52,950 nt of DNA, from positions 9,184 through 62,133 of the forward strand of contig JAKLGH010000007.1 of NCBI GenBank assembly GCA_022710775.1, in the 5' to 3' direction. The notes under the pieces were generated by a model. The model saw only the letters and a program-made list of their open reading frames with translations. It was not told where the DNA came from and ran no database searches. Below, piece after piece: positions 1-52,950 of this stretch (position 1 is the stretch's first letter; every line of letters starts with the position of its first letter). Both the position numbers and the translations under genes were made by a program. The stretch is from Patescibacteria group bacterium (lineage in GTDB: Bacteria > Patescibacteriota > Minisyncoccia > Minisyncoccales > UBA5738).

Positions 1-95
1 GTCTTGTCTGACCTGTCTTGTCTGACCTGTCTTGTCTGACCTGTCTTGTCTGACCTGTCTTGTCTGACCTGTCTTGTCTGACCTGTCTTGTCTTT
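1..95. repeat. Tandem repeat of the 14-nt unit GTCTTGTCTGACCT, about 6.8 copies
   Basis: Direct reading: units start at 1, 15, 29, 43, 57, 71, with a partial unit at 85. The reverse complement AGGTCAGACAAGAC is related to the coding repeat inside the downstream ORF (309-386). No start codon precedes it on the minus strand in any frame, so it is not an obvious CDS. Confidence 0.9.
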
Positions 96-279
96 GATTT
101 ATTGATTTACTTTGGGTATAATTTAGTTAAGCATTGAATACTTAAAAACGGTCGGCAAACCTGTTTGTCGCCGATTTCAAAGATTCAATACAAAATTAAA
201 ATAATAAATTGCGCCATCAACTTGTCCGGCCTGCAACTGTTAAAGGCGCTTCCGGCAACATGGTACGCATTTAAATTCT

Positions 280-1287
280 ATGGCGGAAGCTGAACAACGT
301 TATAATGACCAGACAGGACAAACATCGGAAGACAAGACAGGACAGACAAGACAAACATCGGAAGACAAGACAGGACAGACAAGACAAACTGATTTGTTGC
401 CTTCTTTCAGTCAGATTCTTGGCAGTTCGTGGCAGATCTACCGGCTTAAAATCAAGGCTTTGATCGGTATTACATTGATCCCGGTTTTAGCTTCTTTGTT
501 TTTTGTAATTATTGCGCTGCTTTGCGTCGCTTTATTTTCAGCATTAGGCGTTGTGACTGGCGGAGCGTATACCTCAATTATTGTTGTTATAGCGATCGTA
601 CTCGGGCTTATTGCCGTCATTGCTTTATTGTATTTGGCCTTTTGGGGCCAAATCGCGCTTTTATACAATATCGGCTCCGGGGAAGCGATAGGGGCGGTCG
701 AATCCTATAAAAAAACCAAAGGCAAGATTTGGGATTTTGCTTGGATAGCTTGTCTTGTTGGATTGATCGAATTATGCGGTTATTTGTTGCTTCTAGTGCC
801 GGGTATTATTTTTTCGATTTGGTTTTCCTTTGCCACGATCGTTTTTTTATTTGAAAATGAAAAGGGGATGAACGCCCTCTTAAAAAGCCGCGAATACGTA
901 AGAGGAAAGTGGTGGAACGTATTGATCCTTCTGTGGGCGATGAGCGGGCTTTTTCTTCTATTATCCTGGACGTTTTCGTTCCTCGGCGACGGGCTCAAGG
1001 CAGCCAATTCTCATGAAGCGATCCAGCTTTTGTTCGGCTTTGTTGAGCAAACCGCCTTATTCATCCTTGCCCCGCTGCAAACCGTATTCGTTTACCAAAC
1101 CTTTAAAAGCTTGAAAGCCGTGAAACCAGAGATGGTCTTTACACCCAGCAAAAGAACCAGGACGGCGGCTATTATTACCTGCGTTCTTGGCGGATTGGTG
1201 TTGGTTGCGCTTATCGCCTTAGCGGTAATCGGTATCGCGGCCCTGTCGCAAACAGGCATTGGCCTGGAAGCATTATTCAACCAATAA
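280..1287 (+). CDS. Polytopic membrane protein (about 8 predicted TM helices) with an N-terminal in-frame tandem repeat (TSEDKTGQTRQ x2.4, 33-nt unit at 309-386)
   Basis: ORF track. The hydrophobic segments are evident in the translation. The 33-nt period was read directly. No family could be assigned with confidence. Confidence 0.55.
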   Translation: MAEAEQRYNDQTGQTSEDKTGQTRQTSEDKTGQTRQTDLLPSFSQILGSSWQIYRLKIKALIGITLIPVLASLFFVIIALLCVALFSALGVVTGGAYTSIIVVIAIVLGLIAVIALLYLAFWGQIALLYNIGSGEAIGAVESYKKTKGKIWDFAWIACLVGLIELCGYLLLLVPGIIFSIWFSFATIVFLFENEKGMNALLKSREYVRGKWWNVLILLWAMSGLFLLLSWTFSFLGDGLKAANSHEAIQLLFGFVEQTALFILAPLQTVFVYQTFKSLKAVKPEMVFTPSKRTRTAAIITCVLGGLVLVALIALAVIGIAALSQTGIGLEALFNQ

Positions 1288-1380
1288 ACTACAACCTGCG
1301 GGCGGATAAATAAACTACGCCGGGGCAGAGCCCCGGAGTATTCTGCCAGTTAAATAAGGGGGTGCTTCGTAACGAAAAAC

Positions 1381-1402
1381 AGGACGCTAGGTCCTGTTTT
1401 TT
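1381..1402 (+). terminator. Rho-independent terminator-like hairpin (AGGACgctaGTCCT followed by a T-run) downstream of ORF 280-1287
   Basis: Stem-loop plus six Ts read directly. Confidence 0.5.
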
Positions 1403-1405
1403 CTT

Positions 1406-1479
1406 TGGTCGGGGCGCAGGGAATCGAACCCTGTCTGCATCCTCCCGAAGGATGTATACTACCGGCATATTCCGCCCCG
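1406..1479 (-). tRNA. tRNA-Pro (anticodon CGG), 74 nt with encoded CCA
   Basis: Cloverleaf built by hand: acceptor CGGGGCG/CGCCCCG with C1:G72 (typical of bacterial Pro), D-stem ATAT/GTAT, anticodon stem CATCC/GGATG with loop TTCGGGA, T-arm CAGGG-TTCGATT-CCCTG, discriminator A plus CCA. Position 8 is G rather than U. Confidence 0.8.
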
Positions 1480-1761
1480 CTAAGCGGGGCAATTGCCCCG
1501 CAGGTTGCGGGGCGCCCCGGATGATTTTTTCAATATCCAAATCTTAACCCAGTAACGATGTTTTGTAAATATAGCCAGCGATAAGAAAAATCCGCGCCAT
1601 GCTGCCGCGGCAAACTTTTTCGTCGCGGAGCCAAAACTATAATAACAATTTTTTCAAAAAAATTTCTGAATAGTTTTCAGAAACTTCGACAACTTATTTT
1701 TTTCATCGAACCTCCAACGGCGGGGGATAGGGAGGATTTTAATTTTGCGTCTTTTGCTTTT

Positions 1762-3282
1762 TTACGTAACCCAATATTTTTTCTTCGTCATTTTGTCGTT
1801 TTTCTCTTCCACATCTTCCTTCTTCTCTTCAGCCAGCCTTGCGGTTTCCGCCAGTTCTTTTTCGTTTAGCCGGCCAAGCTTCCGAACTTGGGAGGTTAAA
1901 AACGTTTTATCGTTTTTGTCCGGGTCTTCCAAAACAGTTCCGAGCAAAATATCCAGGATCGCCCCGACCTTTGGGCCGGGCGGAATATTTAAAATCTTCA
2001 TTACGTCCTGGCCGTTGACGCAGAGCATTTTTACCGAAATCGGATCTTTGGCTGTCTTCTCGATCAAATAGCGCATATGCCTCAATTTATAAGGTTCGGC
2101 TTTAGGGCAGCCCGAACCGATCCGGTCAGCCATTCTTACCTGGAGCAATTCATCCACGTTCTCCATGCCGACTTTCCGGACCAGCCGCCTCACCGAAGCT
2201 TCGCCGACCTCGCCCACATTGTAATAAAACAAATGATATCTCACTAAACGGGTGATTCTTTCCGCGTCGGTTTTTTTGAATTTAAGCCGGTTTAAAATTT
2301 GCTGAACCATTTTAGCTCCGATGACTTCGTGGTTATAGAAAGTCGAGTCCGGCCCGTTTCCTTGTTTGGCGCGCGGTTTGCCCACGTCGTGGAGCAGGGA
2401 GGCGATCTTTACATATATATTGAATTTGGAGCGGGCGGCAAATCGCAGCGAATATAAAGAATGCTTATAGATATCGTAGACATGATGCTTGTTCTGGCCG
2501 ACATCGTAGCCCTCTTCGAGCTCCGGAATAATATGCCCCAAAAGCCCCAATTCTCGCAGCAGCTCAATGCCTTCGTCGGCGCGGTCGGTAGCCATCATTT
2601 TCAGGAATTCATCGCGGATCCTTTCTTTGGAAATATTGCCCAGCAAGCGGGCGTTCTTTTTGACCGCCTCGGAGGTTTCGGCATCGATGATCCAGCCTTT
2701 GCCAAGAGTAATCGCAAACCTGGCTGCGCGCATCATCCGCAGCGCGTCCTCGGAAAACCTCTCGTTCGGGTCGCGCACGGCTTTGATGATCTTGGCTTGC
2801 AAATCGCTTTGTCCGCCAAACGGATCAATGATCTCAACCTCGGATTTGCCGCCGCCGGGATCATAGCTCAAGGCGATGGCATTGACCGTAAAATCCCGGC
2901 GCGCCAGATCCTCTTTGATGTTTTTTGCCCATGCCACGCTGTCGGGATGGCGCTGGTCGCTGTATTCCGATTCAATACGGTAGGGGGTTATTTCGATCTC
3001 AAAAATTTCTTCCTTTCCCAAACCGTCTTCACTTTTTCCGGGGGGGTCCATCCTTTCTATTCTGGCTGTAATCGTACCGAATTTATTGTCGGTATAACTA
3101 TTTAAAAAGGCTGCTTGGATCTGGTCAGGCAGCGCGCTGGTTGCAACGTCCCAATCTTCGGGCTCGGCCTTGCGCAACAGGTCGCGAACGCATCCGCCTA
3201 CTATATATGCTTCAAAACCGCGCCTTTTCAGCTCTTCAACCGCAAACTTCACCTCTGAAGGTATTTTTTTCAAAATTTCCAT
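1762..3282 (-). CDS. cca: CCA-adding tRNA nucleotidyltransferase with a C-terminal HD domain
   Basis: The N-terminus has the GGCVRDLLL pol-beta nucleotidyltransferase motif, followed by RxxRFxxxL and an HD motif (HDVGK). The start was moved to the internal ATG at 3282 (MEILKK...), which has an AAGGA RBS. The ORF track extends to 3348. Confidence 0.8.
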   Translation of the reverse strand: MEILKKIPSEVKFAVEELKRRGFEAYIVGGCVRDLLRKAEPEDWDVATSALPDQIQAAFLNSYTDNKFGTITARIERMDPPGKSEDGLGKEEIFEIEITPYRIESEYSDQRHPDSVAWAKNIKEDLARRDFTVNAIALSYDPGGGKSEVEIIDPFGGQSDLQAKIIKAVRDPNERFSEDALRMMRAARFAITLGKGWIIDAETSEAVKKNARLLGNISKERIRDEFLKMMATDRADEGIELLRELGLLGHIIPELEEGYDVGQNKHHVYDIYKHSLYSLRFAARSKFNIYVKIASLLHDVGKPRAKQGNGPDSTFYNHEVIGAKMVQQILNRLKFKKTDAERITRLVRYHLFYYNVGEVGEASVRRLVRKVGMENVDELLQVRMADRIGSGCPKAEPYKLRHMRYLIEKTAKDPISVKMLCVNGQDVMKILNIPPGPKVGAILDILLGTVLEDPDKNDKTFLTSQVRKLGRLNEKELAETARLAEEKKEDVEEKNDKMTKKKYWVT

Positions 3283-3487
3283 GATGTATCCTTTTTTAGC
3301 CGTTTTATACCGATTTTCCGACGGTTCTGCGGTAAAAGGCGTTAGCAAGGTCTTCGCGGCATGCCCGGCCGCACAGCATTTGGCCGGCCGCTTAAGTGAA
3401 TTCAGCTTACATTACAATTTGCTTTTTTTCAATAATTCTGGTATAAAAAGCTAGTGCTTGTTGCCAAAATCGCTCGTTGCGTTTTTT

Positions 3488-3559
3488 GGCCTCTGTAGCT
3501 TAATGGATAAAGTGCCGGTCTTCGGAACCGGCGATGGGGGTTCAATTCCCTCCAGAGGC
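3488..3559 (+). tRNA. tRNA-Arg (anticodon UCG), 72 nt, no encoded CCA
   Basis: Hand-built cloverleaf: acceptor GCCTCTG/CAGAGGC, D-stem GCTT/AAGT, anticodon stem CCGGT/ACCGG with loop CTTCGGA, T-arm GGGGG-TTCAATT-CCCTC. Confidence 0.75.
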
Positions 3560-3645
3560 ACAAGAAAGGAAAAACGGGCGTTAAAGCGTTATCGTCATAA
3601 GACGATAAGGAACGGAAGCGGTTAACAATAGAAAGCAAAAATAAC

Positions 3646-4140
3646 TTGGTCCCAGGGTTTAAAAAAATGAAAAAAACAATACTAAGTTCGTTCGTTATTG
3701 TTTTGTTTTTTGCGGCTGCCGCTCAAGTTTCCGCCTCGGGATTGGTTCCTTGCGGAGGCCCCGAAGAAGCGCCTTGCGATCTTTGTTTTTTGTTCTCGTT
3801 GGTAAAGTCAGCCGTCGATTTTATTCTTCTTACGGTTATTCCGCCCGTTGCCGCCTTGATTATCATCTTGTCGGGAATTAACTTGATGGCCAACAAGAAC
3901 AGCCCGGAAACAATAAATAAAACGAAAAAGGTGTTGTATTCAACGTTTTTCGGACTCGCTATTATTTTTACGGGCTGGGTGGTAATAAACACGGCTTTAT
4001 CGGCAATGAAAATCGCTGTTTGGGAAGCCAATGAAGGAAAATGGTGGAAATTTTCCTTGGTATGCGCCGGCCACGGCGGAGAATACGAGGAAAAAGATCT
4101 TGAAGTGTGCGAGGGAATGGAAAATGAGCAAAATAAGTAA
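3646..4140 (+). CDS. Secreted pilin-like protein: signal peptide, two TM helices separated by a short Lys-containing loop, and a Cys-containing C-terminal tail. Paralogous to the 2-TM domains at 17470-17741 and 18700-18890.
   Basis: The 2-TM module ...SGINLMANKNSPETINKTKKVLYSTFFGLAIIFTGWVVINTAL aligns by eye with the C-terminus of ORF 15381-17741 and the N-terminal part of ORF 18566-19492. It resembles the T4SS (TrbC/VirB2-type) pilins of CPR and Gram-positive bacteria. Confidence 0.55.
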   Translation: MVPGFKKMKKTILSSFVIVLFFAAAAQVSASGLVPCGGPEEAPCDLCFLFSLVKSAVDFILLTVIPPVAALIIILSGINLMANKNSPETINKTKKVLYSTFFGLAIIFTGWVVINTALSAMKIAVWEANEGKWWKFSLVCAGHGGEYEEKDLEVCEGMENEQNK

Positions 4141-4234
4141 AATAAGTACTATAAGTAAAATAAGTAAAGTAGAAAAACCAAGAAACCAAAGAAAAATATT
4201 AGAAAGAGCGGGAACAGGGCAATAAGCCCGTTGG

Positions 4235-4306
4235 GCCCCCATAACTCAACGGTAGAGTAACTGCCTCTTAAGCAGTGAGTTGCAGGTTCGAATCCTGCTG
4301 GGGGCA
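4235..4306 (+). tRNA. tRNA-Lys (anticodon CUU), 72 nt, no encoded CCA
   Basis: Hand-built cloverleaf: acceptor GCCCCCA/TGGGGGC, D-stem ACTC/GAGT, anticodon stem ACTGC/GCAGT with loop CTCTTAA, T-arm GCAGG-TTCGAAT-CCTGC. Confidence 0.8.
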
Positions 4307-4392
4307 CATCGAGTCGCGTTATCGGTAAAAAGCTTAAACGAAAATTAATTAAATAATACGTAATAATTTTCTGCGGAATTAAAAAGAAAAAT

Positions 4393-4659
4393 ATGTTAAC
4401 CAAAGAAGAGAAAACAAAATTGATAGAAAAGTATAAACTTCATAACGAAGATACGGGCTCTCCGGACGTCCAAGTGGCGATTTTAAGCGAGGAGATCGAA
4501 AGACTCCAGAGCCATTTAAAAAAGCACCAAAAAGACATCCACTCAAAACGCGGCCTGCTTAAAATGGTGTCAAAACGCCGCAAGTTTTTAAACTATCTGC
4601 GCGATATCGATGCAAGCCGATATGCCTCTGTTTTAAAAAAGATCGGGCTTAAGAAATAA
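4393..4659 (+). CDS. rpsO: 30S ribosomal protein S15
   Basis: Canonical S15 sequence (MLTKEEKTKLIEKYKLHNEDTGSPDVQVAILSEEIERLQSHLKKHQKDIHSKRGLLKMV...). It lies upstream of pnp, as in the conserved operon. Confidence 0.93.
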   Translation: MLTKEEKTKLIEKYKLHNEDTGSPDVQVAILSEEIERLQSHLKKHQKDIHSKRGLLKMVSKRRKFLNYLRDIDASRYASVLKKIGLKK

Positions 4660-4666
4660 ACCAACC

Positions 4667-4686
4667 ATTGCCGCTTAAGCGGCAAT
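4667..4686 (+). terminator. Perfect 20-nt palindrome ATTGCCGCTTAAGCGGCAAT after rpsO; possible attenuator or processing hairpin (no T-run)
   Basis: Read directly. The rpsO-pnp intergenic hairpins of other bacteria are RNase III / terminator sites. Confidence 0.4.
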
Positions 4687-4713
4687 TTAGTTGGAAAAAG
4701 CCGTTAGAATACA

Positions 4714-5223
4714 ATGAACACAGTTCCTCAACTAGTCGGCCAGAGGATAGCCGTTCTAATCGACGTTCAAAACCTTTATCATTCGGCCCGGAATCTTTAT
4801 CAAGCCCGGGTCAATTTTCGGGAAATCCTTAAAGTAGCGGTTGGCCGCCGGAATCTGATCAGGGCGTTCGCCTACGTGGTAAGAACGAAAACCGGGGAAG
4901 AAAAACCGTTTTTCGAAGCGTTAACCAAGCTTGGGATCGAAACGCGGATCAGAGATCTCCAGGAATTCTACGACGGGCTGAAAAAAGCCGATTGGGATGT
5001 AGGCATCACTGTAGACGCCATAAGGATCTCTCCCTCGATCGATACCATCGTGTTGGCTTCCGGAGACGGCGATTTCCTGCAACTCGTAGACTACCTGAAA
5101 AACCAGGGCAAGAGGGTAGAGGTAATCGCGTTCGGCCGGTCAGCTTCGTCGAAACTGAAAGAATCCGCCGATGAGTTCATCGACATCGAAAAATATCCGG
5201 ATAAGTTTTTATTAAGAAAATGA
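4714..5223 (+). CDS. NYN-domain (LabA/PIN-like) putative ribonuclease
   Basis: Acidic residues in the arrangement typical of NYN/LabA proteins (D17, ...ASGDGDF...). Located between rpsO and pnp. Confidence 0.55.
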   Translation: MNTVPQLVGQRIAVLIDVQNLYHSARNLYQARVNFREILKVAVGRRNLIRAFAYVVRTKTGEEKPFFEALTKLGIETRIRDLQEFYDGLKKADWDVGITVDAIRISPSIDTIVLASGDGDFLQLVDYLKNQGKRVEVIAFGRSASSKLKESADEFIDIEKYPDKFLLRK

Positions 5224-5450
5224 TTTTAGAGGCTGTCTGAAAACTCTGGTCAGAGCGAAATTTTGAGATTTCGAGCGAACCAAGTTAAGAAAAAGGAGGC
5301 ATGCTTAAAGCTAAGCCTGCCGACGATTGATGAATTCGGTGCAGCCGAAAAATCAAAATTGCAGTTGAATAGAGTTTTGAGGCAGTCTCTTAGAGATTCC
5401 GCCGAATCAAAAACCGGCAAAACATTCCGCCAGATAAATTTAGAAAGATT

Positions 5451-7589
5451 ATGGAAAAAGACAAGAATTTAAAAAACAACCAAGATAAACAAAGCAAACA
5501 TTTGCTAACCCTGGGCAGTGCCGAGCTAAGCGTTGAAATCAACGTTTTGGCCGAACAGGCCAACGGCGCGGCTTTAGTGCGTTACGGCGACACCATGATT
5601 TTAGCCACGGCAGTCATGTCGCAAGGAGAAAAAGCCAATATGGGATTCTTTCCCTTAATGGTGGACTATGAAGAAAAATATTACGCGTCCGGAAAAATAA
5701 AAGGCTCGCGGTACGTCAAAAGGGAAACGCGGCCAAGCGACGAGGCTATCCTCAACGCCCGGTTGATAGACCGGACCATCCGGCCGCTTTTCCCCGATTG
5801 GATCAAGAGAGAAGTCCAAACTGTCATCACGGTGCTTTCCTGGGACGCCCAAAACGAGCCTGATATTTTAGGGTTGCTCGGCGCGTCTCTGGCTTTAGGA
5901 GTTTCCAATATTCCCTGGAACGGACCGACGGCAGGAGTGAGGGTAGGGTTGGTGGATGGAAAATACATACTTAATCCAACCTATGAACAGCGTTTGAACA
6001 GCGAAGTCGATGTAGTCTTTACGGGAATAGAAAGAAAAGGTAAGGTGATCATCAATATGATCGAAGGAGGGTTCAAAGAAGTACAGGACGACATGATCAC
6101 TAAGGCGTATGATTTTGCCAAACCCTACATTAAGCAATTATTGGATTTCCAGGTCGAGATCATCAAGGAAGCCGGCAAAGCCAAAGAAGACATCGCAAAA
6201 CCGGCCCAGGATCTCGAGCTTGAAAAATTCATTACCGATTCAATCGGCGACTCCCTTGAAAAAGCGCTTTACCAGGAAGATAAAAGAATCCGTGCTGAAA
6301 AAATAAAAAACGTCCAGGATAATCTGGAAAAAGCCTTGTTGGAAAAATATCCCGATCAGGAAGACAAGATCCGCTATGCGAGCAATTTTGTAGATCAAGA
6401 AATCGAAAGGCTTCTCCACGAAAACGTTTTAAAAAGGGGGCTGCGCCCGGATGGACGGAAACTAGACCAAGTCCGCGGCATCAGCGCACTGATCGGATTG
6501 GTTCCCCGCGCCCACGGATCCGGATTTTTCACCAGGGGTGAAACAAAATGTCTGTCCATTTTAACGCTTGGAGCGCCTGGAGATTCGCAATTGCTGGAGG
6601 GCATGGAAATAGTCGGAAAAAAACGGTTCCTGCACCATTATAATTTTCCTCCATATTCCGTCGGCGAAGTAAGGCCCATGCGCGGACCGGGCCGAAGGGA
6701 AATCGGGCACGGGATGCTTGTTGAAAAAACTCTTCTTTCTTTGATGCCCAGCGTTGAAGACTTCCCTTACACCATCAGGGTCGTTTCGGAAATCCTTTCA
6801 TCCAACGGTTCGACTTCCCAGGCAGCACTATCAGCAGCTTCGCTGGCTTTGATGGACGCGGGCGTTCCTATTAAAACCCTGGCAACCGGCATATCTTTGG
6901 GGCTTATTACCGACGAACAGGGAAATTACAGAATATTGACCGATATCCAGGGACCTGAAGATCATTACGGCGACATGGATTTCAAAGTTGCCGGCACCCG
7001 GACGGGAATTACGGCAATCCAAATGGATGTTAAGATCGACGGTATCGACGAACGCATACTTAAAGAAACCCTACATCGCGGAAAGGAAGCCCGTTCTTAC
7101 ATCTTAGACGAAATGGAAAAAGTAATCTCTAAGCCCCGCCCGGAACTTTCACCGTACGCGCCGCGCATCCTGACCCTCCAGATCAATCCGGAGAAGATCC
7201 GCGAAGTGATCGGGCCGGGAGGAAAAATGATCAACGAAATCATAGACCAATGCGGCGTGCTGATCGATATCGAAGACGATGGAAAGATATTCATTACCGC
7301 CGAGAAGGAAGAATCCGGGAAAAAAGCCGTGGAGTGGATCGAAAGCATTACGCGTGAAGTCAAGGTAGGGGAGGTATTCCAGGGAAAAGTGAAAAGAATA
7401 CTCAACTTCGGCGCTTTTGTGGAAATCCTGCCCAACCAGGAGGGAATGATTCACATCTCCAAGCTATCCGACCACCGGGTCAATAAAGTGGAGGATGTTG
7501 TTAAAATCGGCGACATGGTCCAGGTAAAAGTGATTGGAATCGACGAGCTGGGCCGCATTGATCTTTCCTTGAAAGACGCGAAAAAGTAG
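5451..7589 (+). CDS. pnp: Polyribonucleotide nucleotidyltransferase (PNPase)
   Basis: Two RNase PH-like domains followed by KH (GPGGKMINEI) and S1 (GKVKRILNFGAFVEI) domains at the C-terminus. The exact start is uncertain. Confidence 0.92.
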   Translation: MEKDKNLKNNQDKQSKHLLTLGSAELSVEINVLAEQANGAALVRYGDTMILATAVMSQGEKANMGFFPLMVDYEEKYYASGKIKGSRYVKRETRPSDEAILNARLIDRTIRPLFPDWIKREVQTVITVLSWDAQNEPDILGLLGASLALGVSNIPWNGPTAGVRVGLVDGKYILNPTYEQRLNSEVDVVFTGIERKGKVIINMIEGGFKEVQDDMITKAYDFAKPYIKQLLDFQVEIIKEAGKAKEDIAKPAQDLELEKFITDSIGDSLEKALYQEDKRIRAEKIKNVQDNLEKALLEKYPDQEDKIRYASNFVDQEIERLLHENVLKRGLRPDGRKLDQVRGISALIGLVPRAHGSGFFTRGETKCLSILTLGAPGDSQLLEGMEIVGKKRFLHHYNFPPYSVGEVRPMRGPGRREIGHGMLVEKTLLSLMPSVEDFPYTIRVVSEILSSNGSTSQAALSAASLALMDAGVPIKTLATGISLGLITDEQGNYRILTDIQGPEDHYGDMDFKVAGTRTGITAIQMDVKIDGIDERILKETLHRGKEARSYILDEMEKVISKPRPELSPYAPRILTLQINPEKIREVIGPGGKMINEIIDQCGVLIDIEDDGKIFITAEKEESGKKAVEWIESITREVKVGEVFQGKVKRILNFGAFVEILPNQEGMIHISKLSDHRVNKVEDVVKIGDMVQVKVIGIDELGRIDLSLKDAKK

Positions 7590-7664
7590 GCAAAGCTGAT
7601 TTTAGCCTTCTTCAATACCAACAAACCAGTTGCAAAATTATCTCATAAAAAACGGCCGAAAAAA

Positions 7665-7692
7665 CAGGATGAATATTTTATCCTGCTTTTTT
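7665..7692 (+). terminator. Rho-independent terminator of pnp (CAGGAT-gaatatttt-ATCCTG followed by TTTTTTG)
   Basis: Read directly. Confidence 0.7.
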
Positions 7693-7885
7693 GTCCAAAT
7701 GGGCGATTATGCACTTTGAAAAGAAAAAATTAAGGTTTATGATAGAATAAACAACCTCGCTTTTGGGAGAATTGGTTGTTTATTGGTTCTCCGTATAATT
7801 GCGTACTAAAAAAACGCTATCGGAACCAATAATAGCGCAAAACCAAGCTTATGGCAGTTTTCTCAACAATTTATACGCTCCAACC

Positions 7886-10800
7886 ATGCTGAACCTAAAA
7901 CACGGCCAAATCAGAACAATGGCTCAGGATGTTGCGAGCCTCCAAGGAAAAAGCTCCAAGGAAAGCGCGGTGTTGGAAAAAAACACGATAGAAGGCGACT
8001 TGGAGAGCAGGCTGGCAAATACATTGTTAGAAATGGAAAGAAGAAATGCTTCTTCGGGTTTGAGCGTGGAACAGCCGCCGATACAGGCCCAAATTCCGCC
8101 GGCTCCCGGGTTGCCGAATATGCCGGTTCCTGCGCCAACTTCCGCCCCTCCGGACCCTGCGCCTAATCCGCCGCAGCCAGATCCGGCTCTGGCTGGAAAT
8201 TCTCTGGAAAAACAACTGGAAGAAAAAATCGCCAAAGAAATGATGGCTTCTTTGCCGGACTCGTTTGGCCTTCAGATGGAGAAGCCTCCGGCTCCGCCGC
8301 AACCGGCTGCCCAAGAAAACGAAAAAGAAGAAAAAAAGCCCGAATCCGAAAAAATCAAACTTAAGAAGCCGGAACCGGCTGCTTCCCTGAAAGACAATCC
8401 TCCCGCTTTCGAAATTATGCCCAAAAGCGAAGCGGAAATCGAGGAAAAAGTTAAAAAAGAGCTTGAAGAGGAAAGGGAAAAATTAAAATTGCAAAAGTTG
8501 GAATCGGCCGAAAAAGACATTGAGGAAGAAAAAAAGAAAAAACTTGAAGAAAAAACCGCCAAAGAAAAAGAAGATGCGGTAATTTCCGAAGAAGAAAAGA
8601 AAAGGCTGAAGAGAAAAGGGGAGCTTGAATTACCCGTTCTGCTGAAAGAAGCCAAAGAAAGGATTTGCATCGACAGATCCGAAGTGGAAAAACATCTTGC
8701 AGACCTTGCCACCAAAGATGAACCGCTGGAAAAGCAAAGGGCCCAATTGAAAGCCGAAGTGGAATTGGCAAAAAGCGGAGAGCTTGGATTGATCGTTGAG
8801 AAAGAAAAGGAAATTGAAGATAAAAAAGAACGCCTCGAGAAAACCGGCGCTGCCAACCTGACGCTGGCGGACGAAAAGTTGCTGTCCCAAAAGCTCTGGG
8901 ACATCGAAGACAAGAGAAAACAAATAGAAAGAAGAAGATGGGAAATAGAAGACCAAATTACCCGATCTGAGATCGAGATAAAAAAGATCGAATTGGAGCT
9001 GGCCGATAAAAACGAAGAAAGGAACAAGATCAGGGAGGTCGTCAGCAAATTAACCGCCAAGGAAAAACTCATTGATTTTGTCGAAAAGAAAAAAACATGG
9101 ATCAAAGAAATAACCAAGATCAGAGAAGAAAAAGACGGATTGCTCCCGGAGGCGGAGACAATCGCCTCCGAAAAACAGGATAATGAAGACACGCTGAAAG
9201 AATTGATCGAAAGCGAAAAGGCTATTACCGAGGAGCTGAAAATGGTTGAAGAAAAAGAAAAACAAGCGCTAACCTACGATGAGAAAAGAGTGATTGAAAA
9301 AATGCGCTGGAAGGTGGAAAGCGACATGAGAAGGACGATCAAGGAAAAATGGCAGCATGTGCTAGCCAGGGAAAAGATCGACGAAGCTGAAAAAAACATT
9401 CTTGCCAAGATCGAAAATACCGAAAACCGGCTAAAAACACTTGAGGACGAAATATCGGCCGAAGAGATAATTTTGGAAAAAGAAGGGCTCAACGTAAGAA
9501 AAATCCGCGAAGAAATCGGCACGATCTTTGAAGAAACTGGTTTTGATTTTGACGATTCTATTCTGGAAGAGATCGACCAATCGGATTTGGTTATAAGCGA
9601 TTACCATGAAGAAGAAACTGAAGCATGGGTCAAAAAACCGGAAACAAAAGAGCCTGAAGAGGAAACCGAACCGTCTTTCGCCAATCCGGAAAACCCGGTT
9701 CCCGAAAACAAACCGGCGGCCGCGTTTAGGGAAGACGGGGACTATAGAAAAAAAAGCAGCCTGATGGCGGCGGAACCGGCCCAGCCCGCAGAACAAGCGC
9801 CTGTTGATCCGCAAGCGAGGGTGGGCAGGGAACCTCTCGCAGAGGACGCCCGCCCTAATGGCTCGTTTCTGGAACCGATCGACGATAAAGGAATCGGATC
9901 CGCTCCGAAAACAAATTTAGGCTTTCGAGACGTCGGACCGGAACAACCGGCGCCGGCCCTTGACAATCGCTGGCCTCGCGAGAACGAATCTGCGGCTGAC
10001 AACCGAGACTTATCGGCATTATATCAATCGCCCAGGCCAATTAAAAAAGAGACGGAAGAGGAAGAACCGGATAATCCCTGGACGAACCGCTGGAGCCAAA
10101 CGCAAAAACCTTCTTTCCCCGATCCGGAAATAAATCCAATGGCCGCGGCAGCCGGCAGGAAAGAAAGAAATGAAACGAAACAGGATGATGAGCTTTCTTT
10201 ATCGGAAGACCTGCCCGCAAAATCATCGAGCGGGAAAAAACTGATGATCAGGATTTTAATCCTGCTTGTCAGTCTGGCGGTTATCGGCGGAATCGTGCTA
10301 ATCGTTTTCACAAAAAAATCAAACGATAAGCCAAACGAAGAAGAACCGAACACCGAAGAGCCGGCAGGGGACGATGACAGCACGGGGGATGATGACAACG
10401 ATGACAGCACGGGGGATGATGACAACGATGACAGCACGGGGGATGATGACTCTGAACCTCCCGCCGAACCGACCTCGCTGATCTCCACCGTCTCCACTTT
10501 AAACATCAAGGGCGATGGTACCGATATTCCGGATAAGCTGTCCGCTTATCTGGAGAGGAAGTTTGAAGGCGAAGGATATTACCGGATTTTGATCCAAAAT
10601 AAAGACGATGAGTATATCGGCGTCCGGGAATTTTTCGATTTATTCGATTCAAAAACTCCGGATAACCTGTTTGACCACTTATCCGGCAATTTTACGCTTT
10701 TCGTTTACGCCAGCAAGGGAGACAACCGGCTTGGCCTTATCGCAGAAATCTCTGATCCGGACGGATTTGAAAGCCTTATGAAAAAATGGGAGACAACTAT

Positions 10801-11035
10801 GGAAAAGGACTTGGGCGGATTTTTCAAGTTCCTGGGAAAAACAAAAAACGCCTCTCCGTCATTTTTCAAGACCGGATCCATTCCGAACAGTCAGACAAAA
10901 TTCCGGTATCTTTCTTTTCCGCTTCCGCCGTCAAACACGAATTCCGGTCTTTGCTACGCGTCAAACGATAAATATTTCATCCTTACCTCGTCGGGAGAAA
11001 GCTTGATCAAGATCTTTAACCAATTAGTAAACTAA
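7886..11035 (+). CDS. Giant (about 1050 aa) hypothetical protein. It has a Pro-rich N-terminus, a roughly 600-aa E/K-rich coiled coil, a single TM helix (LMIRILILLVSLAVIGGIVLIVF), an acidic DDSTGDDDN tandem repeat (27-nt unit x2.9 at 10374-10451) and a folded C-terminal domain of about 190 aa.
   Basis: ORF track 7799-11035. The TTG at 7799 lies inside a likely -10 element (TATAAT at 7794-7799), so the start was moved to the first ATG at 7886. The start remains uncertain. Composition and repeats were read directly. Confidence 0.5.
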   Translation: MLNLKHGQIRTMAQDVASLQGKSSKESAVLEKNTIEGDLESRLANTLLEMERRNASSGLSVEQPPIQAQIPPAPGLPNMPVPAPTSAPPDPAPNPPQPDPALAGNSLEKQLEEKIAKEMMASLPDSFGLQMEKPPAPPQPAAQENEKEEKKPESEKIKLKKPEPAASLKDNPPAFEIMPKSEAEIEEKVKKELEEEREKLKLQKLESAEKDIEEEKKKKLEEKTAKEKEDAVISEEEKKRLKRKGELELPVLLKEAKERICIDRSEVEKHLADLATKDEPLEKQRAQLKAEVELAKSGELGLIVEKEKEIEDKKERLEKTGAANLTLADEKLLSQKLWDIEDKRKQIERRRWEIEDQITRSEIEIKKIELELADKNEERNKIREVVSKLTAKEKLIDFVEKKKTWIKEITKIREEKDGLLPEAETIASEKQDNEDTLKELIESEKAITEELKMVEEKEKQALTYDEKRVIEKMRWKVESDMRRTIKEKWQHVLAREKIDEAEKNILAKIENTENRLKTLEDEISAEEIILEKEGLNVRKIREEIGTIFEETGFDFDDSILEEIDQSDLVISDYHEEETEAWVKKPETKEPEEETEPSFANPENPVPENKPAAAFREDGDYRKKSSLMAAEPAQPAEQAPVDPQARVGREPLAEDARPNGSFLEPIDDKGIGSAPKTNLGFRDVGPEQPAPALDNRWPRENESAADNRDLSALYQSPRPIKKETEEEEPDNPWTNRWSQTQKPSFPDPEINPMAAAAGRKERNETKQDDELSLSEDLPAKSSSGKKLMIRILILLVSLAVIGGIVLIVFTKKSNDKPNEEEPNTEEPAGDDDSTGDDDNDDSTGDDDNDDSTGDDDSEPPAEPTSLISTVSTLNIKGDGTDIPDKLSAYLERKFEGEGYYRILIQNKDDEYIGVREFFDLFDSKTPDNLFDHLSGNFTLFVYASKGDNRLGLIAEISDPDGFESLMKKWETTMEKDLGGFFKFLGKTKNASPSFFKTGSIPNSQTKFRYLSFPLPPSNTNSGLCYASNDKYFILTSSGESLIKIFNQLVN

Positions 11036-11092
11036 AAACAAAAATAAAAACAGAAAAAGCCAAAAAGTAAAACCGAAAATTAATTAATTTTT

Positions 11093-11509
11093 ATGGAAAA
11101 AAAGAAAAGCACGAAAACCGTTGAAAAAACCAAAGAAAGAGTCGGAAAAGGGCTGCTGGAAGAGTTAAGAATTAAGCTGGAAGGGGAGAAGGTTGCGGTT
11201 GAGCAAGAACTTCAAAAGATAGCCACGAAGAATGATAAGATCCCCGGAGATTGGAAAAGCAAATTTCCATTCGGTAATTCCGATTCGGGCAGCGCCTCCC
11301 TGGAACGGCAAGCGGATGAAGTGGAAGAATATACAACGCGACTTCCGATCGAACACAACCTGGAAATCAAGCTCCAAGACGTAAACTCCGCGCTGGAAAA
11401 AATTAAAAAAGGAAAATACGGGCTTTGCGAAAATTGCGGCCGTATGATCCCGATCGAACGGCTGAAGATCTACCCGGCCGCCAAACTTTGCCTGGATTGC
11501 CAAAAGTAA
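11093..11509 (+). CDS. DksA/TraR-family C4-type zinc-finger protein
   Basis: C-terminal CxxC-x17-CxxC (CENCGRMIPIERLKIYPAAKLCLDCQ) preceded by a coiled-coil region. Confidence 0.7.
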   Translation: MEKKKSTKTVEKTKERVGKGLLEELRIKLEGEKVAVEQELQKIATKNDKIPGDWKSKFPFGNSDSGSASLERQADEVEEYTTRLPIEHNLEIKLQDVNSALEKIKKGKYGLCENCGRMIPIERLKIYPAAKLCLDCQK

Positions 11510-11534
11510 AAAATCTGTTAATTTGCAGGCCCCG

Positions 11535-11611
11535 GGCCAGCCCCGGGAACAAAATTCCGATTTTAATCGAAAACTCCGCGCTTTACGCGGAGTTTTTGTT
11601 TTGGCCAGCCC
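11535..11611. repeat. Small repeat element: 9-bp direct repeat GGCCAGCCC (11535-11543 and 11603-11611) flanking a 59-nt insert. The insert begins with CGGGAACAAAAT and contains the dksA-like terminator hairpin (ACTCCGCG-cttta-CGCGGAGT plus T-run).
   Basis: Read directly. The core motif is shared with the repeats at 34934, 36896, 48495 and 51421. Confidence 0.4.
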
Positions 11612-11724
11612 GCTCTGGACATTTTTTTTGTTTTTGTTAGATTTTAGTATTTAAAATTACCGCCAGCCAGGCTAGCCGAACATTCCTGTTTTCAGCCTCG
11701 CCGCGATAAGACACAAGGAAAAAT

Positions 11725-13251
11725 ATGCCATCAAAAGTATTTTCGGCCGCAGTTATCGGACTGGACGCTCAAATCATCGAAGTTGAAGTGGACTCAACTT
11801 ACGGGTTAAGGCACTTTGAGATCGTCGGCTTGCCGGACAAATCGGTCCAGGAAGCCAAAGAGCGCGTCGCAACGGCAATCGACAGCGCGGGATTCCCGTC
11901 CCCGAACAACCAGCCTGTAAAAGTTTTGGTTTCTTTGGCTCCCGCCGATTTAAAAAAAGAAGGCGCTTTATATGACCTTCCAATAGCCCTCGGATATCTG
12001 CTGGCCGAAAAGATCATCAAATTCAACCCTTTGAGGAAAGTATTCATCGGAGAACTTGCCCTGGACGGAAAACTCCGGCCGGCAAAAGGCATAATATCCT
12101 TGGCTATTGCCTGTAAAGAAAAGGGGATTGAGGAGATCATTTTACCCAAGGAAAATGCCGCCGAAGGCGGTTTGATAAAAGGCGTTAAAATCATCGGCGT
12201 GGAAAGCTTAGACGAAACAATTGATTATTTAAATGGCAAAAAAATCATCGAACCGACAGTCACTGATACAAAAAATTACGTTTTTACCGGACATATCCCA
12301 GGAGACCTGGCTTTGATCTCCGGACAAGAATCGGCAAAAAGAGCCTTAGAAATCATTGCAGCGGGCGGACACAACCTGTTAATGTCGGGACCGCCGGGAA
12401 CCGGAAAAACTTTACTGGCTAAAGCTTTGCCTTCCATTATGCCGCCTTTATCATTCGAGGAATCATTGGAAGTCACTAAAGTTTACAGCGTTTGCGGCCT
12501 TCTGTCCGCAAATTCTCCTTTAATAACGCAACGGCCTTTCCGCGCCCCGCACCATACTTCATCGTGCGTCGCCCTGATCGGGGGAGGGAATCCGCCCAAG
12601 CCCGGAGAGATCACGCTGGCCCACCGGGGAGTTTTATTCCTTGATGAATTTCCGGAATTCCACCGCGACGTTCTGGAAGCGCTCCGCCAGCCGATCGAAG
12701 AGGGAAATATAAACTTATTGCGGGCGCGCCACGCTTTAACCCTTCCGGCCCGCTTTACCCTGATTTTAGCCGCCAATCCTTGTCCCTGCGGAAATTTCGG
12801 CAACCCCGACAAAAGGTGCGTCTGCGCCAGCTCCCAGATCAAAATGTACCAAAAAAAACTTTCCGGCCCGCTAATGGACCGGGTGGATCTTTTTATCACA
12901 GTGCCATCCGTTAAATACGAAAAGCTGGCGGCAACCGATAGCGACGCAAAAAGCAGCCAAGCCGCCCGGGAAAAAGTTCTGAAAGCGCGCCTCATACAGC
13001 AAATCCGTTTCAACAATTTTACCACTAACGCCGAAATGGGGATCGTTGAAATAAAAAAACACTGCCTTTTGGACGGCAGGTCGAAAACTTTGCTGAAAAA
13101 TTATGTGGATTCGGGCAAATTGTCGGCCCGGGGATACCACCGGGTTTTAAAAGTGGCGCGCACGATCGCCGACCTGGAAGGCGCAGAGAACATCCTATTT
13201 GACCATCTGGCCGAAGCCCTGATGTACCGACCCAAAGGCAGTATCGGCTAG
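11725..13251 (+). CDS. comM: YifB/ComM-family Mg-chelatase-like AAA+ ATPase
   Basis: N-terminal Lon-like domain, Walker A (MSGPPGTGKT), Walker B (LFLDEF), and the conserved C-terminal domain of the family. Confidence 0.85.
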   Translation: MPSKVFSAAVIGLDAQIIEVEVDSTYGLRHFEIVGLPDKSVQEAKERVATAIDSAGFPSPNNQPVKVLVSLAPADLKKEGALYDLPIALGYLLAEKIIKFNPLRKVFIGELALDGKLRPAKGIISLAIACKEKGIEEIILPKENAAEGGLIKGVKIIGVESLDETIDYLNGKKIIEPTVTDTKNYVFTGHIPGDLALISGQESAKRALEIIAAGGHNLLMSGPPGTGKTLLAKALPSIMPPLSFEESLEVTKVYSVCGLLSANSPLITQRPFRAPHHTSSCVALIGGGNPPKPGEITLAHRGVLFLDEFPEFHRDVLEALRQPIEEGNINLLRARHALTLPARFTLILAANPCPCGNFGNPDKRCVCASSQIKMYQKKLSGPLMDRVDLFITVPSVKYEKLAATDSDAKSSQAAREKVLKARLIQQIRFNNFTTNAEMGIVEIKKHCLLDGRSKTLLKNYVDSGKLSARGYHRVLKVARTIADLEGAENILFDHLAEALMYRPKGSIG

Positions 13252-14348
13252 CGTTTCGTGAATGGATTGACCGTGCCGATCACTTCGAAGTGCAGATGGC
13301 AGCCGGTGGACAATCCCGTATTGCCCATTAGGGCGATATTCTGTCCCTTGGAAACCGCCTGGCCCGATTTTACGAAGATCGTCTGTAAATGAAAATATTT
13401 AGTGACCGCTCCGCTCGGATGGAGAATGGTAATATAATTTCCCGCCCCCTTGTTCCAGCCATAAGCGACGCGCTGAACCGTGCCGGACGCAGACGCGTAA
13501 ATAGCATCGCCGCATTTACCGTTGGAAAGATCCACTGCGTTATTATAATGCAATCCTTGGGTCAAACGGCAAGGAAGGCTGATCGGGCACATGAAGTAAT
13601 CTCCCGGAAGGCTTAAGCCGCTTGTCAAACCCCCGTTAGGTTTAACCGTTGTGGCCGCGCCGGTTTTTGCCTTGGCAACGGCTTTCGGCATTTTTCCGCC
13701 GGGAATAATTAAAGTGTCTCCGATATAAACATCGGCTTCGTCTGAAAGTTTGTTAAAAGCCACCACATCGGCTGCTTTGGCTTGATATTTTTGCGCCACA
13801 ACCGATACCGTATCGCCGTTGGCTACGTTGTGGACAACGCCGGAAACCGGAAGAATAACCAAAATTTGGCCGGTTTTTATTTGCGCCGTCGCGGACAGAT
13901 CGTTGGCCCAAAGGATAGTGTCGGCGCTGATGCCAAACTTTTCCGCAACTCCCGCAACCGTATCTCCCTGTTCAACAATATATTCTATGATCGCTCTTTG
14001 GTCATCTTCCATTTTCAGGTTCTCTTGGTAATATTCATCTCCCCCGACCAGCGACCCGAGAACCTTGGTAGAAACCGTGATCGGGGGAGTGGAAGCCCTA
14101 ACGCAGGAGCTATCGATCAAAAGAAAATCCGGTGATTCAAGCCGGGTTTGTTTTAAGGCGTCAAGATAGGCATTTTGCGAGCTTTCGATACAAATTTGGC
14201 CATTTTCTTTGGTATTGGTAATCGTAGCCGAAAACGCCAAAGAAGCGCTAAACAAAACCGCTCCGACAAGGAGAAGTTTGGAAATATTTCTTAATTGGAC
14301 CTTAATAGACACGTATTCATTATATCGCGGCACAGGGCTAATTGTCAA
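13248..14348 (-). CDS. Secreted LysM-domain M23 metallopeptidase
   Basis: Signal peptide, two LysM-like repeats (GDTVAGVAEKFGISADTILWAN; GDTVSVVAQKYQAKAADVVAFN) and a C-terminal M23 motif (GNTGLSTGCHLHFEV). The true start may be the GTG at 14312, which gives a cleaner signal peptide. Confidence 0.75.
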   Translation of the reverse strand: MTISPVPRYNEYVSIKVQLRNISKLLLVGAVLFSASLAFSATITNTKENGQICIESSQNAYLDALKQTRLESPDFLLIDSSCVRASTPPITVSTKVLGSLVGGDEYYQENLKMEDDQRAIIEYIVEQGDTVAGVAEKFGISADTILWANDLSATAQIKTGQILVILPVSGVVHNVANGDTVSVVAQKYQAKAADVVAFNKLSDEADVYIGDTLIIPGGKMPKAVAKAKTGAATTVKPNGGLTSGLSLPGDYFMCPISLPCRLTQGLHYNNAVDLSNGKCGDAIYASASGTVQRVAYGWNKGAGNYITILHPSGAVTKYFHLQTIFVKSGQAVSKGQNIALMGNTGLSTGCHLHFEVIGTVNPFTKR

Positions 14349-14508
14349 GCAAGAAACATGTTAAAAACATGTTAGAATAAGATTGTGCTCACACCGCCGC
14401 ATTCGGCTGTTAAACAAGCAAAATCCAAGGCAAAACACGCTTAATTCGTAGCCCGAAGCCAAGCTCTCCGCCAGCCGCGGAAATCATCGCATAAAAAAAA
14501 CCATCCGG

Positions 14509-15339
14509 ATGGAAAAATCATCGATTAAAACAATATTGGCCGGACGCGGCGCTTTGCCGAAAAAAAGATTCGGACAGAACTTTCTTTGCGACCGCAACAT
14601 TACCGAAAAAATGGTTAAAGCCGCGAATCTCGAGCCGAAAGACGTTGTTTTAGAGATCGGACCGGGTACCGGAATCCTGACCAAAGAAATAGCTAAAAAA
14701 GCGAAAAAAGTGATTGCCGTGGAACTTGACCGCCGGATGGTTGCGGTTTTGCGGGATACTGTTCGCCTCGAAAACGTAAAGATCGTTGAAACCGATATCC
14801 TTAAGTTCGATGAAAAATCGTTGCCGCCCGCCTATAAGGTGGTGGCGAATCTGCCTTTCTATTTATCCGCGCCGGCCATTAGAAAATTCCTGGAAAGCGA
14901 AAACCAGCCGCAAAGCCTTACTCTTATATTGCAAAAAGAAGTCGCTCAAAGGATAGCAGCCAAGCCCGGAAAAATGAGCATTTTAGCGGTTTCCGTCCAA
15001 TTCTACTCTCATCCTTTGATCGTCTGCAGTATTCCCCGAAGCTGTTTCTGGCCCGTTCCCAGCGTCGACAGCGCTATTTTGAAGATTACGCCGAATAAAA
15101 ACAAACCGGAAAAAAATTTTTCCGCTCTATTTTTTAAAATCGTGAAGGCGGGATTTTCCCAGCCCCGAAAGCAGTTGGTAAATAATTTTTCAAAAAACCT
15201 TTTTGGGCCCGGCAACAGGAGAAGGGAAGAGATTGAGCTGTGGCTTAAGCAATCCGGCATTGGCCCGGCCCAAAGAGCCGAAACGCTGGCAGTCGACCAG
15301 TGGATAAGTCTGGCCAAGACCTATTCATTAATAGTTTAA
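14509..15339 (+). CDS. rsmA: 16S rRNA (adenine1518/1519-N6)-dimethyltransferase
   Basis: FGQNFL motif and SAM-binding motif LEIGPGTG, followed by NLPY. Confidence 0.9.
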   Translation: MEKSSIKTILAGRGALPKKRFGQNFLCDRNITEKMVKAANLEPKDVVLEIGPGTGILTKEIAKKAKKVIAVELDRRMVAVLRDTVRLENVKIVETDILKFDEKSLPPAYKVVANLPFYLSAPAIRKFLESENQPQSLTLILQKEVAQRIAAKPGKMSILAVSVQFYSHPLIVCSIPRSCFWPVPSVDSAILKITPNKNKPEKNFSALFFKIVKAGFSQPRKQLVNNFSKNLFGPGNRRREEIELWLKQSGIGPAQRAETLAVDQWISLAKTYSLIV

Positions 15340-15380
15340 AAGAACTTATAATATATTAAACATATTAACGAATATATAAC

Positions 15381-17741
15381 ATGCCAATGTTCGATTTTTT
15401 TCATCGAAACTTCATGGTCTGCAATAAAAATTTTTTGCGTTCCCTTGGCTTGTTATTATTTTTGTTGCTGGTTTTTTCGGGAACCAACGTTCAAGCGGAA
15501 GATGATGATGACGAATGCAATCCCTGTTGCCATCACGTTTATTACACTTGCTCAAGCTCCTGCGGCGGCACCTTAAGGGACATACATCAAGACACTTGTT
15601 GCGGCGAATCATGCAACAGCCCCACGTATGATTGCGAGGACTGGCAAAAATGCGACCCGAGCGAAGCGGTCGGCGGAAAATGTTATTGCGACGGTTCCTG
15701 CCTGGAAAAACCCAAGGATCCGGTCTATTACAACAATCCGGAATATGTCCACCAGCCCCAGCACACCGTTGGAGACAAAGACGTCAAGTTGCCGGTAAAG
15801 CTTGAATGGACCGACGTACCCGGATGGAAAAACAAAGGCGGCCCGGGCGCCCATAAAAAAGATCCCTACGGCCCCCAATCCTACGTGATCGCCCTTAAAA
15901 ATACTGCCGTACTGCCGAACGCAGAAGAAGAATACACCAAAGTCCTGCCCGAATCGGAGTTCAATTCGGTATCAGACGGCCAGCCTTGCCTTTTAAAATC
16001 GGCAGCTGAAGTTCCCTGGAACGTAAAGGCCTGTTGCAATACCGACGGCACCAATTGCGGGCCCACGGCTTATTTTTCTTTTACAACCAGCTCGGCTCCC
16101 GAACCGAAGGCGCCTTACGATCCGGACTGGGTAGGGGATAAAGCCGCCGAGAACCTGGGTGTCCATACCGACGTAAACACCTTAAAACTCGAATGGTGCC
16201 CTTTAAGAGACGTGATGGCTTACCGCCTGCTGGCTTACACTGTAGATGGCAAAGAAGAAAAATGCATTCACGCCCTATCGCAAGGCAAAGATTGCAAACC
16301 CTACGATATTATGACGGCGAATGGGGCAGGAATACCTCCAACCTCGTTAAAAAACAGCGACACCGGTTTTTTTACCAAAGATTTTACTTATTCCTGGACC
16401 GTGCAAGGATGCAAAGGTTTGGATGGAATAAATTGCACCGACTGGAGCCAAAAATGGAAATTCAAATTAAATGATTTTGCTTTAGAACCCCCCAGCCTTT
16501 ACGCCCCTCCCGACGATCCGGAAGGCAAAACACCGGTCGGTCTGCCCGTTAAATTCGCTTGGGACGGCAAAGCCGGAAGCAACTCATACATCTTTGACTT
16601 AACCGGCGTAGCCTTAACGAACGAGGAAAAAAACCGCAAGATATCAACAGTAACGATAGACTATCCAAAGCTCCAACTTGACAAAATCTATACTTGGCGC
16701 GTCAAACCTTGCTGGGATTATGAATCAAAAGAATGCGAAGACGCCGCCTGGTCCAAAACTTTCACTTTCCGGACAACCGGCCGGCCTCCGATCCCGGAAT
16801 CAATGAAACCGGAAGGCAGCAATGTCGGATTGCCGGCTATCTTTACCTGGGAAAACGTCCCGGGCGCGAAATCGTTTGTTTTTCAAATAGAAGGCAATGG
16901 GATAAATTTAGAAAGAACCGTAATCGATCCTAAAGTGGCGGATATCGGCTCTCCCGACCTGAAACCCGAAAAAACCTATGTCTGGAAAGTTAAAACCTGC
17001 GCCCGCGAAGCGGGGGAATTATGCGGCGAATGGAGCGAAACGAAAAGCATCACAATTTCCGCCATCGGCGCGCCGACCAATCCCAATCCTCCCGACGGAT
17101 CAACCATCTATTCCGACGAACTGCCTAAAGACCTCACCTGGGACAAAGTTGACGGAGCCGGCGCTTACAGAACAACCATTACCTACACGGCGAAAGACGC
17201 GGACGAAACCAGTGAATGCCCGACCGGAACGTCAAAAGAACAGATAGTTTTGGGCCCAGCCCATCAAATCAGCTCTTCCTGCCTGGGAACTTACGTTTGG
17301 CAGGTCCAGTCGTGCCTTGATACCGAATGCAAGTTATTGGGCGGCACCGGTCCGGAATGGACGCTTAACATCAAACAAAACCCCGATAACGCGAAAACAA
17401 CGGGAGGCCTGGTTATTTGCGGCCGGAATTACGACAATCCAGACACCTCTTGGAACGAAAGAAACGCCTGCAACATCGGCCATATTTTTCTTATGCTCCA
17501 GGTGATCTTCGAATTCTTTCTTTTCCGGCTGTCGATCGTTATTCTGGTAATACTGGTGCTGATCACCGGCGTGATCTTTTACACATCGCTAGGCGACGCG
17601 GCCACGATCCAGCGGGTGAAAAGCCTCTGGCGGGCGGCAGGATTAGGCTATCTTATCGTGCTGTTTGGCTGGGTGGTCGTATCGGTTCTGCTTACGGTTC
17701 TGGGCTTCCAGTTCGGTTCGTGGTGGAAAATTAAAAACTGA
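15381..17741 (+). CDS. Large surface protein. It has a signal peptide, an N-terminal Cys-rich module, five ~100-aa Fn3/Ig-like repeats (recurrent L.W...PGA.SY.....YxWxVxxC...C.EWS motif), and a C-terminal 2-TM pilin-like domain.
   Basis: The repeats were aligned by eye. The C-terminal TGVIFYTSLGDAATIQRVKSLWRAAGLGYLIVLFGWVVVSVLL matches the 2-TM modules of ORFs 3646-4140 and 18566-19492. Confidence 0.6.
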   Translation: MPMFDFFHRNFMVCNKNFLRSLGLLLFLLLVFSGTNVQAEDDDDECNPCCHHVYYTCSSSCGGTLRDIHQDTCCGESCNSPTYDCEDWQKCDPSEAVGGKCYCDGSCLEKPKDPVYYNNPEYVHQPQHTVGDKDVKLPVKLEWTDVPGWKNKGGPGAHKKDPYGPQSYVIALKNTAVLPNAEEEYTKVLPESEFNSVSDGQPCLLKSAAEVPWNVKACCNTDGTNCGPTAYFSFTTSSAPEPKAPYDPDWVGDKAAENLGVHTDVNTLKLEWCPLRDVMAYRLLAYTVDGKEEKCIHALSQGKDCKPYDIMTANGAGIPPTSLKNSDTGFFTKDFTYSWTVQGCKGLDGINCTDWSQKWKFKLNDFALEPPSLYAPPDDPEGKTPVGLPVKFAWDGKAGSNSYIFDLTGVALTNEEKNRKISTVTIDYPKLQLDKIYTWRVKPCWDYESKECEDAAWSKTFTFRTTGRPPIPESMKPEGSNVGLPAIFTWENVPGAKSFVFQIEGNGINLERTVIDPKVADIGSPDLKPEKTYVWKVKTCAREAGELCGEWSETKSITISAIGAPTNPNPPDGSTIYSDELPKDLTWDKVDGAGAYRTTITYTAKDADETSECPTGTSKEQIVLGPAHQISSSCLGTYVWQVQSCLDTECKLLGGTGPEWTLNIKQNPDNAKTTGGLVICGRNYDNPDTSWNERNACNIGHIFLMLQVIFEFFLFRLSIVILVILVLITGVIFYTSLGDAATIQRVKSLWRAAGLGYLIVLFGWVVVSVLLTVLGFQFGSWWKIKN

Positions 17742-17750
17742 TAATTTCAA

Positions 17751-18545
17751 ATGAGGCCGGCAAGCTTATCCATCATAATAATCTTCGCGATGATCCCGAT
17801 CCTGGCCATTTTGGCATACGGCCAGTTTAAAACCGCTTTCAGTTCGGAATTCGACGCCGGCGCGCCGGAACCGATCCTAACCAAATTTGACCCTGGCCAA
17901 AGCCTGGAAGGGTTAAAAAAGGAAAAAAATCCGGAACGGCTGGAATTCCGCGATCCTGCCGGCAAGCTGAAAATCAGCTACGATTCTTCCTGGACCAAGG
18001 CCGAAGACGATATCATCAAAAAAGCCGATAACCTAGCCCAATTGGAAAACGAAGATCTGCTGCTGCTGCTTTACAAAGTGGATTTTAACAGCTTCCAGCC
18101 GTCTTATCTGGCTGTCGAGCGCGTCAAAAATGGGAATTGGAACGACATAGTGGCAACAATGGAACAGGAAGCAAAAGCTAAAAACCAGGCAATGGAAGTC
18201 TTAAGATCGGACATCTCAAAAAACCGGGTAAGCCTGGAAATAAAATTCGTTTCGGCGGCTGATGCAAAAAATAAGATCACGACCCGCCAGTGGGCTGAAA
18301 TACTGGTCGACGGGGATGAAAGCTATATCGTTTTGCTGATGACCACGGAACAAAACTGGCCGGCATTCGAAAAAGAAGCTGGCGAGATCGCCGGCTCCAT
18401 AGAGTTCCTCGGCCAACCCTTAACCCCGGCGGTAGAAGAACAGCCAAATATTGATAACGATCCAGCCGCTGGCAACGGCGACAGTTCCAGCGATGCCGGC
18501 GTCATTAAAGCCATCGGCATCCCGGCGCCCGAACAAAACAATTAA
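17751..18545 (+). CDS. Hypothetical secreted or membrane-anchored protein (N-terminal signal-anchor), located inside the pilin locus
   Basis: ORF track. N-terminal hydrophobic helix. No family recognised. Confidence 0.5.
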   Translation: MRPASLSIIIIFAMIPILAILAYGQFKTAFSSEFDAGAPEPILTKFDPGQSLEGLKKEKNPERLEFRDPAGKLKISYDSSWTKAEDDIIKKADNLAQLENEDLLLLLYKVDFNSFQPSYLAVERVKNGNWNDIVATMEQEAKAKNQAMEVLRSDISKNRVSLEIKFVSAADAKNKITTRQWAEILVDGDESYIVLLMTTEQNWPAFEKEAGEIAGSIEFLGQPLTPAVEEQPNIDNDPAAGNGDSSSDAGVIKAIGIPAPEQNN

Positions 18546-18565
18546 AATATCAACCCGGAAAAAAC

Positions 18566-19492
18566 ATGGCCAAACCAATCAACAAAAAATTATTTTCCTT
18601 GCTGGCGGTTGCCGGATGTTTCGCGTTTTTCGCGCTGGCCTACGCCCTGGAAACTTCCTGGCCGGAATCTCCGATGAAAACCAAGGTTGACGACACAACC
18701 AACCTGGCTGTTTTCATCAAATACATTTACGAGTGGGGGATAGCGCTGGGCGGCGTGGCAACCTTTATCGCTTTTGTGATCGCCGGGTTCCAATACATCA
18801 CTTCTATCGGCGATCCGCAAACCATGAAGGACGCCGTCGACCGCATCAAATCGGCGATGTTTGGCCTGGTGTTGCTGTTATCGGCTTACGTTCTGTTGAA
18901 TACCATCAATCCCGAATTGGTAAGCTTCCGCCTCGACCCTTTTAATCCCCAGCTTAACGGAGAATTTTTTGAGTCTTGCCAGGCAAACAGCGGCACTTGC
19001 AGACCAGGATACGAATGTAAATTACTTGGCGAAAAAGGCATCTGCTGGCCAAAAGATTATGCCGGCCCGGTCTGTAAAGATGCCGAAATCTATTCGCAAA
19101 CCAATTTCAAAGGGACTAAAACCGTCCTTAGCGTCAACGAAACCCTTGAAGGCGGAGACAACATGCCCAAATCGGTCAGAGCCCGATACATAGACGATGA
19201 TTGCAAAGAATACCTGAAAAAAAATAAAGACAAAGTGGACGGCAGAACCAGCTGTTATTGCGATGAACGGGTTGCTCCCAGCGGCGGGGAGGAAGAAGAT
19301 TCGACTACGATGGTCGGAGAGAAAAACGGCTGCGGCTGCGTGCTCCGGCTTTATAACGAAGATGACGGCTGGCTTTGGTCCGATTGCGGGGATGTGATCA
19401 CGGACGTGCCGGCCTACGAAGCCGATCTGACCCAATGGTTCGACCGGGACGTATATTGCGTGGAGCTTCTGTCGCCCGGAGCCGATAAGTAA
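18566..19492 (+). CDS. Pilin-like protein: signal peptide plus a 2-TM pilin-like domain, followed by a C-terminal Cys-rich extracellular domain
   Basis: AGFQYITSIGDPQTMKDAVDRIKSAMFGLVLLLSAYVLLNTI is paralogous to the other two pilin-like modules. The C-terminus contains about 14 Cys. Confidence 0.6.
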   Translation: MAKPINKKLFSLLAVAGCFAFFALAYALETSWPESPMKTKVDDTTNLAVFIKYIYEWGIALGGVATFIAFVIAGFQYITSIGDPQTMKDAVDRIKSAMFGLVLLLSAYVLLNTINPELVSFRLDPFNPQLNGEFFESCQANSGTCRPGYECKLLGEKGICWPKDYAGPVCKDAEIYSQTNFKGTKTVLSVNETLEGGDNMPKSVRARYIDDDCKEYLKKNKDKVDGRTSCYCDERVAPSGGEEEDSTTMVGEKNGCGCVLRLYNEDDGWLWSDCGDVITDVPAYEADLTQWFDRDVYCVELLSPGADK

Positions 19493-19519
19493 ACCTGCGG
19501 CCGGAGCTAAACCAAAACT

Positions 19520-22294
19520 ATGGATAAAATTCCCAAAAAACCCAAATCGTTCCAAAGAGCCGTCATGGCTCTGGTTTCGGCTCTTACTATATTTACTTTA
19601 GTTATACCCGCATCTGCTGACGCCATCCTGCTCGACGATATTACCGGCATTTTCGAGAACGCTCTGGAAGCAAGCGACGAAGTAACATCGCCCCTTCTTT
19701 CCGTAGTTCCCAAGGTTGTCGTATATTATTCCCTTAGTCTGGTCTGTCTGGGTTTTTCAACCAGCACTTTAGAGTGGGTGATCAAAAACCCAAATTGGAT
19801 CAATCTTAGGGGAAAAGCGGTCACCAAGGGCTGGGCTCTGACCAGGGGAATGGCCAATATGTTCCTTTTGCTGATCTTTTTGGTCATCGCTTTCGGTTTC
19901 ATTTTAAGGCTCGAGTCGGTTGACGCGCCAAAGGCCCTGCCGCGGCTGATCATCGTCGCCCTTTTGATCAACTTCAGCAAGCTGTTTGTCGGCATGCTCG
20001 TTGATTTCGCGACAATCGCCAACAATACCATCATCTATGGCCACGAAGACTTGTTGAGAACGGTTGTAGATGGACTCGCTGGTTCTATATACGCTACTTT
20101 TGGCGTTATGCTTACGGGAGTGGTTAAATCCATCCTGGCCTATGCTGTTCCGCTGGCCGGTTTGCCTAAAGTTCTTATTACGGCCAGCTCCCTGCTTTTT
20201 AAAGGAGAATTTATCTCCCTTATGCCGATATGGGTAAGCCAGATCGTCGCCGCGTCGGCCCTGACGATGATTTTCTGCCTTTATATCATTTTGTTTGTCG
20301 CGCGCGTTTTTATTATCCAGATCTTGGCAATTTTGTCGCCCCTGGCCTTCCTGTGCCTTATTCTGCCGCAAACCCAAAAATACTGGGACGAGTGGCTTAA
20401 GCATCTCATCCAATGGACCTTTGTGGGAACAGTTTTGCTTTTCTTTTTAATGATCGGCTTAAGCGCCGGCAACGCGCTTTTGCCCAGCGCTAGCGATCCG
20501 GACCCGTTCACTTGGGGTAATTTGTTTCCCGTTCTCAACGTCCCCAAGTTTTTCATTTATTACATGTTTTTGTTCATTTATCTGGCGGTATCGTTCTGGA
20601 TGGTTGACCGCACCATGCCCATACTTGCCGTATCGATCATGGGCATGTCGCAAGGCCTGGCTTCCAAAGCCTGGAAAATGGGCGGCAAACAAGCCAAAGA
20701 TGACCTGTTCCAGCGCATAAACGAAAAAGCTGTGGCGCATCAAAAGCGGGACAAGGATTCTAGAGATGATAGCGGCAACCTTACGCTGGCCGGCAATGAC
20801 CGATTGATCCACCAGGCAAAAAGCTTTGCTTTTGCGCCAGTTCATGGTTTTCACCGCCTGAAACGAACCACGCCCAAACAGGCAGTCATCAAAGGCCAGA
20901 TGGCGGCTCGTGAACGGATGGAAAAGCTTTACGGAAAAGATGACGACGGCGTAGACCGGTTCATGGAAGCAATGGATGCCAATCCCAAGCTTCTCGGACA
21001 AATGGGCGCCACCGAACGGGTCGGCGCGCTTGAATACGGTTTAAAATATAAAGGTACTGAATTTGTTCAAAGCTTGCGCAAAAAAGGGGTACTCCATGAC
21101 ACCTTGCAACAAGCCGCCCCTTACAGCATGAGTAATGTTATCAAGGCGGTCGGATATGATCCGGCCAGTTTACAAGGCGCTAAAGGCCAAGCAATCGCCA
21201 GAACGATCGTAAAGGAAGATTCAAAAGGCAAAGAGAATCGTCATTTAGCCGAATACATCCATGGCAATATCGGCGACGCGGCACTCAACCAGAAAGCTGC
21301 CCTTTATACGGGCGCGGCAAAAATTATGGAGAAAAAAGATACCAGCGACAATTGGGATAGGGGCGTTTTCAAGATCAATCCCACCGATACGCCAGAAGAT
21401 CAACAAGCCACTCGCGATCTTCAGGAGGGTATTGCCTTTAAGGCAAGTAGCGGCCAGATCAGGAATATCGGCGATAAGCATGGCCAGGACGTTTTGGACG
21501 CAATTCAGGGGGAAATTGTTGAAAAGGATTATGGAAAATTCGCCGTTGCCAATCCTAAACTGGCCAACGCTCAAGCTATTAATTCCGGAACCGCGGAAGT
21601 TTTTCCGGCGCCTGACGATATCGCTTACATAACCGATCCGCAAACCGGCTTGGCTAAAAAACGGAAAAAAGAGCAGATGCAAGAAAGGATCCAAGGCGTC
21701 ATTAATGAAGAAAGGAACCGGCGGCCGGGACGTGGCCAACAAGCAGGCCAAAGAGCGCAGGGCGGCCGGCAACGCACCACCGGCCCTGGCCAGCAGCATT
21801 GGGGCAACCAGGGAGACGATACGGGCGATCAAGGCAATACGCCTCCTCCCGGCGGAGGGCCGGGACCGGGTACGCCGCCGCCTCCCGGAGGGCCGGGACC
21901 GGGCGGAGGAGCCGGAGGCGCAGGCGGTAGCAGGCGAGCCGGACAACGGACCGGCGCCGGCCCGGAATCGGGATTTGGCGGCGCGACGCGCAGGCAACAG
22001 GCCAGCCAAAGGCCGGGACAAGAAAACTTTGGCGATTTTGGCCGCAGCCGCCCGGGATCAGGCCGTAATCAGGACGCGCGCGACCAAGCCAACCAGACTA
22101 CATACCGCGAGCAAGAAGAAGAAAGGCAAGAAACCGAGCGTGCCGCGCAAGAAGCCGGGCGGCGCTATCCCAACGACGATCTGCGCGATCGCGACCGGCG
22201 GGACAGGGACGGCGGAACCACGCCCAGCGGCCGCACAACCGGCGTTTACCCGGACGACGTTAGTCGGCGCGGCGGAATCAACGGAAATCCTTAA
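19520..22294 (+). CDS. VirB6/TrbL-like polytopic membrane protein (signal peptide plus about 8 TM helices) with a roughly 330-aa low-complexity Gly/Pro/Arg/Gln/Asp-rich C-terminal tail
   Basis: TM-helix topology and size resemble VirB6/TrbL family proteins. The tail contains an imperfect tandem repeat at 21843-21910 (PPPGGGPGPGTPPPPGGPGPGGG). Confidence 0.55.
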   Translation: MDKIPKKPKSFQRAVMALVSALTIFTLVIPASADAILLDDITGIFENALEASDEVTSPLLSVVPKVVVYYSLSLVCLGFSTSTLEWVIKNPNWINLRGKAVTKGWALTRGMANMFLLLIFLVIAFGFILRLESVDAPKALPRLIIVALLINFSKLFVGMLVDFATIANNTIIYGHEDLLRTVVDGLAGSIYATFGVMLTGVVKSILAYAVPLAGLPKVLITASSLLFKGEFISLMPIWVSQIVAASALTMIFCLYIILFVARVFIIQILAILSPLAFLCLILPQTQKYWDEWLKHLIQWTFVGTVLLFFLMIGLSAGNALLPSASDPDPFTWGNLFPVLNVPKFFIYYMFLFIYLAVSFWMVDRTMPILAVSIMGMSQGLASKAWKMGGKQAKDDLFQRINEKAVAHQKRDKDSRDDSGNLTLAGNDRLIHQAKSFAFAPVHGFHRLKRTTPKQAVIKGQMAARERMEKLYGKDDDGVDRFMEAMDANPKLLGQMGATERVGALEYGLKYKGTEFVQSLRKKGVLHDTLQQAAPYSMSNVIKAVGYDPASLQGAKGQAIARTIVKEDSKGKENRHLAEYIHGNIGDAALNQKAALYTGAAKIMEKKDTSDNWDRGVFKINPTDTPEDQQATRDLQEGIAFKASSGQIRNIGDKHGQDVLDAIQGEIVEKDYGKFAVANPKLANAQAINSGTAEVFPAPDDIAYITDPQTGLAKKRKKEQMQERIQGVINEERNRRPGRGQQAGQRAQGGRQRTTGPGQQHWGNQGDDTGDQGNTPPPGGGPGPGTPPPPGGPGPGGGAGGAGGSRRAGQRTGAGPESGFGGATRRQQASQRPGQENFGDFGRSRPGSGRNQDARDQANQTTYREQEEERQETERAAQEAGRRYPNDDLRDRDRRDRDGGTTPSGRTTGVYPDDVSRRGGINGNP

Positions 22295-22320
22295 TTTCGT
22301 TTTCCATCAATATTTTAAAA

Positions 22321-22345
22321 GGCTTCGTTAAACGCGAAGCCTTTT
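22321..22345 (+). terminator. Terminator hairpin for ORF 19520-22294 (GGCTTCG-ttaaacg-CGAAGCC followed by TTTT)
   Basis: Read directly. Confidence 0.6.
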
Positions 22346-22377
22346 AGAAAAATAAAATAGGGATCTTGATATCCCTA
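22345..22377 (-). terminator. Terminator hairpin for the minus-strand SPFH gene (TAGGGAT-cttgat-ATCCCTA, T-rich on the minus strand). It overlaps the stop codon.
   Basis: Read directly. Confidence 0.5.
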
Positions 22378-23589
22378 TTCTTCCTCTTTATTTGATTTTC
22401 CTTTTTGTTGTGGCTGCCCTCCTTGCCTGGCCTGCATACCCCGCGACAATAAATGAAGCGGGGTAGTAAGACCCAACGGATCCTTGCCTTCGAGGCCAGA
22501 AACCTCTATTTGTTCCTGGTGCACATCTTTCTTGATAAGCTTGCGGAATAACAACCAGGTTTCCGTAGCTTTCTCCGGGTTCAGGCCGATTCTATCCCGC
22601 AACTCAATGATTGAATCGCGGAAATGCTCCCGCTCGGTCTTCTCGGACCTCTGCTCCAGTTCTTCTTTTGCCAGATCATCCCTGGCTTTCTGGATATAAT
22701 CCGGCAAGCCGATATCCGGTACCGTAATTTGCAGAATCTCGATACCGACAAGCCGAAGAACAAGGTGCCTGGAACCGTTATTAAAAGAACTGATCATTTC
22801 CGATTTCAAGGCTTCGTCTTCGACGTTGACAATCGTGCTGATGATCGCTTCGCGAAAACCCTTTTTATCTTTTAAGGCCTTTTCCATCTTTTTTGTAATG
22901 GCGTATTCACGAATCCCTTGATTAGTTGGATCGCTAATAATGTCTTCCACGCCTGCCGCTTGCCCGACATCCAGATAGCGAATGACGGAAAACGGATTCT
23001 TGTAATCAGGGTGCCAGGTCATGGAAGCTAAAACCCCGATTGTCCCATTCTTAACAGCAACTCTCACTTGGGACAAATCAGTGTTTTTATCCATCACATC
23101 GATCCGGATCACATCCCAAATAAAGGGGATCACCAGGCAGTATCCCTCTTGAACAAGATAAGGAATCCTGCCTCCCATCCAGGTACGAATGCCGATCTGT
23201 TTCGGCGTTGCCTGCACTTCCTTAATAAATAAAATTGCAAGCAAGCCGCTGGCCGCGAAACAACATAGAGCTTGGGTAAAATTTACCCAAACCCCGCCGG
23301 CCAGATAATAAAGGCCCAAAGCTAAGGGTAAGACCAGCAACAATCCGGCGAGCACATTCATGCGATGCTCAAGACTAGCCGCAGCAGCCATCTCTGTTTG
23401 CTGTTCTTCTGTATATTCAGAGCGCCCACTTGCTGTGGGTGCCGGCGTTTCTACCGCTGGTTCCGGTTCAGGCCTTGGTAGCCCATGTTCCGAACCTTCT
23501 GCCGGATTTTGATCTGTTCCGGCATTGCGCCCCGGCGTATCATCTTCGGAAGGTAGTACCGGGCCGTGCATTGGCCCAAAATTATCCAT
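22375..23589 (-). CDS. SPFH/band-7 (stomatin/prohibitin-like) membrane protein with a disordered N-terminal extension
   Basis: Two N-terminal hydrophobic helices are followed by a region with the flavour of an SPFH core (IRTWMGGRIPYLVQEGYCLVIPFIWDVIRIDVMDKNTDLSQVRVAVKNGTIGVLASMTWHP) and a coiled-coil C-terminus. Confidence 0.55.
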   Translation of the reverse strand: MDNFGPMHGPVLPSEDDTPGRNAGTDQNPAEGSEHGLPRPEPEPAVETPAPTASGRSEYTEEQQTEMAAAASLEHRMNVLAGLLLVLPLALGLYYLAGGVWVNFTQALCCFAASGLLAILFIKEVQATPKQIGIRTWMGGRIPYLVQEGYCLVIPFIWDVIRIDVMDKNTDLSQVRVAVKNGTIGVLASMTWHPDYKNPFSVIRYLDVGQAAGVEDIISDPTNQGIREYAITKKMEKALKDKKGFREAIISTIVNVEDEALKSEMISSFNNGSRHLVLRLVGIEILQITVPDIGLPDYIQKARDDLAKEELEQRSEKTEREHFRDSIIELRDRIGLNPEKATETWLLFRKLIKKDVHQEQIEVSGLEGKDPLGLTTPLHLLSRGMQARQGGQPQQKGKSNKEEE

Positions 23590-23669
23590 AGCTATTCACC
23601 TCTTCTTTTTGGTATTCATCAAGCTATACTTCAATCCATATGTGAAATATGACAAGGATCTGTTTTTAA

Positions 23670-23698
23670 ATTATAGCATACTTTACTATTTTTGTCAA
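23670..23698 (-). promoter_or_regulatory. Sigma70-like promoter for the SPFH gene: TTGACA, 17 nt, TATAAT on the minus strand
   Basis: The reverse complement of 23670-23698 reads TTGACAaaaatagtaaagtatgcTATAAT. A GAGGTG RBS lies ahead of the ATG at 23589. Confidence 0.6.
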
Positions 23699-23760
23699 TG
23701 AAAATTACAGCCGCCAGGCGGCTGCTTTTTGCCAATATATGCCAGCGCAAATCAATAACG

Positions 23761-23788
23761 TTGCCCCCGATTTTCCCCATGTTATAAT
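23761..23788 (+). promoter_or_regulatory. Sigma70-like promoter with extended -10 (TTGCCC, 16 nt, TGtTATAAT) for ORF 23867-24262
   Basis: Read directly. Confidence 0.5.
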
Positions 23789-23866
23789 ATATGAATGGTC
23801 AATGATCGCTCAGGCGGGTTTTTGGATTAATCCAAGCCTCGAATAAGCATCAATGATGCATAAAAT

Positions 23867-24262
23867 ATGCCTGAAAAAATCTCCAAACAAAAGTTTTGGG
23901 AGCTGTACCGTAAGCTTCCGACCGAACTTCAAGACGCGCTTTTCGACGACGATTTATGGAACAACGTTGCCGAAATTTGCAGCCGCTACCAAGCGAATGA
24001 TAGCCATGACCTGATATCGGACGGATTGTTCAATGTTTTGCTGGGCATCCTCCCTCCCAATATTTTCATCGACGGGCTGGCAAACGAGCTAAAAACCGAT
24101 AAAGCCACAACGAGCCGGATCATCCATGAGATCAACCGATTTGTCTTATTCCCCGTAAAAGAAGCCCTGGAGGATATTTATAATCTTCAAATGACCCCGC
24201 TTGCCGGAGCTCCTTCGCCCAACGCCACAAAAAGAAGCGCCTACCAGGAGCCGATAGGGTAG
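23867..24262 (+). CDS. Hypothetical soluble protein of 131 aa, first gene of the PrgI/VirB4 sub-cluster
   Basis: ORF track. No motifs recognised. Confidence 0.5.
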   Translation: MPEKISKQKFWELYRKLPTELQDALFDDDLWNNVAEICSRYQANDSHDLISDGLFNVLLGILPPNIFIDGLANELKTDKATTSRIIHEINRFVLFPVKEALEDIYNLQMTPLAGAPSPNATKRSAYQEPIG

Positions 24263-24372
24263 CTTTGGATGTCTGAGAACAAGCGGCTTTTATTTTTTCG
24301 TTTTGCGCGTTAATGAATTAGGGCATTTAAAAAGGTTCGACTGCTTTTCAAAGAGTTATATCCCGGTATCTT

Positions 24373-24810
24373 ATGAATTTCATCCTACCCCAATTCATCG
24401 ATATGGAAACCAAGGTGATCGGACCGCTCACTTTGAAGCAATTCATATACCTCGGGATCGGGGGCGGAGCGTCGCTCTTCCTTTACATGATGTCAACCTC
24501 CAATCCGGAGGGGTTTCCTTTAATAGCCTGCCTGGCTATAGTGATACTCATTATGCTGGTTTCGTTCGCCCTCGCCTTCGTTAAGGTGAACGGGATAACT
24601 CTGCCGGTACTGATAAAACATTCCTTCCTTTTTAACCTGGCGCCCAAAATTTATCTTTGGAAAAAATTCCCTAACGCCAAAATCGTCAACCCAAACCAGG
24701 GAGTGATTAAAATAGTAAAAGGACCGGCAAGCAAAAAAGCCGACCGGGTCACTACAAAAAAAAGCGAACTGAAAAAATTAAGGAACTTTATGGAAACGAA
24801 AGGCAATTGA
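24373..24810 (+). CDS. PrgI/VirB3-like small membrane protein of a Gram-positive-type T4SS
   Basis: A 145-aa protein with an N-terminal motif (IPQFIDMETKVIGPLTLKQFIYL) and two TM helices, lying immediately upstream of VirB4. This is the typical PrgI-PrgJ arrangement. Confidence 0.6.
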   Translation: MNFILPQFIDMETKVIGPLTLKQFIYLGIGGGASLFLYMMSTSNPEGFPLIACLAIVILIMLVSFALAFVKVNGITLPVLIKHSFLFNLAPKIYLWKKFPNAKIVNPNQGVIKIVKGPASKKADRVTTKKSELKKLRNFMETKGN

Positions 24811-24832
24811 AGCCTTAAGCCCAACGCACCAC

Positions 24833-25459
24833 ATGGCATTCACATCAACCCAACAATTCCTAGAGATCGACCAGATAAAAGAAGGCGTTATCGTCTTAAA
24901 AAACAAGGCTCTGCGCGGCCTCCTGATGGTTTCTTCGATCAATTTCGCTTTAAAAGCGGAAGACGAGCAAACCGCCATTATTTACCAATTCCAGAGTTTT
25001 CTCAATTCGCTGGATTTTTCGCTGGAAATTTTTATCCAAAGCCGGCAGCTGAATATCACGAATTACCTGGATAAGTTAAAAGACCTGGAAATAAGGCAAA
25101 CCAACGACCTTTTAAGGATCCAAACCGCCGAATACCGAAAGTTCATCAATGAGCTGATATCGTCGGGTTCGATCATGAATAAAACCTTTTACGTGGTCAT
25201 CCCTTTCACTTTGATGAATCTGCCTAACCTCCCGAAATCAAAAGAAGCGGCCAGGTCCGCCAGCGAGGAACAATTCCAGCGCGCCAAATCCCAGTTATGG
25301 CAGCGGATGGAATTCGTGGCGCTCGGCCTCCGGCGCTGCGGCCTTCAATGCGTTCCGTTGAACAGCCTGGAACTGGTTGAATTCTTTTGGAGCCTGTACC
25401 ATCCGCAGGAATCGGAAAGCGGTTATTATCCTGAAATCCCGCCGGAGCTGATAACTTGA
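24833..25459 (+). CDS. virB4: VirB4/TraC-family ATPase, N-terminal fragment (208 aa)
   Basis: ...IDQIKEGVIVLKNKALRGLLMVSSINFALKAEDEQTAIIYQFQSFLNSLDFSLEIFIQSRQLN resembles the extreme N-terminus of Gram-positive VirB4 (PrgJ/ConE-like) proteins. It terminates at a TGA at 25457-25459. Confidence 0.55.
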   Translation: MAFTSTQQFLEIDQIKEGVIVLKNKALRGLLMVSSINFALKAEDEQTAIIYQFQSFLNSLDFSLEIFIQSRQLNITNYLDKLKDLEIRQTNDLLRIQTAEYRKFINELISSGSIMNKTFYVVIPFTLMNLPNLPKSKEAARSASEEQFQRAKSQLWQRMEFVALGLRRCGLQCVPLNSLELVEFFWSLYHPQESESGYYPEIPPELIT

Positions 25460-25487
25460 TCCGCTCCGTTATCCAACGTTAAATTCT

Positions 25488-27278
25488 ATGGGTCTTTTCT
25501 CTTCCAAAAAAAAGCAAAAAAAACAGGATTTAGGCCAAAGCCTCGAGATCAACACGATCAATATCAAGGATATCATCGCGCCTTCTTCGATCGCTTTGTC
25601 CAGCGAATATCTTAAGCTGGGGGAAAAATTCGGAAAATCCTTCTTTATTTTTTCTTATCCGCGCTATTTGACGACGGGGTGGTTTGCGCCGATCATCAAT
25701 CTGGAAAGCCCGATGGATATTTCTTTCCATATCCATCCGATCGAGACAGGAACAACGTTGAAACAGCTGCGGAAAAAGCTCACTGAAGTGCAAGCCGAGC
25801 TGATGGAAAGGGAAGAAAAGGGGTTGGTGCGCGATCCCGCGCTGGAAATCGCTTACCAGGACCTTGAATCCCTCCGCGACAAGCTCCAAACCTCCCAAGA
25901 GCGCATGTTCAAGCTTGGAATATACCTTACGGTTTATGAAAATTCCTTGGAAAAATTGAAATCCGTTGAAACGACCCTCCGGTCGATACTTGAATCGAAA
26001 TTAATATATATCAAGCCGTCTCTTTACCAGCAAAAGGAGGGATTCACTTCAACCTGCCCTTACGGTTTAGACGAGATCAATGCGCATACTCCGATGAATA
26101 CCGGACCGCTTTCTTCAACTTTCCCCTTCATCTCCTTTGATTTAAGCGCCAACGACGGCATCCTCTACGGCGTGAACCTCCACAATAATTCTTTGATCCT
26201 GTTTGACCGGTTCAGCCTTGAAAACGCCAACAGCGTGATCTTCGCCAAATCCGGCGCCGGTAAGAGTTACGCCATCAAGCTGGAAGTCCTGCGCTCCATG
26301 ATGATGGGAGTTGAATCGATCATCGTCGATCCGGAAAACGAATACCGGGCCCTCGCGGAAGCGGCCGGAGGTTCATTCATCAACATCTCCCTTACGTCGC
26401 CAAACCATATCAATCCGTTCGATTTGCCGATCCCGCGAGACGACGAGGATCCGGAAAACGTGTTGCGCAGCAATATTATCAACCTGGTTGGCCTTGTCCG
26501 GATCATTTTAGGGGGCTTGTCGCCCGAGGAAGACGCGATCATCGACCGGGCCCTCACGGAAGTTTACGCCGCCAAAGACATCACGCCGGAAACCGACCCC
26601 AGCCTCTGGAAAGAAAGAACGCCGTTGATGCAAGATCTGGAAGCCGTGCTTGAAGGCATGGAAGGAACGGAATCGCTTGTAAGGAGAATCAGAAAATTCA
26701 CCAAGGGAACGTACGCGCAATTTTTCAACCAGCCAAGCAATATCTCAATGGATAAGCTGATGGTGGTTTTCGGCATCCGCGACATGGAGAACGAGTTGCG
26801 TACGGCAGCAATGTTTATTATTATGCGCCATATCTGGAACAAAGTAAGGATGACTTTGAAAAAAAGAATCTTGGTGGTCGACGAGGCTTGGTGGCTTATG
26901 CAAACCGAAGATGGAGCGTCTTTCCTGTACGGTCTTTGCAAAAGGGCCAGAAAATACTGGCTTGGCGTTACCACCATCACGCAAGACGTTGGCGATTTCA
27001 TGAAATCAACTTATGGCCAGCCGATTATTACCAACTCATCGATACAGTTTTTAATGAAGCAATCTCCGGCAACGATCGATATCCTCCAAAAAACTTTTAA
27101 CCTTACCGAAGGAGAAAAAAATCTTTTGCTCGAAGCCGAAGTGGGGGAGGGGCTTTTCTTTGCCGGCCAGAAACACGTTGCCATAAAAGGAATCGCTTCC
27201 TACGTGGAAGATCAAATCATCACCACCAGCCCCGAAGAGATCCAAAAGATCAAAAAGGCAAAAAGCGGCAACGAATGA
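25488..27278 (+). CDS. virB4: VirB4/TraC-family ATPase, main fragment (596 aa)
   Basis: Walker A FAKSGAGKSYAI and Walker B ILVVDEAWW, plus the VirB4 N-domain motif KFGKSFFIFSYPRYLTTGWFAPIIN. It is in a different reading frame from the upstream fragment. The two frames overlap over only about 5 nt around 25455. Confidence 0.85.
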   Translation: MGLFSSKKKQKKQDLGQSLEINTINIKDIIAPSSIALSSEYLKLGEKFGKSFFIFSYPRYLTTGWFAPIINLESPMDISFHIHPIETGTTLKQLRKKLTEVQAELMEREEKGLVRDPALEIAYQDLESLRDKLQTSQERMFKLGIYLTVYENSLEKLKSVETTLRSILESKLIYIKPSLYQQKEGFTSTCPYGLDEINAHTPMNTGPLSSTFPFISFDLSANDGILYGVNLHNNSLILFDRFSLENANSVIFAKSGAGKSYAIKLEVLRSMMMGVESIIVDPENEYRALAEAAGGSFINISLTSPNHINPFDLPIPRDDEDPENVLRSNIINLVGLVRIILGGLSPEEDAIIDRALTEVYAAKDITPETDPSLWKERTPLMQDLEAVLEGMEGTESLVRRIRKFTKGTYAQFFNQPSNISMDKLMVVFGIRDMENELRTAAMFIIMRHIWNKVRMTLKKRILVVDEAWWLMQTEDGASFLYGLCKRARKYWLGVTTITQDVGDFMKSTYGQPIITNSSIQFLMKQSPATIDILQKTFNLTEGEKNLLLEAEVGEGLFFAGQKHVAIKGIASYVEDQIITTSPEEIQKIKKAKSGNE

Positions 27279-27330
27279 TCTTGTTACCGCCCTTCAAAAC
27301 AGGATTTCGAACCAAAATATTACGGAAACA

Positions 27331-27356
27331 AAAAACGGGCAGTGCCCGTTTTTTTT
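27331..27356. terminator. Bidirectional terminator between convergent virB4 and jag (AAAAACGGGC-agt-GCCCGTTTTTTTT)
   Basis: Read directly. Confidence 0.7.
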
Positions 27357-27369
27357 GATCTTTTTTAGG

Positions 27370-27843
27370 CTATGCCGCCGGCCTCACTATCACTTTTCTT
27401 CTTGGCTCTTCCCCGACGCTGGCCGTCCTTATGTCCTGGCGTTGCGACAGCTCGACATGCACGATCCGTCTCTCATAAGGAGTCATTGGCGGCAGCAATT
27501 TTTCGCGGCGGCTTAATGACACCTCGTCAGCCGTCGACTTTGCCAGCTCCCTTAAATATTCCGCTTTCTTTTTTTTATAATTATTGATATCCAGATCAAC
27601 ATAGACGGTATCCGATATTTGGCGCTTCAGTACGATCTTTAAAAGATGCTGGATCTCGAAAAGAGTTTCCCCGTTCTGGCCGATCAAAGTCTGCGGCTCT
27701 TCCAGCTTTAACTCAACCGGAATCGTTGATTCTTTAACCGGCAAAACGTCCACCTTGGCTTCAAAGCCTAATTTTTGGAAAAACTCCTCAACCGTTTTCT
27801 TGATTTTTTTCGAATCGGTTTTGTTCATCATATTTTTTTGCAA
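27370..27843 (-). CDS. jag: Jag/KhpB RNA-binding protein (KH plus R3H domains)
   Basis: Domain order, and its position downstream of yidC in the conserved rpmH-rnpA-yidC-jag cluster. Confidence 0.8.
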   Translation of the reverse strand: MQKNMMNKTDSKKIKKTVEEFFQKLGFEAKVDVLPVKESTIPVELKLEEPQTLIGQNGETLFEIQHLLKIVLKRQISDTVYVDLDINNYKKKKAEYLRELAKSTADEVSLSRREKLLPPMTPYERRIVHVELSQRQDIRTASVGEEPRRKVIVRPAA

Positions 27844-27883
27844 TTAATAAAGATAAAAAAGAATAACCGCTTCTTTTGACAGC

Positions 27884-28627
27884 CTATACCCGGCTTACTG
27901 ACGCCCCAAGCTTGGCCGAAACCAAGCTTCTCAAAACCAAATATTGCTGGGCAATGGAAAAAACGCTTGATGTAATCCAATAAAGGCTAAGTGCGGACGG
28001 CAGTTTCCAAAAAATAAATACCGTAACAGCGGGAAAAAAGTAAAGCATATACTTCTGCATTTGGCTTTGCATCTCTTCCATCATGTCGGTTTCTCCGCCG
28101 TTGCGCGTAGCGCGGGGAGTCAGATCGGTGACCATTTTTGTCTGGAAGTATTGCAAAACACCGGCAATAATAGCCATAAATAAACTTCCTTTAGCCAAGT
28201 CAAAGCCAAAAAAATTGGAATCAATCATTCCGGGATTGGAAACCGAAGGATACAGTTTGGTTAATATTTCAGGGGTGATGCCGTAAAAAAATACGTAATA
28301 CAGCCCGATCATTATCGGAACCTGGATCAAAATCAGCAAAACTCCTTTTAACGGATTTAGCTTGTTCTCTTTGAAAAGATCCATCGTTAAAAGCGTCTGC
28401 TTTTCCTTGTCGTTCTTATATTTATTCTTGATCTCTTTGATCTTTGGCTGAAGATCGGATGTGATCTTTTGGATCCGGATAGATTCGGACGCCAAAGGAT
28501 AGAGCAAAAGCCTGATCAAAACAGTCAGCACGATAACCGCCAGGCCAAAACTATGGCTAGGCAGGTAATTATAAATGATGATCAGCGCGTTCAGCAGCGG
28601 CTGATAAAAGATTTGAAAGAAATTCAT
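27884..28627 (-). CDS. yidC: Membrane protein insertase YidC (short Gram-positive/CPR form, 247 aa)
   Basis: Multi-TM protein with the conserved YidC/Oxa1 core, in its canonical cluster position. Confidence 0.85.
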   Translation of the reverse strand: MNFFQIFYQPLLNALIIIYNYLPSHSFGLAVIVLTVLIRLLLYPLASESIRIQKITSDLQPKIKEIKNKYKNDKEKQTLLTMDLFKENKLNPLKGVLLILIQVPIMIGLYYVFFYGITPEILTKLYPSVSNPGMIDSNFFGFDLAKGSLFMAIIAGVLQYFQTKMVTDLTPRATRNGGETDMMEEMQSQMQKYMLYFFPAVTVFIFWKLPSALSLYWITSSVFSIAQQYLVLRSLVSAKLGASVSRV

Positions 28628-28977
28628 AGCTTGTCGCTCATAATTATTCCCGAACGCGCAAAACTCTTTTTCATGTCTTTTTCGATTCGCGGATAATCCA
28701 TTTTTTCCAATCCAGGCATGGCTATAAAGATCAAGTCATGACCGGGCTTAAGAAGGGGAAGGGCGGCTCTGGCTATTTCTCTCATCCGCCTTTTAATCAA
28801 ATTGCGGCCGACTGCGGTTTTGGAAACGCGCTTAGACACCACAAAACAAAAACGAACAGTTTCCAGCCGGCTCTTGGCTGTTTTTAATACCAAGAACCCT
28901 TCTTTAACGCTTTTCCCCCGCAAAAAAACGCCGTCAATCTCTTTTTTTTTACACAGACGGTTGATTTTTGGGAGCAT
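28624..28977 (-). CDS. rnpA: Ribonuclease P protein component
   Basis: RnpA-like sequence (…RLKKKEIDGVFLRGKS…FVVSKRVSKTAVGRNLIKRRMRE…). Located between rpmH and yidC. Confidence 0.85.
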   Translation of the reverse strand: MLPKINRLCKKKEIDGVFLRGKSVKEGFLVLKTAKSRLETVRFCFVVSKRVSKTAVGRNLIKRRMREIARAALPLLKPGHDLIFIAMPGLEKMDYPRIEKDMKKSFARSGIIMSDKL

Positions 28978-28980
28978 GGG

Positions 28981-29115
28981 TTAAGCTGAAAGCCGTTTTC
29001 TGCCTTTGGCGCGCCGCGCCTTTATAACTCTTTTGCCGCCGGTTGTTCGAGTTCTTTTCAGAAAACCATGGGTTTTTCTCCTTTTTTTCTTTTTTGGCTG
29101 GTATGTTGTGCTCAT
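28981..29115 (-). CDS. rpmH: 50S ribosomal protein L34 (44 aa). It is absent from the ORF track because it is under 60 aa.
   Basis: Hand translation of the minus strand gives [44 protein letters not shown], a canonical L34. Confidence 0.85.
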
Positions 29116-29921
29116 ATTATGGTTGTGTCGCGGCTAATTTTAAGCCGAAATTAATAGATTGCCTGGGAGCGGCGCGTTCTTTTTATTTTTTCGCTCCCAA
29201 TCAAAATTTTTAAAACTTTCTTGTTTTTTTAGGAACAAGAAAAACAAATATTATTTTGCTTTCGGACCACAAAATAATAAGTTTATTGTACATTTTTTTA
29301 GGATTTTGTAAACGCTGGCCCCGGAATTCCCGGAAATTCCGGGCGTTTCCCCGGTTATCCCCTCAAATATGCGCCTTTTCCACTGTTTTTCCACACTATT
29401 TAACGCTCTGGATATATTCTCTGCCGTTCAAATATCGCCTTTTGGATTTTTGCCGGCCGTTTTTCTTGCAATTTTAATTGTTTTTGACTATTTTAAATTT
29501 ATGATACTATGAGTTATAGCAAAATTCCCGACGGCCCGTTGTTCGGGAATTTTAGGGCCAAAAAATAAACTACCCCGGGGCAGAGCCCCGAGGTATTCCT
29601 ACCGCTCCGCTATCGCTTCGCGGATAGGAAAAGTATGTTTTTCCTCCGCTTCGCTCCGGGCTGACATTCATCCCCGCGGCAAAGCCGACGGGGTATTCTG
29701 TCAGATTAATAAAAAAGGCCTTTTGTCTTTTTGTGCTGTTTTTCCCGCTTTCATTAAGCTCGGTGCGCAAGACAGTCGACACGACCATAATCTATCCAAG
29801 CCTCTTTTTCGAATACTGGCTGTTCGAAAAGGTTTAAAACATCTACTGCCTATCTCCGCGAAACGCGAAGAATTTTACCTCGTTTCAAGGTATTAAGCGC
29901 GAAAGGCAACAATTTCCCATC
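29116..29921. promoter_or_regulatory. Putative oriC part 1 (rpmH-dnaA intergenic)
   Basis: Tandem DnaA-box-like sites TTTTCCACT (29365-29373) and TTTTCCACA (29376-29384), plus TTATCCCCT at about 29352. AT-rich tracts at 29170-29300. CCCCGGAAT(T) palindromic motifs at 29306-29345. Position between rpmH and dnaA. Confidence 0.55.
29563..29735 (+). ncRNA. Candidate structured small RNA or element inside the oriC region. It begins with the motif AAATAAACTAC-CCGGGGCAGAGCCCCG-GGTATTC (also present at 1308-1347). It contains a 9-bp bulged hairpin (CCCCGCGGC-aaa-GCCGaCGGGG) and ends in a terminator-like AAAAAAGGCCTTTTGTCTTTTTG.
   Basis: Read directly. Strand and RNA status are inferred only. Confidence 0.35.
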
Positions 29922-31286
29922 ATGACAAACGAAGAAGTTTGGCAAGCAGTCTTGGCCCAAATACAATTAACGGTCTCTCCGGCTAATTTCACCACTTGGT
30001 TCAAATCAACCAATATTGTTTCGATTAATGAAGGCGGAGTCGTAATATCGGTATCCAATTCGTTTGTCAAAGAATGGCTGGAACAAAAATACCAAAAACA
30101 GATCCTTAAAATTCTGCACACCATCAACGAAGATATCCGGGAAATCATTTTTTTGGTAAAAAAAGACGCGGTTAAAATCCAAAAAGATCCGGTTGTTGTC
30201 AGCGCCAAAAACAACACTCGGCTTGAGGGAGTGGGGCAGCTTGGCTTTGAAGAATTTAAAATAAGCAAAGAAAGCAATTTAAACCCAAAATATTGTTTTG
30301 ATAATTTTATCGTCGGGCCATATAATGAACTGGCCCACGCCGCTTCTTGGGCGGTGGCAAAAAACCCTGGTACGGCATACAACCCGTTGTTTATCTACGG
30401 CGGAGTCGGGCTTGGAAAAACCCACTTGCTACAGGCGGCAGGCAACGAGATTGCGAATAAATATCCGGACAAGAAAGTAAAATATATCCCGACCGAAAAA
30501 TTCACTTCCGAAATCATTTCGTCGATCAAGAACGGAGAAATGGAAAGCTTGAAGGCAAAATACCATGATATTTCCGTCTTGATCATCGACGATATCCAAT
30601 TTCTGGCCAATAAAGAAAAAACCCAAGAAGAGTTTTTTCATATTTTTAACAGCCTCTACAACAAAAATAAGCAGATCATTCTTTCCTCCGACCGCGCCCC
30701 GAAAGCCATACCGGCCCTAACCGAACGTTTGCGCTCCCGATTCGAAGGGGGAATGATAGCCGATGTCAGCCTGCCGGACTATGAAACAAGGCTGGCCATT
30801 CTTAAAGCCAAATGCCAGCAAATGTCCTTAAATTTCCCGGATGACGTCCTTTCTTTTATCGCTTCCAACGTCCAAAGCAACATTAGGGAGCTTGAAGGCG
30901 CTTTAACCAAGCTGGCCGCCCACGTAAAATTCCAAAACGTATCCCCCGACACTGAAATATGCAAGGCGGTTTTATTATCGCTTACTCCGAAGAAAGTAAT
31001 TAGCTTGAAAAAAGTAATTCAAGGCGTGACCGAATTTTACGATTTAAAAGAAAAAGACCTGATGTCCTCTTCAAGAAAGAAAGAAATCGTAAAGCCGCGC
31101 CAGGTAATCATGTATCTGTTAAGAGAAGAGCTAAAAGCGTCTTTTCCGTTCATCGGAAGGAAGCTGGGCGATAAAGACCATACTACCGTTATACATGCTT
31201 ACAAAAAAATTGCTTCCGAAATAAAACTTAACGAGGGGTTGCAGGAAGAGATAAACCTTTTAAAACAAAAAATTTATAATTCCTGA
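29922..31286 (+). CDS. dnaA: Chromosomal replication initiator DnaA
   Basis: AAA+ Walker A (GGVGLGKTHLLQA), sensor motifs, and a C-terminal DnaA-box-binding domain. Confidence 0.95.
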   Translation: MTNEEVWQAVLAQIQLTVSPANFTTWFKSTNIVSINEGGVVISVSNSFVKEWLEQKYQKQILKILHTINEDIREIIFLVKKDAVKIQKDPVVVSAKNNTRLEGVGQLGFEEFKISKESNLNPKYCFDNFIVGPYNELAHAASWAVAKNPGTAYNPLFIYGGVGLGKTHLLQAAGNEIANKYPDKKVKYIPTEKFTSEIISSIKNGEMESLKAKYHDISVLIIDDIQFLANKEKTQEEFFHIFNSLYNKNKQIILSSDRAPKAIPALTERLRSRFEGGMIADVSLPDYETRLAILKAKCQQMSLNFPDDVLSFIASNVQSNIRELEGALTKLAAHVKFQNVSPDTEICKAVLLSLTPKKVISLKKVIQGVTEFYDLKEKDLMSSSRKKEIVKPRQVIMYLLREELKASFPFIGRKLGDKDHTTVIHAYKKIASEIKLNEGLQEEINLLKQKIYNS

Positions 31287-31640
31287 GTTTTCAAACGAGC
31301 TTTGGTTTTGCTTTTTTCGCCGAAATTACAAAAACCACAAAACGTTTCAAATATTCGGCAATTGTTTAAAAGAGGTGGAAAACCAAGTGAAAAAGTCAAT
31401 AATTGGTTGAGCGTAGCTGGTTGATAAAATCACCCTTTATTGCCCGGCCCAATCATTCCTCTAACCATCCACAACAAATTATCATCCCTTATCCCCATTT
31501 ATTCCTACCGCGTTTGAATTCAAACCAACGGTTTTCCACAGCGCTAATAATAGTAATAATAAATAAAAATATTAAAAATTTAAAAAATAATATTATTAAA
31601 GAGGGTGAGGGTAAACTTTAAAAAACCGCCCAAACATTAA
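31287..31640. promoter_or_regulatory. Putative oriC part 2 / DNA-unwinding element (dnaA-dnaN intergenic)
   Basis: DnaA-box-like TTATCCCCA (31489-31497) and TTTTCCACA (31532-31540), followed by a 70-nt stretch that is over 90% A+T (31545-31615). Confidence 0.5.
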
Positions 31641-32774
31641 ATGAAAGTAACTATTTTGCAAGAAAAACTAAAAGAAGGGCTGATGAATGTTGAGAAAGTA
31701 ACGGGAAAGGAATCAACTTTGCCGATTTTAAACAACGTTTTAATGAAAACGGATAAAAATTTCCTTGATCTTGTGGCCACCAATTTAGAAACAGGAATTT
31801 TATGGAAAATCCTGTCCAAAACCGAACAAGAGGGGGTCGCTGTTCTTCCGGCCGGGGTTTTTTCTGGTTTTATCGGCTCCTTGCCCGGCAAGTCGATCGA
31901 AATAGATTCGGATAATTCTCAAATTACGGTTTTAAGCGAAAAGCATAAATCGGTTTTTAAGGGATTTAATGCGGAGGATTTTCCAACCTTGCCGTTTAAT
32001 ACCGAGGGTGAATCTGTAGAAGTTAAGGCTGGCGCTTTTTGTGAAATGCTGAGCCAGGTGGCTAATTTTGCCAGCATTTCAACCATTAAACCGGAAATTG
32101 CCGGAGTCTATCTTGTTTTTAAGAAAGACCTGATAAAGGCTGTTGCTACCGATGGTTTCCGGCTGGGCGAAAAGACGATATATCTGGCTAAAAAACAGGA
32201 ACTGTCTAAAGATTATTCCTTGATTTTACCGCAACGCGCCGTAAAAGAGATTGTAGGCGTTTTTTCCGGGCATGACAAAAACATTAAAATCTATTTTTCG
32301 CCAAACCAAATAACCGTTGAGTCTGTTTCCGGCGATATGGATTTTCCTCAAATCCAATACGTATCAAGGTTGATTGAGGGGGAATTTCCGAATTACGAAG
32401 AGATTATCCCCAAGGCGTATAAAACAACCGCTGTTTTTCCAAGGAAGGAGTTTTTAGGCAACGTTAAATCAGCAAGCTTGTTCAGCGGAAAAATCAATGA
32501 AATTAATTTAAGGATATCGATAGAAGAATCAAAGGCAGAAATATTCAGCCAAACAACCGAGCTGGGGGAATGTCAAAGCGAGATTAAATTATCGAAGGCC
32601 GAGGGCAATGATCTGAAAATATCGTTTAATTACAAGTTTTTGATCGATGGTTTGAGCGCGATCAAAAGCGATAATTGCGCCTTTGATTTTTCCGGAGAAG
32701 ATAGCGCCGGCGTGTTGAAGCCGGAAGGAGACGGAACTTTTATATATATTTTGATGCCGATCAAAAAAAATTAG
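31641..32774 (+). CDS. dnaN: DNA polymerase III beta sliding clamp
   Basis: Three-domain clamp of 377 aa, in the canonical position after dnaA. Confidence 0.9.
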   Translation: MKVTILQEKLKEGLMNVEKVTGKESTLPILNNVLMKTDKNFLDLVATNLETGILWKILSKTEQEGVAVLPAGVFSGFIGSLPGKSIEIDSDNSQITVLSEKHKSVFKGFNAEDFPTLPFNTEGESVEVKAGAFCEMLSQVANFASISTIKPEIAGVYLVFKKDLIKAVATDGFRLGEKTIYLAKKQELSKDYSLILPQRAVKEIVGVFSGHDKNIKIYFSPNQITVESVSGDMDFPQIQYVSRLIEGEFPNYEEIIPKAYKTTAVFPRKEFLGNVKSASLFSGKINEINLRISIEESKAEIFSQTTELGECQSEIKLSKAEGNDLKISFNYKFLIDGLSAIKSDNCAFDFSGEDSAGVLKPEGDGTFIYILMPIKKN

Positions 32775-32782
32775 TTTCTGTG

Positions 32783-32813
32783 AAAAAAAAGGGGGGGCAC
32801 CCCCCTTTTTTTT
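32783..32813. terminator. Bidirectional terminator between dnaN and the PBP gene (A8-G7-ca-C6-T8 perfect hairpin)
   Basis: Read directly: aaaaaaaagggggggcaccccccttttttttt. Confidence 0.8.
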
Positions 32814-32827
32814 GCGGCTGCGTGCTT

Positions 32828-34771
32828 TCAATTTGGCGCGGCAAAAGCTTCTTTTCCGTATTTGGGGAGTATTTTATTCATAAAAGAGCGGAATATCGGC
32901 CCGGCAACCACAACGCCGGGCTCTTTTTTTAATGGCGCGTTGTTGTTGTTTCCAGCCCAGATGCCGACAACGATCTGCGGGGTATAACCCATAACCCAGC
33001 CATCTTTGTAGTCGCTGGTTGTTCCGGTTTTTGCCGCCACCTGGTAGTTGGGAAAATAAATCGGGGAATTATAACCAAAGATCGGGGCTCTTGCGTTGTT
33101 GTCAGAAAGAATGCTGTTGACCATATAGGCGCTTCGGGAGCTTAACACTCTTCGCGGCGTTTTGCTATTTTCGTAAACTAAGTTGCCGTTGTTGTCGGTT
33201 ATTTTTAATATTGATACGACCGGCATTCTCATTCCGTTTGCCGCAAACACGCCGTAAGCGTTGACCATGTCGATCAGCTTTACTTCGCCGCCACCCAAAA
33301 CCAGCGACAAGCCGTAAAAAGTTGAAGGATTGTGCAGGGTTGTGATACCCATGTCGGTTGCCTTGTCGATGCTTTTTTGGAGACCGGCAAGCGAGTTCAG
33401 GACTTTTACCGCCGGAACGTTTAAGGAGCAGCCGAGAGCTTGTCTTAAGGTGATCGGGCCGCGATAACTTAAATCAAAATTCTTCGGGCAATATTCTTTT
33501 CCGCCCCAAACGCCGAAACACGTTGGCTCATCAACCACTACCGTAGTATCGCTGTAGCCGTTTTCGAAGGCTGTGGCGTAAACAAAGGGCTTAAATGACG
33601 ATCCTGGCTGCCTTCCCGGGTTTTCAACAGCCACGTTGTATTGCGGGTCGAACAGGCAATTGACTCCGGGCGTGCAATCTTTTGGATAAGGTTCGTCGTA
33701 GTAATTCCCGCTGCCCAAGGTCATTGCCAGGATTTCCCCGGTTTTCGGATCGGACGCAACCAGGGCGGCATTATGGGCGTAGTAGGCGTAATTTCTTTTA
33801 ACGCCGGTCCTCACTTCTTCTTCCGCCGCCATTTGGAGTTCCCAGTCAAGGGTTGTGTAGATGGTTAATCCGCTTTTTTCCAAAGCTTCCTTTCCATATT
33901 GTTCCTCAAGCTGTTGTTTGACCCAAAGGGTGAAATAAGGCGCCTTAAACTCATTTTTTCTCTCAACGAATTTTATTTCTATCCCTTTAGCCGTTTCTGC
34001 TTCTTCTTTCGATAAATAACCGGTTTCCGCCATCCGGTCGAGGATGTAATTTTTTCTGACAAAAAGATCTTCCTTGTGGCTGGCATAATAACTAGGCGAT
34101 TGGATGAAGGCGATTAGCGTGGCTGCTTCTCCAAGGTTTACTTCTTTTGTCGGCTTATTGAAATAAGTTTGGCTGGCCGCCCCAACTCCATATGCGTTTT
34201 GGCCGAACGGAACTTGGTTTAAATACCATTCCAATATTTGATCTTTGGAATAGCGGCGATCCAGTTCGATGGCCATTACCACTTCCCGTATTTTTCTTTC
34301 CCCGGTTTTTTCGTTTGTTAAAAAGGTTGAACGAATAAGCTGCTGGGGTATCGTTGATCCTCCGACCGAGGCTTTTTTAATCTTAAGATCCATCCAAATG
34401 GCCCGAAGTATACCTCTCGGATCGATTCCGAAATGCTTGTAAAAGTTGGCGTCTTCCGTTGCAACCGCCATTTGCTTAAGGTAGGTTGGCATCGCGTCGA
34501 GCGGCACCCAGCTTCTTTTCTCTTCGCCATATATTTCGTAAAGAAGGATCTGGCCGGTCCGGTCGTATATTTTAGTTGATTGAACCAGGTTTTTTTCGGT
34601 GAATTTTTCCGGTCTCGGCATATCTTTAGTGTAATAAATAAACAAAATGCCGACAGTTACCGCGCCTAAAAGAAACAGCACGGCCAGAAAGCCGAATATT
34701 TTAATAAAAAAAGACGATACCCTGGAAAAAAATCTTTTCTCTTTGGTTTTTTTATTGTAATCTTTTGACAT
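32828..34771 (-). CDS. Class A penicillin-binding protein (glycosyltransferase plus transpeptidase)
   Basis: N-terminal TM helix, GT51 motifs (TEDANFYKHFGIDPRG; GGSTIPQQL), and transpeptidase SxxK / SxN / KTG motifs (KTGTTSD). Confidence 0.9.
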   Translation of the reverse strand: MSKDYNKKTKEKRFFSRVSSFFIKIFGFLAVLFLLGAVTVGILFIYYTKDMPRPEKFTEKNLVQSTKIYDRTGQILLYEIYGEEKRSWVPLDAMPTYLKQMAVATEDANFYKHFGIDPRGILRAIWMDLKIKKASVGGSTIPQQLIRSTFLTNEKTGERKIREVVMAIELDRRYSKDQILEWYLNQVPFGQNAYGVGAASQTYFNKPTKEVNLGEAATLIAFIQSPSYYASHKEDLFVRKNYILDRMAETGYLSKEEAETAKGIEIKFVERKNEFKAPYFTLWVKQQLEEQYGKEALEKSGLTIYTTLDWELQMAAEEEVRTGVKRNYAYYAHNAALVASDPKTGEILAMTLGSGNYYDEPYPKDCTPGVNCLFDPQYNVAVENPGRQPGSSFKPFVYATAFENGYSDTTVVVDEPTCFGVWGGKEYCPKNFDLSYRGPITLRQALGCSLNVPAVKVLNSLAGLQKSIDKATDMGITTLHNPSTFYGLSLVLGGGEVKLIDMVNAYGVFAANGMRMPVVSILKITDNNGNLVYENSKTPRRVLSSRSAYMVNSILSDNNARAPIFGYNSPIYFPNYQVAAKTGTTSDYKDGWVMGYTPQIVVGIWAGNNNNAPLKKEPGVVVAGPIFRSFMNKILPKYGKEAFAAPN

Positions 34772-34933
34772 TTTCTCCTTTTTTGATAATTTAGCTGATA
34801 AGGCTTTTAAGGGGTTGAAGCGGGAATGGGGGATTTATCCCCAATTTATCCACATCATGCCCATATATTATTTATATATTATTTTCCGTTTTGTTCCAAA
34901 AGAAGCTTAGCTTAACAAAGGATGTTTATTTAT

Positions 34934-35098
34934 GGGCCGAGGGCAAACCCTGGGAACAAAAGGAAAAAAGAGGGCCTTGGCATACCGCTTCTAATTCTAC
35001 AGACAAGAAATCATTTCTAACGACGCCAAGGTGTTGATTTCGGGGCTAAGCTCGCCTGCATTGTTTATGCCGCGCCGGGCGGTTTGCCGGGTTCAAAG
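34934..35098 (+). repeat. Intergenic repeat element R1 (165 nt). 5' end GGGCAAACCCTGGGAACAAAA. 3' end GCCGCGCCGGGCGGTTTGCCGGGTTCAAAG.
   Basis: Shares both ends with R2 at 36896-37028. The 5' GGCAAACC and 3' GGTTTGCC can pair. Confidence 0.6.
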
Positions 35099-35139
35099 AT
35101 GATAACATCCGGAGAATAATCGGCTAAATCGGGGGATAT

Positions 35140-36390
35140 TTGAAGATAATCCCTTTGGAAAACGAACATTTTGATTTAAAATCAAACTATATGGAAATAA
35201 ACACAAACCCGCAAAAAATACAAGAGGTATTGCAGAGAGGGGTAAAAGATATTGTTGAAAGGGAGCATCTTGAAGAACAGATGAAGTCGGGGAAGCAACT
35301 TCGGATCAAGCTGGGCATAGATCCAACCGCGGCTGATCTGCATCTTGGCCATTCGGTTGTTTTAAGGAAATTAGCGCAATTTCAGGAGCTTGGCCACAAG
35401 GCGGTTTTAATTATCGGGGATTTTACTACCCGCATTGGAGATCCGTCCGGCCGGACCAATACCCGTAAGCCTCTGACGGAGGAGGAAATAAAGCAAAACA
35501 TGAAAAGCTATATCGATCAGGCTTCGATGGTGATCGACATAAAATCGGCGGAGATACATTATAATGGCGAATGGTACGAACAAAAACCAATGTCTTTTTT
35601 AATGGATCTGGCGGGTCGTTTTACGGTTGCCCGGATGCTGGATCGGGAAGATTTTCAAAACAGGATCAAGCAAGGGCTGGACGTAAGCCTGCTTGAACTG
35701 CTTTATCCTTTGTTGCAGGGATATGATTCCGTTGCGTGCAAGGCCGATGTTGAGCTTGGCGGTTATGACCAGCGGCTGAATGTTTTGTTTGCCCGGCGCG
35801 TGCAGAAAAAATTTAATATGGAAGAGCAGGATGTATTAACTGTTCCTCTATTGGTCGGAACGGACGGGGAAAAGAAAATGAGCAAGTCGGTTGGAAATTA
35901 TATCCGTTTGACGGAAGAGCCCAAAAAGATGTATGCCCAGCTGATGACTATTCCCGATTCTTTGATGTGGAATTATTTTGAATTGCTGACCGTTAAGCCA
36001 AAATCCGAGATTGATTGCCTAAAAACCGAGGTTGCCGATTCAAAAAAACATCCAAGAGACGTAAAAATGGCTCTTGCCGGAGAAATAGTTGCCGGTTACC
36101 GCAATCAGGGCGCAGCAGAAGAGGCTAAAGAGGAATTCATAAACGTAGCCCAATTGGGCGCGCTTCCGTCGGATATCCCGGTTGTAAAAGCGCCGTATGG
36201 CGAAGCCAATATCCTTGATTTTTTAGTATCGATCTCAGCCGCCCCGTCGAAATCAGAGGCCAAGAGGCTGGTTATCCAGAACGGAGTGAGAATTGACGAT
36301 GTTGTCAGAAATGAATGGAGGGATGTTGTTGCGGTTAAAAGAGGGCAGGTTGTCCAAATTGGAAAAAACAAGTTCTTCCGGATCGGTTAA
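35140..36390 (+). CDS. tyrS: Tyrosyl-tRNA synthetase
   Basis: HIGH-type motif (HLGH), KMSKS, and a C-terminal S4-like domain. Putative TTG start at 35140 with GGGGGA upstream. Confidence 0.9.
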   Translation: MKIIPLENEHFDLKSNYMEINTNPQKIQEVLQRGVKDIVEREHLEEQMKSGKQLRIKLGIDPTAADLHLGHSVVLRKLAQFQELGHKAVLIIGDFTTRIGDPSGRTNTRKPLTEEEIKQNMKSYIDQASMVIDIKSAEIHYNGEWYEQKPMSFLMDLAGRFTVARMLDREDFQNRIKQGLDVSLLELLYPLLQGYDSVACKADVELGGYDQRLNVLFARRVQKKFNMEEQDVLTVPLLVGTDGEKKMSKSVGNYIRLTEEPKKMYAQLMTIPDSLMWNYFELLTVKPKSEIDCLKTEVADSKKHPRDVKMALAGEIVAGYRNQGAAEEAKEEFINVAQLGALPSDIPVVKAPYGEANILDFLVSISAAPSKSEAKRLVIQNGVRIDDVVRNEWRDVVAVKRGQVVQIGKNKFFRIG

Positions 36391-36878
36391 GCCGTTTTCT
36401 CTTGCCTTATCAAATAAGTTGCCGCAACCGATAGAGCATCGGCGGCATCATCGGGTTTAGGTATCGCGTCAAGATTTAAGATGCGTTTAATTTCGTTTTG
36501 AATGTCTTTTTTTTCAGCCCGCCCGAATCCGGTAATGGTCATTTTTACTTCCAAAGGGGTAAAGCGGTAGACAGGCATTCTTTTTTTTGCCGCGGCAAGA
36601 AGGATGACTCCTTGCGCCTGGCTGACGGGAACTATTGTTTTAGCGTTCTTAAAAAAGAATACGTTTTCCATAACCAAAGCTTCCGGAGAATATTCCTTGA
36701 TTATCTTGGTTAACTGTTGGTTGATTTTTTTCAGACGATAGGGGAGCGCCATATCCGGTTCCGTCAAAATCGTTCCGTAAGACACACATTCAATAAAAGA
36801 CCTGTTTTTTGCTTTGCTGTGTTTTATAATCCCAAATCCGGTGGTAGCCAGTCCGGGGTCTATGCCGATTATTATCAT
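36387..36878 (-). CDS. ruvC: Holliday junction resolvase RuvC
   Basis: MIIIGIDPGLATTGFGII N-terminus. The start was moved to the ATG at 36878. The ORF track extends to 37067, through repeat R2. Confidence 0.85.
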   Translation of the reverse strand: MIIIGIDPGLATTGFGIIKHSKAKNRSFIECVSYGTILTEPDMALPYRLKKINQQLTKIIKEYSPEALVMENVFFFKNAKTIVPVSQAQGVILLAAAKKRMPVYRFTPLEVKMTITGFGRAEKKDIQNEIKRILNLDAIPKPDDAADALSVAATYLIRQEKTA

Positions 36879-36895
36879 ATTGTTTTTATTGCTTT

Positions 36896-37028
36896 GCGGG
36901 CTACGGGCAAGCCCTGGGAACAAGCTAAGGAAGATGGCTTGTCTGCCCCACAAGCACTCTTCGAGGAAGCAATGTTTGGCTGCCTGCGTGGTTATGTGCC
37001 GCTCCGGGCGGGTTTGCCGGATCCAAAG
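36896..37028 (+). repeat. Intergenic repeat element R2 (133 nt), a paralogue of R1. 5' end GGGCAAGCCCTGGGAACAAG. 3' end GCCGCTCCGGGCGGGTTTGCCGGATCCAAAG.
   Basis: The ends are conserved with R1 and the interior has diverged. The A-to-G change in the 5' arm keeps pairing with the 3' arm as a G-U wobble. Confidence 0.6.
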
Positions 37029-37162
37029 CAATAACGCGCGGTTATTGTTTTGCGGAACACGGAGCAACCATACGGAAAATCATATTTGATTATACCTTAT
37101 TCGGAAAAATTCCTAAACCTAAAAAAATCCCCCGCAAGAATGCGGGGGGAGCCTGTACTGCT

Positions 37163-37897
37163 TTAGTCTTTTAAATTGGAGTAAACATCCTGAACGGCGT
37201 CGTTGTCGTCTAAGAGATCAAACAATTTTTCGCATTGGGCCCGAACCTTCTCGTCAGTTTCTAATTCTTCTTTTGGAATCCAGCCGATGGAGAAAGATTC
37301 AACTTTCACTCCTTTTTCTTCCAATCCCTTTTTTACAGCTTCTGGTTTTTCCGGTTCGGTGTAAACTTCCAAGATATTTTCGTACCAATGGACGTCGCTG
37401 GCTCCTACCTCAATGGCAGCCATTTCCAGATTATCTTTGTTTTTCAGTTCCGGCGTTTGATTGTTTAAATCAACATCCACGATGCCTTTTCTTTCAAACA
37501 TCCACTGAATTGCTCCTTCGCCCACCATTTTTCCGCCGTTTTGATTCAGGATTGTTTTTATTTCTGCCAGCGCCCGGTTCCGGTTTTCCGTGATTCCCGA
37601 TATCAGGACAGCTACGTTTCCCGGCCCGTAAGCCTCAAACAGGAACTCCACAAAAGCCTCGCTGCCGTCGGCTCCCGATGCCCGCGAGATCGCCCTTTCA
37701 ATGTTGTCTTTGGGCATGTTCACCGTTCTGGCCAGATCGATAGCCATTCTTAACTTGTTGTTGGTTTCCGGATTTGATCCGCCTTCTTTGACGGCCACAG
37801 TGATCACTCTGATCATCTTGGAAAAGGCCGCCCCCCTCTTTTTATCCGCGAGATCTTTCTGATGTTTGATTGTTTTTGCGTGAGAATGTCCAGACAT
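37163..37897 (-). CDS. yebC: YebC/PmpR-family transcriptional regulator
   Basis: Conserved YebC N-terminus (MSGHSHAKTIKHQKDLADKKRGAAFSKMIRVITVAVKEGGSNPETNNKLR). Located upstream of ruvC, as is typical. Confidence 0.9.
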   Translation of the reverse strand: MSGHSHAKTIKHQKDLADKKRGAAFSKMIRVITVAVKEGGSNPETNNKLRMAIDLARTVNMPKDNIERAISRASGADGSEAFVEFLFEAYGPGNVAVLISGITENRNRALAEIKTILNQNGGKMVGEGAIQWMFERKGIVDVDLNNQTPELKNKDNLEMAAIEVGASDVHWYENILEVYTEPEKPEAVKKGLEEKGVKVESFSIGWIPKEELETDEKVRAQCEKLFDLLDDNDAVQDVYSNLKD

Positions 37898-38317
37898 GGT
37901 AATGATTTATATTTTTTGAATTATTTTTATTTAACTGGCAGAATGCCTCGGGGCTCTTTCCAGGGGTAGATTATTGGTATATTTTTGCCAATTTGGCTTG
38001 GGGGAAGGCCGCAATGTTTGGTATTTACGATCCAAGAACGAAAAATCGCCATAAACAATGCGAACAACATTATATTAATCAAAAAAACGATTTAGTCAAG
38101 GGTATTTCCGTTAATTATAACAAAATTCGTCAATTTATAACAAAATATGAAGCGAAATAATAATACACCTGTTGCAATTAAGACTGATATATTATAAAAT
38201 ATAAGTCTTCGCAAAAAACAGCGTTTTTCAAAGAAAAAACAGGGTGGTTGGTTATAAACCCGGCCTACCCCTTGACAAAACTTACTAAAAATATTAAAAT
38301 AAGGGATACTTACGAAA

Positions 38318-38442
38318 ACCCCGGAATTGGGGGTCTGGAATTTTTATTTGACGGGTAATCTGGTTGCGACTGGAATATACCTCGTGAAATTCCAAAAATT
38401 GGGCGCAGAACCAATTTGACCCCCGATTCCGGGGTTTTTGCT
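38318..38442. repeat. Inverted-repeat element: 21-bp arms AAAACCCCGGAATTGGGGGTC / GACCCCCGATTCCGGGGTTTT (1 mismatch) enclosing about 80 nt that carry internal TGGAAT repeats
   Basis: Read directly. Located downstream of the PilB-like gene and upstream of the yebC promoter region. Confidence 0.6.
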
Positions 38443-38501
38443 GTAAAATCCCTTCTCAGGCGATAACAAAACTTAAACTATTTTTAGCAATTTATTTTGC
38501 T

Positions 38502-39830
38502 TTATTTTTCCGCAACGCGCTCGACTTCGTCGATTGTTGTAATCCCTTGGATCACTTTGACCAATCCGTCTTGGTACATCGTGAGCATGCCTTTTTTCCG
38601 GGCTTCTTCTTTTATGGCGACTATTGATGTTTCTCCTAATATTAATTTTTGGATATCGCTGTCAATCAGAAAAGCTTCATAAATACCGATCCGGCCGCGA
38701 TAGCCGGTGTTGCTGCAGTTCTCGCACCCTTTGGCGTGGTAAATTTTTAAATTTTCGTCGATGTCCGGCATTTCCACTCCTTTTTGCCGTAAAGGCGGTA
38801 TTATGCTTTGGATGGATTCTTTCAGCTTGGCCATTTCTTCCGAAGTAGGGGGTTCCAAAACGCCGCAAGCGGGGCAAACCCGGCGCAGCAAGCGCTGGGC
38901 CACGGCCATATTTGTAGCGGGACCGATATTGAAGGGCTTGGCCCCAAGGCTTACCAAGCGGGCGATGGTGCCGGCAGCATCGTTGGTATGGAGGGTTGAC
39001 AGAACAAGGTGTCCGGTGAGCGCTGCCTGGAGCGCGATATCAACGGTTTCCAGATCGCGGATCTCTCCGACCAAGATAACATCCGGGTCTTGCCGGACGA
39101 TTGCGCGCAAACCTGAAGCAAAATCGTAACCCTTATCCGGCTCGACCTGGGTTTGTGATATGCCCGCTAGGTGGTATTCGATCGGATCTTCAATGGTGAT
39201 GATCTTGATTTCAGGATTGGCGATTTTCTTCATGAAGGCGTACAGAGTGGTTGTCTTTCCGGAGCCGGTCGGGCCAGTGACAATAATCATTCCGTTGGGC
39301 CGGTTTATTTCTTTTATAAAGGTGTCGTAAAGATCCTTTCTTAAGCCGGCTTGGTCCAAGCTTATCAGGCTTTTCGGATTCAAGATTCTCATCACAACAG
39401 ATTCTCCATATTCGGCGGGGAGGATGGATGCTCTGATTTCAATGGAAACTCCTTCGACTAAAATGGAAAATCGTCCGTCTTGAGGCCGGTCTCCGACATT
39501 TAGCTTCATTTCCGAAAGCAGCTTTATCCTGGAGAGAATCGATTCGTAGGATTTGCGGTTGAAAGTCATTACGTCCTGCAAAACTCCATCCAAGCGGATT
39601 CGGAGTTTTGAATCGCTTTCCTCGGGTTCGATATGGATATCAGAGGAGTCCAAAATGATCGATCCGGCCAGAATAATCTCGATGACCTTAGTAATTGTTA
39701 ATGATGAATCGGCGAGGTATTTTTCAATAACGGCGCTGAATGACGGAATGCTGCTGATTTCCTGCTTCAGCACTGCGTTTAATTCGTCGGGAATGCCTAC
39801 TTTTTGCGTTATCTTTTTTGATACCTCCAT
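38502..39830 (-). CDS. Type II/IV secretion-family ATPase (PilB/GspE-like) with a C-terminal tetracysteine motif
   Basis: Walker A GPTGSGKTTT, Asp box, Walker B, His box, and CPACG...CENC near the C-terminus. Confidence 0.85.
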   Translation of the reverse strand: MEVSKKITQKVGIPDELNAVLKQEISSIPSFSAVIEKYLADSSLTITKVIEIILAGSIILDSSDIHIEPEESDSKLRIRLDGVLQDVMTFNRKSYESILSRIKLLSEMKLNVGDRPQDGRFSILVEGVSIEIRASILPAEYGESVVMRILNPKSLISLDQAGLRKDLYDTFIKEINRPNGMIIVTGPTGSGKTTTLYAFMKKIANPEIKIITIEDPIEYHLAGISQTQVEPDKGYDFASGLRAIVRQDPDVILVGEIRDLETVDIALQAALTGHLVLSTLHTNDAAGTIARLVSLGAKPFNIGPATNMAVAQRLLRRVCPACGVLEPPTSEEMAKLKESIQSIIPPLRQKGVEMPDIDENLKIYHAKGCENCSNTGYRGRIGIYEAFLIDSDIQKLILGETSIVAIKEEARKKGMLTMYQDGLVKVIQGITTIDEVERVAEK

Positions 39831-40017
39831 GGATTCGGATTATAATTTATGATTAAGCCAGAATAAACAATGCCGGGCAGCTTGTGTTGTTTAAAAGAGA
39901 TTGTTTCAAGTTATCCCAGTTCGCCAAAAAAGTCAATTAAAGATTGCCATAAGAAATCCACAGCATGCCGGGTTTACATTAGCCGCCAGACATTTCTAAC
40001 ATAATGCCCAAAAACGC

Positions 40018-40545
40018 ATGGAAAAACAGACATTTTTCAGCAAATCAACCAAAGAAACTCAAAAAATCGGCCGGGATTTGGCAGAGACTTGCTTTAAAAG
40101 GAAGAAAAACCGGGAAGGCGCTTTGGTCGTGGGGTTAAGCGGCGATCTCGGGGGAGGAAAAACCAATTTTACCAAAGGGTTTGCCAAAGGGTTGGGACTG
40201 AAAGCAACGATTACGAGTCCAACGTTCGTGATTCAAAAGATTTATGAAATAAATTTGGAAAACGGCGGATCGGAAACCAAAAAAAACACAGGCAAAGAAA
40301 AAAAACCTAAAAAGCCGAAATTCAGCAAATTTTTCCATATCGACGCTTACCGCATTCGCGGCGAAGGGGAAATGGAAACGATCGATTTCCCGAAAGCCTT
40401 AAAAGATCCGTCAAACATAATCGTTATTGAATGGGTTGAAAATATTCCTAAAGCCGTTTTAAAGAACTTTTTGAAGAATTTTATTAAGGTTTTGTTTGAG
40501 TACGCCGGCAGGAATGAGCGTAAAATAACAATCGAAGGTCTTTAA
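40018..40545 (+). CDS. tsaE: tRNA threonylcarbamoyladenosine biosynthesis protein TsaE
   Basis: P-loop GDLGGGKT, a Lys-rich insertion, and a C-terminal motif of the YjeE family. Confidence 0.75.
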   Translation: MEKQTFFSKSTKETQKIGRDLAETCFKRKKNREGALVVGLSGDLGGGKTNFTKGFAKGLGLKATITSPTFVIQKIYEINLENGGSETKKNTGKEKKPKKPKFSKFFHIDAYRIRGEGEMETIDFPKALKDPSNIIVIEWVENIPKAVLKNFLKNFIKVLFEYAGRNERKITIEGL

Positions 40546-40608
40546 CGGCTCATTATTTCCATTGATCCGTGCTAACATTATAGAAACCGCATCGGCGGAT
40601 ATCCTTTC

Positions 40609-41556
40609 ATGGAAACAGAAAAGAAATTCATCATCATCGACGGAAATTCCGTCGTCCATCGCGCTTATCATGCCTTACCCGATCTTACCGACAAAAATGG
40701 GGAAGCTGTCGGGGCTATTTACGGGTTTATTCTCGCGCTGTTTAAAATAGTTAAGGATTTTGAGCCCGATTACCTCGCAGCCTGTTTTGATACCCCAAAA
40801 CCGACTTTCCGCCATCTCGAATTCAAGGAATATAAAGCTAAAAGGCCGGCTACGCCCGAAAATCTTAAATCCCAACTTGGCAGGGTAAGGTCGCTGCTTG
40901 GCGATCTTGACGTCGCTTTTTTCGAAAAAGAAGGTTTCGAGGCCGATGACTTGTTAGCGACTATAATAAAAAAAACCCGCGAGGAGGCTGCCGGCCGGGA
41001 ACTTATGGTTTATGTTTTGACCGGAGACCGCGACAGTTTACAGCTTGTAAACGAGCGGACTAAAATGTATATTTTAAATAGAGGGGTTAAAAACAGCTTT
41101 ATTTATGACCGTGAAAAAATCCTCAATGATTACGGAATCGAGCCCGAACAAGTTGTTGCCTTAAAGGCTCTGGCAGGCGATACGTCCGATAACATTCCGG
41201 GAGTCCCCGGCATAGGAGAGAAAGGAGCCTTGGAATTGCTGAAGAAATATAAAACGTTGCGCAACATATACGAATGCGCCGAAAACGAACCGGCAAATTT
41301 TTTGGACGGCTCCAAGGCGAAGTCGGCTAAGATAAGGGACCTTCTGCTGGCCAATAAAGAAAAAGTTTTTTTCTTTGAAAAAATGGTTCGGATGCGGGAT
41401 GATGCGCCGATAGATTATTGCCTTAAAAAGTGTTTTTTTACCGATTTCGATAAGCTAAAAACCGAAACGGCGCTTGCCAAGCTCGGATTTATGAGCCTGG
41501 TAAAACGCATTCCGTTCAAAACGCACTTGGTGATCCAAACACTGTTTAAAATCTAA
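40609..41556 (+). CDS. Stand-alone 5'-3' exonuclease (Pol I N-terminal / FEN-like domain)
   Basis: IIDGNSVVHRAYHALP N-terminus and an H3TH motif region (GIPGVPGIGEKGA). Confidence 0.85.
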   Translation: METEKKFIIIDGNSVVHRAYHALPDLTDKNGEAVGAIYGFILALFKIVKDFEPDYLAACFDTPKPTFRHLEFKEYKAKRPATPENLKSQLGRVRSLLGDLDVAFFEKEGFEADDLLATIIKKTREEAAGRELMVYVLTGDRDSLQLVNERTKMYILNRGVKNSFIYDREKILNDYGIEPEQVVALKALAGDTSDNIPGVPGIGEKGALELLKKYKTLRNIYECAENEPANFLDGSKAKSAKIRDLLLANKEKVFFFEKMVRMRDDAPIDYCLKKCFFTDFDKLKTETALAKLGFMSLVKRIPFKTHLVIQTLFKI

Positions 41557-41624
41557 GATCCGAGAGTTTTTTAAGAAGCGTGTTTCTTAAAGGAGTTTAT
41601 CATTAGCGGTTTGATCCGCAACTT

Positions 41625-42848
41625 ATGTCGCTAGATATCACAACCTGGCTGGTGATCAATAAAGTGATCATCGTTCTAGTGAATATCGTCGGGTTTTGGC
41701 TGGCCGGTACGAGCCTGTTTGGATCTTTAGGCCAAAAAACGAACAAATATTTCTTCATTTTCGCTACTTGCTTGCTCGTCTGGATCGATCTTCAGTTTGT
41801 TATTACCTTCTCATCTTTTTTATTCCCCCTGCCTTTTAATATTCTTGGCGCATTATGGGCGAAAAGGCTGACTTACGCCGTTTTAGCGCTTTTTTTTATT
41901 TCTTTTTATTATTTTACTTTGTATTTTCCGCGCGAAGGCCAGCGTTCCCGGGCGTTTGATATCGGTTTTGTTTCGGCGTGGGTGGTTCTTTTCCTCCTGT
42001 CTTTTTCCCCCTGGATGGTATCCGAGGTTTTTTCCCCTAATATGATAACGGGAGCGGGGGATGCCGTCTATTATTACGCCATCATTATTTCCATCTTTGT
42101 CTGCTTGTTTAACGTCTTAAGCAAAAACCGTTATCTTACCAGCCAGGAAAAGGAAAAGGTCAATAACTTGATGCGAGGCGTCATTATTTTTGGCGCTTTC
42201 AAATCTTGGCCGCTCACAACGGTAGCTTACGGCAGCATTCTAAGCCAGTATTCCTTGATTTTTTTATTGGGGTTTGTCGCTTATGCGGTAAACCAGAAAG
42301 AGATCTTCGAAATGAAAGTGATCCTGGTCGAATTGCTGCTGGGCACCATCGGGGCGATTCTGCTCATTCTGCCTTTTGTGACGGAAAATATTTGGCTGAA
42401 AGCCGCGCACTACGTTCTTTTCATCTTATTTTGCGTTTTTTTTGACATCATAATGAAAAGCGTAATTAAGGAGTTCCAGGAGAAAGAGATATTGGAAAAA
42501 AAGGTGGAGCAGCGGACAGGCGAATTGGAAGCGGCCAAAAAAAACCTGGAAGAGACCAATGCCGTCCTTGAAGTAAGGGTAAGAGCGCGTACGCTGGAAT
42601 TGCAAAAATTAAACCAAACCTTGGAAGAAAAGGTGGAAGAAAGAACTGTCGACCTTCAGGAGAAAATGAGAGAATTGGAAAGGTTTAACCGGCTTTCCGT
42701 CGGCCGGGAATTAAAAATGATCGAGTTGAAAAAAAAGATCGCGGATATGGAAGATGAGCAAAAGAAAAAACCGAAAAGGCTTTTAGGCGACAAAATGGAG
42801 AATAAGGGGGCGGAACCGTCTTCTGCCAGCCAGTTAAAAGCGGATTAA
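41625..42848 (+). CDS. Multi-TM (about 8 helices) membrane protein with a C-terminal coiled coil carrying two signalling-helix motifs (…ERT.EL / ERTVDL…). It has no kinase domain.
   Basis: Tandem paralogue of ORF 42852-44102. The coiled-coil motif is shared with the N-terminus of the histidine kinase at 44140. Confidence 0.6.
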   Translation: MSLDITTWLVINKVIIVLVNIVGFWLAGTSLFGSLGQKTNKYFFIFATCLLVWIDLQFVITFSSFLFPLPFNILGALWAKRLTYAVLALFFISFYYFTLYFPREGQRSRAFDIGFVSAWVVLFLLSFSPWMVSEVFSPNMITGAGDAVYYYAIIISIFVCLFNVLSKNRYLTSQEKEKVNNLMRGVIIFGAFKSWPLTTVAYGSILSQYSLIFLLGFVAYAVNQKEIFEMKVILVELLLGTIGAILLILPFVTENIWLKAAHYVLFILFCVFFDIIMKSVIKEFQEKEILEKKVEQRTGELEAAKKNLEETNAVLEVRVRARTLELQKLNQTLEEKVEERTVDLQEKMRELERFNRLSVGRELKMIELKKKIADMEDEQKKKPKRLLGDKMENKGAEPSSASQLKAD

Positions 42849-42851
42849 AAA

Positions 42852-44102
42852 ATGTTAGAAAACATAGCTCAGCATTTCGTATTGATAAACAAATTAACGG
42901 TTTTTTTGATAAATGCGATCGGCTTAGAGCTGGCTTTTTGGGTTTATTTTATCAACCGGAAACAAAGGGTCAATAAACTTTTTTTATTTTTCACTCTTTG
43001 CTTGATAGTCTGGGTCGATTTTGATTTTTTAGGCACATTCGCGCCGTTTCTTTTCGCGGAAGCCGATGTTGTGTGGGTGACGCTGATAGCCACCAGGATT
43101 ATTTTTGCTTTTCTGTGCCCGTTTTTTCTTTTTTTATATTTTTTCTCGGTTCATACCTTAAACCCCGACAGAAAGCCTAAAATAATGGAAGTTATTCAGT
43201 CGGTAGCATGGACCGTGCTGCTTGCCCTTTCGTTTACCGACTTGATTGTTGCCGACGTTGCGATCAATCCTATCGATCCGATAGCGACACAGGTAATTCC
43301 CGGCCGCTTTCTAATCTTTTATTTAATTTTTGCGGTTTTCTCTTTCGCGATATCTTTGCTCAATCTGGCCAAAAAATACGCAAAGATGTCTTCAGCCACG
43401 AAAAAGAAATTTTCTTACATCCTTGCGGCTTTAAGTCTATTTGGGATTTTTAACATAATATTCAACGTTGTCATTCCGGCATATTGGAATGTTTATCCGG
43501 GGCAAATATCCCTTATCGGGGATTATTCGATCATTCTGCTTCTCGCTTTCGCCGGCTACTTAATCATAAAAGAGAGGTTGTTTGGCATAAAAATAATTCT
43601 AACAGAGATTCTGATAGGTTTGATGGGCGCCATTCTGGCCATCATGCCATTTTTAATCGATGTGCTGTGGCAGCGCATCCTTCTTGCCCTGCTTTTTTTC
43701 CTTTTTTGCATTTTTAGCTACCTGCTCATCAAAAGCACCATTAGGGAATACCGAGAGAAAGAATTGTTGGAACATCAAGTAAGGAAAAGGACGCAAGAAT
43801 TGGAAAGCGCCAAGAAAAACCTTGAAGAATTAAATACCGTTTTGGAAATCAGAGTGGCGGCTCGGACGGCGGAATTGGAAAAATTAAATCAAACCCTCGA
43901 GGAAAAAGTGAAAGAAAGAACTACCGATCTCAGGCAAAAGATCAGCGACCTGGAAAAATTCCAAAAACTAACTGTTGGACGGGAATTAAAAATGATAGAA
44001 TTAAAAAAGGAAATAGAAACGCAAAAGACGCGAGTCAAACAGCTGGAAGCTAAAAAAGGAAAAAGCGATTTGAAGCTGAAGGCGGCTGTGGCGCACGGTT
44101 GA
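42852..44102 (+). CDS. Paralogous multi-TM membrane protein with a C-terminal signalling-helix coiled coil
   Basis: Same architecture as 41625-42848. The C-terminal …LNQTLEEKV.ERT.DL..K...LE.F..L.VGRELKMIELKK segment is about 70% identical between the two. Confidence 0.6.
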   Translation: MLENIAQHFVLINKLTVFLINAIGLELAFWVYFINRKQRVNKLFLFFTLCLIVWVDFDFLGTFAPFLFAEADVVWVTLIATRIIFAFLCPFFLFLYFFSVHTLNPDRKPKIMEVIQSVAWTVLLALSFTDLIVADVAINPIDPIATQVIPGRFLIFYLIFAVFSFAISLLNLAKKYAKMSSATKKKFSYILAALSLFGIFNIIFNVVIPAYWNVYPGQISLIGDYSIILLLAFAGYLIIKERLFGIKIILTEILIGLMGAILAIMPFLIDVLWQRILLALLFFLFCIFSYLLIKSTIREYREKELLEHQVRKRTQELESAKKNLEELNTVLEIRVAARTAELEKLNQTLEEKVKERTTDLRQKISDLEKFQKLTVGRELKMIELKKEIETQKTRVKQLEAKKGKSDLKLKAAVAHG

Positions 44103-44139
44103 CGGCAAGCGGCGACTTTATTGTCTCAAAAAAGCGACA

Positions 44140-45573
44140 ATGGAAAAAAACGATAAAAAATTAAACCAAAAAGACGAATTTGGGCCAGCATTCAGCTTTT
44201 CCAAAGAAGAGCTGTTGCTGGAGCTTGAAAACCTCAATCGGATGATGGCAGCAAAGGACATGCAGATCATCCAATTAAAGGAAAAAAGAGGGGAGGAGAT
44301 CAAAGAACTCCAAGCCATTAAAGCCCAGCTTGAAGAGGCCAAGGGAATTTTGGAGATCAAAGTGGAAGCTAAAACGAAAGAGTTGAGGAATTTAACCGAA
44401 AGCCTCGAAAAGCAAATTAAGGAGCGGACTAAAGAATTGCAGGAAAAAGTGGAGGAATCGGAAAATTCCAGAGTTGCTTTGATGAATATGCTGGAGGATA
44501 TGGAAGAATTGCGCCGGCGCACCGAACAGGAAAAAGAGAAAACTTTAGCCATTATTACCACTTTCTCCGACGGCCTCCTTTTTTTTGATCCGCTGAACAA
44601 GCTGACATTAATCAATCCTCAAGCCGAGAGCTATTTCGAGATTGATCTGAATGCCAGCAAGCAGCTTATCGGGGAAAAGATCGGCGATTTGAGAAAAAAT
44701 CCGAAATTCGAGTATCTCGCGGATCTTTTGGGGCCGAAAATGAAAAAAATCTTCCGGAAAGAGATTCCAATGAAACAAAATTTAACTTTGGAAGTCAGCA
44801 CAGTTGCTGTTGGGAATGAACAGAGCAAAGTGGGCACTTTAGTTATTCTCCACGATATTACGCGTGAAAAAACAGTTGAAAGGATGAAAACCGAATTTGT
44901 ATCTATTGCCGCGCACCAGCTGCGGACGCCGATGTCGGCAATCAAATGGACGCTGCGCATGATTTTGGACGGCGACCTCGGGCCTATTACGAGCGAGCAG
45001 AAAGATTTTTTGGACAAGAGCTACGTTTCCAACGAGAGGATGATCAGCCTTATCAACGACTTGCTTAATGTTACGCGAATAGAAGAGGGCAGGCATTTAT
45101 ATAACCTGATCCTGGTAAATCTTGAAGACTTAACCAGCAATATCGTAAGCTCTTACACGGAAATCGCAAAAAGGAAAAGCCTCGCGCTTGAATACGTCAA
45201 GCCGGAGCAAAAATTACCGCAAGTTAAGGTTGATGTTGAAAAGATCAGGCTGGTAATTTCCAACTTGATCGAGAATGCCATCAAATATACTCCGGTCAAA
45301 GGAAGCATTGCCGTAAAAGTGTCGGTTGAAGAAGGCCGGGTGCAAGTAGCCGTAAAGGACACCGGTGTTGGAATCTTGAAAGACCAGCAGGAAAGGATTT
45401 TTACGAAGTTTTTCCGGGGAACCAACGTAATGAGGATGGAAACCGAAGGCACCGGGCTCGGTCTCTTTATTGCCAAGAATATTGTTGAAACCCATGGCGG
45501 GAAAATATGGTTCGAGTCCGAAGAGGGGAAAGGAACTACGTTTTTGTTCAATTTGCCGACAGCGGCTGTTTAA
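44140..45573 (+). CDS. Soluble sensor histidine kinase: N-terminal coiled coil with a signalling-helix motif, a PAS-like region, HisKA (IAAHQLRTPMSAI) and HATPase_c (GTGLGL)
   Basis: Motifs read directly. No TM helix. Confidence 0.8.
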   Translation: MEKNDKKLNQKDEFGPAFSFSKEELLLELENLNRMMAAKDMQIIQLKEKRGEEIKELQAIKAQLEEAKGILEIKVEAKTKELRNLTESLEKQIKERTKELQEKVEESENSRVALMNMLEDMEELRRRTEQEKEKTLAIITTFSDGLLFFDPLNKLTLINPQAESYFEIDLNASKQLIGEKIGDLRKNPKFEYLADLLGPKMKKIFRKEIPMKQNLTLEVSTVAVGNEQSKVGTLVILHDITREKTVERMKTEFVSIAAHQLRTPMSAIKWTLRMILDGDLGPITSEQKDFLDKSYVSNERMISLINDLLNVTRIEEGRHLYNLILVNLEDLTSNIVSSYTEIAKRKSLALEYVKPEQKLPQVKVDVEKIRLVISNLIENAIKYTPVKGSIAVKVSVEEGRVQVAVKDTGVGILKDQQERIFTKFFRGTNVMRMETEGTGLGLFIAKNIVETHGGKIWFESEEGKGTTFLFNLPTAAV

Positions 45574-45694
45574 GCGCCGGTTTGCTCCGAGATCAAAGAG
45601 GTGTTCCTTATTTATTGTAAATTTCGGAAAAAAATTCTAAAATAGCCTTATACCCGCGGGTATGGAGCGCGGCTGTGCAAGCATATAAACGTTT

Positions 45695-46066
45695 ATGGCA
45701 AAAAAAATCCTGCTAGTTGAAGATGAAGACCTGATCATAAAATTATTGCAAAAGAAGCTGGTCAGCGAAGGATACGATGTAACGATAGCCAGCGACGGGG
45801 AAGAGGGAATGAAAGCTCTCAGGCAAAACAAGCCGGAACTCGTTTTGCTTGATATTGTTATGCCGAAAAAAGGCGGATTCGAAGTTCTAGAAGAGATCAA
45901 TCAGGATGCCGATCTTAGAAATATCCCTGTGATTATAATATCCAATTCCGGGCAGCCGATGGAGCTGGACCGCGCCCAAAGGCTGGGAGTTAAGGACTGG
46001 CTTATTAAAACGGAATTTGACCCCAAGGAGGTGCTGGAAAAAGTTATTAAACAGATCGGAAAATAA
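45695..46066 (+). CDS. Single-domain response regulator (REC only, CheY-like)
   Basis: LLVEDED…D(58)IVMP…K motif pattern. 123 aa. Confidence 0.8.
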   Translation: MAKKILLVEDEDLIIKLLQKKLVSEGYDVTIASDGEEGMKALRQNKPELVLLDIVMPKKGGFEVLEEINQDADLRNIPVIIISNSGQPMELDRAQRLGVKDWLIKTEFDPKEVLEKVIKQIGK

Positions 46067-46123
46067 AATTATTTGTAAAAATAAGAACGGCCCCAAAAGG
46101 CCTGTGTAAATTAATTTAATCAT

Positions 46124-46492
46124 ATGGCAAAAAGAATCTTAATTGTCGAGGACGACCGGTTTTTAAGAGAGCTAATCGTAAAGAAGCTGTCCAATGAAGC
46201 TTACGACGTATTGGAGGCTGTCGACGGGGAACAGGGATTGCAAAAAACAAAAGAAACCAAACCTGATTTGATTCTTTTGGATTTAATTCTTCCCGGAATA
46301 GACGGTTTTGAGGTTTTAACGCGGAAAAAAGACGATCCGACAATCGCATCCATTCCCGTTATTGTTTTATCGAATCTCGGCCAAAAAGAGGATGTTGAAA
46401 AGGGGCTGGGATTGGGAGCCGTTGATTATCTGATTAAGGCTCATTTTACGCCGGGCGAAATCATTGAAAAAGTAAGAAACATTTTAAAGTAA
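46124..46492 (+). CDS. Second single-domain response regulator (REC only)
   Basis: ILIVEDD…LLDLILPGIDGFEVL…K. 122 aa. Confidence 0.8.
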   Translation: MAKRILIVEDDRFLRELIVKKLSNEAYDVLEAVDGEQGLQKTKETKPDLILLDLILPGIDGFEVLTRKKDDPTIASIPVIVLSNLGQKEDVEKGLGLGAVDYLIKAHFTPGEIIEKVRNILK

Positions 46493-46557
46493 AACGCCGT
46501 TCGAAACCGAGAGGCTCTTTGCTGGTAAAAAAGATACGCAGTAATCGTCGGATGATC

Positions 46558-47442
46558 ATGCCTGAGCTTCCAGAAGTTGAAACAACCGTCCGCGATCTAA
46601 ATCAAGAAGTCCGCAATCGGACTTTTGTTGATGTATGGACCGATTTCGAGAAAATGATTAAAAGTCCGGGAGGCTTCGCGGAATTTAAAAAAAACCTGCG
46701 AGGAAAAATTATTTTGTCCGTGCGTCGCAGGGGAAAGAATATCTTGTTTGAACTTACCGACGGATATACGCTGCTTGTCCATCAAAAGTTAACCGGCCAT
46801 CTTCTTTATGGTAATTGGGTTTATGACGGGAAGAGCTGGATATCGCCAGCTAAAGGCGATTTAGCCGATCCGATGAACCGATACATCCATCTGGTTTTGT
46901 CGCTGGACAATAAAAAACAGATTGCTCTTTCGGATTTGAGAAAATTCGCCAAAACTGGTTTATGGAAGACGGTTGATTTATTTGAAACCAAAGATATTAA
47001 AGAACTTGGGCCAGAACCGTTGGATCCCGGTTTTTCTTTCGAGAAATTCCGCGAAGCGATAGGGGCAAAAAAGGGGAAAATAAAGCAGGTTCTTATGGAC
47101 CAGAGCGCGGTCGTTGGAATTGGGAATATATATTCCGATGAAATATTGTGGGCGTCTAGGATCCATCCGGCGCGTCCGGTCCAAAGCCTTGGAAGGAAAG
47201 AGCTAAAAGCGATATACGAGAATTCCCTTCGGATTCTGGCTGAAGCGGTCAAGCTTAGGGGGACGACAGTTATTTCCAACACCGAGGAGTACCGCGGCAT
47301 CGGCGGCCGGCGGGGGAAGTACCAGGAGAAACTCAATGTTTACCGTCTTAACGGTACGCCATGCCCTGCCTGCGGCAGGAAGGTGGAGCGCGTCAAAGTT
47401 AACCAAAGAAGCTGGCATTTCTGCTCCAAGTGCCAAACATAG
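46558..47442 (+). CDS. mutM: Formamidopyrimidine-DNA glycosylase (Fpg/MutM)
   Basis: N-terminal MPELPEVE with catalytic Pro2 and Glu3, an H2TH region, and a C-terminal CPACG…C..C zinc finger. The start was moved to the ATG at 46558. Confidence 0.85.
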   Translation: MPELPEVETTVRDLNQEVRNRTFVDVWTDFEKMIKSPGGFAEFKKNLRGKIILSVRRRGKNILFELTDGYTLLVHQKLTGHLLYGNWVYDGKSWISPAKGDLADPMNRYIHLVLSLDNKKQIALSDLRKFAKTGLWKTVDLFETKDIKELGPEPLDPGFSFEKFREAIGAKKGKIKQVLMDQSAVVGIGNIYSDEILWASRIHPARPVQSLGRKELKAIYENSLRILAEAVKLRGTTVISNTEEYRGIGGRRGKYQEKLNVYRLNGTPCPACGRKVERVKVNQRSWHFCSKCQT

Positions 47443-47482
47443 CCAAAAACCGCAGCCTAGCCATAATTTCAAAGAATTACCG

Positions 47483-48421
47483 ATGATCATTTTCTTATAC
47501 GGCGAAGATACCTACCGCCTGAATAAAAAATTGAACGAAATTATACAGCAATACAAAAACCAAAAAAAAGGGTTGAATTTTGTTTCATTCGATGCCGCAG
47601 TTTCTCCGTACGAAGAATTTTCCCGGGAAATCAGACAAAAGTCCATATTCGGGGAAAAAAAGTTCGCAATTGCCAGAAACGTAATTTCAAACAAGAATTT
47701 CAAAGAGGACCTGCTAAAAGATATTGATAGTTTAGCCGGATCCGGAGACGTGATTGTGGCTTGCCAGGAAGGCCATGTTTTAAAAACCGACCGGTTGCTT
47801 TCCGCATTTAAAAAAAGCGCCAAATGCCAGGAATTCGAACTGCTTAGCCCAATAAAACTGAATGCATGGGCTCAGAAGGAAGCTGAAAGCCTTGGTTTAA
47901 AAATTTCGAAAGCCGCATTGGACAAGCTGGTTCTGTTCATCGGCAATGACTTATGGCGATTATCGAACGAAATCCAAAAGCTGGCTAATTACCGTTACGG
48001 AAAAAATGGAGAAGCTCAAGAAGAAGATGTCGTATTGCTGGTCAAACCCACGGTTGAAACCGATATCTTTAAAACCGTAGATGCTTTGGCCAAGAAAAAC
48101 AAAAAACTGGCTCTTTTGCTGGTTCATGAGCACTTGGAAGCCGGAGATTCCCATTTTTATATCCTTTCGATGATCAATTACCAATTCCGAAACTTGGTCA
48201 TCGTAAAAGCTGAATCAGAAAGGGTAGGCGGCAGCCAGGGATTGGCTAAGGACTTTGGTATTCATCCTTACGTTATTCGTAAATCGTTAGAGTTGAGCCG
48301 CGCCTTTACCTCGGCTGATTTAAAGAGGATATACTTAAAGATTTTTCAAATAGACTTGGACGTAAAAACCGGAAAATTAAATGCCGAAGTTGCGCTGGAC
48401 CTGCTGATTTCTGAAATTTAA
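47483..48421 (+). CDS. holA: DNA polymerase III delta subunit
   Basis: MIIFLYGEDTYRLNKKLNEI N-terminus and a three-domain architecture of about 310 aa. The start was moved to the ATG at 47483. The upstream extension overlaps mutM. Confidence 0.7.
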   Translation: MIIFLYGEDTYRLNKKLNEIIQQYKNQKKGLNFVSFDAAVSPYEEFSREIRQKSIFGEKKFAIARNVISNKNFKEDLLKDIDSLAGSGDVIVACQEGHVLKTDRLLSAFKKSAKCQEFELLSPIKLNAWAQKEAESLGLKISKAALDKLVLFIGNDLWRLSNEIQKLANYRYGKNGEAQEEDVVLLVKPTVETDIFKTVDALAKKNKKLALLLVHEHLEAGDSHFYILSMINYQFRNLVIVKAESERVGGSQGLAKDFGIHPYVIRKSLELSRAFTSADLKRIYLKIFQIDLDVKTGKLNAEVALDLLISEI

Positions 48422-48440
48422 CCAACGTTAAGGCGAACAA

Positions 48441-48467
48441 AAAACCGCAGTTTGATGCGGTTTTTTG
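48441..48467 (+). terminator. Rho-independent terminator of holA (CCGCA-gtttga-TGCGG followed by TTTTTTG)
   Basis: Read directly. Confidence 0.65.
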
Positions 48468-48494
48468 TTCGGTTTCAAGATTTATTATTTTGCA

Positions 48495-48812
48495 AACCCA
48501 AGGGTACCCTGGGAACAAAATATCGACGATTCCAAAGGAGGCTACTCCTTTGACCCCGCAGGCTGCGGGGAATACCACAGGAAAATCGAATTTATATTTT
48601 TCTATCGGTATTTCGCCTCCCGGGGTACGAACCCCCGGCGGTGACCGAAGGAAATCCCGAAGCATTGAGGGGCGACCAGAGGATGTTTCCTCCCCCGCAG
48701 GATGCGGGGCGGAGTACCTAAGTCCTCCTCATTTCTCCCCGCTTTTTGCGGGCAGGAAGCCTAAGGCTTCATTTTGTTCCAAGGGCTTGTCCCGGGGTCT
48801 ACAAATTAATAA
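48495..48812 (+). repeat. Repeat element R3 (about 318 nt). It carries terminal inverted repeats CCCTGGGAACAAAAT / ATTTTGTTCCAAGGG at 48507-48521 and 48771-48785. Its right 220 nt are an inverted copy of R4 (51421-51620).
   Basis: Alignment by eye of R4 against the reverse complement of R3. There is high identity across about 200 nt, with a 37-nt indel. Confidence 0.7.
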
Positions 48813-48817
48813 ATATT

Positions 48818-49102
48818 TTACTTCTTTTTGGCTTTTAATGCTACCGGTTTGGATAGGAATTTTGTGATTCTTGATTTTTTGCGGGAAGCGGTGTTTTTTT
48901 TGATCACGCCGGCTTTAGCCGCTTTATCCAGAGCTTTATAGATCGCAGAAAGGCTTTTTTTCGCTTCGGCAACTTTTTCCTGCCCGACAAGAGCTTTTGC
49001 TTCCTTTAAAAGGCTCTTCGCTTTTTGTTTATAAGCGGTATTGCGGATCTTTCTTTTTTGGCTTTGGCGAAGCGCTTTTTTTGCTGATTTTATTATAGGC
49101 AT
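48818..49102 (-). CDS. rpsT: 30S ribosomal protein S20
   Basis: MPIIKSAKKALRQSQKRKIRNTAYK… a canonical S20. Confidence 0.9.
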   Translation of the reverse strand: MPIIKSAKKALRQSQKRKIRNTAYKQKAKSLLKEAKALVGQEKVAEAKKSLSAIYKALDKAAKAGVIKKNTASRKKSRITKFLSKPVALKAKKK

Positions 49103-49337
49103 TTTTTTCTTTTACAAGACTTACGCAGTCGCCCCATTTTCTGCGTTAAAGTATCCGGGTGCTAGTCGCCCAAGCCGTACGGCTCCGGCGCACCCTCGCG
49201 CTTTGCCTTGAATCTGTGCCAACCGCGTAAGTCTTGATTTTAATATGGTTGAATTCAACAATAGTCATCAGTATAACACTATTCCAAATTTTTGCAATAA
49301 AAAAGAGGCGGAATGCCTCTTTAAACGCCTGGTTTCG

Positions 49338-49883
49338 TCAACAACCGCAATCCTTGCGCGAGCTAACATAGGCCATGAAAGTTAAAATGATAGCGAATAT
49401 CACCAGAAAATAATTTTTGCCGAAATGATAGCCGCTGCCATCTTCTTTCACGCCATAAGAAAAAGGCGAGGGCGGCGGTTCGTAAGTTTCGACATACCTG
49501 TAGGCCTTTTGCGTATTATTTGCAGGCAAAAAGGAGAATTCGCGCAGAATATTGCTTTCTTTGTCGATCAGCCGGGAAAGAACCACGCCGGTTGTCGCGT
49601 TTCTGATAAATTCGGCGGCATTGGCGTTAAATTCCATTTCTGTGCTATCAAAGCGGGTACTGCGCTGGATATTGTTAAAGCCGTCCATCTTATAGATCTG
49701 GATGCCTTTCTGGGCCATGGCGTTTGGTATCGTTTGGTCCCAAGCGATCGGCTGGTCGGGCGCCGGATAAAGGGTCCAAATCCATATAACAGCCAGAAGA
49801 ATTATCGCTACAGCTTTTACGATTTTGGCAATTATCTCGCGTTTTCCAAGCATTTTAGCACCTCTTAAAGTACTAGGCTGCAT
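49338..49883 (-). CDS. Hypothetical membrane protein (N-terminal and C-terminal TM helices)
   Basis: ORF track. No family recognised. The start is uncertain. Confidence 0.45.
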   Translation of the reverse strand: MQPSTLRGAKMLGKREIIAKIVKAVAIILLAVIWIWTLYPAPDQPIAWDQTIPNAMAQKGIQIYKMDGFNNIQRSTRFDSTEMEFNANAAEFIRNATTGVVLSRLIDKESNILREFSFLPANNTQKAYRYVETYEPPPSPFSYGVKEDGSGYHFGKNYFLVIFAIILTFMAYVSSRKDCGC

Positions 49884-49979
49884 TATAAATAAAATTTTTG
49901 ATAAGTCAATTTTAAATTAAGCTATTGAACCCGGCGGTTCTTTAGGTAAAATGGAGGATAACGTTAAATTATTCATATT

Positions 49980-51284
49980 ATGGCGATACGTTTAAAAAAA
50001 ACAGTTAAAAGGTTAATGCCTAAATTTGCCCTCGGCTGGTATCATTACGGCCTGGCTCTGACCGGCGCGCTGATCTATGGGTTTCCGGCGCGCAAATTGT
50101 TAGTGATAGGGATTACGGGAACCAATGGCAAATCAAGCACCGTAGAGCTGGCGTCGAAAATAATGGAAGAATCCGATATTCCGTCAGCGTCATTATCGTC
50201 AATCCAGTTTAGGATCAAAGAGAAGGTAGAGCCAAATATCCTAAAAATGACAATGCCGGGCCGCTGGACCATCCAAGGCTTTTTTAGACGGGCAGCCCAG
50301 GCTGAATGCATTACCGCTCTTTTAGAGGTTACGTCGGAGGGTATCAAACAGTATCGCCACCGGTTCATTGGATTCGACACCGCGGTTTTTACGAATCTTA
50401 CGCCCGAGCATATCGAGGCGCACGGAAATTTCGAAAACTATAAGCTGGCCAAGGGTGAATTGTTCGCCGTTGTAAAAAACCGGCATATTATTAATCTGGA
50501 CGATCCCAATGCCGCTTATTTTCTGAGTTTTCCTTCAAAAGAAACTTATGGGTACGGTATAAAAGGGGAGAAAAGGGAGATCGCGGATGTAAAAAAAGAG
50601 CTTAAAATTTTTGAAGCAGAAAATATTAAAATCGGGATAAAAAATATTGGTTTCCAGGTAAAAGGCGTTGATTTCTCGATAAGGCTGGACGGTGCGTTTA
50701 ATATATACAATGCTTTGGCCGCCATTTGCGTTGGCTTTTCCCAAGGGGTGAGCTTGGAGGGATGCAGTGCCGCTTTAGCCAAATTCGAAGGCCTGGCGGG
50801 CCGGATGGAAGAAGTGCAGGATAAGCCCTTCCGCGTTGTAGTGGATTACGCGTTTACTCCTAACGCCCTTCAGAAGGTTTATGAGACGTTAAAAGGCCAG
50901 GTTGGCGCCAAGGGCGGCAAACTGATTTGTCTTTTGGGGGCGTGCGGAGGCGGCCGCGACAAATGGAAACGGCCGGTTTTAGGCGGCATTGCCGGGAAAT
51001 ATTGTAAAGAAATAATAATTACTAACGAGGATCCTTATGATGAAGATCCCCAAGAGATCATTGACCAGGTAGCCAAAGGAGCCGGAGTGGGCGCTCTGGG
51101 AATAATGGACAGGCGGGAAGCGATAAAAAAGGCATTAAGCTTGGCCGGGCCTGGCGATGTTGTAGTAATGACCGGCAAGGGCTGCGAGCCCTGGATTTGC
51201 TTAAAAAACGGCGAGAAAATTCCTTGGAACGAGAAAAAAATAGCGGTTGAAGAGTTGGAAAAACTGGGTAAAACCGAGGGATAA
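49980..51284 (+). CDS. Mur-ligase family protein (MurE/MurT-like) of 434 aa
   Basis: ATP-binding P-loop GITGTNGKSST, Mur-ligase middle-domain motifs (VFTNLTPEHIEAHGNFENYKLAKGELF) and a C-terminal domain. The exact substrate cannot be assigned. Confidence 0.7.
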   Translation: MAIRLKKTVKRLMPKFALGWYHYGLALTGALIYGFPARKLLVIGITGTNGKSSTVELASKIMEESDIPSASLSSIQFRIKEKVEPNILKMTMPGRWTIQGFFRRAAQAECITALLEVTSEGIKQYRHRFIGFDTAVFTNLTPEHIEAHGNFENYKLAKGELFAVVKNRHIINLDDPNAAYFLSFPSKETYGYGIKGEKREIADVKKELKIFEAENIKIGIKNIGFQVKGVDFSIRLDGAFNIYNALAAICVGFSQGVSLEGCSAALAKFEGLAGRMEEVQDKPFRVVVDYAFTPNALQKVYETLKGQVGAKGGKLICLLGACGGGRDKWKRPVLGGIAGKYCKEIIITNEDPYDEDPQEIIDQVAKGAGVGALGIMDRREAIKKALSLAGPGDVVVMTGKGCEPWICLKNGEKIPWNEKKIAVEELEKLGKTEG

Positions 51285-51420
51285 AACGGTTGAAAAACAG
51301 TGGATATTGTTCTTGGCTTATTCTTGACAATTTAAAGCTAACAAGCTAAACTTTAATCTAATAGAACAGTTGCCGGAGGAGCCCCCTTAATCGGGGATTT
51401 TAAAGTTGTTATATAAGTTT

Positions 51421-51620
51421 ATTAATTTGTAGACCCGGGCGAATTCTGGGAACAAAATGAAGCCTTAGGCTTCCTGCCCGCGAAAAGCGGGCAGAAATGA
51501 GGATTCCAAAGGAAGCATCCTTTGGTCGCCCCTCAATGCTTCGGGATTTCCTTCGGTCACCGCCGGGTGTTCGCACCCCGGGAGGCGAAATTCCTATGAA
51601 AAATATAAATTCGATGAGTA
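51421..51620 (-). repeat. Repeat element R4, an inverted partial copy of R3. It contains the TCTGGGAACAAAAT core at 51444-51458 and overlaps the RBS and start of the downstream 3D-domain gene.
   Basis: See R3. Confidence 0.7.
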
Positions 51621-52165
51621 TTTATCTGAAATATCCCGTTTGGGGAAAAAGTTTACTGATTTTTGTGCTTGGCTTTAGCGGCCTTTGGCTGGTTTTAAGC
51701 GATGGTTTGGTTGAGGCGGAAAGCCTGGCTAAAACCCAGACCCCCGAGGCCGTTTTGGAGGCAGTTGAAGAATTGGACGATTTGCCTATGGCCGAAGACA
51801 ACAGCGTTGTTGCTCTGGCCGATAATACGGCTGCCGCAAGCCGCGAAATAAGCGATGCCGAAGCCAAACAGGCTAAAAGGATACCGGTAGTGGTTACCGC
51901 TTATTCCAGTACGCCTTGGGAGACCGATGATACGCCTTTTATCACCGCGTCCGGAACAGAGGTCAGGGACGGGGTTGTGGCCAATAATTTATTGCCTTTT
52001 GGGACTCGCATCATGATCCCGGATCTTTACGGAGAAAAAATCTTTACCGTTGAAGACCGGATGCATTGGAAAAAAAGCATATACCAAGTGGATATTTGGT
52101 TTCCCTACACCAGCGATGCGATTAATTTCGGAGTTAAAAGCGCTTCTATCGTAGTTGTCGACTAG
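51596..52165 (+). CDS. 3D-domain (MltA/YuiC-like) secreted cell-wall-binding protein
   Basis: Signal peptide, then a C-terminal region with conserved Asp residues (…WETDDTPFITASGTEVRDGVVANN…TVEDRMHWKK…IYQVDIWF). The start was moved to the ATG at 51596, which has a GGGAGG RBS. The ORF-track extension lies inside repeat R4. Confidence 0.7.
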   Translation: MKNINSMSIYLKYPVWGKSLLIFVLGFSGLWLVLSDGLVEAESLAKTQTPEAVLEAVEELDDLPMAEDNSVVALADNTAAASREISDAEAKQAKRIPVVVTAYSSTPWETDDTPFITASGTEVRDGVVANNLLPFGTRIMIPDLYGEKIFTVEDRMHWKKSIYQVDIWFPYTSDAINFGVKSASIVVVD

Positions 52166-52308
52166 CCTGGGAGAAAATAATTAAGACGCGAGCAGCGTTT
52201 TTTCAGTTAAGAATAACAACTGGAAAACAAGAAAACAGGATCAAAGACGCCGGAAACGTTTTTTTGTGCCGGAAAACTGCTATCTAGTCGCAATAAAAGA
52301 GCTGTTGT

Positions 52309-52791
52309 CTAACAGCTCTTGTCGCCTTTAACTCCGCTAACAACTGTCCCGGAAATTACATAACAGCTTGGTGCACTTCCTCTTACGATCGCAGACAGCC
52401 ATTCTTTGTAGCTAGCCGGCATGTCGGCGAAAGCAGGCGTTCGATTATCGGCGAGCCAGCGGGCCAGCGCTTCCTCGGATTCCATTACCGGAGAAACCGG
52501 TCGTCCGTCAGACACTGTTTCGTACATCTGGTAATGGGTTTTTTCTGCTTCCGGCCAGTCCGGCATATAGCTGCCTTGGCACTCGCTTGGCCGCGGGCCG
52601 GCAAATTCTTCGTATGTCCCAACGAGAAATAATTCGCTTTTTTTAATCCTGTGCTTGCCGCAACAGGCAATACCTTTTCGCCATTGCTCTGCACCTTCCT
52701 CCCAAGCCGCGATATTTTCCTTAAGGCTGCCGCGACGGATCGGGATGTGGCCGCCTTTTTCATCTTTCGGATGAACCCAGTTTTTGGACAC
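52309..52791 (-). CDS. Hypothetical protein of 160 aa (GTG start, not certain)
   Basis: ORF track. The minus strand has a strong upstream promoter-like TTGACA, 17 nt, TATAAA (plus-strand coordinates 52837-52865), but no well-placed SD. Confidence 0.45.
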   Translation of the reverse strand: MSKNWVHPKDEKGGHIPIRRGSLKENIAAWEEGAEQWRKGIACCGKHRIKKSELFLVGTYEEFAGPRPSECQGSYMPDWPEAEKTHYQMYETVSDGRPVSPVMESEEALARWLADNRTPAFADMPASYKEWLSAIVRGSAPSCYVISGTVVSGVKGDKSC

Positions 52792-52950
52792 CCGGCGAAC
52801 TTCTCTGCTTATGTAAATACCTCCGTCTTTTAATTTTTTATATAATATTTAAATTATTTTGTCAAATATCTTTGGTAATGTATACATACTTTTTGCACTC
52901 TTCTGGTAATCTGGGGGCGTATGAAAACCATGCCCAATTCCACTCAGGAA

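Follow-up and report, generated by a model that had tools for sequence, protein, structure and literature searches.

CPR bacteria (Patescibacteria) have very small genomes, commonly portrayed as streamlined. In the pneumococcus, BOX elements have conserved modules at their ends and a varying number of hairpin modules between them; they are non-coding and intergenic, fold stably, are likely co-transcribed with neighboring genes, and the enzyme that mobilizes them is not known. The GTAG-REP/REPIN repeats are defined by a palindromic unit of 20-40 bp with a terminal unpaired GTAG tag and unrelated flanks, and inverted REP partners lie 20-100 bp apart (Di Nocera et al. 2013, PMC3733652). Our searches for literature on CPR repeats or structured RNAs found nothing relevant.

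Here, we analyze R1 and R2, two intergenic elements located between the genes for a penicillin-binding protein (PBP) and tyrS and between ruvC and yebC, respectively, in a stretch of 52,950 nt of DNA (the window). Both are probably decaying copies of a lineage-specific, non-coding, modular intergenic repeat from a clade of Candidatus Paceibacterota (CPR), and the family is best read as a non-autonomous repeat of the REP/MITE/BOX-like kind.

A family of modular intergenic repeats

The original prediction described R1 and R2 as a pair with shared ends and different interiors. The shared blocks are present, with a similarity far above chance: the 5′ block is GGGCAAACCCTGGGAACAA at 34941-34959 in R1 and GGGCAAGCCCTGGGAACAA at 36905-36923 in R2, and the 3′ block is GCCGCGCCGGGCGGTTTGCC at 35069-35088 and GCCGCTCCGGGCGGGTTTGC at 36998-37017. 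The 5′ pattern with up to three mismatches has 5 matches against 0.06 expected, and a gapped head pattern 5 against 0.00. The two elements are not a private pair, as the 5′ block of ~40 nt is found six times in the 53-kb window, where about none would be expected, and again in related Paceibacterota contigs.

This block is the head of the family. It comprises an A+T box (TTTATTAATTT), mostly a GTAG tag, a 7-bp G+C hairpin with a loop of 4-5 nt, and then GGAACAAAA; the tag preceding the stem is GTAG in 11 of 17 heads and GCAG or GTGG in some others. The body consists of hairpin modules whose number varies between copies, and the tail is a quasi-palindromic A/T-rich module (AAATTCGATTT) with a variable orientation relative to the head. 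In A-type copies, the well-conserved majority, the head is followed by two covarying hairpins and an A/U-rich tail that reads ...ATATAAATTCGAT, while in B-type copies, to which R1 and R2 belong, the tail module is inverted. Two units can also have one tail in common, giving a head-out inverted pair. Units measure 120-230 nt and contain no consistent ORF. A coding role for the A-type was considered and rejected, the ATG in AATGAGGA sharing the frame of the downstream gene in a single copy and being lost or frameshifted in others. The head was likewise rejected as an intrinsic terminator, since A-rich sequence follows the hairpin on both strands; hairpin-plus-T-run terminators of the ordinary kind are found nearby (48440-48470 and 37129-37148). 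The copies in the window are as follows.

11514-11620, + strand: family copy with canonical head (11514-11556) and tag GCAG; head model 55.3 bits
34921-35129, + strand: R1, B-type copy, head at 34921-34963; head model 44.2 bits, E=4.7e-7
36885-37086, + strand: R2, B-type copy, head at 36885-36927; head model 51.9 bits
48481-48600, + strand: family copy with head (48481-48522), P3-like and P4-like hairpins and inverted tail; head model 48.1 bits
48585-48813, − strand: A-type copy directly 3′ of rpsT, head at 48813-48770; head model 65 bits
51418-51615, + strand: A-type copy, head at 51418-51459; head model 54.6 bits, full A-type model 144.6 bits

The copy at 11514, located between a dksA-like gene and comM, has a short and different body, composed of TCCGATTTTAATCGAAAA, a hairpin with a T-run and then GGCCAGCCCGCTCTGG; a related body without a head is found at ~5865-5930 of the relative L003. 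The copies at 48481 (30.2 bits against the full A-type model) and 48585 (148.9 bits) converge on one central tail module common to both. The latter contains the head, two extra hairpins, P3, P4 with an insert, and the tail ...AATATAAATTCGAT. In the copy at 51418, the tail (…AAATTCGAT) overlaps the ATG (51614) of the next gene, 51614-52165.

R1 and R2 as degenerate members

R1 and R2 are degenerate B-type members of the family. The spans first given for them, 34934-35098 and 36896-37028, are too short; the elements extend over approximately 34921-35129 and 36885-37086 and are built as follows.

34921-34963, + strand: R1 head, with AT box, degenerate tag ATGG, hairpin GGG-CAAA-CCC and GGGAACAAAA
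35064-35129, + strand: R1 shared B-type tail block, GCCGCGCCGGGCGGTTTGCCGGGTTCAAAGATGATAAC...GGAGAATAATCGGCTAAAT
36885-36927, + strand: R2 head, with degenerate tag GCGG
R2 body: remnants of the A-type P3/UCGCC region (GAGGAAGCAATGTTTGGCTGCC)
36990-37028, + strand: R2 tail block
37024-37052, + strand: R2 A-U-rich hairpin
37073-37087: R2 inverted tail module CGGAAAATCATATTT, whose last base overlaps the conserved flank TGATTATACC

The interiors of R1 and R2, first described as different, are not wholly unrelated: the match of R2 to the A-type family profile extends past the head (nhmmer E=1.3e-4). Neither element passes E<=0.01 with the full A-type model. The exact boundaries are uncertain because empty sites contain a counterpart of some of the A+T box.

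Folding, covariation and the proposed terminal stem

The hairpins of the family covary. Among 26 model-aligned copies, 93.6% of cells pair, compared with 82% in shuffles, and 12 of 17 pairs change on both sides, a count reached in 0 of 500 shuffles. Slid controls lie far below the true pairing, and G-U pairs are frequent. A-type folds reach z = -3.5 to -4.7, with z = -3.5 for the copy at 51418. The strong conservation of the A-type core across contigs could also reflect a host RNA function instead of mobility.

R1 and R2 had been proposed to be closed by a terminal stem between their ends, preserved in R2 by a compensatory G-U pair. The complementarity is literally present, GGCAAACC (34942-34949) with GGTTTGCC (35081-35088) in R1 and GGCAAGCC (36906-36913) with GGTTTGCC (37011-37018) in R2. 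However, its 5′ half, GGCAARCC, forms the top of a local head hairpin (GGG-loop-CCC) common to the family and present in all 17 aligned heads. The A/G site (36911) falls in the loop of this hairpin; strain L008 has A there, a single strain polymorphism, and this one transition is the sole variable position in the proposed stem. Both the minimum-energy and the centroid fold of R1 take the local hairpin, and the long-range stem forms only in R2, in its minimum-energy fold. The + strands of R1 and R2 fold no better than shuffles (RNAfold z = -1.5 and -1.6), with z = +0.9 and -0.3 for the − strands. The only other B-type copy, on the − strand of L096, has the same tail, and its head loop GGGTTTACCC leaves the 8-bp stem with two U-U mismatches. 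R1 and R2 as dedicated RNA genes with a closing terminal stem are thus not supported.

At gathering score, Rfam identifies two tRNAs only in the whole window, and at E<=10 nothing over R1 or R2 (region 34700-37300). The sub-threshold matches in the region 48400-51700 (E>=0.065) were taken as chance. A hammerhead-like mapping of the three-way junction was rejected by eye, with strands too short and in the wrong order, and Rfam was negative.

Dispersal, gain and loss

The family is multi-copy and dispersed, with near-identical copies in unrelated flanks and polymorphism at orthologous sites. Further copies occur in the relatives L003, L007, L009 and L118 and in 11 metagenome loci, a census biased by the head-specific pattern of its one metagenome scan. 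Apart from one tRNA gene in L098, the metagenome loci share nothing but the element with the window. The copy in L107 is 98% identical to that at 48585-48813 over 230 nt within unrelated flanks, and assemblies of one and the same organism stop or change flank at exactly 48584/5, the tail end. A scan of a genome collection with the head pattern gave 78 single matches in unrelated taxa, about the number expected by chance, and none in Paceibacterota, which indicates that the source species is absent from that collection. Viral contigs gave zero matches to the head and core patterns.

R2 (~190 nt) and R1 are both present in the window and in strain L008 and are missing from the orthologous spacers of L003/L009 (tyrS 84% identical) and L004 (72%). 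L003/L009 carry another copy beside the start of the PBP gene, which the window lacks, and the dnaA-dnaN spacer of L003 contains an A-type copy absent from the close relative L009. This filled site is flanked on both sides by a 3-4-nt direct repeat, ATT(A), in one filled/empty pair of A+T-rich sequence that could equally result from a microhomology deletion. No clear target-site duplication was found in the flanks of the composite pairs, and the other filled/empty comparisons are too diverged. Parsing of terminal inverted repeats and target duplications in solo copies and pairs was ambiguous within the A/T-rich flanks. A likeness to Tn3-type inverted repeats (GGAACGAAAAC) was discarded, as the outer GGGG and inner TAAG fail to line up. 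For R2, loss rather than gain is conceivable, since L003/L009 keep a short head-like remnant (TTTTTAGTTGC).

The window and L008 are 96.5% identical. Between these two strains, the bodies of R1 and R2 diverge by 5.8% and 5.0%, compared with 5.4-7.2% at third codon positions of the PBP gene and tyrS, 1.2-4.1% at those of ruvC and yebC, and 1.3-2.2% in flanking spacer DNA. The bodies evolve at a roughly neutral rate.

Genomic context

The ORF track extends ruvC across R2 to 37067. As the original prediction recognized, this extension is R2 itself, a non-coding read-through: the RuvC domain (Pfam) starts at 36878, and the orthologues have 163 aa in the close relatives L003, L004, L008 and L009 and, at greater distance, 161-175 aa in L007, L117 and L118.

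36387-36878, − strand: true ruvC coding sequence
37087-37098, − strand: conserved GGTATAATCA box, likely −10 of ruvC, invariant columns TGATTATACCTTAT

The box, which from its sequence is the likely −10 element of the ruvC promoter, stands immediately outside the right end of R2, placing R2 between the box and the ruvC start, in antisense orientation. A conserved promoter-like box of tyrS (35155-35182) lies downstream of R1. This position, together with the lack of a T-box match in Rfam, led us to reject a T-box leader for tyrS. In L118, an element fills the gap between rnpA and yidC, genes that overlap in the window.

Proposed origin and role of the repeats

We propose that the family would be mobile but non-autonomous, spreading much like REP/REPIN, MITE and pneumococcal BOX elements. 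The conserved head hairpin may be the recognition site of a trans-acting enzyme encoded elsewhere in the genome, and insertion would favor A+T-rich sites near gene starts. Well-preserved A-type copies, in which the A/U-rich tail often abuts a start codon, are probably co-transcribed in sense as 5′ leaders. R1, flanked by two diverging promoters, and R2, in the ruvC leader in antisense, would be relics without a dedicated function. The original prediction had offered a MITE as its alternative; the family is indeed dispersed, hairpin-rich, non-coding and present or absent at orthologous sites, but terminal inverted repeats are lacking in solo copies. Among the 29 window ORFs searched against Pfam there is no transposase, RAYT or TnpB gene, and the precomputed Pfam annotation of the 25-46.5 kb stretch contains no transposase domain.

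The repeats could instead be primarily functional cis-acting RNAs (a portable 5′ leader, a translation-initiation or stability cassette, or a regulatory RNA), with a copy number that results from selection and with the diverged R1 and R2 still acting on tyrS or ruvC. The covarying hairpins with G-U pairs on the head-to-tail strand are in agreement with this, as is the location of the copies, approximately 14 of roughly 20 of which precede a co-directional gene in sense orientation. In the window (51614), L109, L097 (10568) and L118, the tail reaches or overlaps the start codon, and a canonical TTGACA-17-TAAACT promoter is found 66 nt upstream of the copy at 51418. However, the downstream genes (comM, tyrS, dnaN, atpB-like, yidC, ClpB-like and genes for secreted proteins) are functionally unrelated, which argues against a ligand-specific switch, and copies are only weakly biased in orientation. 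Some form convergent pairs or, like R2, lie antisense to genes; R1 and R2 themselves are poorly conserved, and lineage-specific modules are common to copies within a contig, as recent amplification would give. Overall, we regard a primarily cis-acting role as unlikely. Rather doubtful as well, and put forward tentatively, is the proposal that the A-type, with its head hairpin, three-way junction and start-abutting tail, is an undescribed functional RNA module of Paceibacterota of which R1 and R2 are fossils. Such a module could be a self-spreading "portable 5′ UTR" conferring mRNA stability and Shine-Dalgarno-independent initiation or, alternatively, the RNA partner of a putative trans-acting mobile-element enzyme.

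It is very unlikely that R1 and R2 are paralogous structured small RNAs or DNA cruciforms with a G-U-compensated GGCAARCC-GGTTTGCC closure. Besides the 8-nt complementarity and the fold of R2, this explanation could draw on the better folding of the + strands than of the − strands, on an A-U pair in the R2 of L008 where the window has G-U, and on a hairpin ending in a short U-run that follows R2. Against it stand the local hairpin, which holds the A/G site in its loop and is chosen in the R1 folds, folds not significantly better than shuffles, the non-complementary L096 copy, and the silence of Rfam; moreover, body divergence approximates the synonymous rate, and the tyrS promoter-like box is downstream of R1. 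A highly improbable explanation is that the head is a DNA-level site, a promoter or protein-binding operator, reused before many genes, with R1 and R2 as regulatory regions. The A+T box TTTATTAATTTG is conserved directly 5′ of the hairpin, and the heads of R1 and R2 are kept between the two strains, with 0/43 and 1/43 changes. Yet neither a sigma-70 promoter nor an ECF-type −35 could be recognized: promoter prediction gives none at any head, the sequence at −10 distance downstream of GGAACA is not conserved, and TAWTTTG is not a general motif, showing no enrichment upstream of window genes. In addition, conserved structured sequence continues for 100-200 nt beyond the heads, some of which come immediately after a stop codon.

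With approximately one structured repeat per 9 kb of the window, gained and lost between close relatives, the intergenic DNA of CPR bacteria appears more dynamic than the streamlined picture implies. The repeats also break and mis-join metagenome assemblies and create false ORF extensions, such as that of ruvC over R2. If A-type copies do supply a leader and a translation start, they would represent simple natural mobile expression signals in yet-uncultured organisms. The outcome for R1 and R2 themselves is more modest: both are most likely relics, and what looked like a "compensatory G-U" is a polymorphism in a loop.

Comparison with known repeat systems

The family head resembles GTAG-REP/REPIN units in being a short G+C-rich palindrome, here with a 7-bp stem and a 4-5-nt loop, preceded in 11 of 17 cases by an unpaired GTAG; the variants GCAG and GTGG are within the degeneracy described for these repeats (PMC3733652). 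Both are extragenic and multi-copy, with some head-out inverted pairs, and the G-T/G-U pairs suggest transcription. In contrast to GTAG-REPs, nearly all family copies carry 100-200 nt of conserved structured body and tail after the head, and the tags of R1 (ATGG) and R2 (GCGG) are degenerate. The inverted partners are 230-300 bp apart, farther than in REPINs, and a RAYT gene was not found in the window.

Classical MITEs (Correia/NEMIS, ERIC) are similarly small, non-coding and multi-copy, with A+T-rich intergenic sites and presence/absence polymorphism between relatives, and the paired form of the family (48481-48813 in the window; 390-661 in L096) is bounded by inverted heads of ~40 bp. Unlike MITEs, most units are solo, R1 and R2 among them, and these lack terminal inverted repeats; among the window ORFs, no related insertion sequence was found. 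Solo units of this kind, with hairpins near the ends and inserted beside a recurring short A/T-rich sequence, recall the IS200/IS605-derived PATEs. Here, however, the left and right hairpins do not resemble each other consistently from copy to copy, a 3-4-nt direct repeat such as may exist at one insertion would be unusual, and no Y1 transposase or TnpB gene is seen in the window.

Pneumococcal BOX elements are likewise modular, hairpin-rich, non-coding and intergenic. They belong to a different phylum and have no sequence relationship to the family described here, whose tail is invertible relative to the head and often abuts start codons.

R1 and R2 as members of a repeat family

R1 (PBP/tyrS spacer) and R2 (ruvC-yebC spacer) are most likely decaying copies of a lineage-specific, structured and probably mobile intergenic repeat, in a form (B-type) whose tail module is inverted. 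The sequences quoted for them in the original prediction are present where it placed them, and its assignments of the neighbouring genes are correct:

32828-34771, - strand, bifunctional PBP (penicillin-binding protein)
35191-36390, + strand, tyrS
36387-36878, - strand, ruvC
37163-37897, - strand, yebC

The ruvC "extension" to 37067 is, as proposed, read-through into R2; RuvC has 163 aa in the related contigs L003, L004 and L009 and in the strain L008; in L007, L117 and L118, which are more distant, the range is 161-175 aa.

Pairwise alignment of R1 and R2 yields a common 5' block, TTT-R-Y-GGGC...GGGCAARCCCTGGGAACAA, which starts slightly left of the edge first proposed, and a common 3' block, GCCGC-N-CCGGGCGG(G)TTTGCCGG...CAAAG...ATAAC. 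With up to three mismatches allowed, the 5' pattern has five matches in the window against 0.06 expected; within the window, the 3' pattern occurs in R1 and R2 only. The two elements are not a private pair but members of a larger family, and their 5' block is the family "head", of which the window holds six, five on the + strand and one on the - strand:

11514-11556, +, head
34921-34963, +, head of R1
36885-36927, +, head of R2
48481-48522, +, head
51418-51459, +, head
48813-48770, -, head

The head (consensus TTTATTAATTTGTAGACCCCGGG-loop-CCCTGGGAACAAAAT) is made up, in order, of an A+T box, a tag, a G+C hairpin (at most 7 bp) and GGAACAAAA; the tag is GTAG in 11 of the 17 copies aligned. The sequence of the hairpin is conserved among the 17 close copies, with no excess of covariation. 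Distant heads keep the hairpin with a changed sequence (CGCGGC-GCAA-GCCGUCG in L007, CCCCGU...ACGGGG in the metagenome locus L097). The window copy at 11514 has a short body (11557-11620) composed of TCCGATTTTAATCGAAAA, a hairpin with a T-run, and GGCCAGCCC..GGACA; a headless body of this type is found in L003 and L009 (L003 ~5865-5930), where the window has R1.

Architecture of A-type and B-type units

The well-conserved A-type form comprises the metagenome copies, window 51418-51615 and 48813-48585, and L003 2014-2145. Its order is head, optional hairpin modules, hairpin P3 (AAAGGA-AGCA-UCCUUU), UCGCC, hairpin P4, GGCGAAA, and an A/U-rich tail terminating in ...AATATAAATTCGAT. When 26 copies were aligned to a covariance model, the fit to which tilts the alignment towards structure, paired cells reached 93.6%, compared with 82% in shuffles. 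Both sides have changed at 12 of the 17 pairs in this alignment, and G-U pairs are common. None of 500 shuffles matches the observed pairing values, and slid controls are much lower. A-type folds give z = -3.5 to -4.7 against shuffles on both strands, and their G-U pairs speak for the head-to-tail strand.

The - strand copy of the metagenome locus L096 has a canonical head and an A-type P3, followed by GCCACGCCGGGCGGTTTGCCGGGCCGAAGGATAATATCATTGGGAAAATCGAATTTATATTT, which corresponds to the R1/R2 3' block and then the A-type tail reverse-complemented. On this basis R1 and R2 are units of the B-type: their quasi-palindromic tail module (AAATTCGATTT) lies in inverted orientation with respect to the head. 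R2 keeps GAGGAAGCAATGTTTGGCTGCC, the counterpart of A-type AAGGAAGCATCCTTTGGTCGCC, and matches the A-type profile with E=1.3e-4, whereas R1 matches it through the head alone. The actual spans are about 34921-35129 for R1 and 36885-37086 for R2. In L096 and at window 48481-48813, A-type and B-like units converge on one common central tail, forming composites of 270-340 bp with inverted heads at both ends.

The proposed terminal stem

The reading of R1 and R2 as a MITE was roughly right in kind, but a terminal stem preserved by a compensatory G-U change is unsupported. GGCAARCC and GGTTTGCC are complementary; the evidence nevertheless opposes a conserved closing helix. Its 5' half coincides with the top of the family-wide local head hairpin, with the A/G site (36911) in the loop. 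RNAfold folds R1 into this local hairpin and predicts the long-range helix for R2 alone, and in the L096 B-type copy, which has the same tail, the head loop GGGTTTACCC leaves two U-U mismatches mid-stem. The folds of R1 and R2 have z = -1.5 and -1.6 against shuffles, neither doing better. The A/G difference itself is a strain polymorphism, with A in L008, and a single G-U-preserving transition would also arise from a neutral change in a loop.

Divergence between the window and L008 (counts are small)
R1 body and tail: 8/137 (5.8%)
R2 body and tail: 5/101 (5.0%)
Third codon positions, PBP and tyrS: 5.4-7.2%
Third codon positions, ruvC and yebC: 1.2-4.1%
Flanking spacer DNA outside the elements: 1.3-2.2%
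Heads of R1 and R2: 0/43 and 1/43 changes

From this divergence, the bodies of R1 and R2 drift about neutrally, and constraint is apparent in the heads only.

Presence and absence in relatives

The window is identical in sequence to a contig from a Candidatus Paceibacterota (CPR) MAG. The order PBP, tyrS, ruvC, yebC is conserved in L003-L007, L009, L117, L118 and L008. L008 shares 96.5% DNA identity with the window, and TyrS identity to the window is 84% in L003 and L009, 72% in L004-L006, 69% in L007, 65% in L117 and 63% in L118. Among the relatives compared, R1 and R2 are found in the window and L008 only. The ruvC-yebC spacer measures 110-111 nt in L003/L009, compared with 284 nt in the window; the alignment lacks one ~190-nt block (window about 36895-37086), with both flanks conserved. 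R2 is also absent from L004. The R1 site holds other sequence in L003/L009 and a 116-nt spacer in L004, and L003/L009 carry a different family member adjoining the PBP start, which the window lacks.

The best-resolved case is the dnaA-dnaN spacer, with an A-type copy in L003 and none in L009, the window or L008. The empty site reads TTTTT-ATT-ATTTAAC and the filled site TTTGT-ATT-[AATCCGTAG...AAATTCG]-ATT-ATTTAAC. The 3-4-nt direct repeat at this copy could stem from a short duplication of the target or from a deletion at microhomology. Outgroup parsimony favours gains as the source of the presence/absence pattern; for R2, loss in L003/L009 is possible, given a short head-like remnant there.

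In L118, an A-type unit (3908-4040, - strand) occupies the rnpA-yidC gap, the yidC ATG directly following the tail; rnpA and yidC overlap by 4 nt in the window (28624-28627).

Spread of the family

A single metagenome scan with a degenerate head pattern returned 22 loci, 11 of them with true copies; these loci have nothing in common with window DNA beyond the element and one tRNA. The copy in metagenome locus L107 is 98% identical to window 48585-48813 across 230 nt, with unrelated flanks. A similar head pattern gave only single matches at chance level, in unrelated taxa, in a genome collection and 0 matches in viral contigs. The sampled contigs carry roughly one copy every 3.5-9 kb.

In assemblies of the same organism (L110 from 4431; contig ends of L114 and L115), identity to the window is 99.98-100% as far as the last base of the A-type tail (window 48584/5), beyond which the assemblies end or run into a different gene (ClpB-like). 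Such behaviour is expected of a repeat with further genomic copies; the switch may be either a repeat-induced mis-assembly or a real rearrangement. A transposase-like domain was sought in the window and none was found.

Other repeats and genes in the window

A second repeat family, unrelated to R1/R2, has the form AATAAACTAC-CCCGGGGCAGAGCCCCG-AGGTATTC...:

1309-1357, +, second repeat family
29556-29715, +, second repeat family
37927-37975, inverted, second repeat family

Its ~155-nt block at 29556-29715 is missing from L008, a further presence/absence polymorphism. The very start of the window (1-112) carries 6-7 copies of a 14-nt tandem repeat, GTCTTGTCTGACCT, with inverted copies ~250 nt downstream (329-386) that flank the start of ORF 280-1287. 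A 27-nt tandem repeat (10371-10451, three copies) lies in frame within a 1078-aa ORF (7799-11035, no Pfam match), and a type IV secretion-like cluster (18566-27278; T4SS pilin, PrgI, TraC-like, TraG/AAA_10) adjoins the dnaA/origin region.

Transcriptional context and possible function

The transcriptional context of R1 and R2 was read from sequence alone. A promoter-like box, TTGGAA-16-TAAAAT (35155-35182), lies downstream of R1, is kept in L003, L008 and L009, and ends 8 nt ahead of the tyrS ATG, suggesting a nearly leaderless tyrS mRNA with R1 upstream of its promoter. With a TTGGAA-N17-TATAAA box for PBP to its left, R1 is probably flanked by divergent core promoters, one on each side. The box GGTATAATCA (- strand; reverse complement of 37087-37098) is invariant in all four genomes. 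In L003/L009, 24 nt separate it from the ATG of ruvC; in the window, R2 intervenes. Should this box be the -10 of ruvC, the ruvC leader (5' UTR) would probably include the antisense strand of R2. The 3' end of R2 has an A-U-rich hairpin and a short U-run. Neither element is placed as a dedicated + strand small-RNA gene would be.

About 14 of ~20 copies lie in sense orientation with a co-directional gene downstream, a weak bias, and these genes are functionally unrelated (comM, tyrS, dnaN, atpB-like, yidC, ClpB-like, secreted proteins). The tail ends at or overlaps a start codon in four cases, including the rnpA-yidC insertion. Together, orientation and tail position suggest that an intact A-type unit is transcribed along with the gene as its 5' leader; the unit may also provide a translation start rich in A/U. 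The gene at window 51614-52165, fused to an A-type tail, has a 183-aa product whose N-terminus carries a hydrophobic segment; this protein matches no Pfam family.

Comparison with known elements

The repeat family itself is new; the kind of element is already known. It is noteworthy because CPR genomes are very small and the A-type unit might be co-opted as a portable leader. We take its nearest architecture to be that of modular repeats, for example the pneumococcal BOX elements. The paired, convergent form resembles a MITE. The head is similar to the GTAG-tagged REPs that Di Nocera et al. (PMC3733652) define; in contrast to REPs, this family has a conserved body of 100-200 nt.

Follow-up and report, generated by a model that had tools for sequence, protein, structure and literature searches.

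Kinase-less membrane sensors with a conserved C-terminal tail encoded beside a soluble histidine kinase in a Candidatus Paceibacterota genome

The five-gene locus

The analysis covered a 52.9-kb window (the whole stretch of DNA under study), in which the five ORFs reported by a first-pass annotation of the sequence were all found where that annotation had placed them. On balance, these five genes appear to make up one signalling cassette of a Candidatus Paceibacterota genome. No further REC, kinase or tail-bearing ORF was detected in the whole window. The genes and their features, in window coordinates, are:

41625..42848, + strand: M1, kinase-less membrane sensor of 407 aa, made up of a multi-TM module, a signalling-helix (ERT) array and a tail at the C-terminus (ORF list; no kinase domain; paralogue of M2)
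42465..42680, + strand: ERT signalling-helix array of M1, aa 281–352, with QRTGEL, ARTLEL and ERTVDL (phmmer matches to coiled-coil and kinase N-terminal queries; heptad register shifting at each ERT)
42684..42740, + strand: C-terminal tail motif of M1, FNRLSVGRELKMIELKKKI, aa 354–372 (motif at aa 360; invariant or near-invariant columns of alignment A1; tail-profile search)
42852..44102, + strand: M2, kinase-less membrane sensor of 416 aa; its TM helices number nine, and the ninth runs on into a helix of ~145 residues (ORF list; AF2 model; PF16927 in homologues)
43740..43955, + strand: ERT signalling-helix array of M2, aa 297–368, with KRTQEL, ARTAEL and ERTTDL (identity to kinase aa 56–108; register analysis)
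43959..44015, + strand: C-terminal tail motif of M2, FQKLTVGRELKMIELKKEI, aa 370–388, proposed docking or output element (A1 conservation; information content)
44140..45573, + strand: soluble histidine kinase of 477 aa comprising coiled coil, acidic helix, PAS, HisKA and HATPase_c (Pfam, NCBIfam; no TM segment; catalytic boxes intact)
44200..44463, + strand: N-terminal coiled coil of the kinase, aa ~21–108, with AKTKEL and ERTKEL, homologous to the sensors' array (sequence comparison; register analysis)
44464..44532, + strand: acidic pre-PAS helix of the kinase, NSRVALMNMLEDMEELRRRTEQE, aa 109–131, proposed receiving site for sensor tails (partner-kinase conservation; net charge)
44530..44874, + strand: PAS-like domain of the kinase, aa ~131–245 (weak Pfam PAS_8 match; aligns to the PAS region of PnpS, WalK and PhoR models)
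44884..45561, + strand: kinase core, HisKA and HATPase_c (Pfam; 39% identity to the core of P0085, a fused 7TM kinase)
45695..46066, + strand: R1, stand-alone receiver of the "R1-type" (…IIISNSGQP…DWLIKTEFDP…; Pfam Response_reg only)
46124..46492, + strand: R2, stand-alone receiver of the "R2-type" (…VLSNLGQKEDV…DYLIKAHFTPGEIIEKV…; Pfam Response_reg only)

As previously proposed, M1 and M2 are tandem paralogues (40% identity over 398 aa, E=2e-88) devoid of a kinase domain: searches of Pfam and NCBIfam at E≤1 gave no match in either protein to HisKA, the DHp domain with its phospho-accepting His (H-box), or to HATPase_c, the catalytic ATP-binding domain (N, G1 and G2 boxes). Past the tail, only 25–30 low-complexity residues remain. 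The earlier count of about eight TM helices was raised to nine by the AF2 model of M2 (mean pLDDT 77), in which the last TM helix continues unbroken as a single helix from residue 272 to 415. PF16927 (HisKA_7TM) gave no Pfam match at E≤1 in M1 or M2 themselves, the only hit being 7TMR-DISM_7TM (0.034); it is precomputed for M2 homologues at E values of 1e-49 to 1e-20 and directly matched in five tail-bearing proteins. We lean towards reading M1 and M2 as nine-TM sensors with a relationship to the 7TM module that serves histidine kinases as input domain. The same 400–430 aa architecture is found in ~70 clusters.

No hydrophobic segment was found in the histidine kinase, consistent with its description as lacking a TM helix. 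Pfam placed HisKA at aa 249–317 (2.6e-15) and HATPase_c at aa 365–474 (3.5e-31), and the kinase has each of its H, N, G1 and G2 boxes intact (AHQLRTP, NLIENAIKY, DTGVGI and GTGLGL). The two downstream proteins are indeed receiver-only, with Response_reg as their sole Pfam domain spanning residues 5–117 of 122–123 aa, and their acidic pocket, phospho-Asp, Ser and Lys are intact (VEDED/VEDDR, LLD, SN and IK); since R1 and R2 have no output domain, they must act by protein–protein contact. The M1–M2 and M2–kinase spacers measure 3 nt and 37 nt, respectively, and therefore leave no DNA for kinase remnants after M1 or M2. The identical five-gene cassette, with the same flanking genes, recurs at 58% identity in locus L081, and an M1-like gene is kept beside an M2-like gene in loci L001 and L081.

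Conserved helical elements and gene order across loci

The first-pass annotation ascribed two ERT motifs to each sensor, where three of the form (K/Q/A/E)RTxx(E/D)L were counted in each, with two in the kinase; the arrays of M1 and M2 are ~100 residues long. The likeness it noted between the kinase N-terminus and the sensors' coiled coil proved to be true homology (45% identity over 53 aa, E=3e-11): the heptad register shifts follow the same succession in the sensor arrays and the kinase N-terminus, and the core residues of their ERT blocks are near-identical. M1, M2 and the kinase all show the heptads with central (E)RT signature characteristic of the ~40-residue S-helix, and the RT columns are invariant in alignment A1. 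Conservation is periodic in the ERT block and contiguous, on all helical faces, in the tail. An e/g electrostatic count, comparing sensor:kinase pairing with homo-pairing, gave no hetero-pairing preference in the ERT block, and in most partner kinases of other lineages a PAS, HAMP or TM region replaces the long shared coiled coil. For both reasons, and because it is the basic tail and the acidic helix that are conserved and matched, the data do not favour the shared ERT heptads as the docking determinant that they had been suggested to be: they are neither the conserved nor the discriminating element.

The most conserved element of the sensors is the tail, F..L.VGRELKMIELKK, which had not been singled out before and whose consensus, F..L.VGRELKMIELKKEI, is shared by M1, M2 and their relatives. 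In M2 it has the highest information content in the protein, every position from R377 to K385 being at least 90% conserved in alignment A1. A tail-only profile search retrieved 12,584 protein clusters (50% identity), 944 of them at E≤1e-10. The tail is near-strictly C-terminal, ending ≤30 residues from the C-terminus (median 15) in 123 of 127 motif-positive top matches, and a kinase core is excluded from the same polypeptide (0/249 tail-bearing proteins). The domains ahead of it are of input type only (HAMP, PAS, dCache, HisKA_7TM, PilS-6TM, PocR and GAF, with REC in L064), and up to six different sensors in one locus carry near-identical tails. Comparison of the tail with the DHp profile of partner kinases by hhalign gave a probability of 0.4%, and thus no likeness to DHp or the H-box. 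Judged from its sequence context, the tail appears to behave as an output module. It is also found internally in large proteobacterial proteins, and a stretch resembling the tail aligns with the REC-HD-GYP linker in the NosR-family model, so that the tail could be a structural helix element and not a dedicated docking peptide. No description of tail-based sensor–kinase wiring was found in Pfam, NCBIfam, PDB or the literature searched.

On the kinase side, the acidic motif ALMNMLED.EE (ALMNMLEDMEE in the window's kinase) is present in 50 of 53 partner kinases, compared with 3 of the 12 other kinases and 4 of the 982 other ORFs (raw counts, uncorrected for the phylogenetic non-independence of the loci); the deltaproteobacterial partner kinase L073_12 is without it. 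The PAS domain is kept in 42/54 partner kinases. The acidic helices carry a net charge of −3.06 and the tails one of +1.55. An hhalign comparison of tail and acidic helix gave no significant similarity beyond the ERT block, and their residue-level register varies among alignments. The tail co-occurs in operons with acidic-helix kinases, and the basic C-terminal tail of the sensors and the acidic helix of the kinases appear to be the conserved matched pair.

The gene arrangement, whose conservation the first-pass annotation had left to be checked, recurs as sensor, kinase and REC: of 66 assessable loci from Patescibacteria, DPANN archaea and others, 54 have a same-strand kinase after the sensor (82%, a phylogenetically uncorrected count), and the other 12 have no downstream kinase. 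Sensor–kinase spacing ranges from −25 to +63 nt in 24 of the 54 loci, and the genes often overlap. One or two stand-alone RECs follow the kinase in 42/54 loci (an ordered R1/R2 pair in 32, one REC in 10) and none in 12/54. The R1-type precedes the R2-type in all 32 two-REC loci, and the R2-type shows very high conservation from locus to locus. Elsewhere in the Patescibacteria, this 7TM module occurs as a direct fusion to a kinase core of the same type, and the membrane-exit sequence is shared. L073, L048, L077 and L070 each encode a sensor paralogous to the input region of the neighbouring kinase, and in L077 sensor and kinase are collinear until one ends in the tail and the other continues with the acidic helix. 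Such sensors have arisen repeatedly by duplication of a kinase's input region.

Proposed wiring and alternative explanations

The split receptor put forward in the first-pass annotation stands as far as the membrane modules and the soluble kinase form one system, and finds no support where the ERT heptads were to determine docking. It is supported by the sensor–kinase–REC order conserved in 54/66 loci with often overlapping sensor and kinase genes, by the fusion of the 7TM module to the same kinase core elsewhere, by the lack of a kinase core in all 249 tail-bearing sensors and by the refutation of the pseudogene alternative (below). We put the probability that trans-acting sensors dock on a shared kinase at slightly better than even; we infer that docking is physical, and likewise its stoichiometry and geometry, in which direction and with what sign regulation would run, and what the receivers would target. 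M1 and M2 would be trans-acting input modules in which the last TM helix leads into a long, presumably dimeric, signalling-helix array and then into the basic tail conserved on all faces. The kinase would have lost its own sensor and kept the paralogous ERT coiled coil and the acidic helix ahead of PAS-DHp-CA. The cytoplasmic helices of M1 and/or M2 could then associate with the N-terminal helices of the kinase, with compatibility provided by the homologous ERT blocks and specificity by the basic tail against the acidic helix. A conformational change in either membrane sensor would be passed to PAS/DHp and shift the kinase/phosphatase balance, and the kinase would phosphorylate the two stand-alone receivers, R1-type and R2-type.

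A tail common to output-less sensors, together with an acidic helix in neighbouring kinases, points to many sensors wired into one kinase. More tentatively, and with somewhat less than even chances, there may be a widespread, undescribed "plug-and-socket" layer of two-component signalling, in which the sensor tail is the output domain and plugs into the acidic helix upstream of PAS/DHp, and interchangeable sensors, arisen by input-region duplication and a helix charge swap, share one kinase in trans; M1/M2-kinase-R1-R2 would be a minimal example in which the kinase's sensor has been wholly lost. Thousands of output-less sensors would come under such a layer, with 7TM, HAMP, dCache, PAS, PocR and even REC modules.

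That M1 and M2 are decayed histidine kinases whose catalytic half is gone could be suggested by the relation of their membrane module to the 7TM input domain of these enzymes. This reading, with a vanishingly small probability, is refuted by the conservation data: the 3-nt and 37-nt spacers give remnants no room, both ORFs are intact with a strongly conserved C-terminus, ~70 clusters have the identical 400–430 aa architecture, the tandem pair is kept at 58% identity and the tail is common to 12,584 clusters. M1 and M2 were rejected as pseudogene candidates, the family being conserved and the whole cassette recurring. The kinase-less paralogues could alternatively be negative regulators (decoys) that titrate or silence the kinase in mixed non-productive oligomers. 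Such oligomers would form via paralogous helices or input modules, as in truncated dominant-negative receptors or RetS on GacS. The paralogy of sensors and kinase input region in several loci and the equal compatibility of the ERT cores in homo- and hetero-pairs agree with this, and inter-kinase regulation by heteromerisation is already known (PMC5992135). The sensor modules, however, combine high diversity with good conservation, the convergence of up to six different sensors on one kinase fits multi-input integration better than simple titration, and a pure decoy would leave the window's kinase, which has no sensor of its own, without any input; a decoy role is unlikely.

The tail might also dock the stand-alone receivers and not the kinase, phosphorylated R1 or R2 binding it for feedback, adaptation or localisation, much as CheY-P binds short peptides of FliM or CheZ. 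R1 and R2, lacking an output domain, must bind something, they form an ordered pair in 32/54 loci with one REC in a further 10, and the tail is a short terminal element with conservation on every face. Yet 12 of the 54 sensor–kinase loci have no stand-alone REC after the kinase, the presence of the tail co-varies with the kinase's acidic helix, and tail and acidic helix hold the same place in collinear paralogues; receiver docking is quite unlikely. Still less probable is that coiled coil and tail serve merely for homo-oligomerisation or as a structural terminator, M1 and M2 being independent of the kinase (with, for example, an unlinked partner) and synteny reflecting co-regulation only. The internal tails of multi-domain proteobacterial proteins, the tail-like stretch in the NosR-family REC-HD-GYP linker model and the 12/66 loci without a downstream kinase would fit such a role, against which stand the adjacency on one strand, with gene overlaps, in 82% of loci from distant phyla, the mutual exclusion of tail and kinase core in one polypeptide, the specific enrichment of the acidic motif in adjacent kinases and the fact that all accompanying domains are kinase input modules.

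Relation to known signalling systems

The S-helix, as described by Anantharaman, Balaji and Aravind 2006 (PMC1592074), sits between an input domain and the signalling or catalytic domain that follows it. The ERT heptads of M1, M2 and the kinase match its signature, and 7TM, HAMP, PAS and PocR inputs and histidine kinases are among its contexts (PMC1592074). In M1 and M2, by contrast, a three-unit array with a distinct tail ends the protein with no domain downstream; the kinase's own array lies between domains, whereas those of M1/M2 and of 123/127 motif-positive top matches do not. This qualifies the accepted view, in which the signalling helix joins two domains of one molecule.

PF16927, the input domain of the HisKA_7TM kinases, is found in relatives of M1/M2, and the DHp/CA core of the fused version is 39% identical to that of the window's kinase; M1 and M2 differ in having neither DHp nor CA and in their two extra TM helices, ~100-residue ERT array and tail. 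The chemotaxis system (MCP, CheW, CheA and CheY) likewise combines receptors in the membrane, extended by long cytoplasmic coiled coils, with a soluble kinase onto which several of them converge, and its output consists of single-domain receivers. However, the window's kinase is an ordinary HisKA-family enzyme and not of CheA type, and each sensor chain forms one extended helix, not a hairpin, in the AF2 model. No MCPsignal match at E≤1 was obtained for M1/M2 in Pfam or NCBIfam, and no CheA- or CheW-type protein was present among the flanking genes scanned. In regulation of the RetS–GacS type, a kinase is likewise under the control of a second signalling protein, through direct helix–helix contact in a heteromer (PMC5992135). 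RetS, however, has its own DHp and CA, and M1/M2 have neither.

If the docking of tail and acidic helix is true, it would account for a great body of "orphan" output-less sensors (12,584 clusters) by assigning them a partner and a pathway, would allow tiny-genome Patescibacteria and DPANN archaea to integrate several inputs through a single kinase and would offer a natural modular sensor–kinase interface usable to re-wire two-component systems.

A precedent for the proposed wiring comes from NosP/NosK, in which an auxiliary sensor binds the adjacent sensor-less soluble kinase and sets its autophosphorylation rate (PMC12570481). The NosP (FIST)–NosK/NahK and H-NOX–HnoK systems share with the present locus a separate sensor gene beside a soluble kinase without a sensory domain of its own. 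Here, in contrast, the sensors are membrane proteins (elsewhere HAMP, dCache or PAS proteins) with one common C-terminal helical tail whatever the sensor type, several sensors can precede one kinase, and the output consists of two receiver-only proteins and not of an HD-GYP regulator. Pfam and NCBIfam gave no match in M1/M2 to the haem-sensor domains FIST or H-NOX, and neither domain was found in the genes of the window that were scanned; FIST proteins are encoded between tail sensor and kinase in the sister loci L017, L033, L035 and L043.

The five-gene cassette and its coiled coils

The first-pass annotation had described a split sensor system, in which a shared heptad segment could dock a soluble histidine kinase onto either of two membrane proteins. 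Its description of the cassette (41625-46492, all genes co-directional from ORF calls) was correct but for two small points: each sensor has three RT..(E/D)L motifs, where two had been counted, and nine transmembrane (TM) helices, where the count had been about eight.

Genes of the cassette (all on the same strand)
41625-42848, M1, membrane sensor, 407 aa
42852-44102, M2, membrane sensor, 416 aa
44140-45573, soluble histidine kinase, 477 aa
45695-46066, R1, stand-alone receiver
46124-46492, R2, stand-alone receiver

M1 and M2 are paralogues sharing 40% aa identity across 398 aa (E=2e-88), and neither gave a HisKA or HATPase match in Pfam or NCBIfam, even at E≤1. The spacers of 3 nt (M1-M2) and 37 nt (M2-kinase) leave no room for decayed kinase remnants beside them. 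Positions 42846-42854 read TAA AAA ATG, the two genes being in-frame with just the M1 stop and one codon between them; the paralogous pair is tightly coupled. AF2 modelling of M2 from a 28-sequence family alignment (mean pLDDT 77) predicted nine TM helices and a short β-hairpin loop, with the last TM helix extending unbroken over residues 272-415 (pLDDT ≥90 across approximately 310-370). A Foldseek search of the membrane module against the PDB retrieved generic GPCR-like bundles only (TM-score 0.3-0.45, rmsd 7-10 Å), which is no evidence of relationship.

The kinase has no hydrophobic segment and contains HisKA (249-317) and HATPase_c (365-474) domains with intact H, N, G1 and G2 boxes; PnpS-, WalK- and PhoR-type models align with it from approximately residue 88 on, PAS domain included. 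R1 and R2 each consist of a receiver alone, with its phospho-acceptor residues intact, and no further receiver, kinase or related sensor is encoded in the whole window beyond the cassette. The flanking genes are housekeeping genes, with a T2SSE/PilB-type ATPase, TsaE and a 5'-3' exonuclease on one side and Fpg, HolA and a Mur ligase on the other; the closest database identity was a hypothetical protein from a Candidatus Paceibacterota MAG. The upstream T2SSE/PilB-type ATPase was set aside as a functional partner, since it lies on the opposite strand and housekeeping genes intervene. The same flanking genes are present in the related locus L081, which belongs to a close relative with genome-wide synteny; the comparison of flanks covered close relatives.

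M2 residues 316-368 and kinase residues 56-108, which form signalling-helix coiled coils with (E)RT motifs (ERT blocks), are 45% identical without gaps (E=3e-11). On this alignment the kinase N-terminus is judged homologous to the helix of the sensors, beyond the likeness of kind noted in the first-pass annotation. M1, M2 and the kinase show an identical series of heptad register shifts, one per (E)RT motif, and nearly alike a/d core residues. These coiled coils fit the description of the signalling helix by Anantharaman et al. (PMC1592074), but in M1 and M2 the helix is the end of the protein. The proposal that the shared heptads determine pairing was not supported as stated: the ERT block is clade-specific and simple e/g electrostatics do not separate hetero- from homo-pairing. 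Salt-bridge counts in the block were uninformative as to heterodimer preference, with four attractive and two repulsive contacts in all homo-pairs and sensor-kinase pairs and only M1:M2 differing (2/4).

A C-terminal tail on sensors and an acidic helix on kinases

The most conserved region of M1/M2-type proteins is the last portion of the helix, F..L.VGRELKMIELKKEI (hereafter the tail), which had not been singled out in the earlier reading. In the family alignment, M2 residues R377-K385 are each at least 90% conserved, whereas the membrane domain is only approximately 40% identical. Conservation is contiguous and covers every helix face in the tail, and is periodic in the ERT block; positions -22 to +16 of the conservation plot are affected by ascertainment, from which the family alignment is free. 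A tail-only profile of 39 columns run against 1.84 billion representative proteins matched 12,584 clusters (E≤1e-3), of which 944 reached E≤1e-10. The motif ended within 30 residues of the C-terminus in 123 of the 127 motif-positive top matches (median 15), and C-terminal placement was likewise found for 89 tail occurrences across 80 genomic loci.

In a Pfam census of 100 tail-bearing proteins, each of at least 200 aa, the domains detected were HAMP (40 proteins), PAS (approximately 14), dCache (12), HisKA_7TM (5), PilS-6TM (3), Cache_3-Cache_2 (3), PocR (2), 5TMR-LYT (1) and GAF (1), with no output domain of any kind; a kinase core was found in 0/249 tail-bearing proteins. The tail is covered by no Pfam or NCBIfam family and matches no solved structure, a PDB sequence search returning only a prefoldin coiled coil (E>0.04). 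The possibility that it is a degenerate DHp helix-1/H-box (GRELK vs SHELR) was rejected, as a comparison of 63 tails with 55 DHp regions of partner kinases in hhalign gave a probability of 0.4%. The sole NCBIfam model picking up the ERT array and tail was NF053512, a NosR-family REC-HD-GYP regulator model, through its inter-domain linker (positions ~114-197, E ~1e-6, far below cutoff), so that NosR-family regulators may contain a similar helix as an internal linker.

Large proteobacterial-type multi-sensor proteins (P0184, 945 aa; P0123, P0124, P0205 and P0207), with dCache, HAMP, PocR and PAS domains and no output domain, show the tail in extended form, ...ERFNRLAVGRELRMIELK..VN.L...LG..PPY, at internal and C-terminal positions alike, together with an acidic A(L/M)NLAEDA..AR motif; in P0184 a single chain runs from the tail through a ~35-aa G/P/S-rich linker to the acidic motif and then PAS. 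This internal placement, together with the NosR-family linker match, suggests that the tail may be a more general helical element. Some small membrane proteins (P0121, 304 aa; P0122, 306 aa; P0215) contain two tandem tail motifs with a charged linker between them.

Alignment of the pre-PAS regions of the kinases accompanying tail-bearing sensors (partner kinases) revealed an acidic helix of high conservation, S(R).AL(M/L)N(I/M)LED.EEAR..AE.EK.KT.AII.NF.DGL, corresponding to residues 109-NSRVALMNMLEDMEELRRRTEQE-131 of the window's kinase. The region N-terminal of it varies: kinases of the window's clade have an ERT coiled coil there, and others a second PAS, a HAMP or TM helices. With a corrected pattern, the acidic motif was found in 50/53 partner kinases, 3/12 other kinases of the same loci and 4/982 other ORFs (Fisher p=1.3e-6, a value that ignores shared ancestry). 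Among the three partner kinases that missed the pattern, two have near-variants of it; the motif is absent from one deltaproteobacterial partner kinase. All three motif-positive "other kinases" are in loci also containing tail sensors. In two Woesearchaeota partner kinases (L072_7 and L077_7) the acidic helix immediately precedes DHp without a PAS, so the helix and not the PAS is the common element, and a PAS domain is unlikely as a universal tail receptor. Tails are basic, with a mean net charge of +1.55 (17 residues, n=62), and the kinase helices acidic, with a mean of -3.06 (18 residues, n=53).

Sensor-kinase loci and proposed trans-acting input

The gene neighbourhood was scanned in one genome per species, giving >600 pattern matches of which 475 were confirmed; the best 80 loci were studied using crude gene calls and phmmer with the window's own domains. 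These 80 are mostly from Patescibacteria, with eight from DPANN or other archaea and three labelled Delta- or Gammaproteobacteria. A histidine kinase lay downstream on the same strand in 54/66 assessable loci (82%) and was absent in the other 12; 24 of the 54 kinases lie within -25 to +63 nt, and overlaps are frequent. In 42 of the 54 loci the kinase is followed by a stand-alone receiver or by two of them, which form an ordered orthologous pair, R1-type then R2-type, in all two-receiver loci (32/32). The R2-type receiver is very strongly conserved across lineages (...VLSNLGQKEDV.KGL.LGA.DYLIKAHFTPGEIIEKV...), which suggests that it has a highly conserved target.

One to six tail-bearing sensors precede a single kinase, their tails being near-identical within a locus and lineage-specific between loci. 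Six such genes, differing in size and domain content, occur in each of two loci, all ahead of one kinase in L073 (Deltaproteobacteria), and five before and one after a hybrid kinase in L064 (Desulfuromonadaceae), where a REC domain is present in two of the six and the tail is their sole "output". The window's arrangement, consisting of M1-like, M2-like, kinase, R1 and R2 with the same flanks, was found again in L001 (81% identity) and L081 (58%), which shows the tandem sensor pair to be old and to have been kept; approximately 70 clusters share the 400-430-aa sensor architecture.

In many loci a ~200-aa conserved soluble protein or a FIST protein, neither of which is encoded in the window, lies between sensor and kinase. 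The former, present in many Patescibacteria (for example L016, between 8615 and 9353; L012, L019, L022, L023, L026, L030, L036 and L042; sometimes duplicated), ends in ...ETKCxFxGDxYHEYxIxW and has no Pfam match; it may be another stand-alone sensor, and a V4R/H-NOX-like fold is our guess. L017_14, between tail sensor and kinase, matched FIST_N and FIST_C (Pfam E=2e-47 and 3e-35), and the ~390-aa genes at the same position in L033, L035 and L043 are assumed from size and position to be FIST too. The NO sensor NosP, which controls an adjacent kinase (PMC12570481), is of this domain type.

Several loci pair a tail sensor with a kinase whose own N-terminal input region is clearly paralogous to it, as in L073 (53% identity over 282 aa, E=1e-114), L048 (46%, E=2e-37), L077 (28% over ~330 aa, E=3e-27) and L070 (32%, E=2e-22). 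The L077 proteins are collinear across dCache, HAMP and the ERT helix, after which the sensor reads ...ITVGRELKMIELKK... and then ends, and the kinase at the same position reads ...TKNAMLNMMEDLDK... and continues into DHp. Tail and acidic helix are therefore positional equivalents following a homologous ERT block, with which sensor-kinase similarity ends in hhalign. Residue-level homology between them is not claimed because the register differs between alignments: GRELKMIE falls on (N/G)A(M/L)LNM(M/L)E in L077 (BLAST) and L015 (MAFFT), and the remaining alignments are offset by 1-7 residues. In other Patescibacteria the same 7TM module and membrane-exit sequence is fused straight to a DHp/CA core that is 39% identical to the window's kinase and has the same type of H-box, a fusion that is a domain-level Rosetta stone.

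On the best-supported reading, M1 and M2 would act as trans-acting input modules of the soluble kinase, with the tail as their probable output element. The cytoplasmic helices of the sensors would associate with the N-terminal helices of the kinase, the homologous ERT blocks supplying compatible cores and the basic tail against the acidic helix supplying specificity, and the signal would then pass into PAS/DHp. The split-receptor idea is supported; the finding is real and more general than first realised. The alternative named at the outset, that M1 and M2 are degenerate kinase pseudogenes, is refuted by the lack of remnants or room for them, the recurrence of the tandem pair in L001 and L081 and the ~70 clusters of the same architecture. 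Rival explanations are that M1/M2-type sensors are decoy or dominant-negative paralogues, that the tail is a docking site for the stand-alone receivers, or that the tail helix is purely structural and the synteny incidental.

The closest documented way of working to the proposed trans-acting input by M1 and M2 is that of NosP-NosK, an auxiliary sensor and a soluble kinase, in which NosP binds a neighbouring kinase that has no sensor and controls the autophosphorylation of that kinase (PMC12570481). The present system differs in that a single tail is shared by many unrelated sensor types, a kinase is accompanied by several sensors, and the outputs are receiver-only proteins. "Split histidine kinases" (PMC3591291), in which DHp and CA are separated, are a different matter. 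Control of a kinase by auxiliary sensors is known; the matched tail/acidic-helix signature is very widespread and apparently undescribed. No description of tail-bearing kinase-less sensors was found in the full-text literature searched, which covers subscription journals poorly, so this absence is no proof of novelty.

Hairpin repeats and a structured spacer

Elsewhere in the window, the holA-rpsT spacer (48421-48818, ~400 nt) contains a folded part (48500-48790), a 291-nt segment of -132 kcal/mol (z=-6.0 vs 200 shuffles) with a 15-nt long-range closing stem (48507-48521/48771-48785) enclosing three GC hairpins. At the gathering threshold Rfam gave no match to it, and relaxing the cutoff to E≤1 gave none that was convincing. 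Since the syntenic spacer of L081 measures just 77 nt, the segment is an inserted element; a structured RNA and a REP/MITE-like insertion, on either strand, are the possible identities. A palindromic hairpin, CCCCGCAGG(N)TGCGGGG, occurs at 1496-1512 beside tRNA-Pro and, within the spacer near 48.5 kb, at 48554-48570 and 48693-48709 with a weaker copy at 48737-48753; it was found 0 times in 100 shuffles and looks like a REP-like repeat dispersed in this genome.

Follow-up and report, generated by a model that had tools for sequence, protein, structure and literature searches.

A dispersed family of modular, hairpin-rich repeats with REP-like heads brackets a Mur ligase segment in a Paceibacterota bacterium

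The window, by which we mean the whole 52,950-nt stretch of DNA analyzed here, belongs to an uncultured Paceibacterota (CPR/Patescibacteria) bacterium from digester populations. At the locus of interest, the ribosomal protein S20 gene rpsT (48818-49102, minus strand), a hypothetical gene (49338-49883, minus strand), and a Mur ligase gene (49980-51284, plus strand) are followed by the gene of a 3D-domain protein (51614-52165, plus strand). A Pfam scan agreed with the initial annotation on S20 and on the Mur ligase, which matched Mur_ligase_M and Mur_ligase_C. The same scan returned no match for the 3D protein of the window, and its name is that given by JGI to 90%-identical homologues. A predicted sigma-70-like promoter of the 3D gene (TTGACA-17-TAAACT, 51324-51352, plus strand) is conserved in relatives. 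On the other side of the locus, the convergent holA and rpsT genes share a bidirectional intrinsic terminator (48434-48471), with a 16-bp perfect stem between A and T runs.

Two copies of an intergenic repeat, R3 and R4, enclose the segment 48814-51417 in inverted orientation, so that rpsT, the hypothetical gene, the Mur ligase gene, and the native promoter and leader of the 3D gene all lie between them. The ~200-bp inverted repeats were borne out by alignment. The right-hand unit of R3, here R3R (48585-48813, minus strand; nhmmer E=1.7e-82), and R4 (51418-51613, plus strand) share 89.9% identity over 199 columns of a global alignment and differ by an internal indel of ~31-37 nt at 48692-48725, in keeping with the 85-90% identity and 37-nt indel first claimed. 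The two main inverted arms measure 94 nt (48598-48691/51510-51603, 91% identity) and 58 nt (48726-48783/51446-51503, 95% identity), with two shorter arms at the ends; at their longest, uninterrupted matches extend over 45 and 33 nt. Both of the stable hairpins first described (GCCCGC-gaaaa-GCGGGC and CCGGG(T/G)G-TTCG-(C/T)ACCCGG) are present. The repeats are identical across independent JGI, ENA, NCBI-MAG, and Logan assemblies, which rules out an assembly artefact.

R3 sits on the rpsT side of the shared terminator and had been read as a single MITE-like element with its own 15-nt terminal inverted repeats. Such a repeat does exist, at 48507-48521/48771-48785 with 14 of 15 matches, but the start assigned to it (48495) was slightly loose, and the end-to-end inverted similarity reaches ~41 nt (48481-48521 versus 48813-48771). 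The single-element reading itself did not hold. With nhmmer matches on both strands, R3 (48481-48813) is instead a composite of two convergent units placed tail to tail, and its "terminal inverted repeats" are therefore the heads of the two units. R3R, which begins 5 nt past the rpsT stop codon, is a complete long-form unit. Its partner R3L (48481-48584, plus strand; nhmmer E=6e-5) is truncated and consists of a head (48481-48521) and ~63 nt resembling hairpin P4 and module M, two of the parts described below.

R4 does, as first described, form the sequence just ahead of the 3D gene. It abuts the ancestral ATG at 51614, and its tail places GGGAGG at 51579-51584 and an alternative, in-frame ATG at 51596. 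From the upstream ATG, JGI calls a 189-aa product in contig L005. As the 3D promoter lies upstream of R4, the repeat would be transcribed as 5'UTR.

The R unit is modular and 150-230 nt long. It opens with a REP-like head, TTTATTAATTTGTAG followed by a GC palindrome and then AACAAAAT, which also occurs alone. In full, the head runs from AT-rich TTTATTAATTTG through a GTAG/GCAG tag and an imperfect GC palindrome to AACAAAAT. Among 12 aligned heads, the tag is GTAG in five, GCAG in four, and another sequence in three; the palindrome has a perfect 7-bp stem in two (L009a and L007a) and is imperfect in the others. The body after the head is a series of local hairpins (P2, P3, P4, and P6) that may include a nested palindrome, M. 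The unit ends in a tail, GGGAGGCGAAAT..AAATATAAATTCGAT(T), which carries the GGGAGG. R3R has all of these parts, in the order head, P2, P3, M, P4, core, P6, and tail. R4 is a medium form lacking M, and module M (GGTACTCC-G-CCCCGC-loop-GCGGGG; 48692-48725, minus strand) is what had been noted as the 37-nt indel. The module is present in R3R and in copies L022c, L019e, and L021a and absent from R4, L021b, and L016b. Single units (R4, L019e, and L022c) show only an imperfect 8-nt terminal complementarity (AATTTGTA / TATAAATT). The hairpins are conserved among copies, with 89% of cells in the R-unit alignment paired (versus 40-56% with partners slid) and compensatory changes in five pairs (versus zero to one in slid controls). 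Read on the antisense strand, the unit presents a terminator-like GAAGCCTAAGGCTTC followed by ATTTTGTT.

Within the window, the core CYGGGAACAAAAT occurs five times at ≤1 mismatch, compared with 0.55 expected, and none of 100 shuffled sequences reached five. The proposal that R3, R4, and the short-core copies form one repeat family is upheld. Two copies are solo heads on the plus strand: R1 (11517-11555), between a DksA/TraR-type gene, whose stop codon lies 8 nt before it, and that gene's terminator, and R2 (34920-34962), in the divergent PBP/tyrS intergenic region. A sixth, weaker head-like copy (36885-36930, plus strand) lies between yebC and ruvC, both on the minus strand, and is the sole copy oriented against its neighbours. 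A related palindromic element, type B (29556-29720, plus strand), occupies the rnpA-dnaA intergenic region and shares with the R unit module M, which occurs in type-B elements, and an inverted head-like end. With six heads in the 53-kb window and one in 20 kb of contig L077, heads occur roughly once per 10 kb sampled.

The R unit was also found at at least six other loci from the same digester populations, in copies 78 to 99% identical, which brings the total known so far from genome fragments to at least eight R loci plus solo heads. A metagenome scan with a 20-mer of the core contributed four unrelated loci with six further copies; three of its seven matches (L017, L018, and L020) were chance 21- to 27-nt matches in high-GC coding DNA. 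One further, diverged copy was found in a relative (L010; nhmmer E=2.4e-7). NCBI MAG GCA_035914655.1 and JGI sample 3300010429 both contain the copy between uvrA and rmuC as well as the window's rpsT and dnaA contigs, and the family is thus dispersed within one genome. The genes downstream of the copies are unrelated (3D protein, ClpB-like, histidine kinase, RmuC, GyrB, and LigT). Some copies at different loci are nearly identical: R3R and L022c, from a murC-like>R>histidine-kinase locus, share 97.8% identity, and L019e and L021a share 98.5%, with different flanks in both cases. The closest relative of R3R is L022c and not R4, and R4 lacks the nested module. Head and core patterns gave zero matches among GTDB species representatives, where the lineage is evidently absent. 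In IMG/VR, the core pattern gave zero matches and a relaxed head pattern gave 43 single matches, presumably by chance. A BLAST search of phages and plasmids gave no match.

Presence and absence of family members could be followed at five sites among relatives. R4 is absent from three of them (L007, L009, and L010), leaving a clean empty site, ...GAGTATT|ATGAGT, and R3 is absent from L009 and L010. These sisters keep the gene order and orientation of the window, as a comparison of synteny suggested in the initial annotation now shows. Conversely, L010 carries an R-like unit between the hypothetical gene and rpsT that is absent from the window, L007, and L009, with filled site TTTATT[...AAATTGATT]GCAAAA against empty site TTTATT|GCAAAA, and a solo head follows an exonuclease gene in L007 and L009 and is absent from the window. 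The filled/empty pairs (R4, the L010 unit, and the L009 head) fit insertion directly 3' of TTATT at AT-rich gene boundaries. ATT stands at both junctions, and it may be either a 3-bp target-site duplication or the element's own end. At the uvrA>R>rmuC site, an 80%-identity relative has an extra gene and no family members, and hence offers no second clean empty site. All copies are intergenic, and all eight R loci and five of six solo heads are co-oriented with adjacent genes. The orientation does not switch across the GC-skew minimum at dnaA. The distance from a copy to the next start codon ranges from 0 to ~115 nt, and the ATG of the tail is not conserved.

Taken together, the multiple dispersed copies and their presence or absence between close relatives support the idea that the family behaves as small, non-autonomous mobile DNA. 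We consider it likely that R3R and R4 are independently inserted copies of a lineage-specific, multicopy, modular R unit and that their inverted arrangement is incidental. Under this model, R units would land at AT-rich gene boundaries directly 3' of TTATT and be gained and lost between close relatives, with the copies at different loci that are 98-99% identical being presumably recent. They would then persist almost only in the sense orientation with respect to their neighbours' transcription, likely because the antisense strand offers a terminator-like hairpin and U-tract and the sense strand ends in the Shine-Dalgarno-like GGGAGG; from the orientation bias, we infer selection at the level of transcription. 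Because units would persist in the sense orientation, R4 would have been taken into the 3D gene's 5'UTR and translation start region, and R3R into the rpsT 3'UTR.

A second reading is that the R unit is a functional RNA module, kept for a role in mRNA, with mobility merely its route. It might act as a 3'UTR stabilizer or processing site, or as a portable 5'UTR that tunes translation, in which case GGGAGG would be masked by pairing with CGCCCC. Several observations point this way. R units fold more stably than shuffled sequences (z = -4.0 and -3.3), and compensatory changes maintain the hairpins. The units are strictly in the sense orientation relative to neighbouring genes, and R4 appears to be transcribed from the upstream sigma-70-like promoter and supplies the 3D gene with its Shine-Dalgarno and ATG context. 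REPs elsewhere are also thought to serve as RNA elements near ORF 3' ends (PMC3733652). However, the opposite strands fold nearly equally well (z = -3.5 and -3.3), and the wobble count across the hairpins (G-U 14 versus A-C 13) gives no clear preference for the sense strand. The compensatory changes come from essentially one divergent lineage (L019e/L021a) and could reflect self-templating of palindromes instead of selection. In addition, the downstream genes have no common theme, sister-genome orthologues do without the element, the distance to the start codon is variable, and the tail ATG is nonconserved. We regard a primary RNA function as unlikely.

The initial annotation proposed that homologous recombination between the two copies would flip the segment 48814-51417, here taken as an expression switch. 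The event is physically possible: the copies are inverted and 90% identical, and exact runs of 45 and 33 nt meet the minimal homology lengths for RecA-type recombination. Since the native 3D promoter lies inside the segment, inversion would carry a regulatory consequence, parting the 3D gene from its own promoter and placing it behind rpsT. One contig (L002) also indicates that R units can be breakpoints of rearrangements or chimeras; it joins rpsT>R>clpB, where in relatives a 129-aa gene, not rpsT, precedes the clpB-like gene. Even so, no inversion isomer was found in the assemblies. Every contig from JGI, ENA, NCBI, and Logan reaching across R3 or R4 had the reference arrangement (eight at rpsT, six at the Mur ligase gene, and four at the 3D gene), although these are consensus assemblies, from which a minor isomer could escape. 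The present state is the ancestral one, as relatives that lack the repeats share its gene order and orientation, and a domain scan of neighbouring genes showed neither a recombinase nor an invertase within the segment or next to it. R3R and R4 are also ordinary members of a dispersed family, whose likenesses to copies elsewhere exceed what would be expected of a co-evolving pair. A switch is thus very unlikely. Like fim, hin, and the shufflons, the locus has inverted repeats around a promoter-containing segment; it differs from them in lacking a recombinase gene, in having ~200-bp repeats of a dispersed family, and in that no alternative orientation was observed, again with the proviso that assemblies could miss minor isomers.

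Local segmental duplication, in which R3R would have arisen, along with a local rearrangement, as a since-decayed duplicate of the 3D gene's leader and first codons, or vice versa, is exceedingly improbable: the similarity does continue through GGAGG into codons one to six as read from the upstream ATG, but R units with the same tail lie upstream of unrelated genes at other loci, and the 3D leader of relatives lacks such a sequence, with synteny unchanged. Nor is the similarity explained by a known noncoding RNA family, the outcome that would have undercut the repeat reading at the outset; in the whole window, Rfam at the gathering threshold matched two tRNAs and nothing else, and a search of 48400-51700 at E≤10 yielded only sub-threshold chance matches, mostly on the holA terminator. 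Unrelated downstream genes and orthologues without the element led us to reject a riboswitch, whether for c-di-AMP or another ligand, and a common regulatory leader. By inspection, the head is not a promoter (hexamer spacing of 20-22 nt with no consistent -10, and an ECF-like GGAAC with no matching -10). It is not an intrinsic terminator either, as neither strand has a U-tract after the hairpin; real terminators adjoin R1 and R3.

We assign the R unit to the REP/BIME/BOX/MITE-like class as a new member. GTAG-tagged REPs, REPINs, and BIMEs have been described in Proteobacteria (Di Nocera et al. 2013, PMC3733652; Nunvar et al. 2010, PMC2817692), and the CPR is not among the phyla reported for GTAG-tagged REPs in these papers. 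Our literature search found no description of REP- or MITE-like repeats in CPR/Patescibacteria. As in GTAG-tagged REPs, the head is an imperfect, GC-rich palindrome of 20-40 nt, and heads are extragenic, lying 5-20 nt past stop codons near ORF 3' ends, mostly between unidirectional or convergent genes. A putative counterpart of the unpaired tag, GTAG or GCAG in part of the heads, stands on the 5' side of the palindrome. Heads occur singly or as inverted pairs (R3 and type B) and in mosaics with other palindromes, and several palindrome types coexist in one genome, as is also true of REPs. Differences include the degenerate tag, the AT-rich TTTATTAATTTG and AACAAAAT flanks that belong to the unit, the conserved, hairpin-rich body of an additional 110-190 nt with its Shine-Dalgarno-like tail in many copies, the lack of any RAYT gene in the DNA sampled, and the CPR host. 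Compared with classical MITEs, the R unit shows dispersed copies and presence/absence between strains or species, but its individual units lack terminal inverted repeats of their own.

BOX elements of Streptococcus pneumoniae and Correia elements (CREE/NEMIS) of Neisseria are likewise intergenic, with lengths of 100-250 nt, a modular build, and many hairpins. Transcribed together with their neighbours, they vary in module content (boxA-boxB(n)-boxC in BOX) and can bring promoter- or RBS-like signals that change the expression of adjacent genes. The R unit resembles them in size, modularity, hairpins, intergenic location, and variable modules, and differs in having no sequence similarity to either. 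The terminal inverted repeats of Correia elements are 26 bp long and come with a TA duplication, whereas the R unit has ~8 nt of imperfect terminal complementarity and no demonstrable duplication. The PATEs derived from IS200/IS605 offer another comparison, as the R unit has subterminal GC hairpins near both ends (the head palindrome and P6) and apparently inserts 3' of TTATT without clear duplication, on the evidence of two to three filled/empty pairs. Here, by contrast, no TnpA or TnpB was found in the sequence sampled, the end hairpins are not demonstrably one recognition motif, and orientation follows transcription, not the direction of replication; a lagging-strand bias is expected of the IS200/IS605 family (PMC6006769).

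As to how the units move, our best guess, which we would place well below an even chance, is a HUH/Y1 transposase (RAYT or IS200/IS605 type) that works in trans on hairpins in single-stranded DNA. No transposase (RAYT/TnpA or related) and no parent autonomous IS with matching ends was present in the ~100 kb sampled, and no PF01797-type or other Y1/HUH domain was matched by Pfam among ~60 proteins scanned. An IS481-like rve gene in contig L077 was considered as the parent element and rejected, its ends being unrelated and not head-like.

The analysis reveals no new kind of system and lends no support to inversion. CPR/Patescibacteria genomes are tiny, and in this lineage they carry young, still-changing hairpin repeats in the UTRs of rpsT, the 3D protein gene, gyrB, and rmuC. 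The repeats also break, and possibly mis-join, metagenome assemblies of the lineage: contigs L004, L005, L006, and L079 break off within copies, and at a copy in L002 different loci are joined. Gene starts can be miscalled or altered as well, as where R4 adds a Shine-Dalgarno sequence and six codons to the 3D gene. A bolder reading, which we think quite unlikely, is that a REP-headed composite R unit spread by a RAYT-like HUH/Y1 transposase rewires gene starts and acts as a breakpoint. If it were true, the structured, Shine-Dalgarno-bearing tail would mean that every insertion remodels a housekeeping gene (3D hydrolase, gyrB, rmuC, or the clpB-like gene) at its 5'UTR and translation start, and copies would be strain-level breakpoints, as in rpsT>R>clpB of L002 or, rarely, through inversion of the 48.8- to 51.4-kb segment. 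In any case, R units can be used as strain markers.

The repeats flanking the rpsT-Mur ligase segment, R3 (48481-48813) and R4 (51418-51613), form a genuine inverted repeat, far above chance, as the initial annotation had proposed. A repeat search returned four inverted arm pairs: 48598-48691 with 51510-51603 (94 nt, 91% identity), 48726-48783 with 51446-51503 (58 nt, 95%), 48792-48813 with 51418-51439 (22 nt, 95%), and 48585-48602 with 51598-51615 (18 nt, 100%). In a single-unit alignment, the reverse complement of 48585-48813 (R3R, the complete minus-strand unit within R3) and 51418-51613 were 89.9% identical over 199 columns, with longest exact runs of 45 and 33 nt. The core CYGGGAACAAAAT occurred five times at ≤1 mismatch versus 0.55 expected, and none of 100 shuffles reached five. 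The repeat-bearing sequence was also the same in independent JGI, ENA, NCBI-MAG, and Logan assemblies. The enclosed genes included the expected rpsT (S20; 48818-49102, minus strand) and Mur ligase (49980-51284), and the middle 181-aa ORF (hyp) was unannotatable. The 90%-identical homologues of the downstream gene (51614-52165, plus strand) are annotated as 3D-domain proteins by JGI. The DNA comes from an uncultured member of the Patescibacteria/CPR found in anaerobic digesters, and one co-binned protein carries the NCBI name "Candidatus Paceibacterota bacterium."

The R unit, as we call this hairpin-rich intergenic repeat of 150 to 230 nt, is modular, with a head, a body, and a tail. The head consists of TTTATTAATTTG, a GTAG/GCAG tag, an imperfect palindrome (in its best form, ACCCCGGG-CTTG/CAAG-CCCGGGGA), and AACAAAAT; solo heads were found at 11517-11555, 34920-34962, and 36885-36930 and in the relatives L007 and L009. 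The body holds hairpins P2 (GAAGCC-UUA-GGCUUC) and P3 (CUGCCCGC-GAAAA-GCGGGCAG), followed by an optional module M, P4, the conserved core GGUCGCCCCUCAAUGCUUCGGGAUUUCCUUCGGUCACCG, and P6, and the tail reads GGGAGGCGAAAU.CC.AU.GAAAAAUAUAAAUUCGAU(U). Copies fall into a short class without P2 and P3 (L016b and L010), a medium class (R4 and L021b), and a long class with M (R3R, L022c, L019e, and L021a). The 37-nt indel reported earlier between R3 and R4 exists as a single internal indel of ~31 to 37 nt, and we identify it as module M, a nested palindrome (GGTACTCC-N-CCCCGC-loop-GCGGGG) that is also part of the type B elements described below. Within R3, two units meet at their tails: on the plus strand a truncated one (R3L, 48481-48584), which contains a rearranged form of M, and on the minus strand the complete one (48585-48813). 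The 15-nt inverted ends noted in R3 are present (48507-48521 and 48771-48785, 14/15 matching, inside inverted similarity of ~41 nt), but they are therefore the two heads and not the terminal inverted repeats of one MITE.

In a comparison with all window copies, the loop of the head palindrome was CTTG in L009 (329-378) and L007 (312-362) and its reverse complement, CAAG, in most other heads (6 of 12 aligned), with flanks in the same orientation. Such a flip is typical of hairpin or cruciform template switching. The related palindromic type B element begins directly after stop codons (ACT(A/G)CCCCGG...CCCCGAGGTA), shares M with R units, and bears a terminal inverted head-like TTTATTAAT motif, making it a REPIN-like doublet. 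It occupies 29556-29720 (+) in the rnpA-dnaA intergenic region, with partial copies at 1301-1343 (+) and 37941-37975 (-), and occurs elsewhere at L007 7320-7470, L021 1583-1762, and L075 5625-5760.

The proposal of a single, mobile-like repeat family was supported by further copies in unrelated contexts and by gain and loss among relatives. A 20-mer of the core matched seven loci in JGI metagenome contigs; of these, three were fortuitous hits within high-GC coding sequence, and the remaining four held six further R copies. These included a copy 97.8% identical to R3R at murC-like>R>histidine kinase (L022 and L016 represent one locus), a short-form copy preceding ligT (L016b), uvrA>R>rmuC (L019e), deoC-like>R (L021a, 98.5% identical to L019e with a different flank), and R>gyrB (L021b). 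MAG GCA_035914655.1 and JGI sample 3300010429, which hold the window's rpsT and dnaA contigs, also carry the uvrA>R>rmuC copy, in the sample on a 404-kb contig; at least three R copies therefore reside in the same genome. Profiling with nhmmer, built on the copies, revealed a diverged short-form unit in L010, a relative, where it separates hyp from rpsT (E=2.4e-7). The R repeats had no match in GTDB species representatives or among phages or plasmids, and the core pattern had none in IMG/VR. They also had no match in Rfam, so a known ncRNA family does not explain the similarity.

In the relatives L007 and L009 (3D protein 90% identical) and L010 (78%), gene order and orientation are unchanged (holA>, <rpsT, <hyp, Mur ligase>, 3D>), and the repeats have been gained or lost. 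Intergenic regions measure 68 to 211 nt in the relatives versus 396 nt in the window, and 121 to 128 nt versus 329 nt. None of the three has an insert at the R4 site, which reads ...GTTGTTATACGAG(T/C)ATT directly followed by ATGAGTATT, and the filled site in the window reads ...GTTGTTATATAAGTTTATT, then AATTTGTAG...AAATTCG, then ATGAGTATT. R3 is missing from L009 and L010, and L007 has a type B element at that position. Conversely, the R-like unit of L010 separates the terminator of hyp from the promoter of rpsT, where the window, L007, and L009 have TTTATT and GCAAAA uninterrupted, and the 5'-3' exonuclease gene is followed by a solo head in L007 and L009, not in the window. In filled/empty pairs, the insert lies directly 3' of a TTATT-like motif, and (T)TTATT precedes all R units of full length and the majority of solo heads. 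Judged from these few cross-species comparisons, the ATT to the right of the insert may be either a duplication of 3 bp or the end of the element itself.

The suggestion that the bracketed segment is invertible was not supported. Identical genes are carried by eight contigs for rpsT, six for the Mur ligase, and four for the 3D gene; among those reaching across a repeat we found no inversion isomer, and all show the reference arrangement, as do repeat-free relatives. Some contigs end within copies (L004 from 48584, L005 from 48614, L006 spanning 48784-51475, and L079 in the rmuC copy), which is usual assembler behavior at repeats and no evidence of flipping. Contig L002 (also L068; ERZ27257455 k141_82694) is window-identical rightwards from 48584, with one SNP in the R tail; to the left lie a clpB-like AAA+ gene (1224 aa) and then an NADH-dehydrogenase/Fe-hydrogenase cluster. 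The resulting junction, rpsT>R>clpB-like, differs from the predicted inversion product. In relatives, a 129-aa gene precedes the clpB-like gene, with a type-B-like element there in L075. Either the assembler joined two loci through another R copy, making L002 a chimera, or L002 records a true rearrangement mediated by the repeat.

Each of the eight R loci runs in the same direction as the gene or genes beside it, starting 5 to 116 nt past the upstream stop codon and ending 0 to 115 nt before the next start codon, and five of six solo heads are likewise co-oriented (the exception is 36885-36930). The GC-skew minimum at ~30 to 32 kb, next to dnaA, brings no change of orientation, which therefore follows transcription, not replication. 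Read antisense, the unit contains a terminator-like site (the P2 hairpin, then AUUUUGUU), a feature that, we infer, would cause selection against antisense insertions between co-transcribed genes. The cumulative skew minimum near dnaA-dnaN (region 29.9 to 32.8 kb) also means that the replication origin probably lies within the window. A perfect DnaA box (TTATCCACA, 34843-34851) and a close variant of it (TTATCCCCA) occupy 34825-34855 in the divergent PBP/tyrS region, next to solo head R2. Elsewhere in the window are tandem paralogues without Pfam matches (41625-42848, 407 aa, and 42852-44102, 416 aa; ~73% DNA identity over ~215 nt), a type IV secretion/conjugation-like cluster (18566-27278; T4SS pilin, PrgI, TraG/VirB4-like ATPase, and large unannotated proteins), and a further pilin-like gene (3646-4140).

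Relatives conserve the sigma-70-like promoter of the 3D gene (TTGACA-17-TAAACT, 51324-51352), which is located 5' of R4; R4 is therefore transcribed as 5'UTR. The R4 tail places GGGAGG 11 nt 5' of an ATG at 51596 that is in frame with the ancestral start (51614) and precedes it by six codons, and the JGI gene caller chose this upstream ATG in one contig (189 aa). All relatives retain the native leader GGAGGAGCCCCCTTAATCGGGGATTTTAAAG (51374-51404; a small hairpin and U-run) 5' of the R4 insertion site, and this leader could be a regulatory hairpin or an attenuator. R3, located between the rpsT stop codon and a shared bidirectional terminator (48434-48471), is thus most likely rpsT 3'UTR. Between the rpsT promoter (TTGCAA-16-TATACT) and start codon, the minus-strand 5'UTR contains a ~120-nt long-hairpin insert (49115-49236; arms CAAGACTTACGC... 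and ...GCGTAAGTCTTG), present in the window and L009 and missing from the corresponding position in L007 and L010. The insert could be a further presence/absence structured element or an S20 leader.

Both strands of the unit fold better than shuffles (z of -3.3 to -4.0). A ten-helix model, with the serious caveat that it was derived from these same sequences, paired 89% of cells in a seven-row alignment versus 40 to 56% with partners slid 1 to 3 columns. Five pairs had both-sided changes (two in P2 and one each in P3, P4, and P6) versus 0 to 1 in slid controls, and these came mostly from one divergent lineage, L019e/L021a. Counts of G-U (14) and A-C (13) give no indication of which strand matters. 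These data show that the hairpins are maintained, at a level that may be RNA or single-stranded DNA.

The R head agrees with most of the descriptive criteria for GTAG-tagged REPs (PMC3733652), being an extragenic GC palindrome of 20 to 40 bp with an unpaired, degenerate tag, ≤20 bp from upstream ORF ends, between unidirectional or convergent ORFs, and occurring as singles and inverted doublets with several types per genome. The mosaic body with its variable modules is reminiscent of BIMEs. It also recalls pneumococcal BOX and neisserial Correia elements. The mechanistic hallmarks of such elements would be an associated RAYT gene, a parental IS, and duplication of the target site; a survey of ~60 proteins from the ~100 kb sampled turned up no Y1/HUH or matching transposase. 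An IS481/IS3-type transposase (HTH_28/HTH_32 + rve) is present in the window's MAG (L077 17497-18432), where the 404-kb JGI contig ends; as a source of the R and head repeats it was rejected, its ends being unrelated. A literature search found no description of such repeats in CPR bacteria. Taken together, nothing points to a mechanism of a novel kind, and the R unit is a new, lineage-restricted member of the known class of small palindromic intergenic repeats. Its consequences are of local interest and include a rebuilt start region of the 3D gene, long structured rpsT UTRs, and assembly breakpoints.
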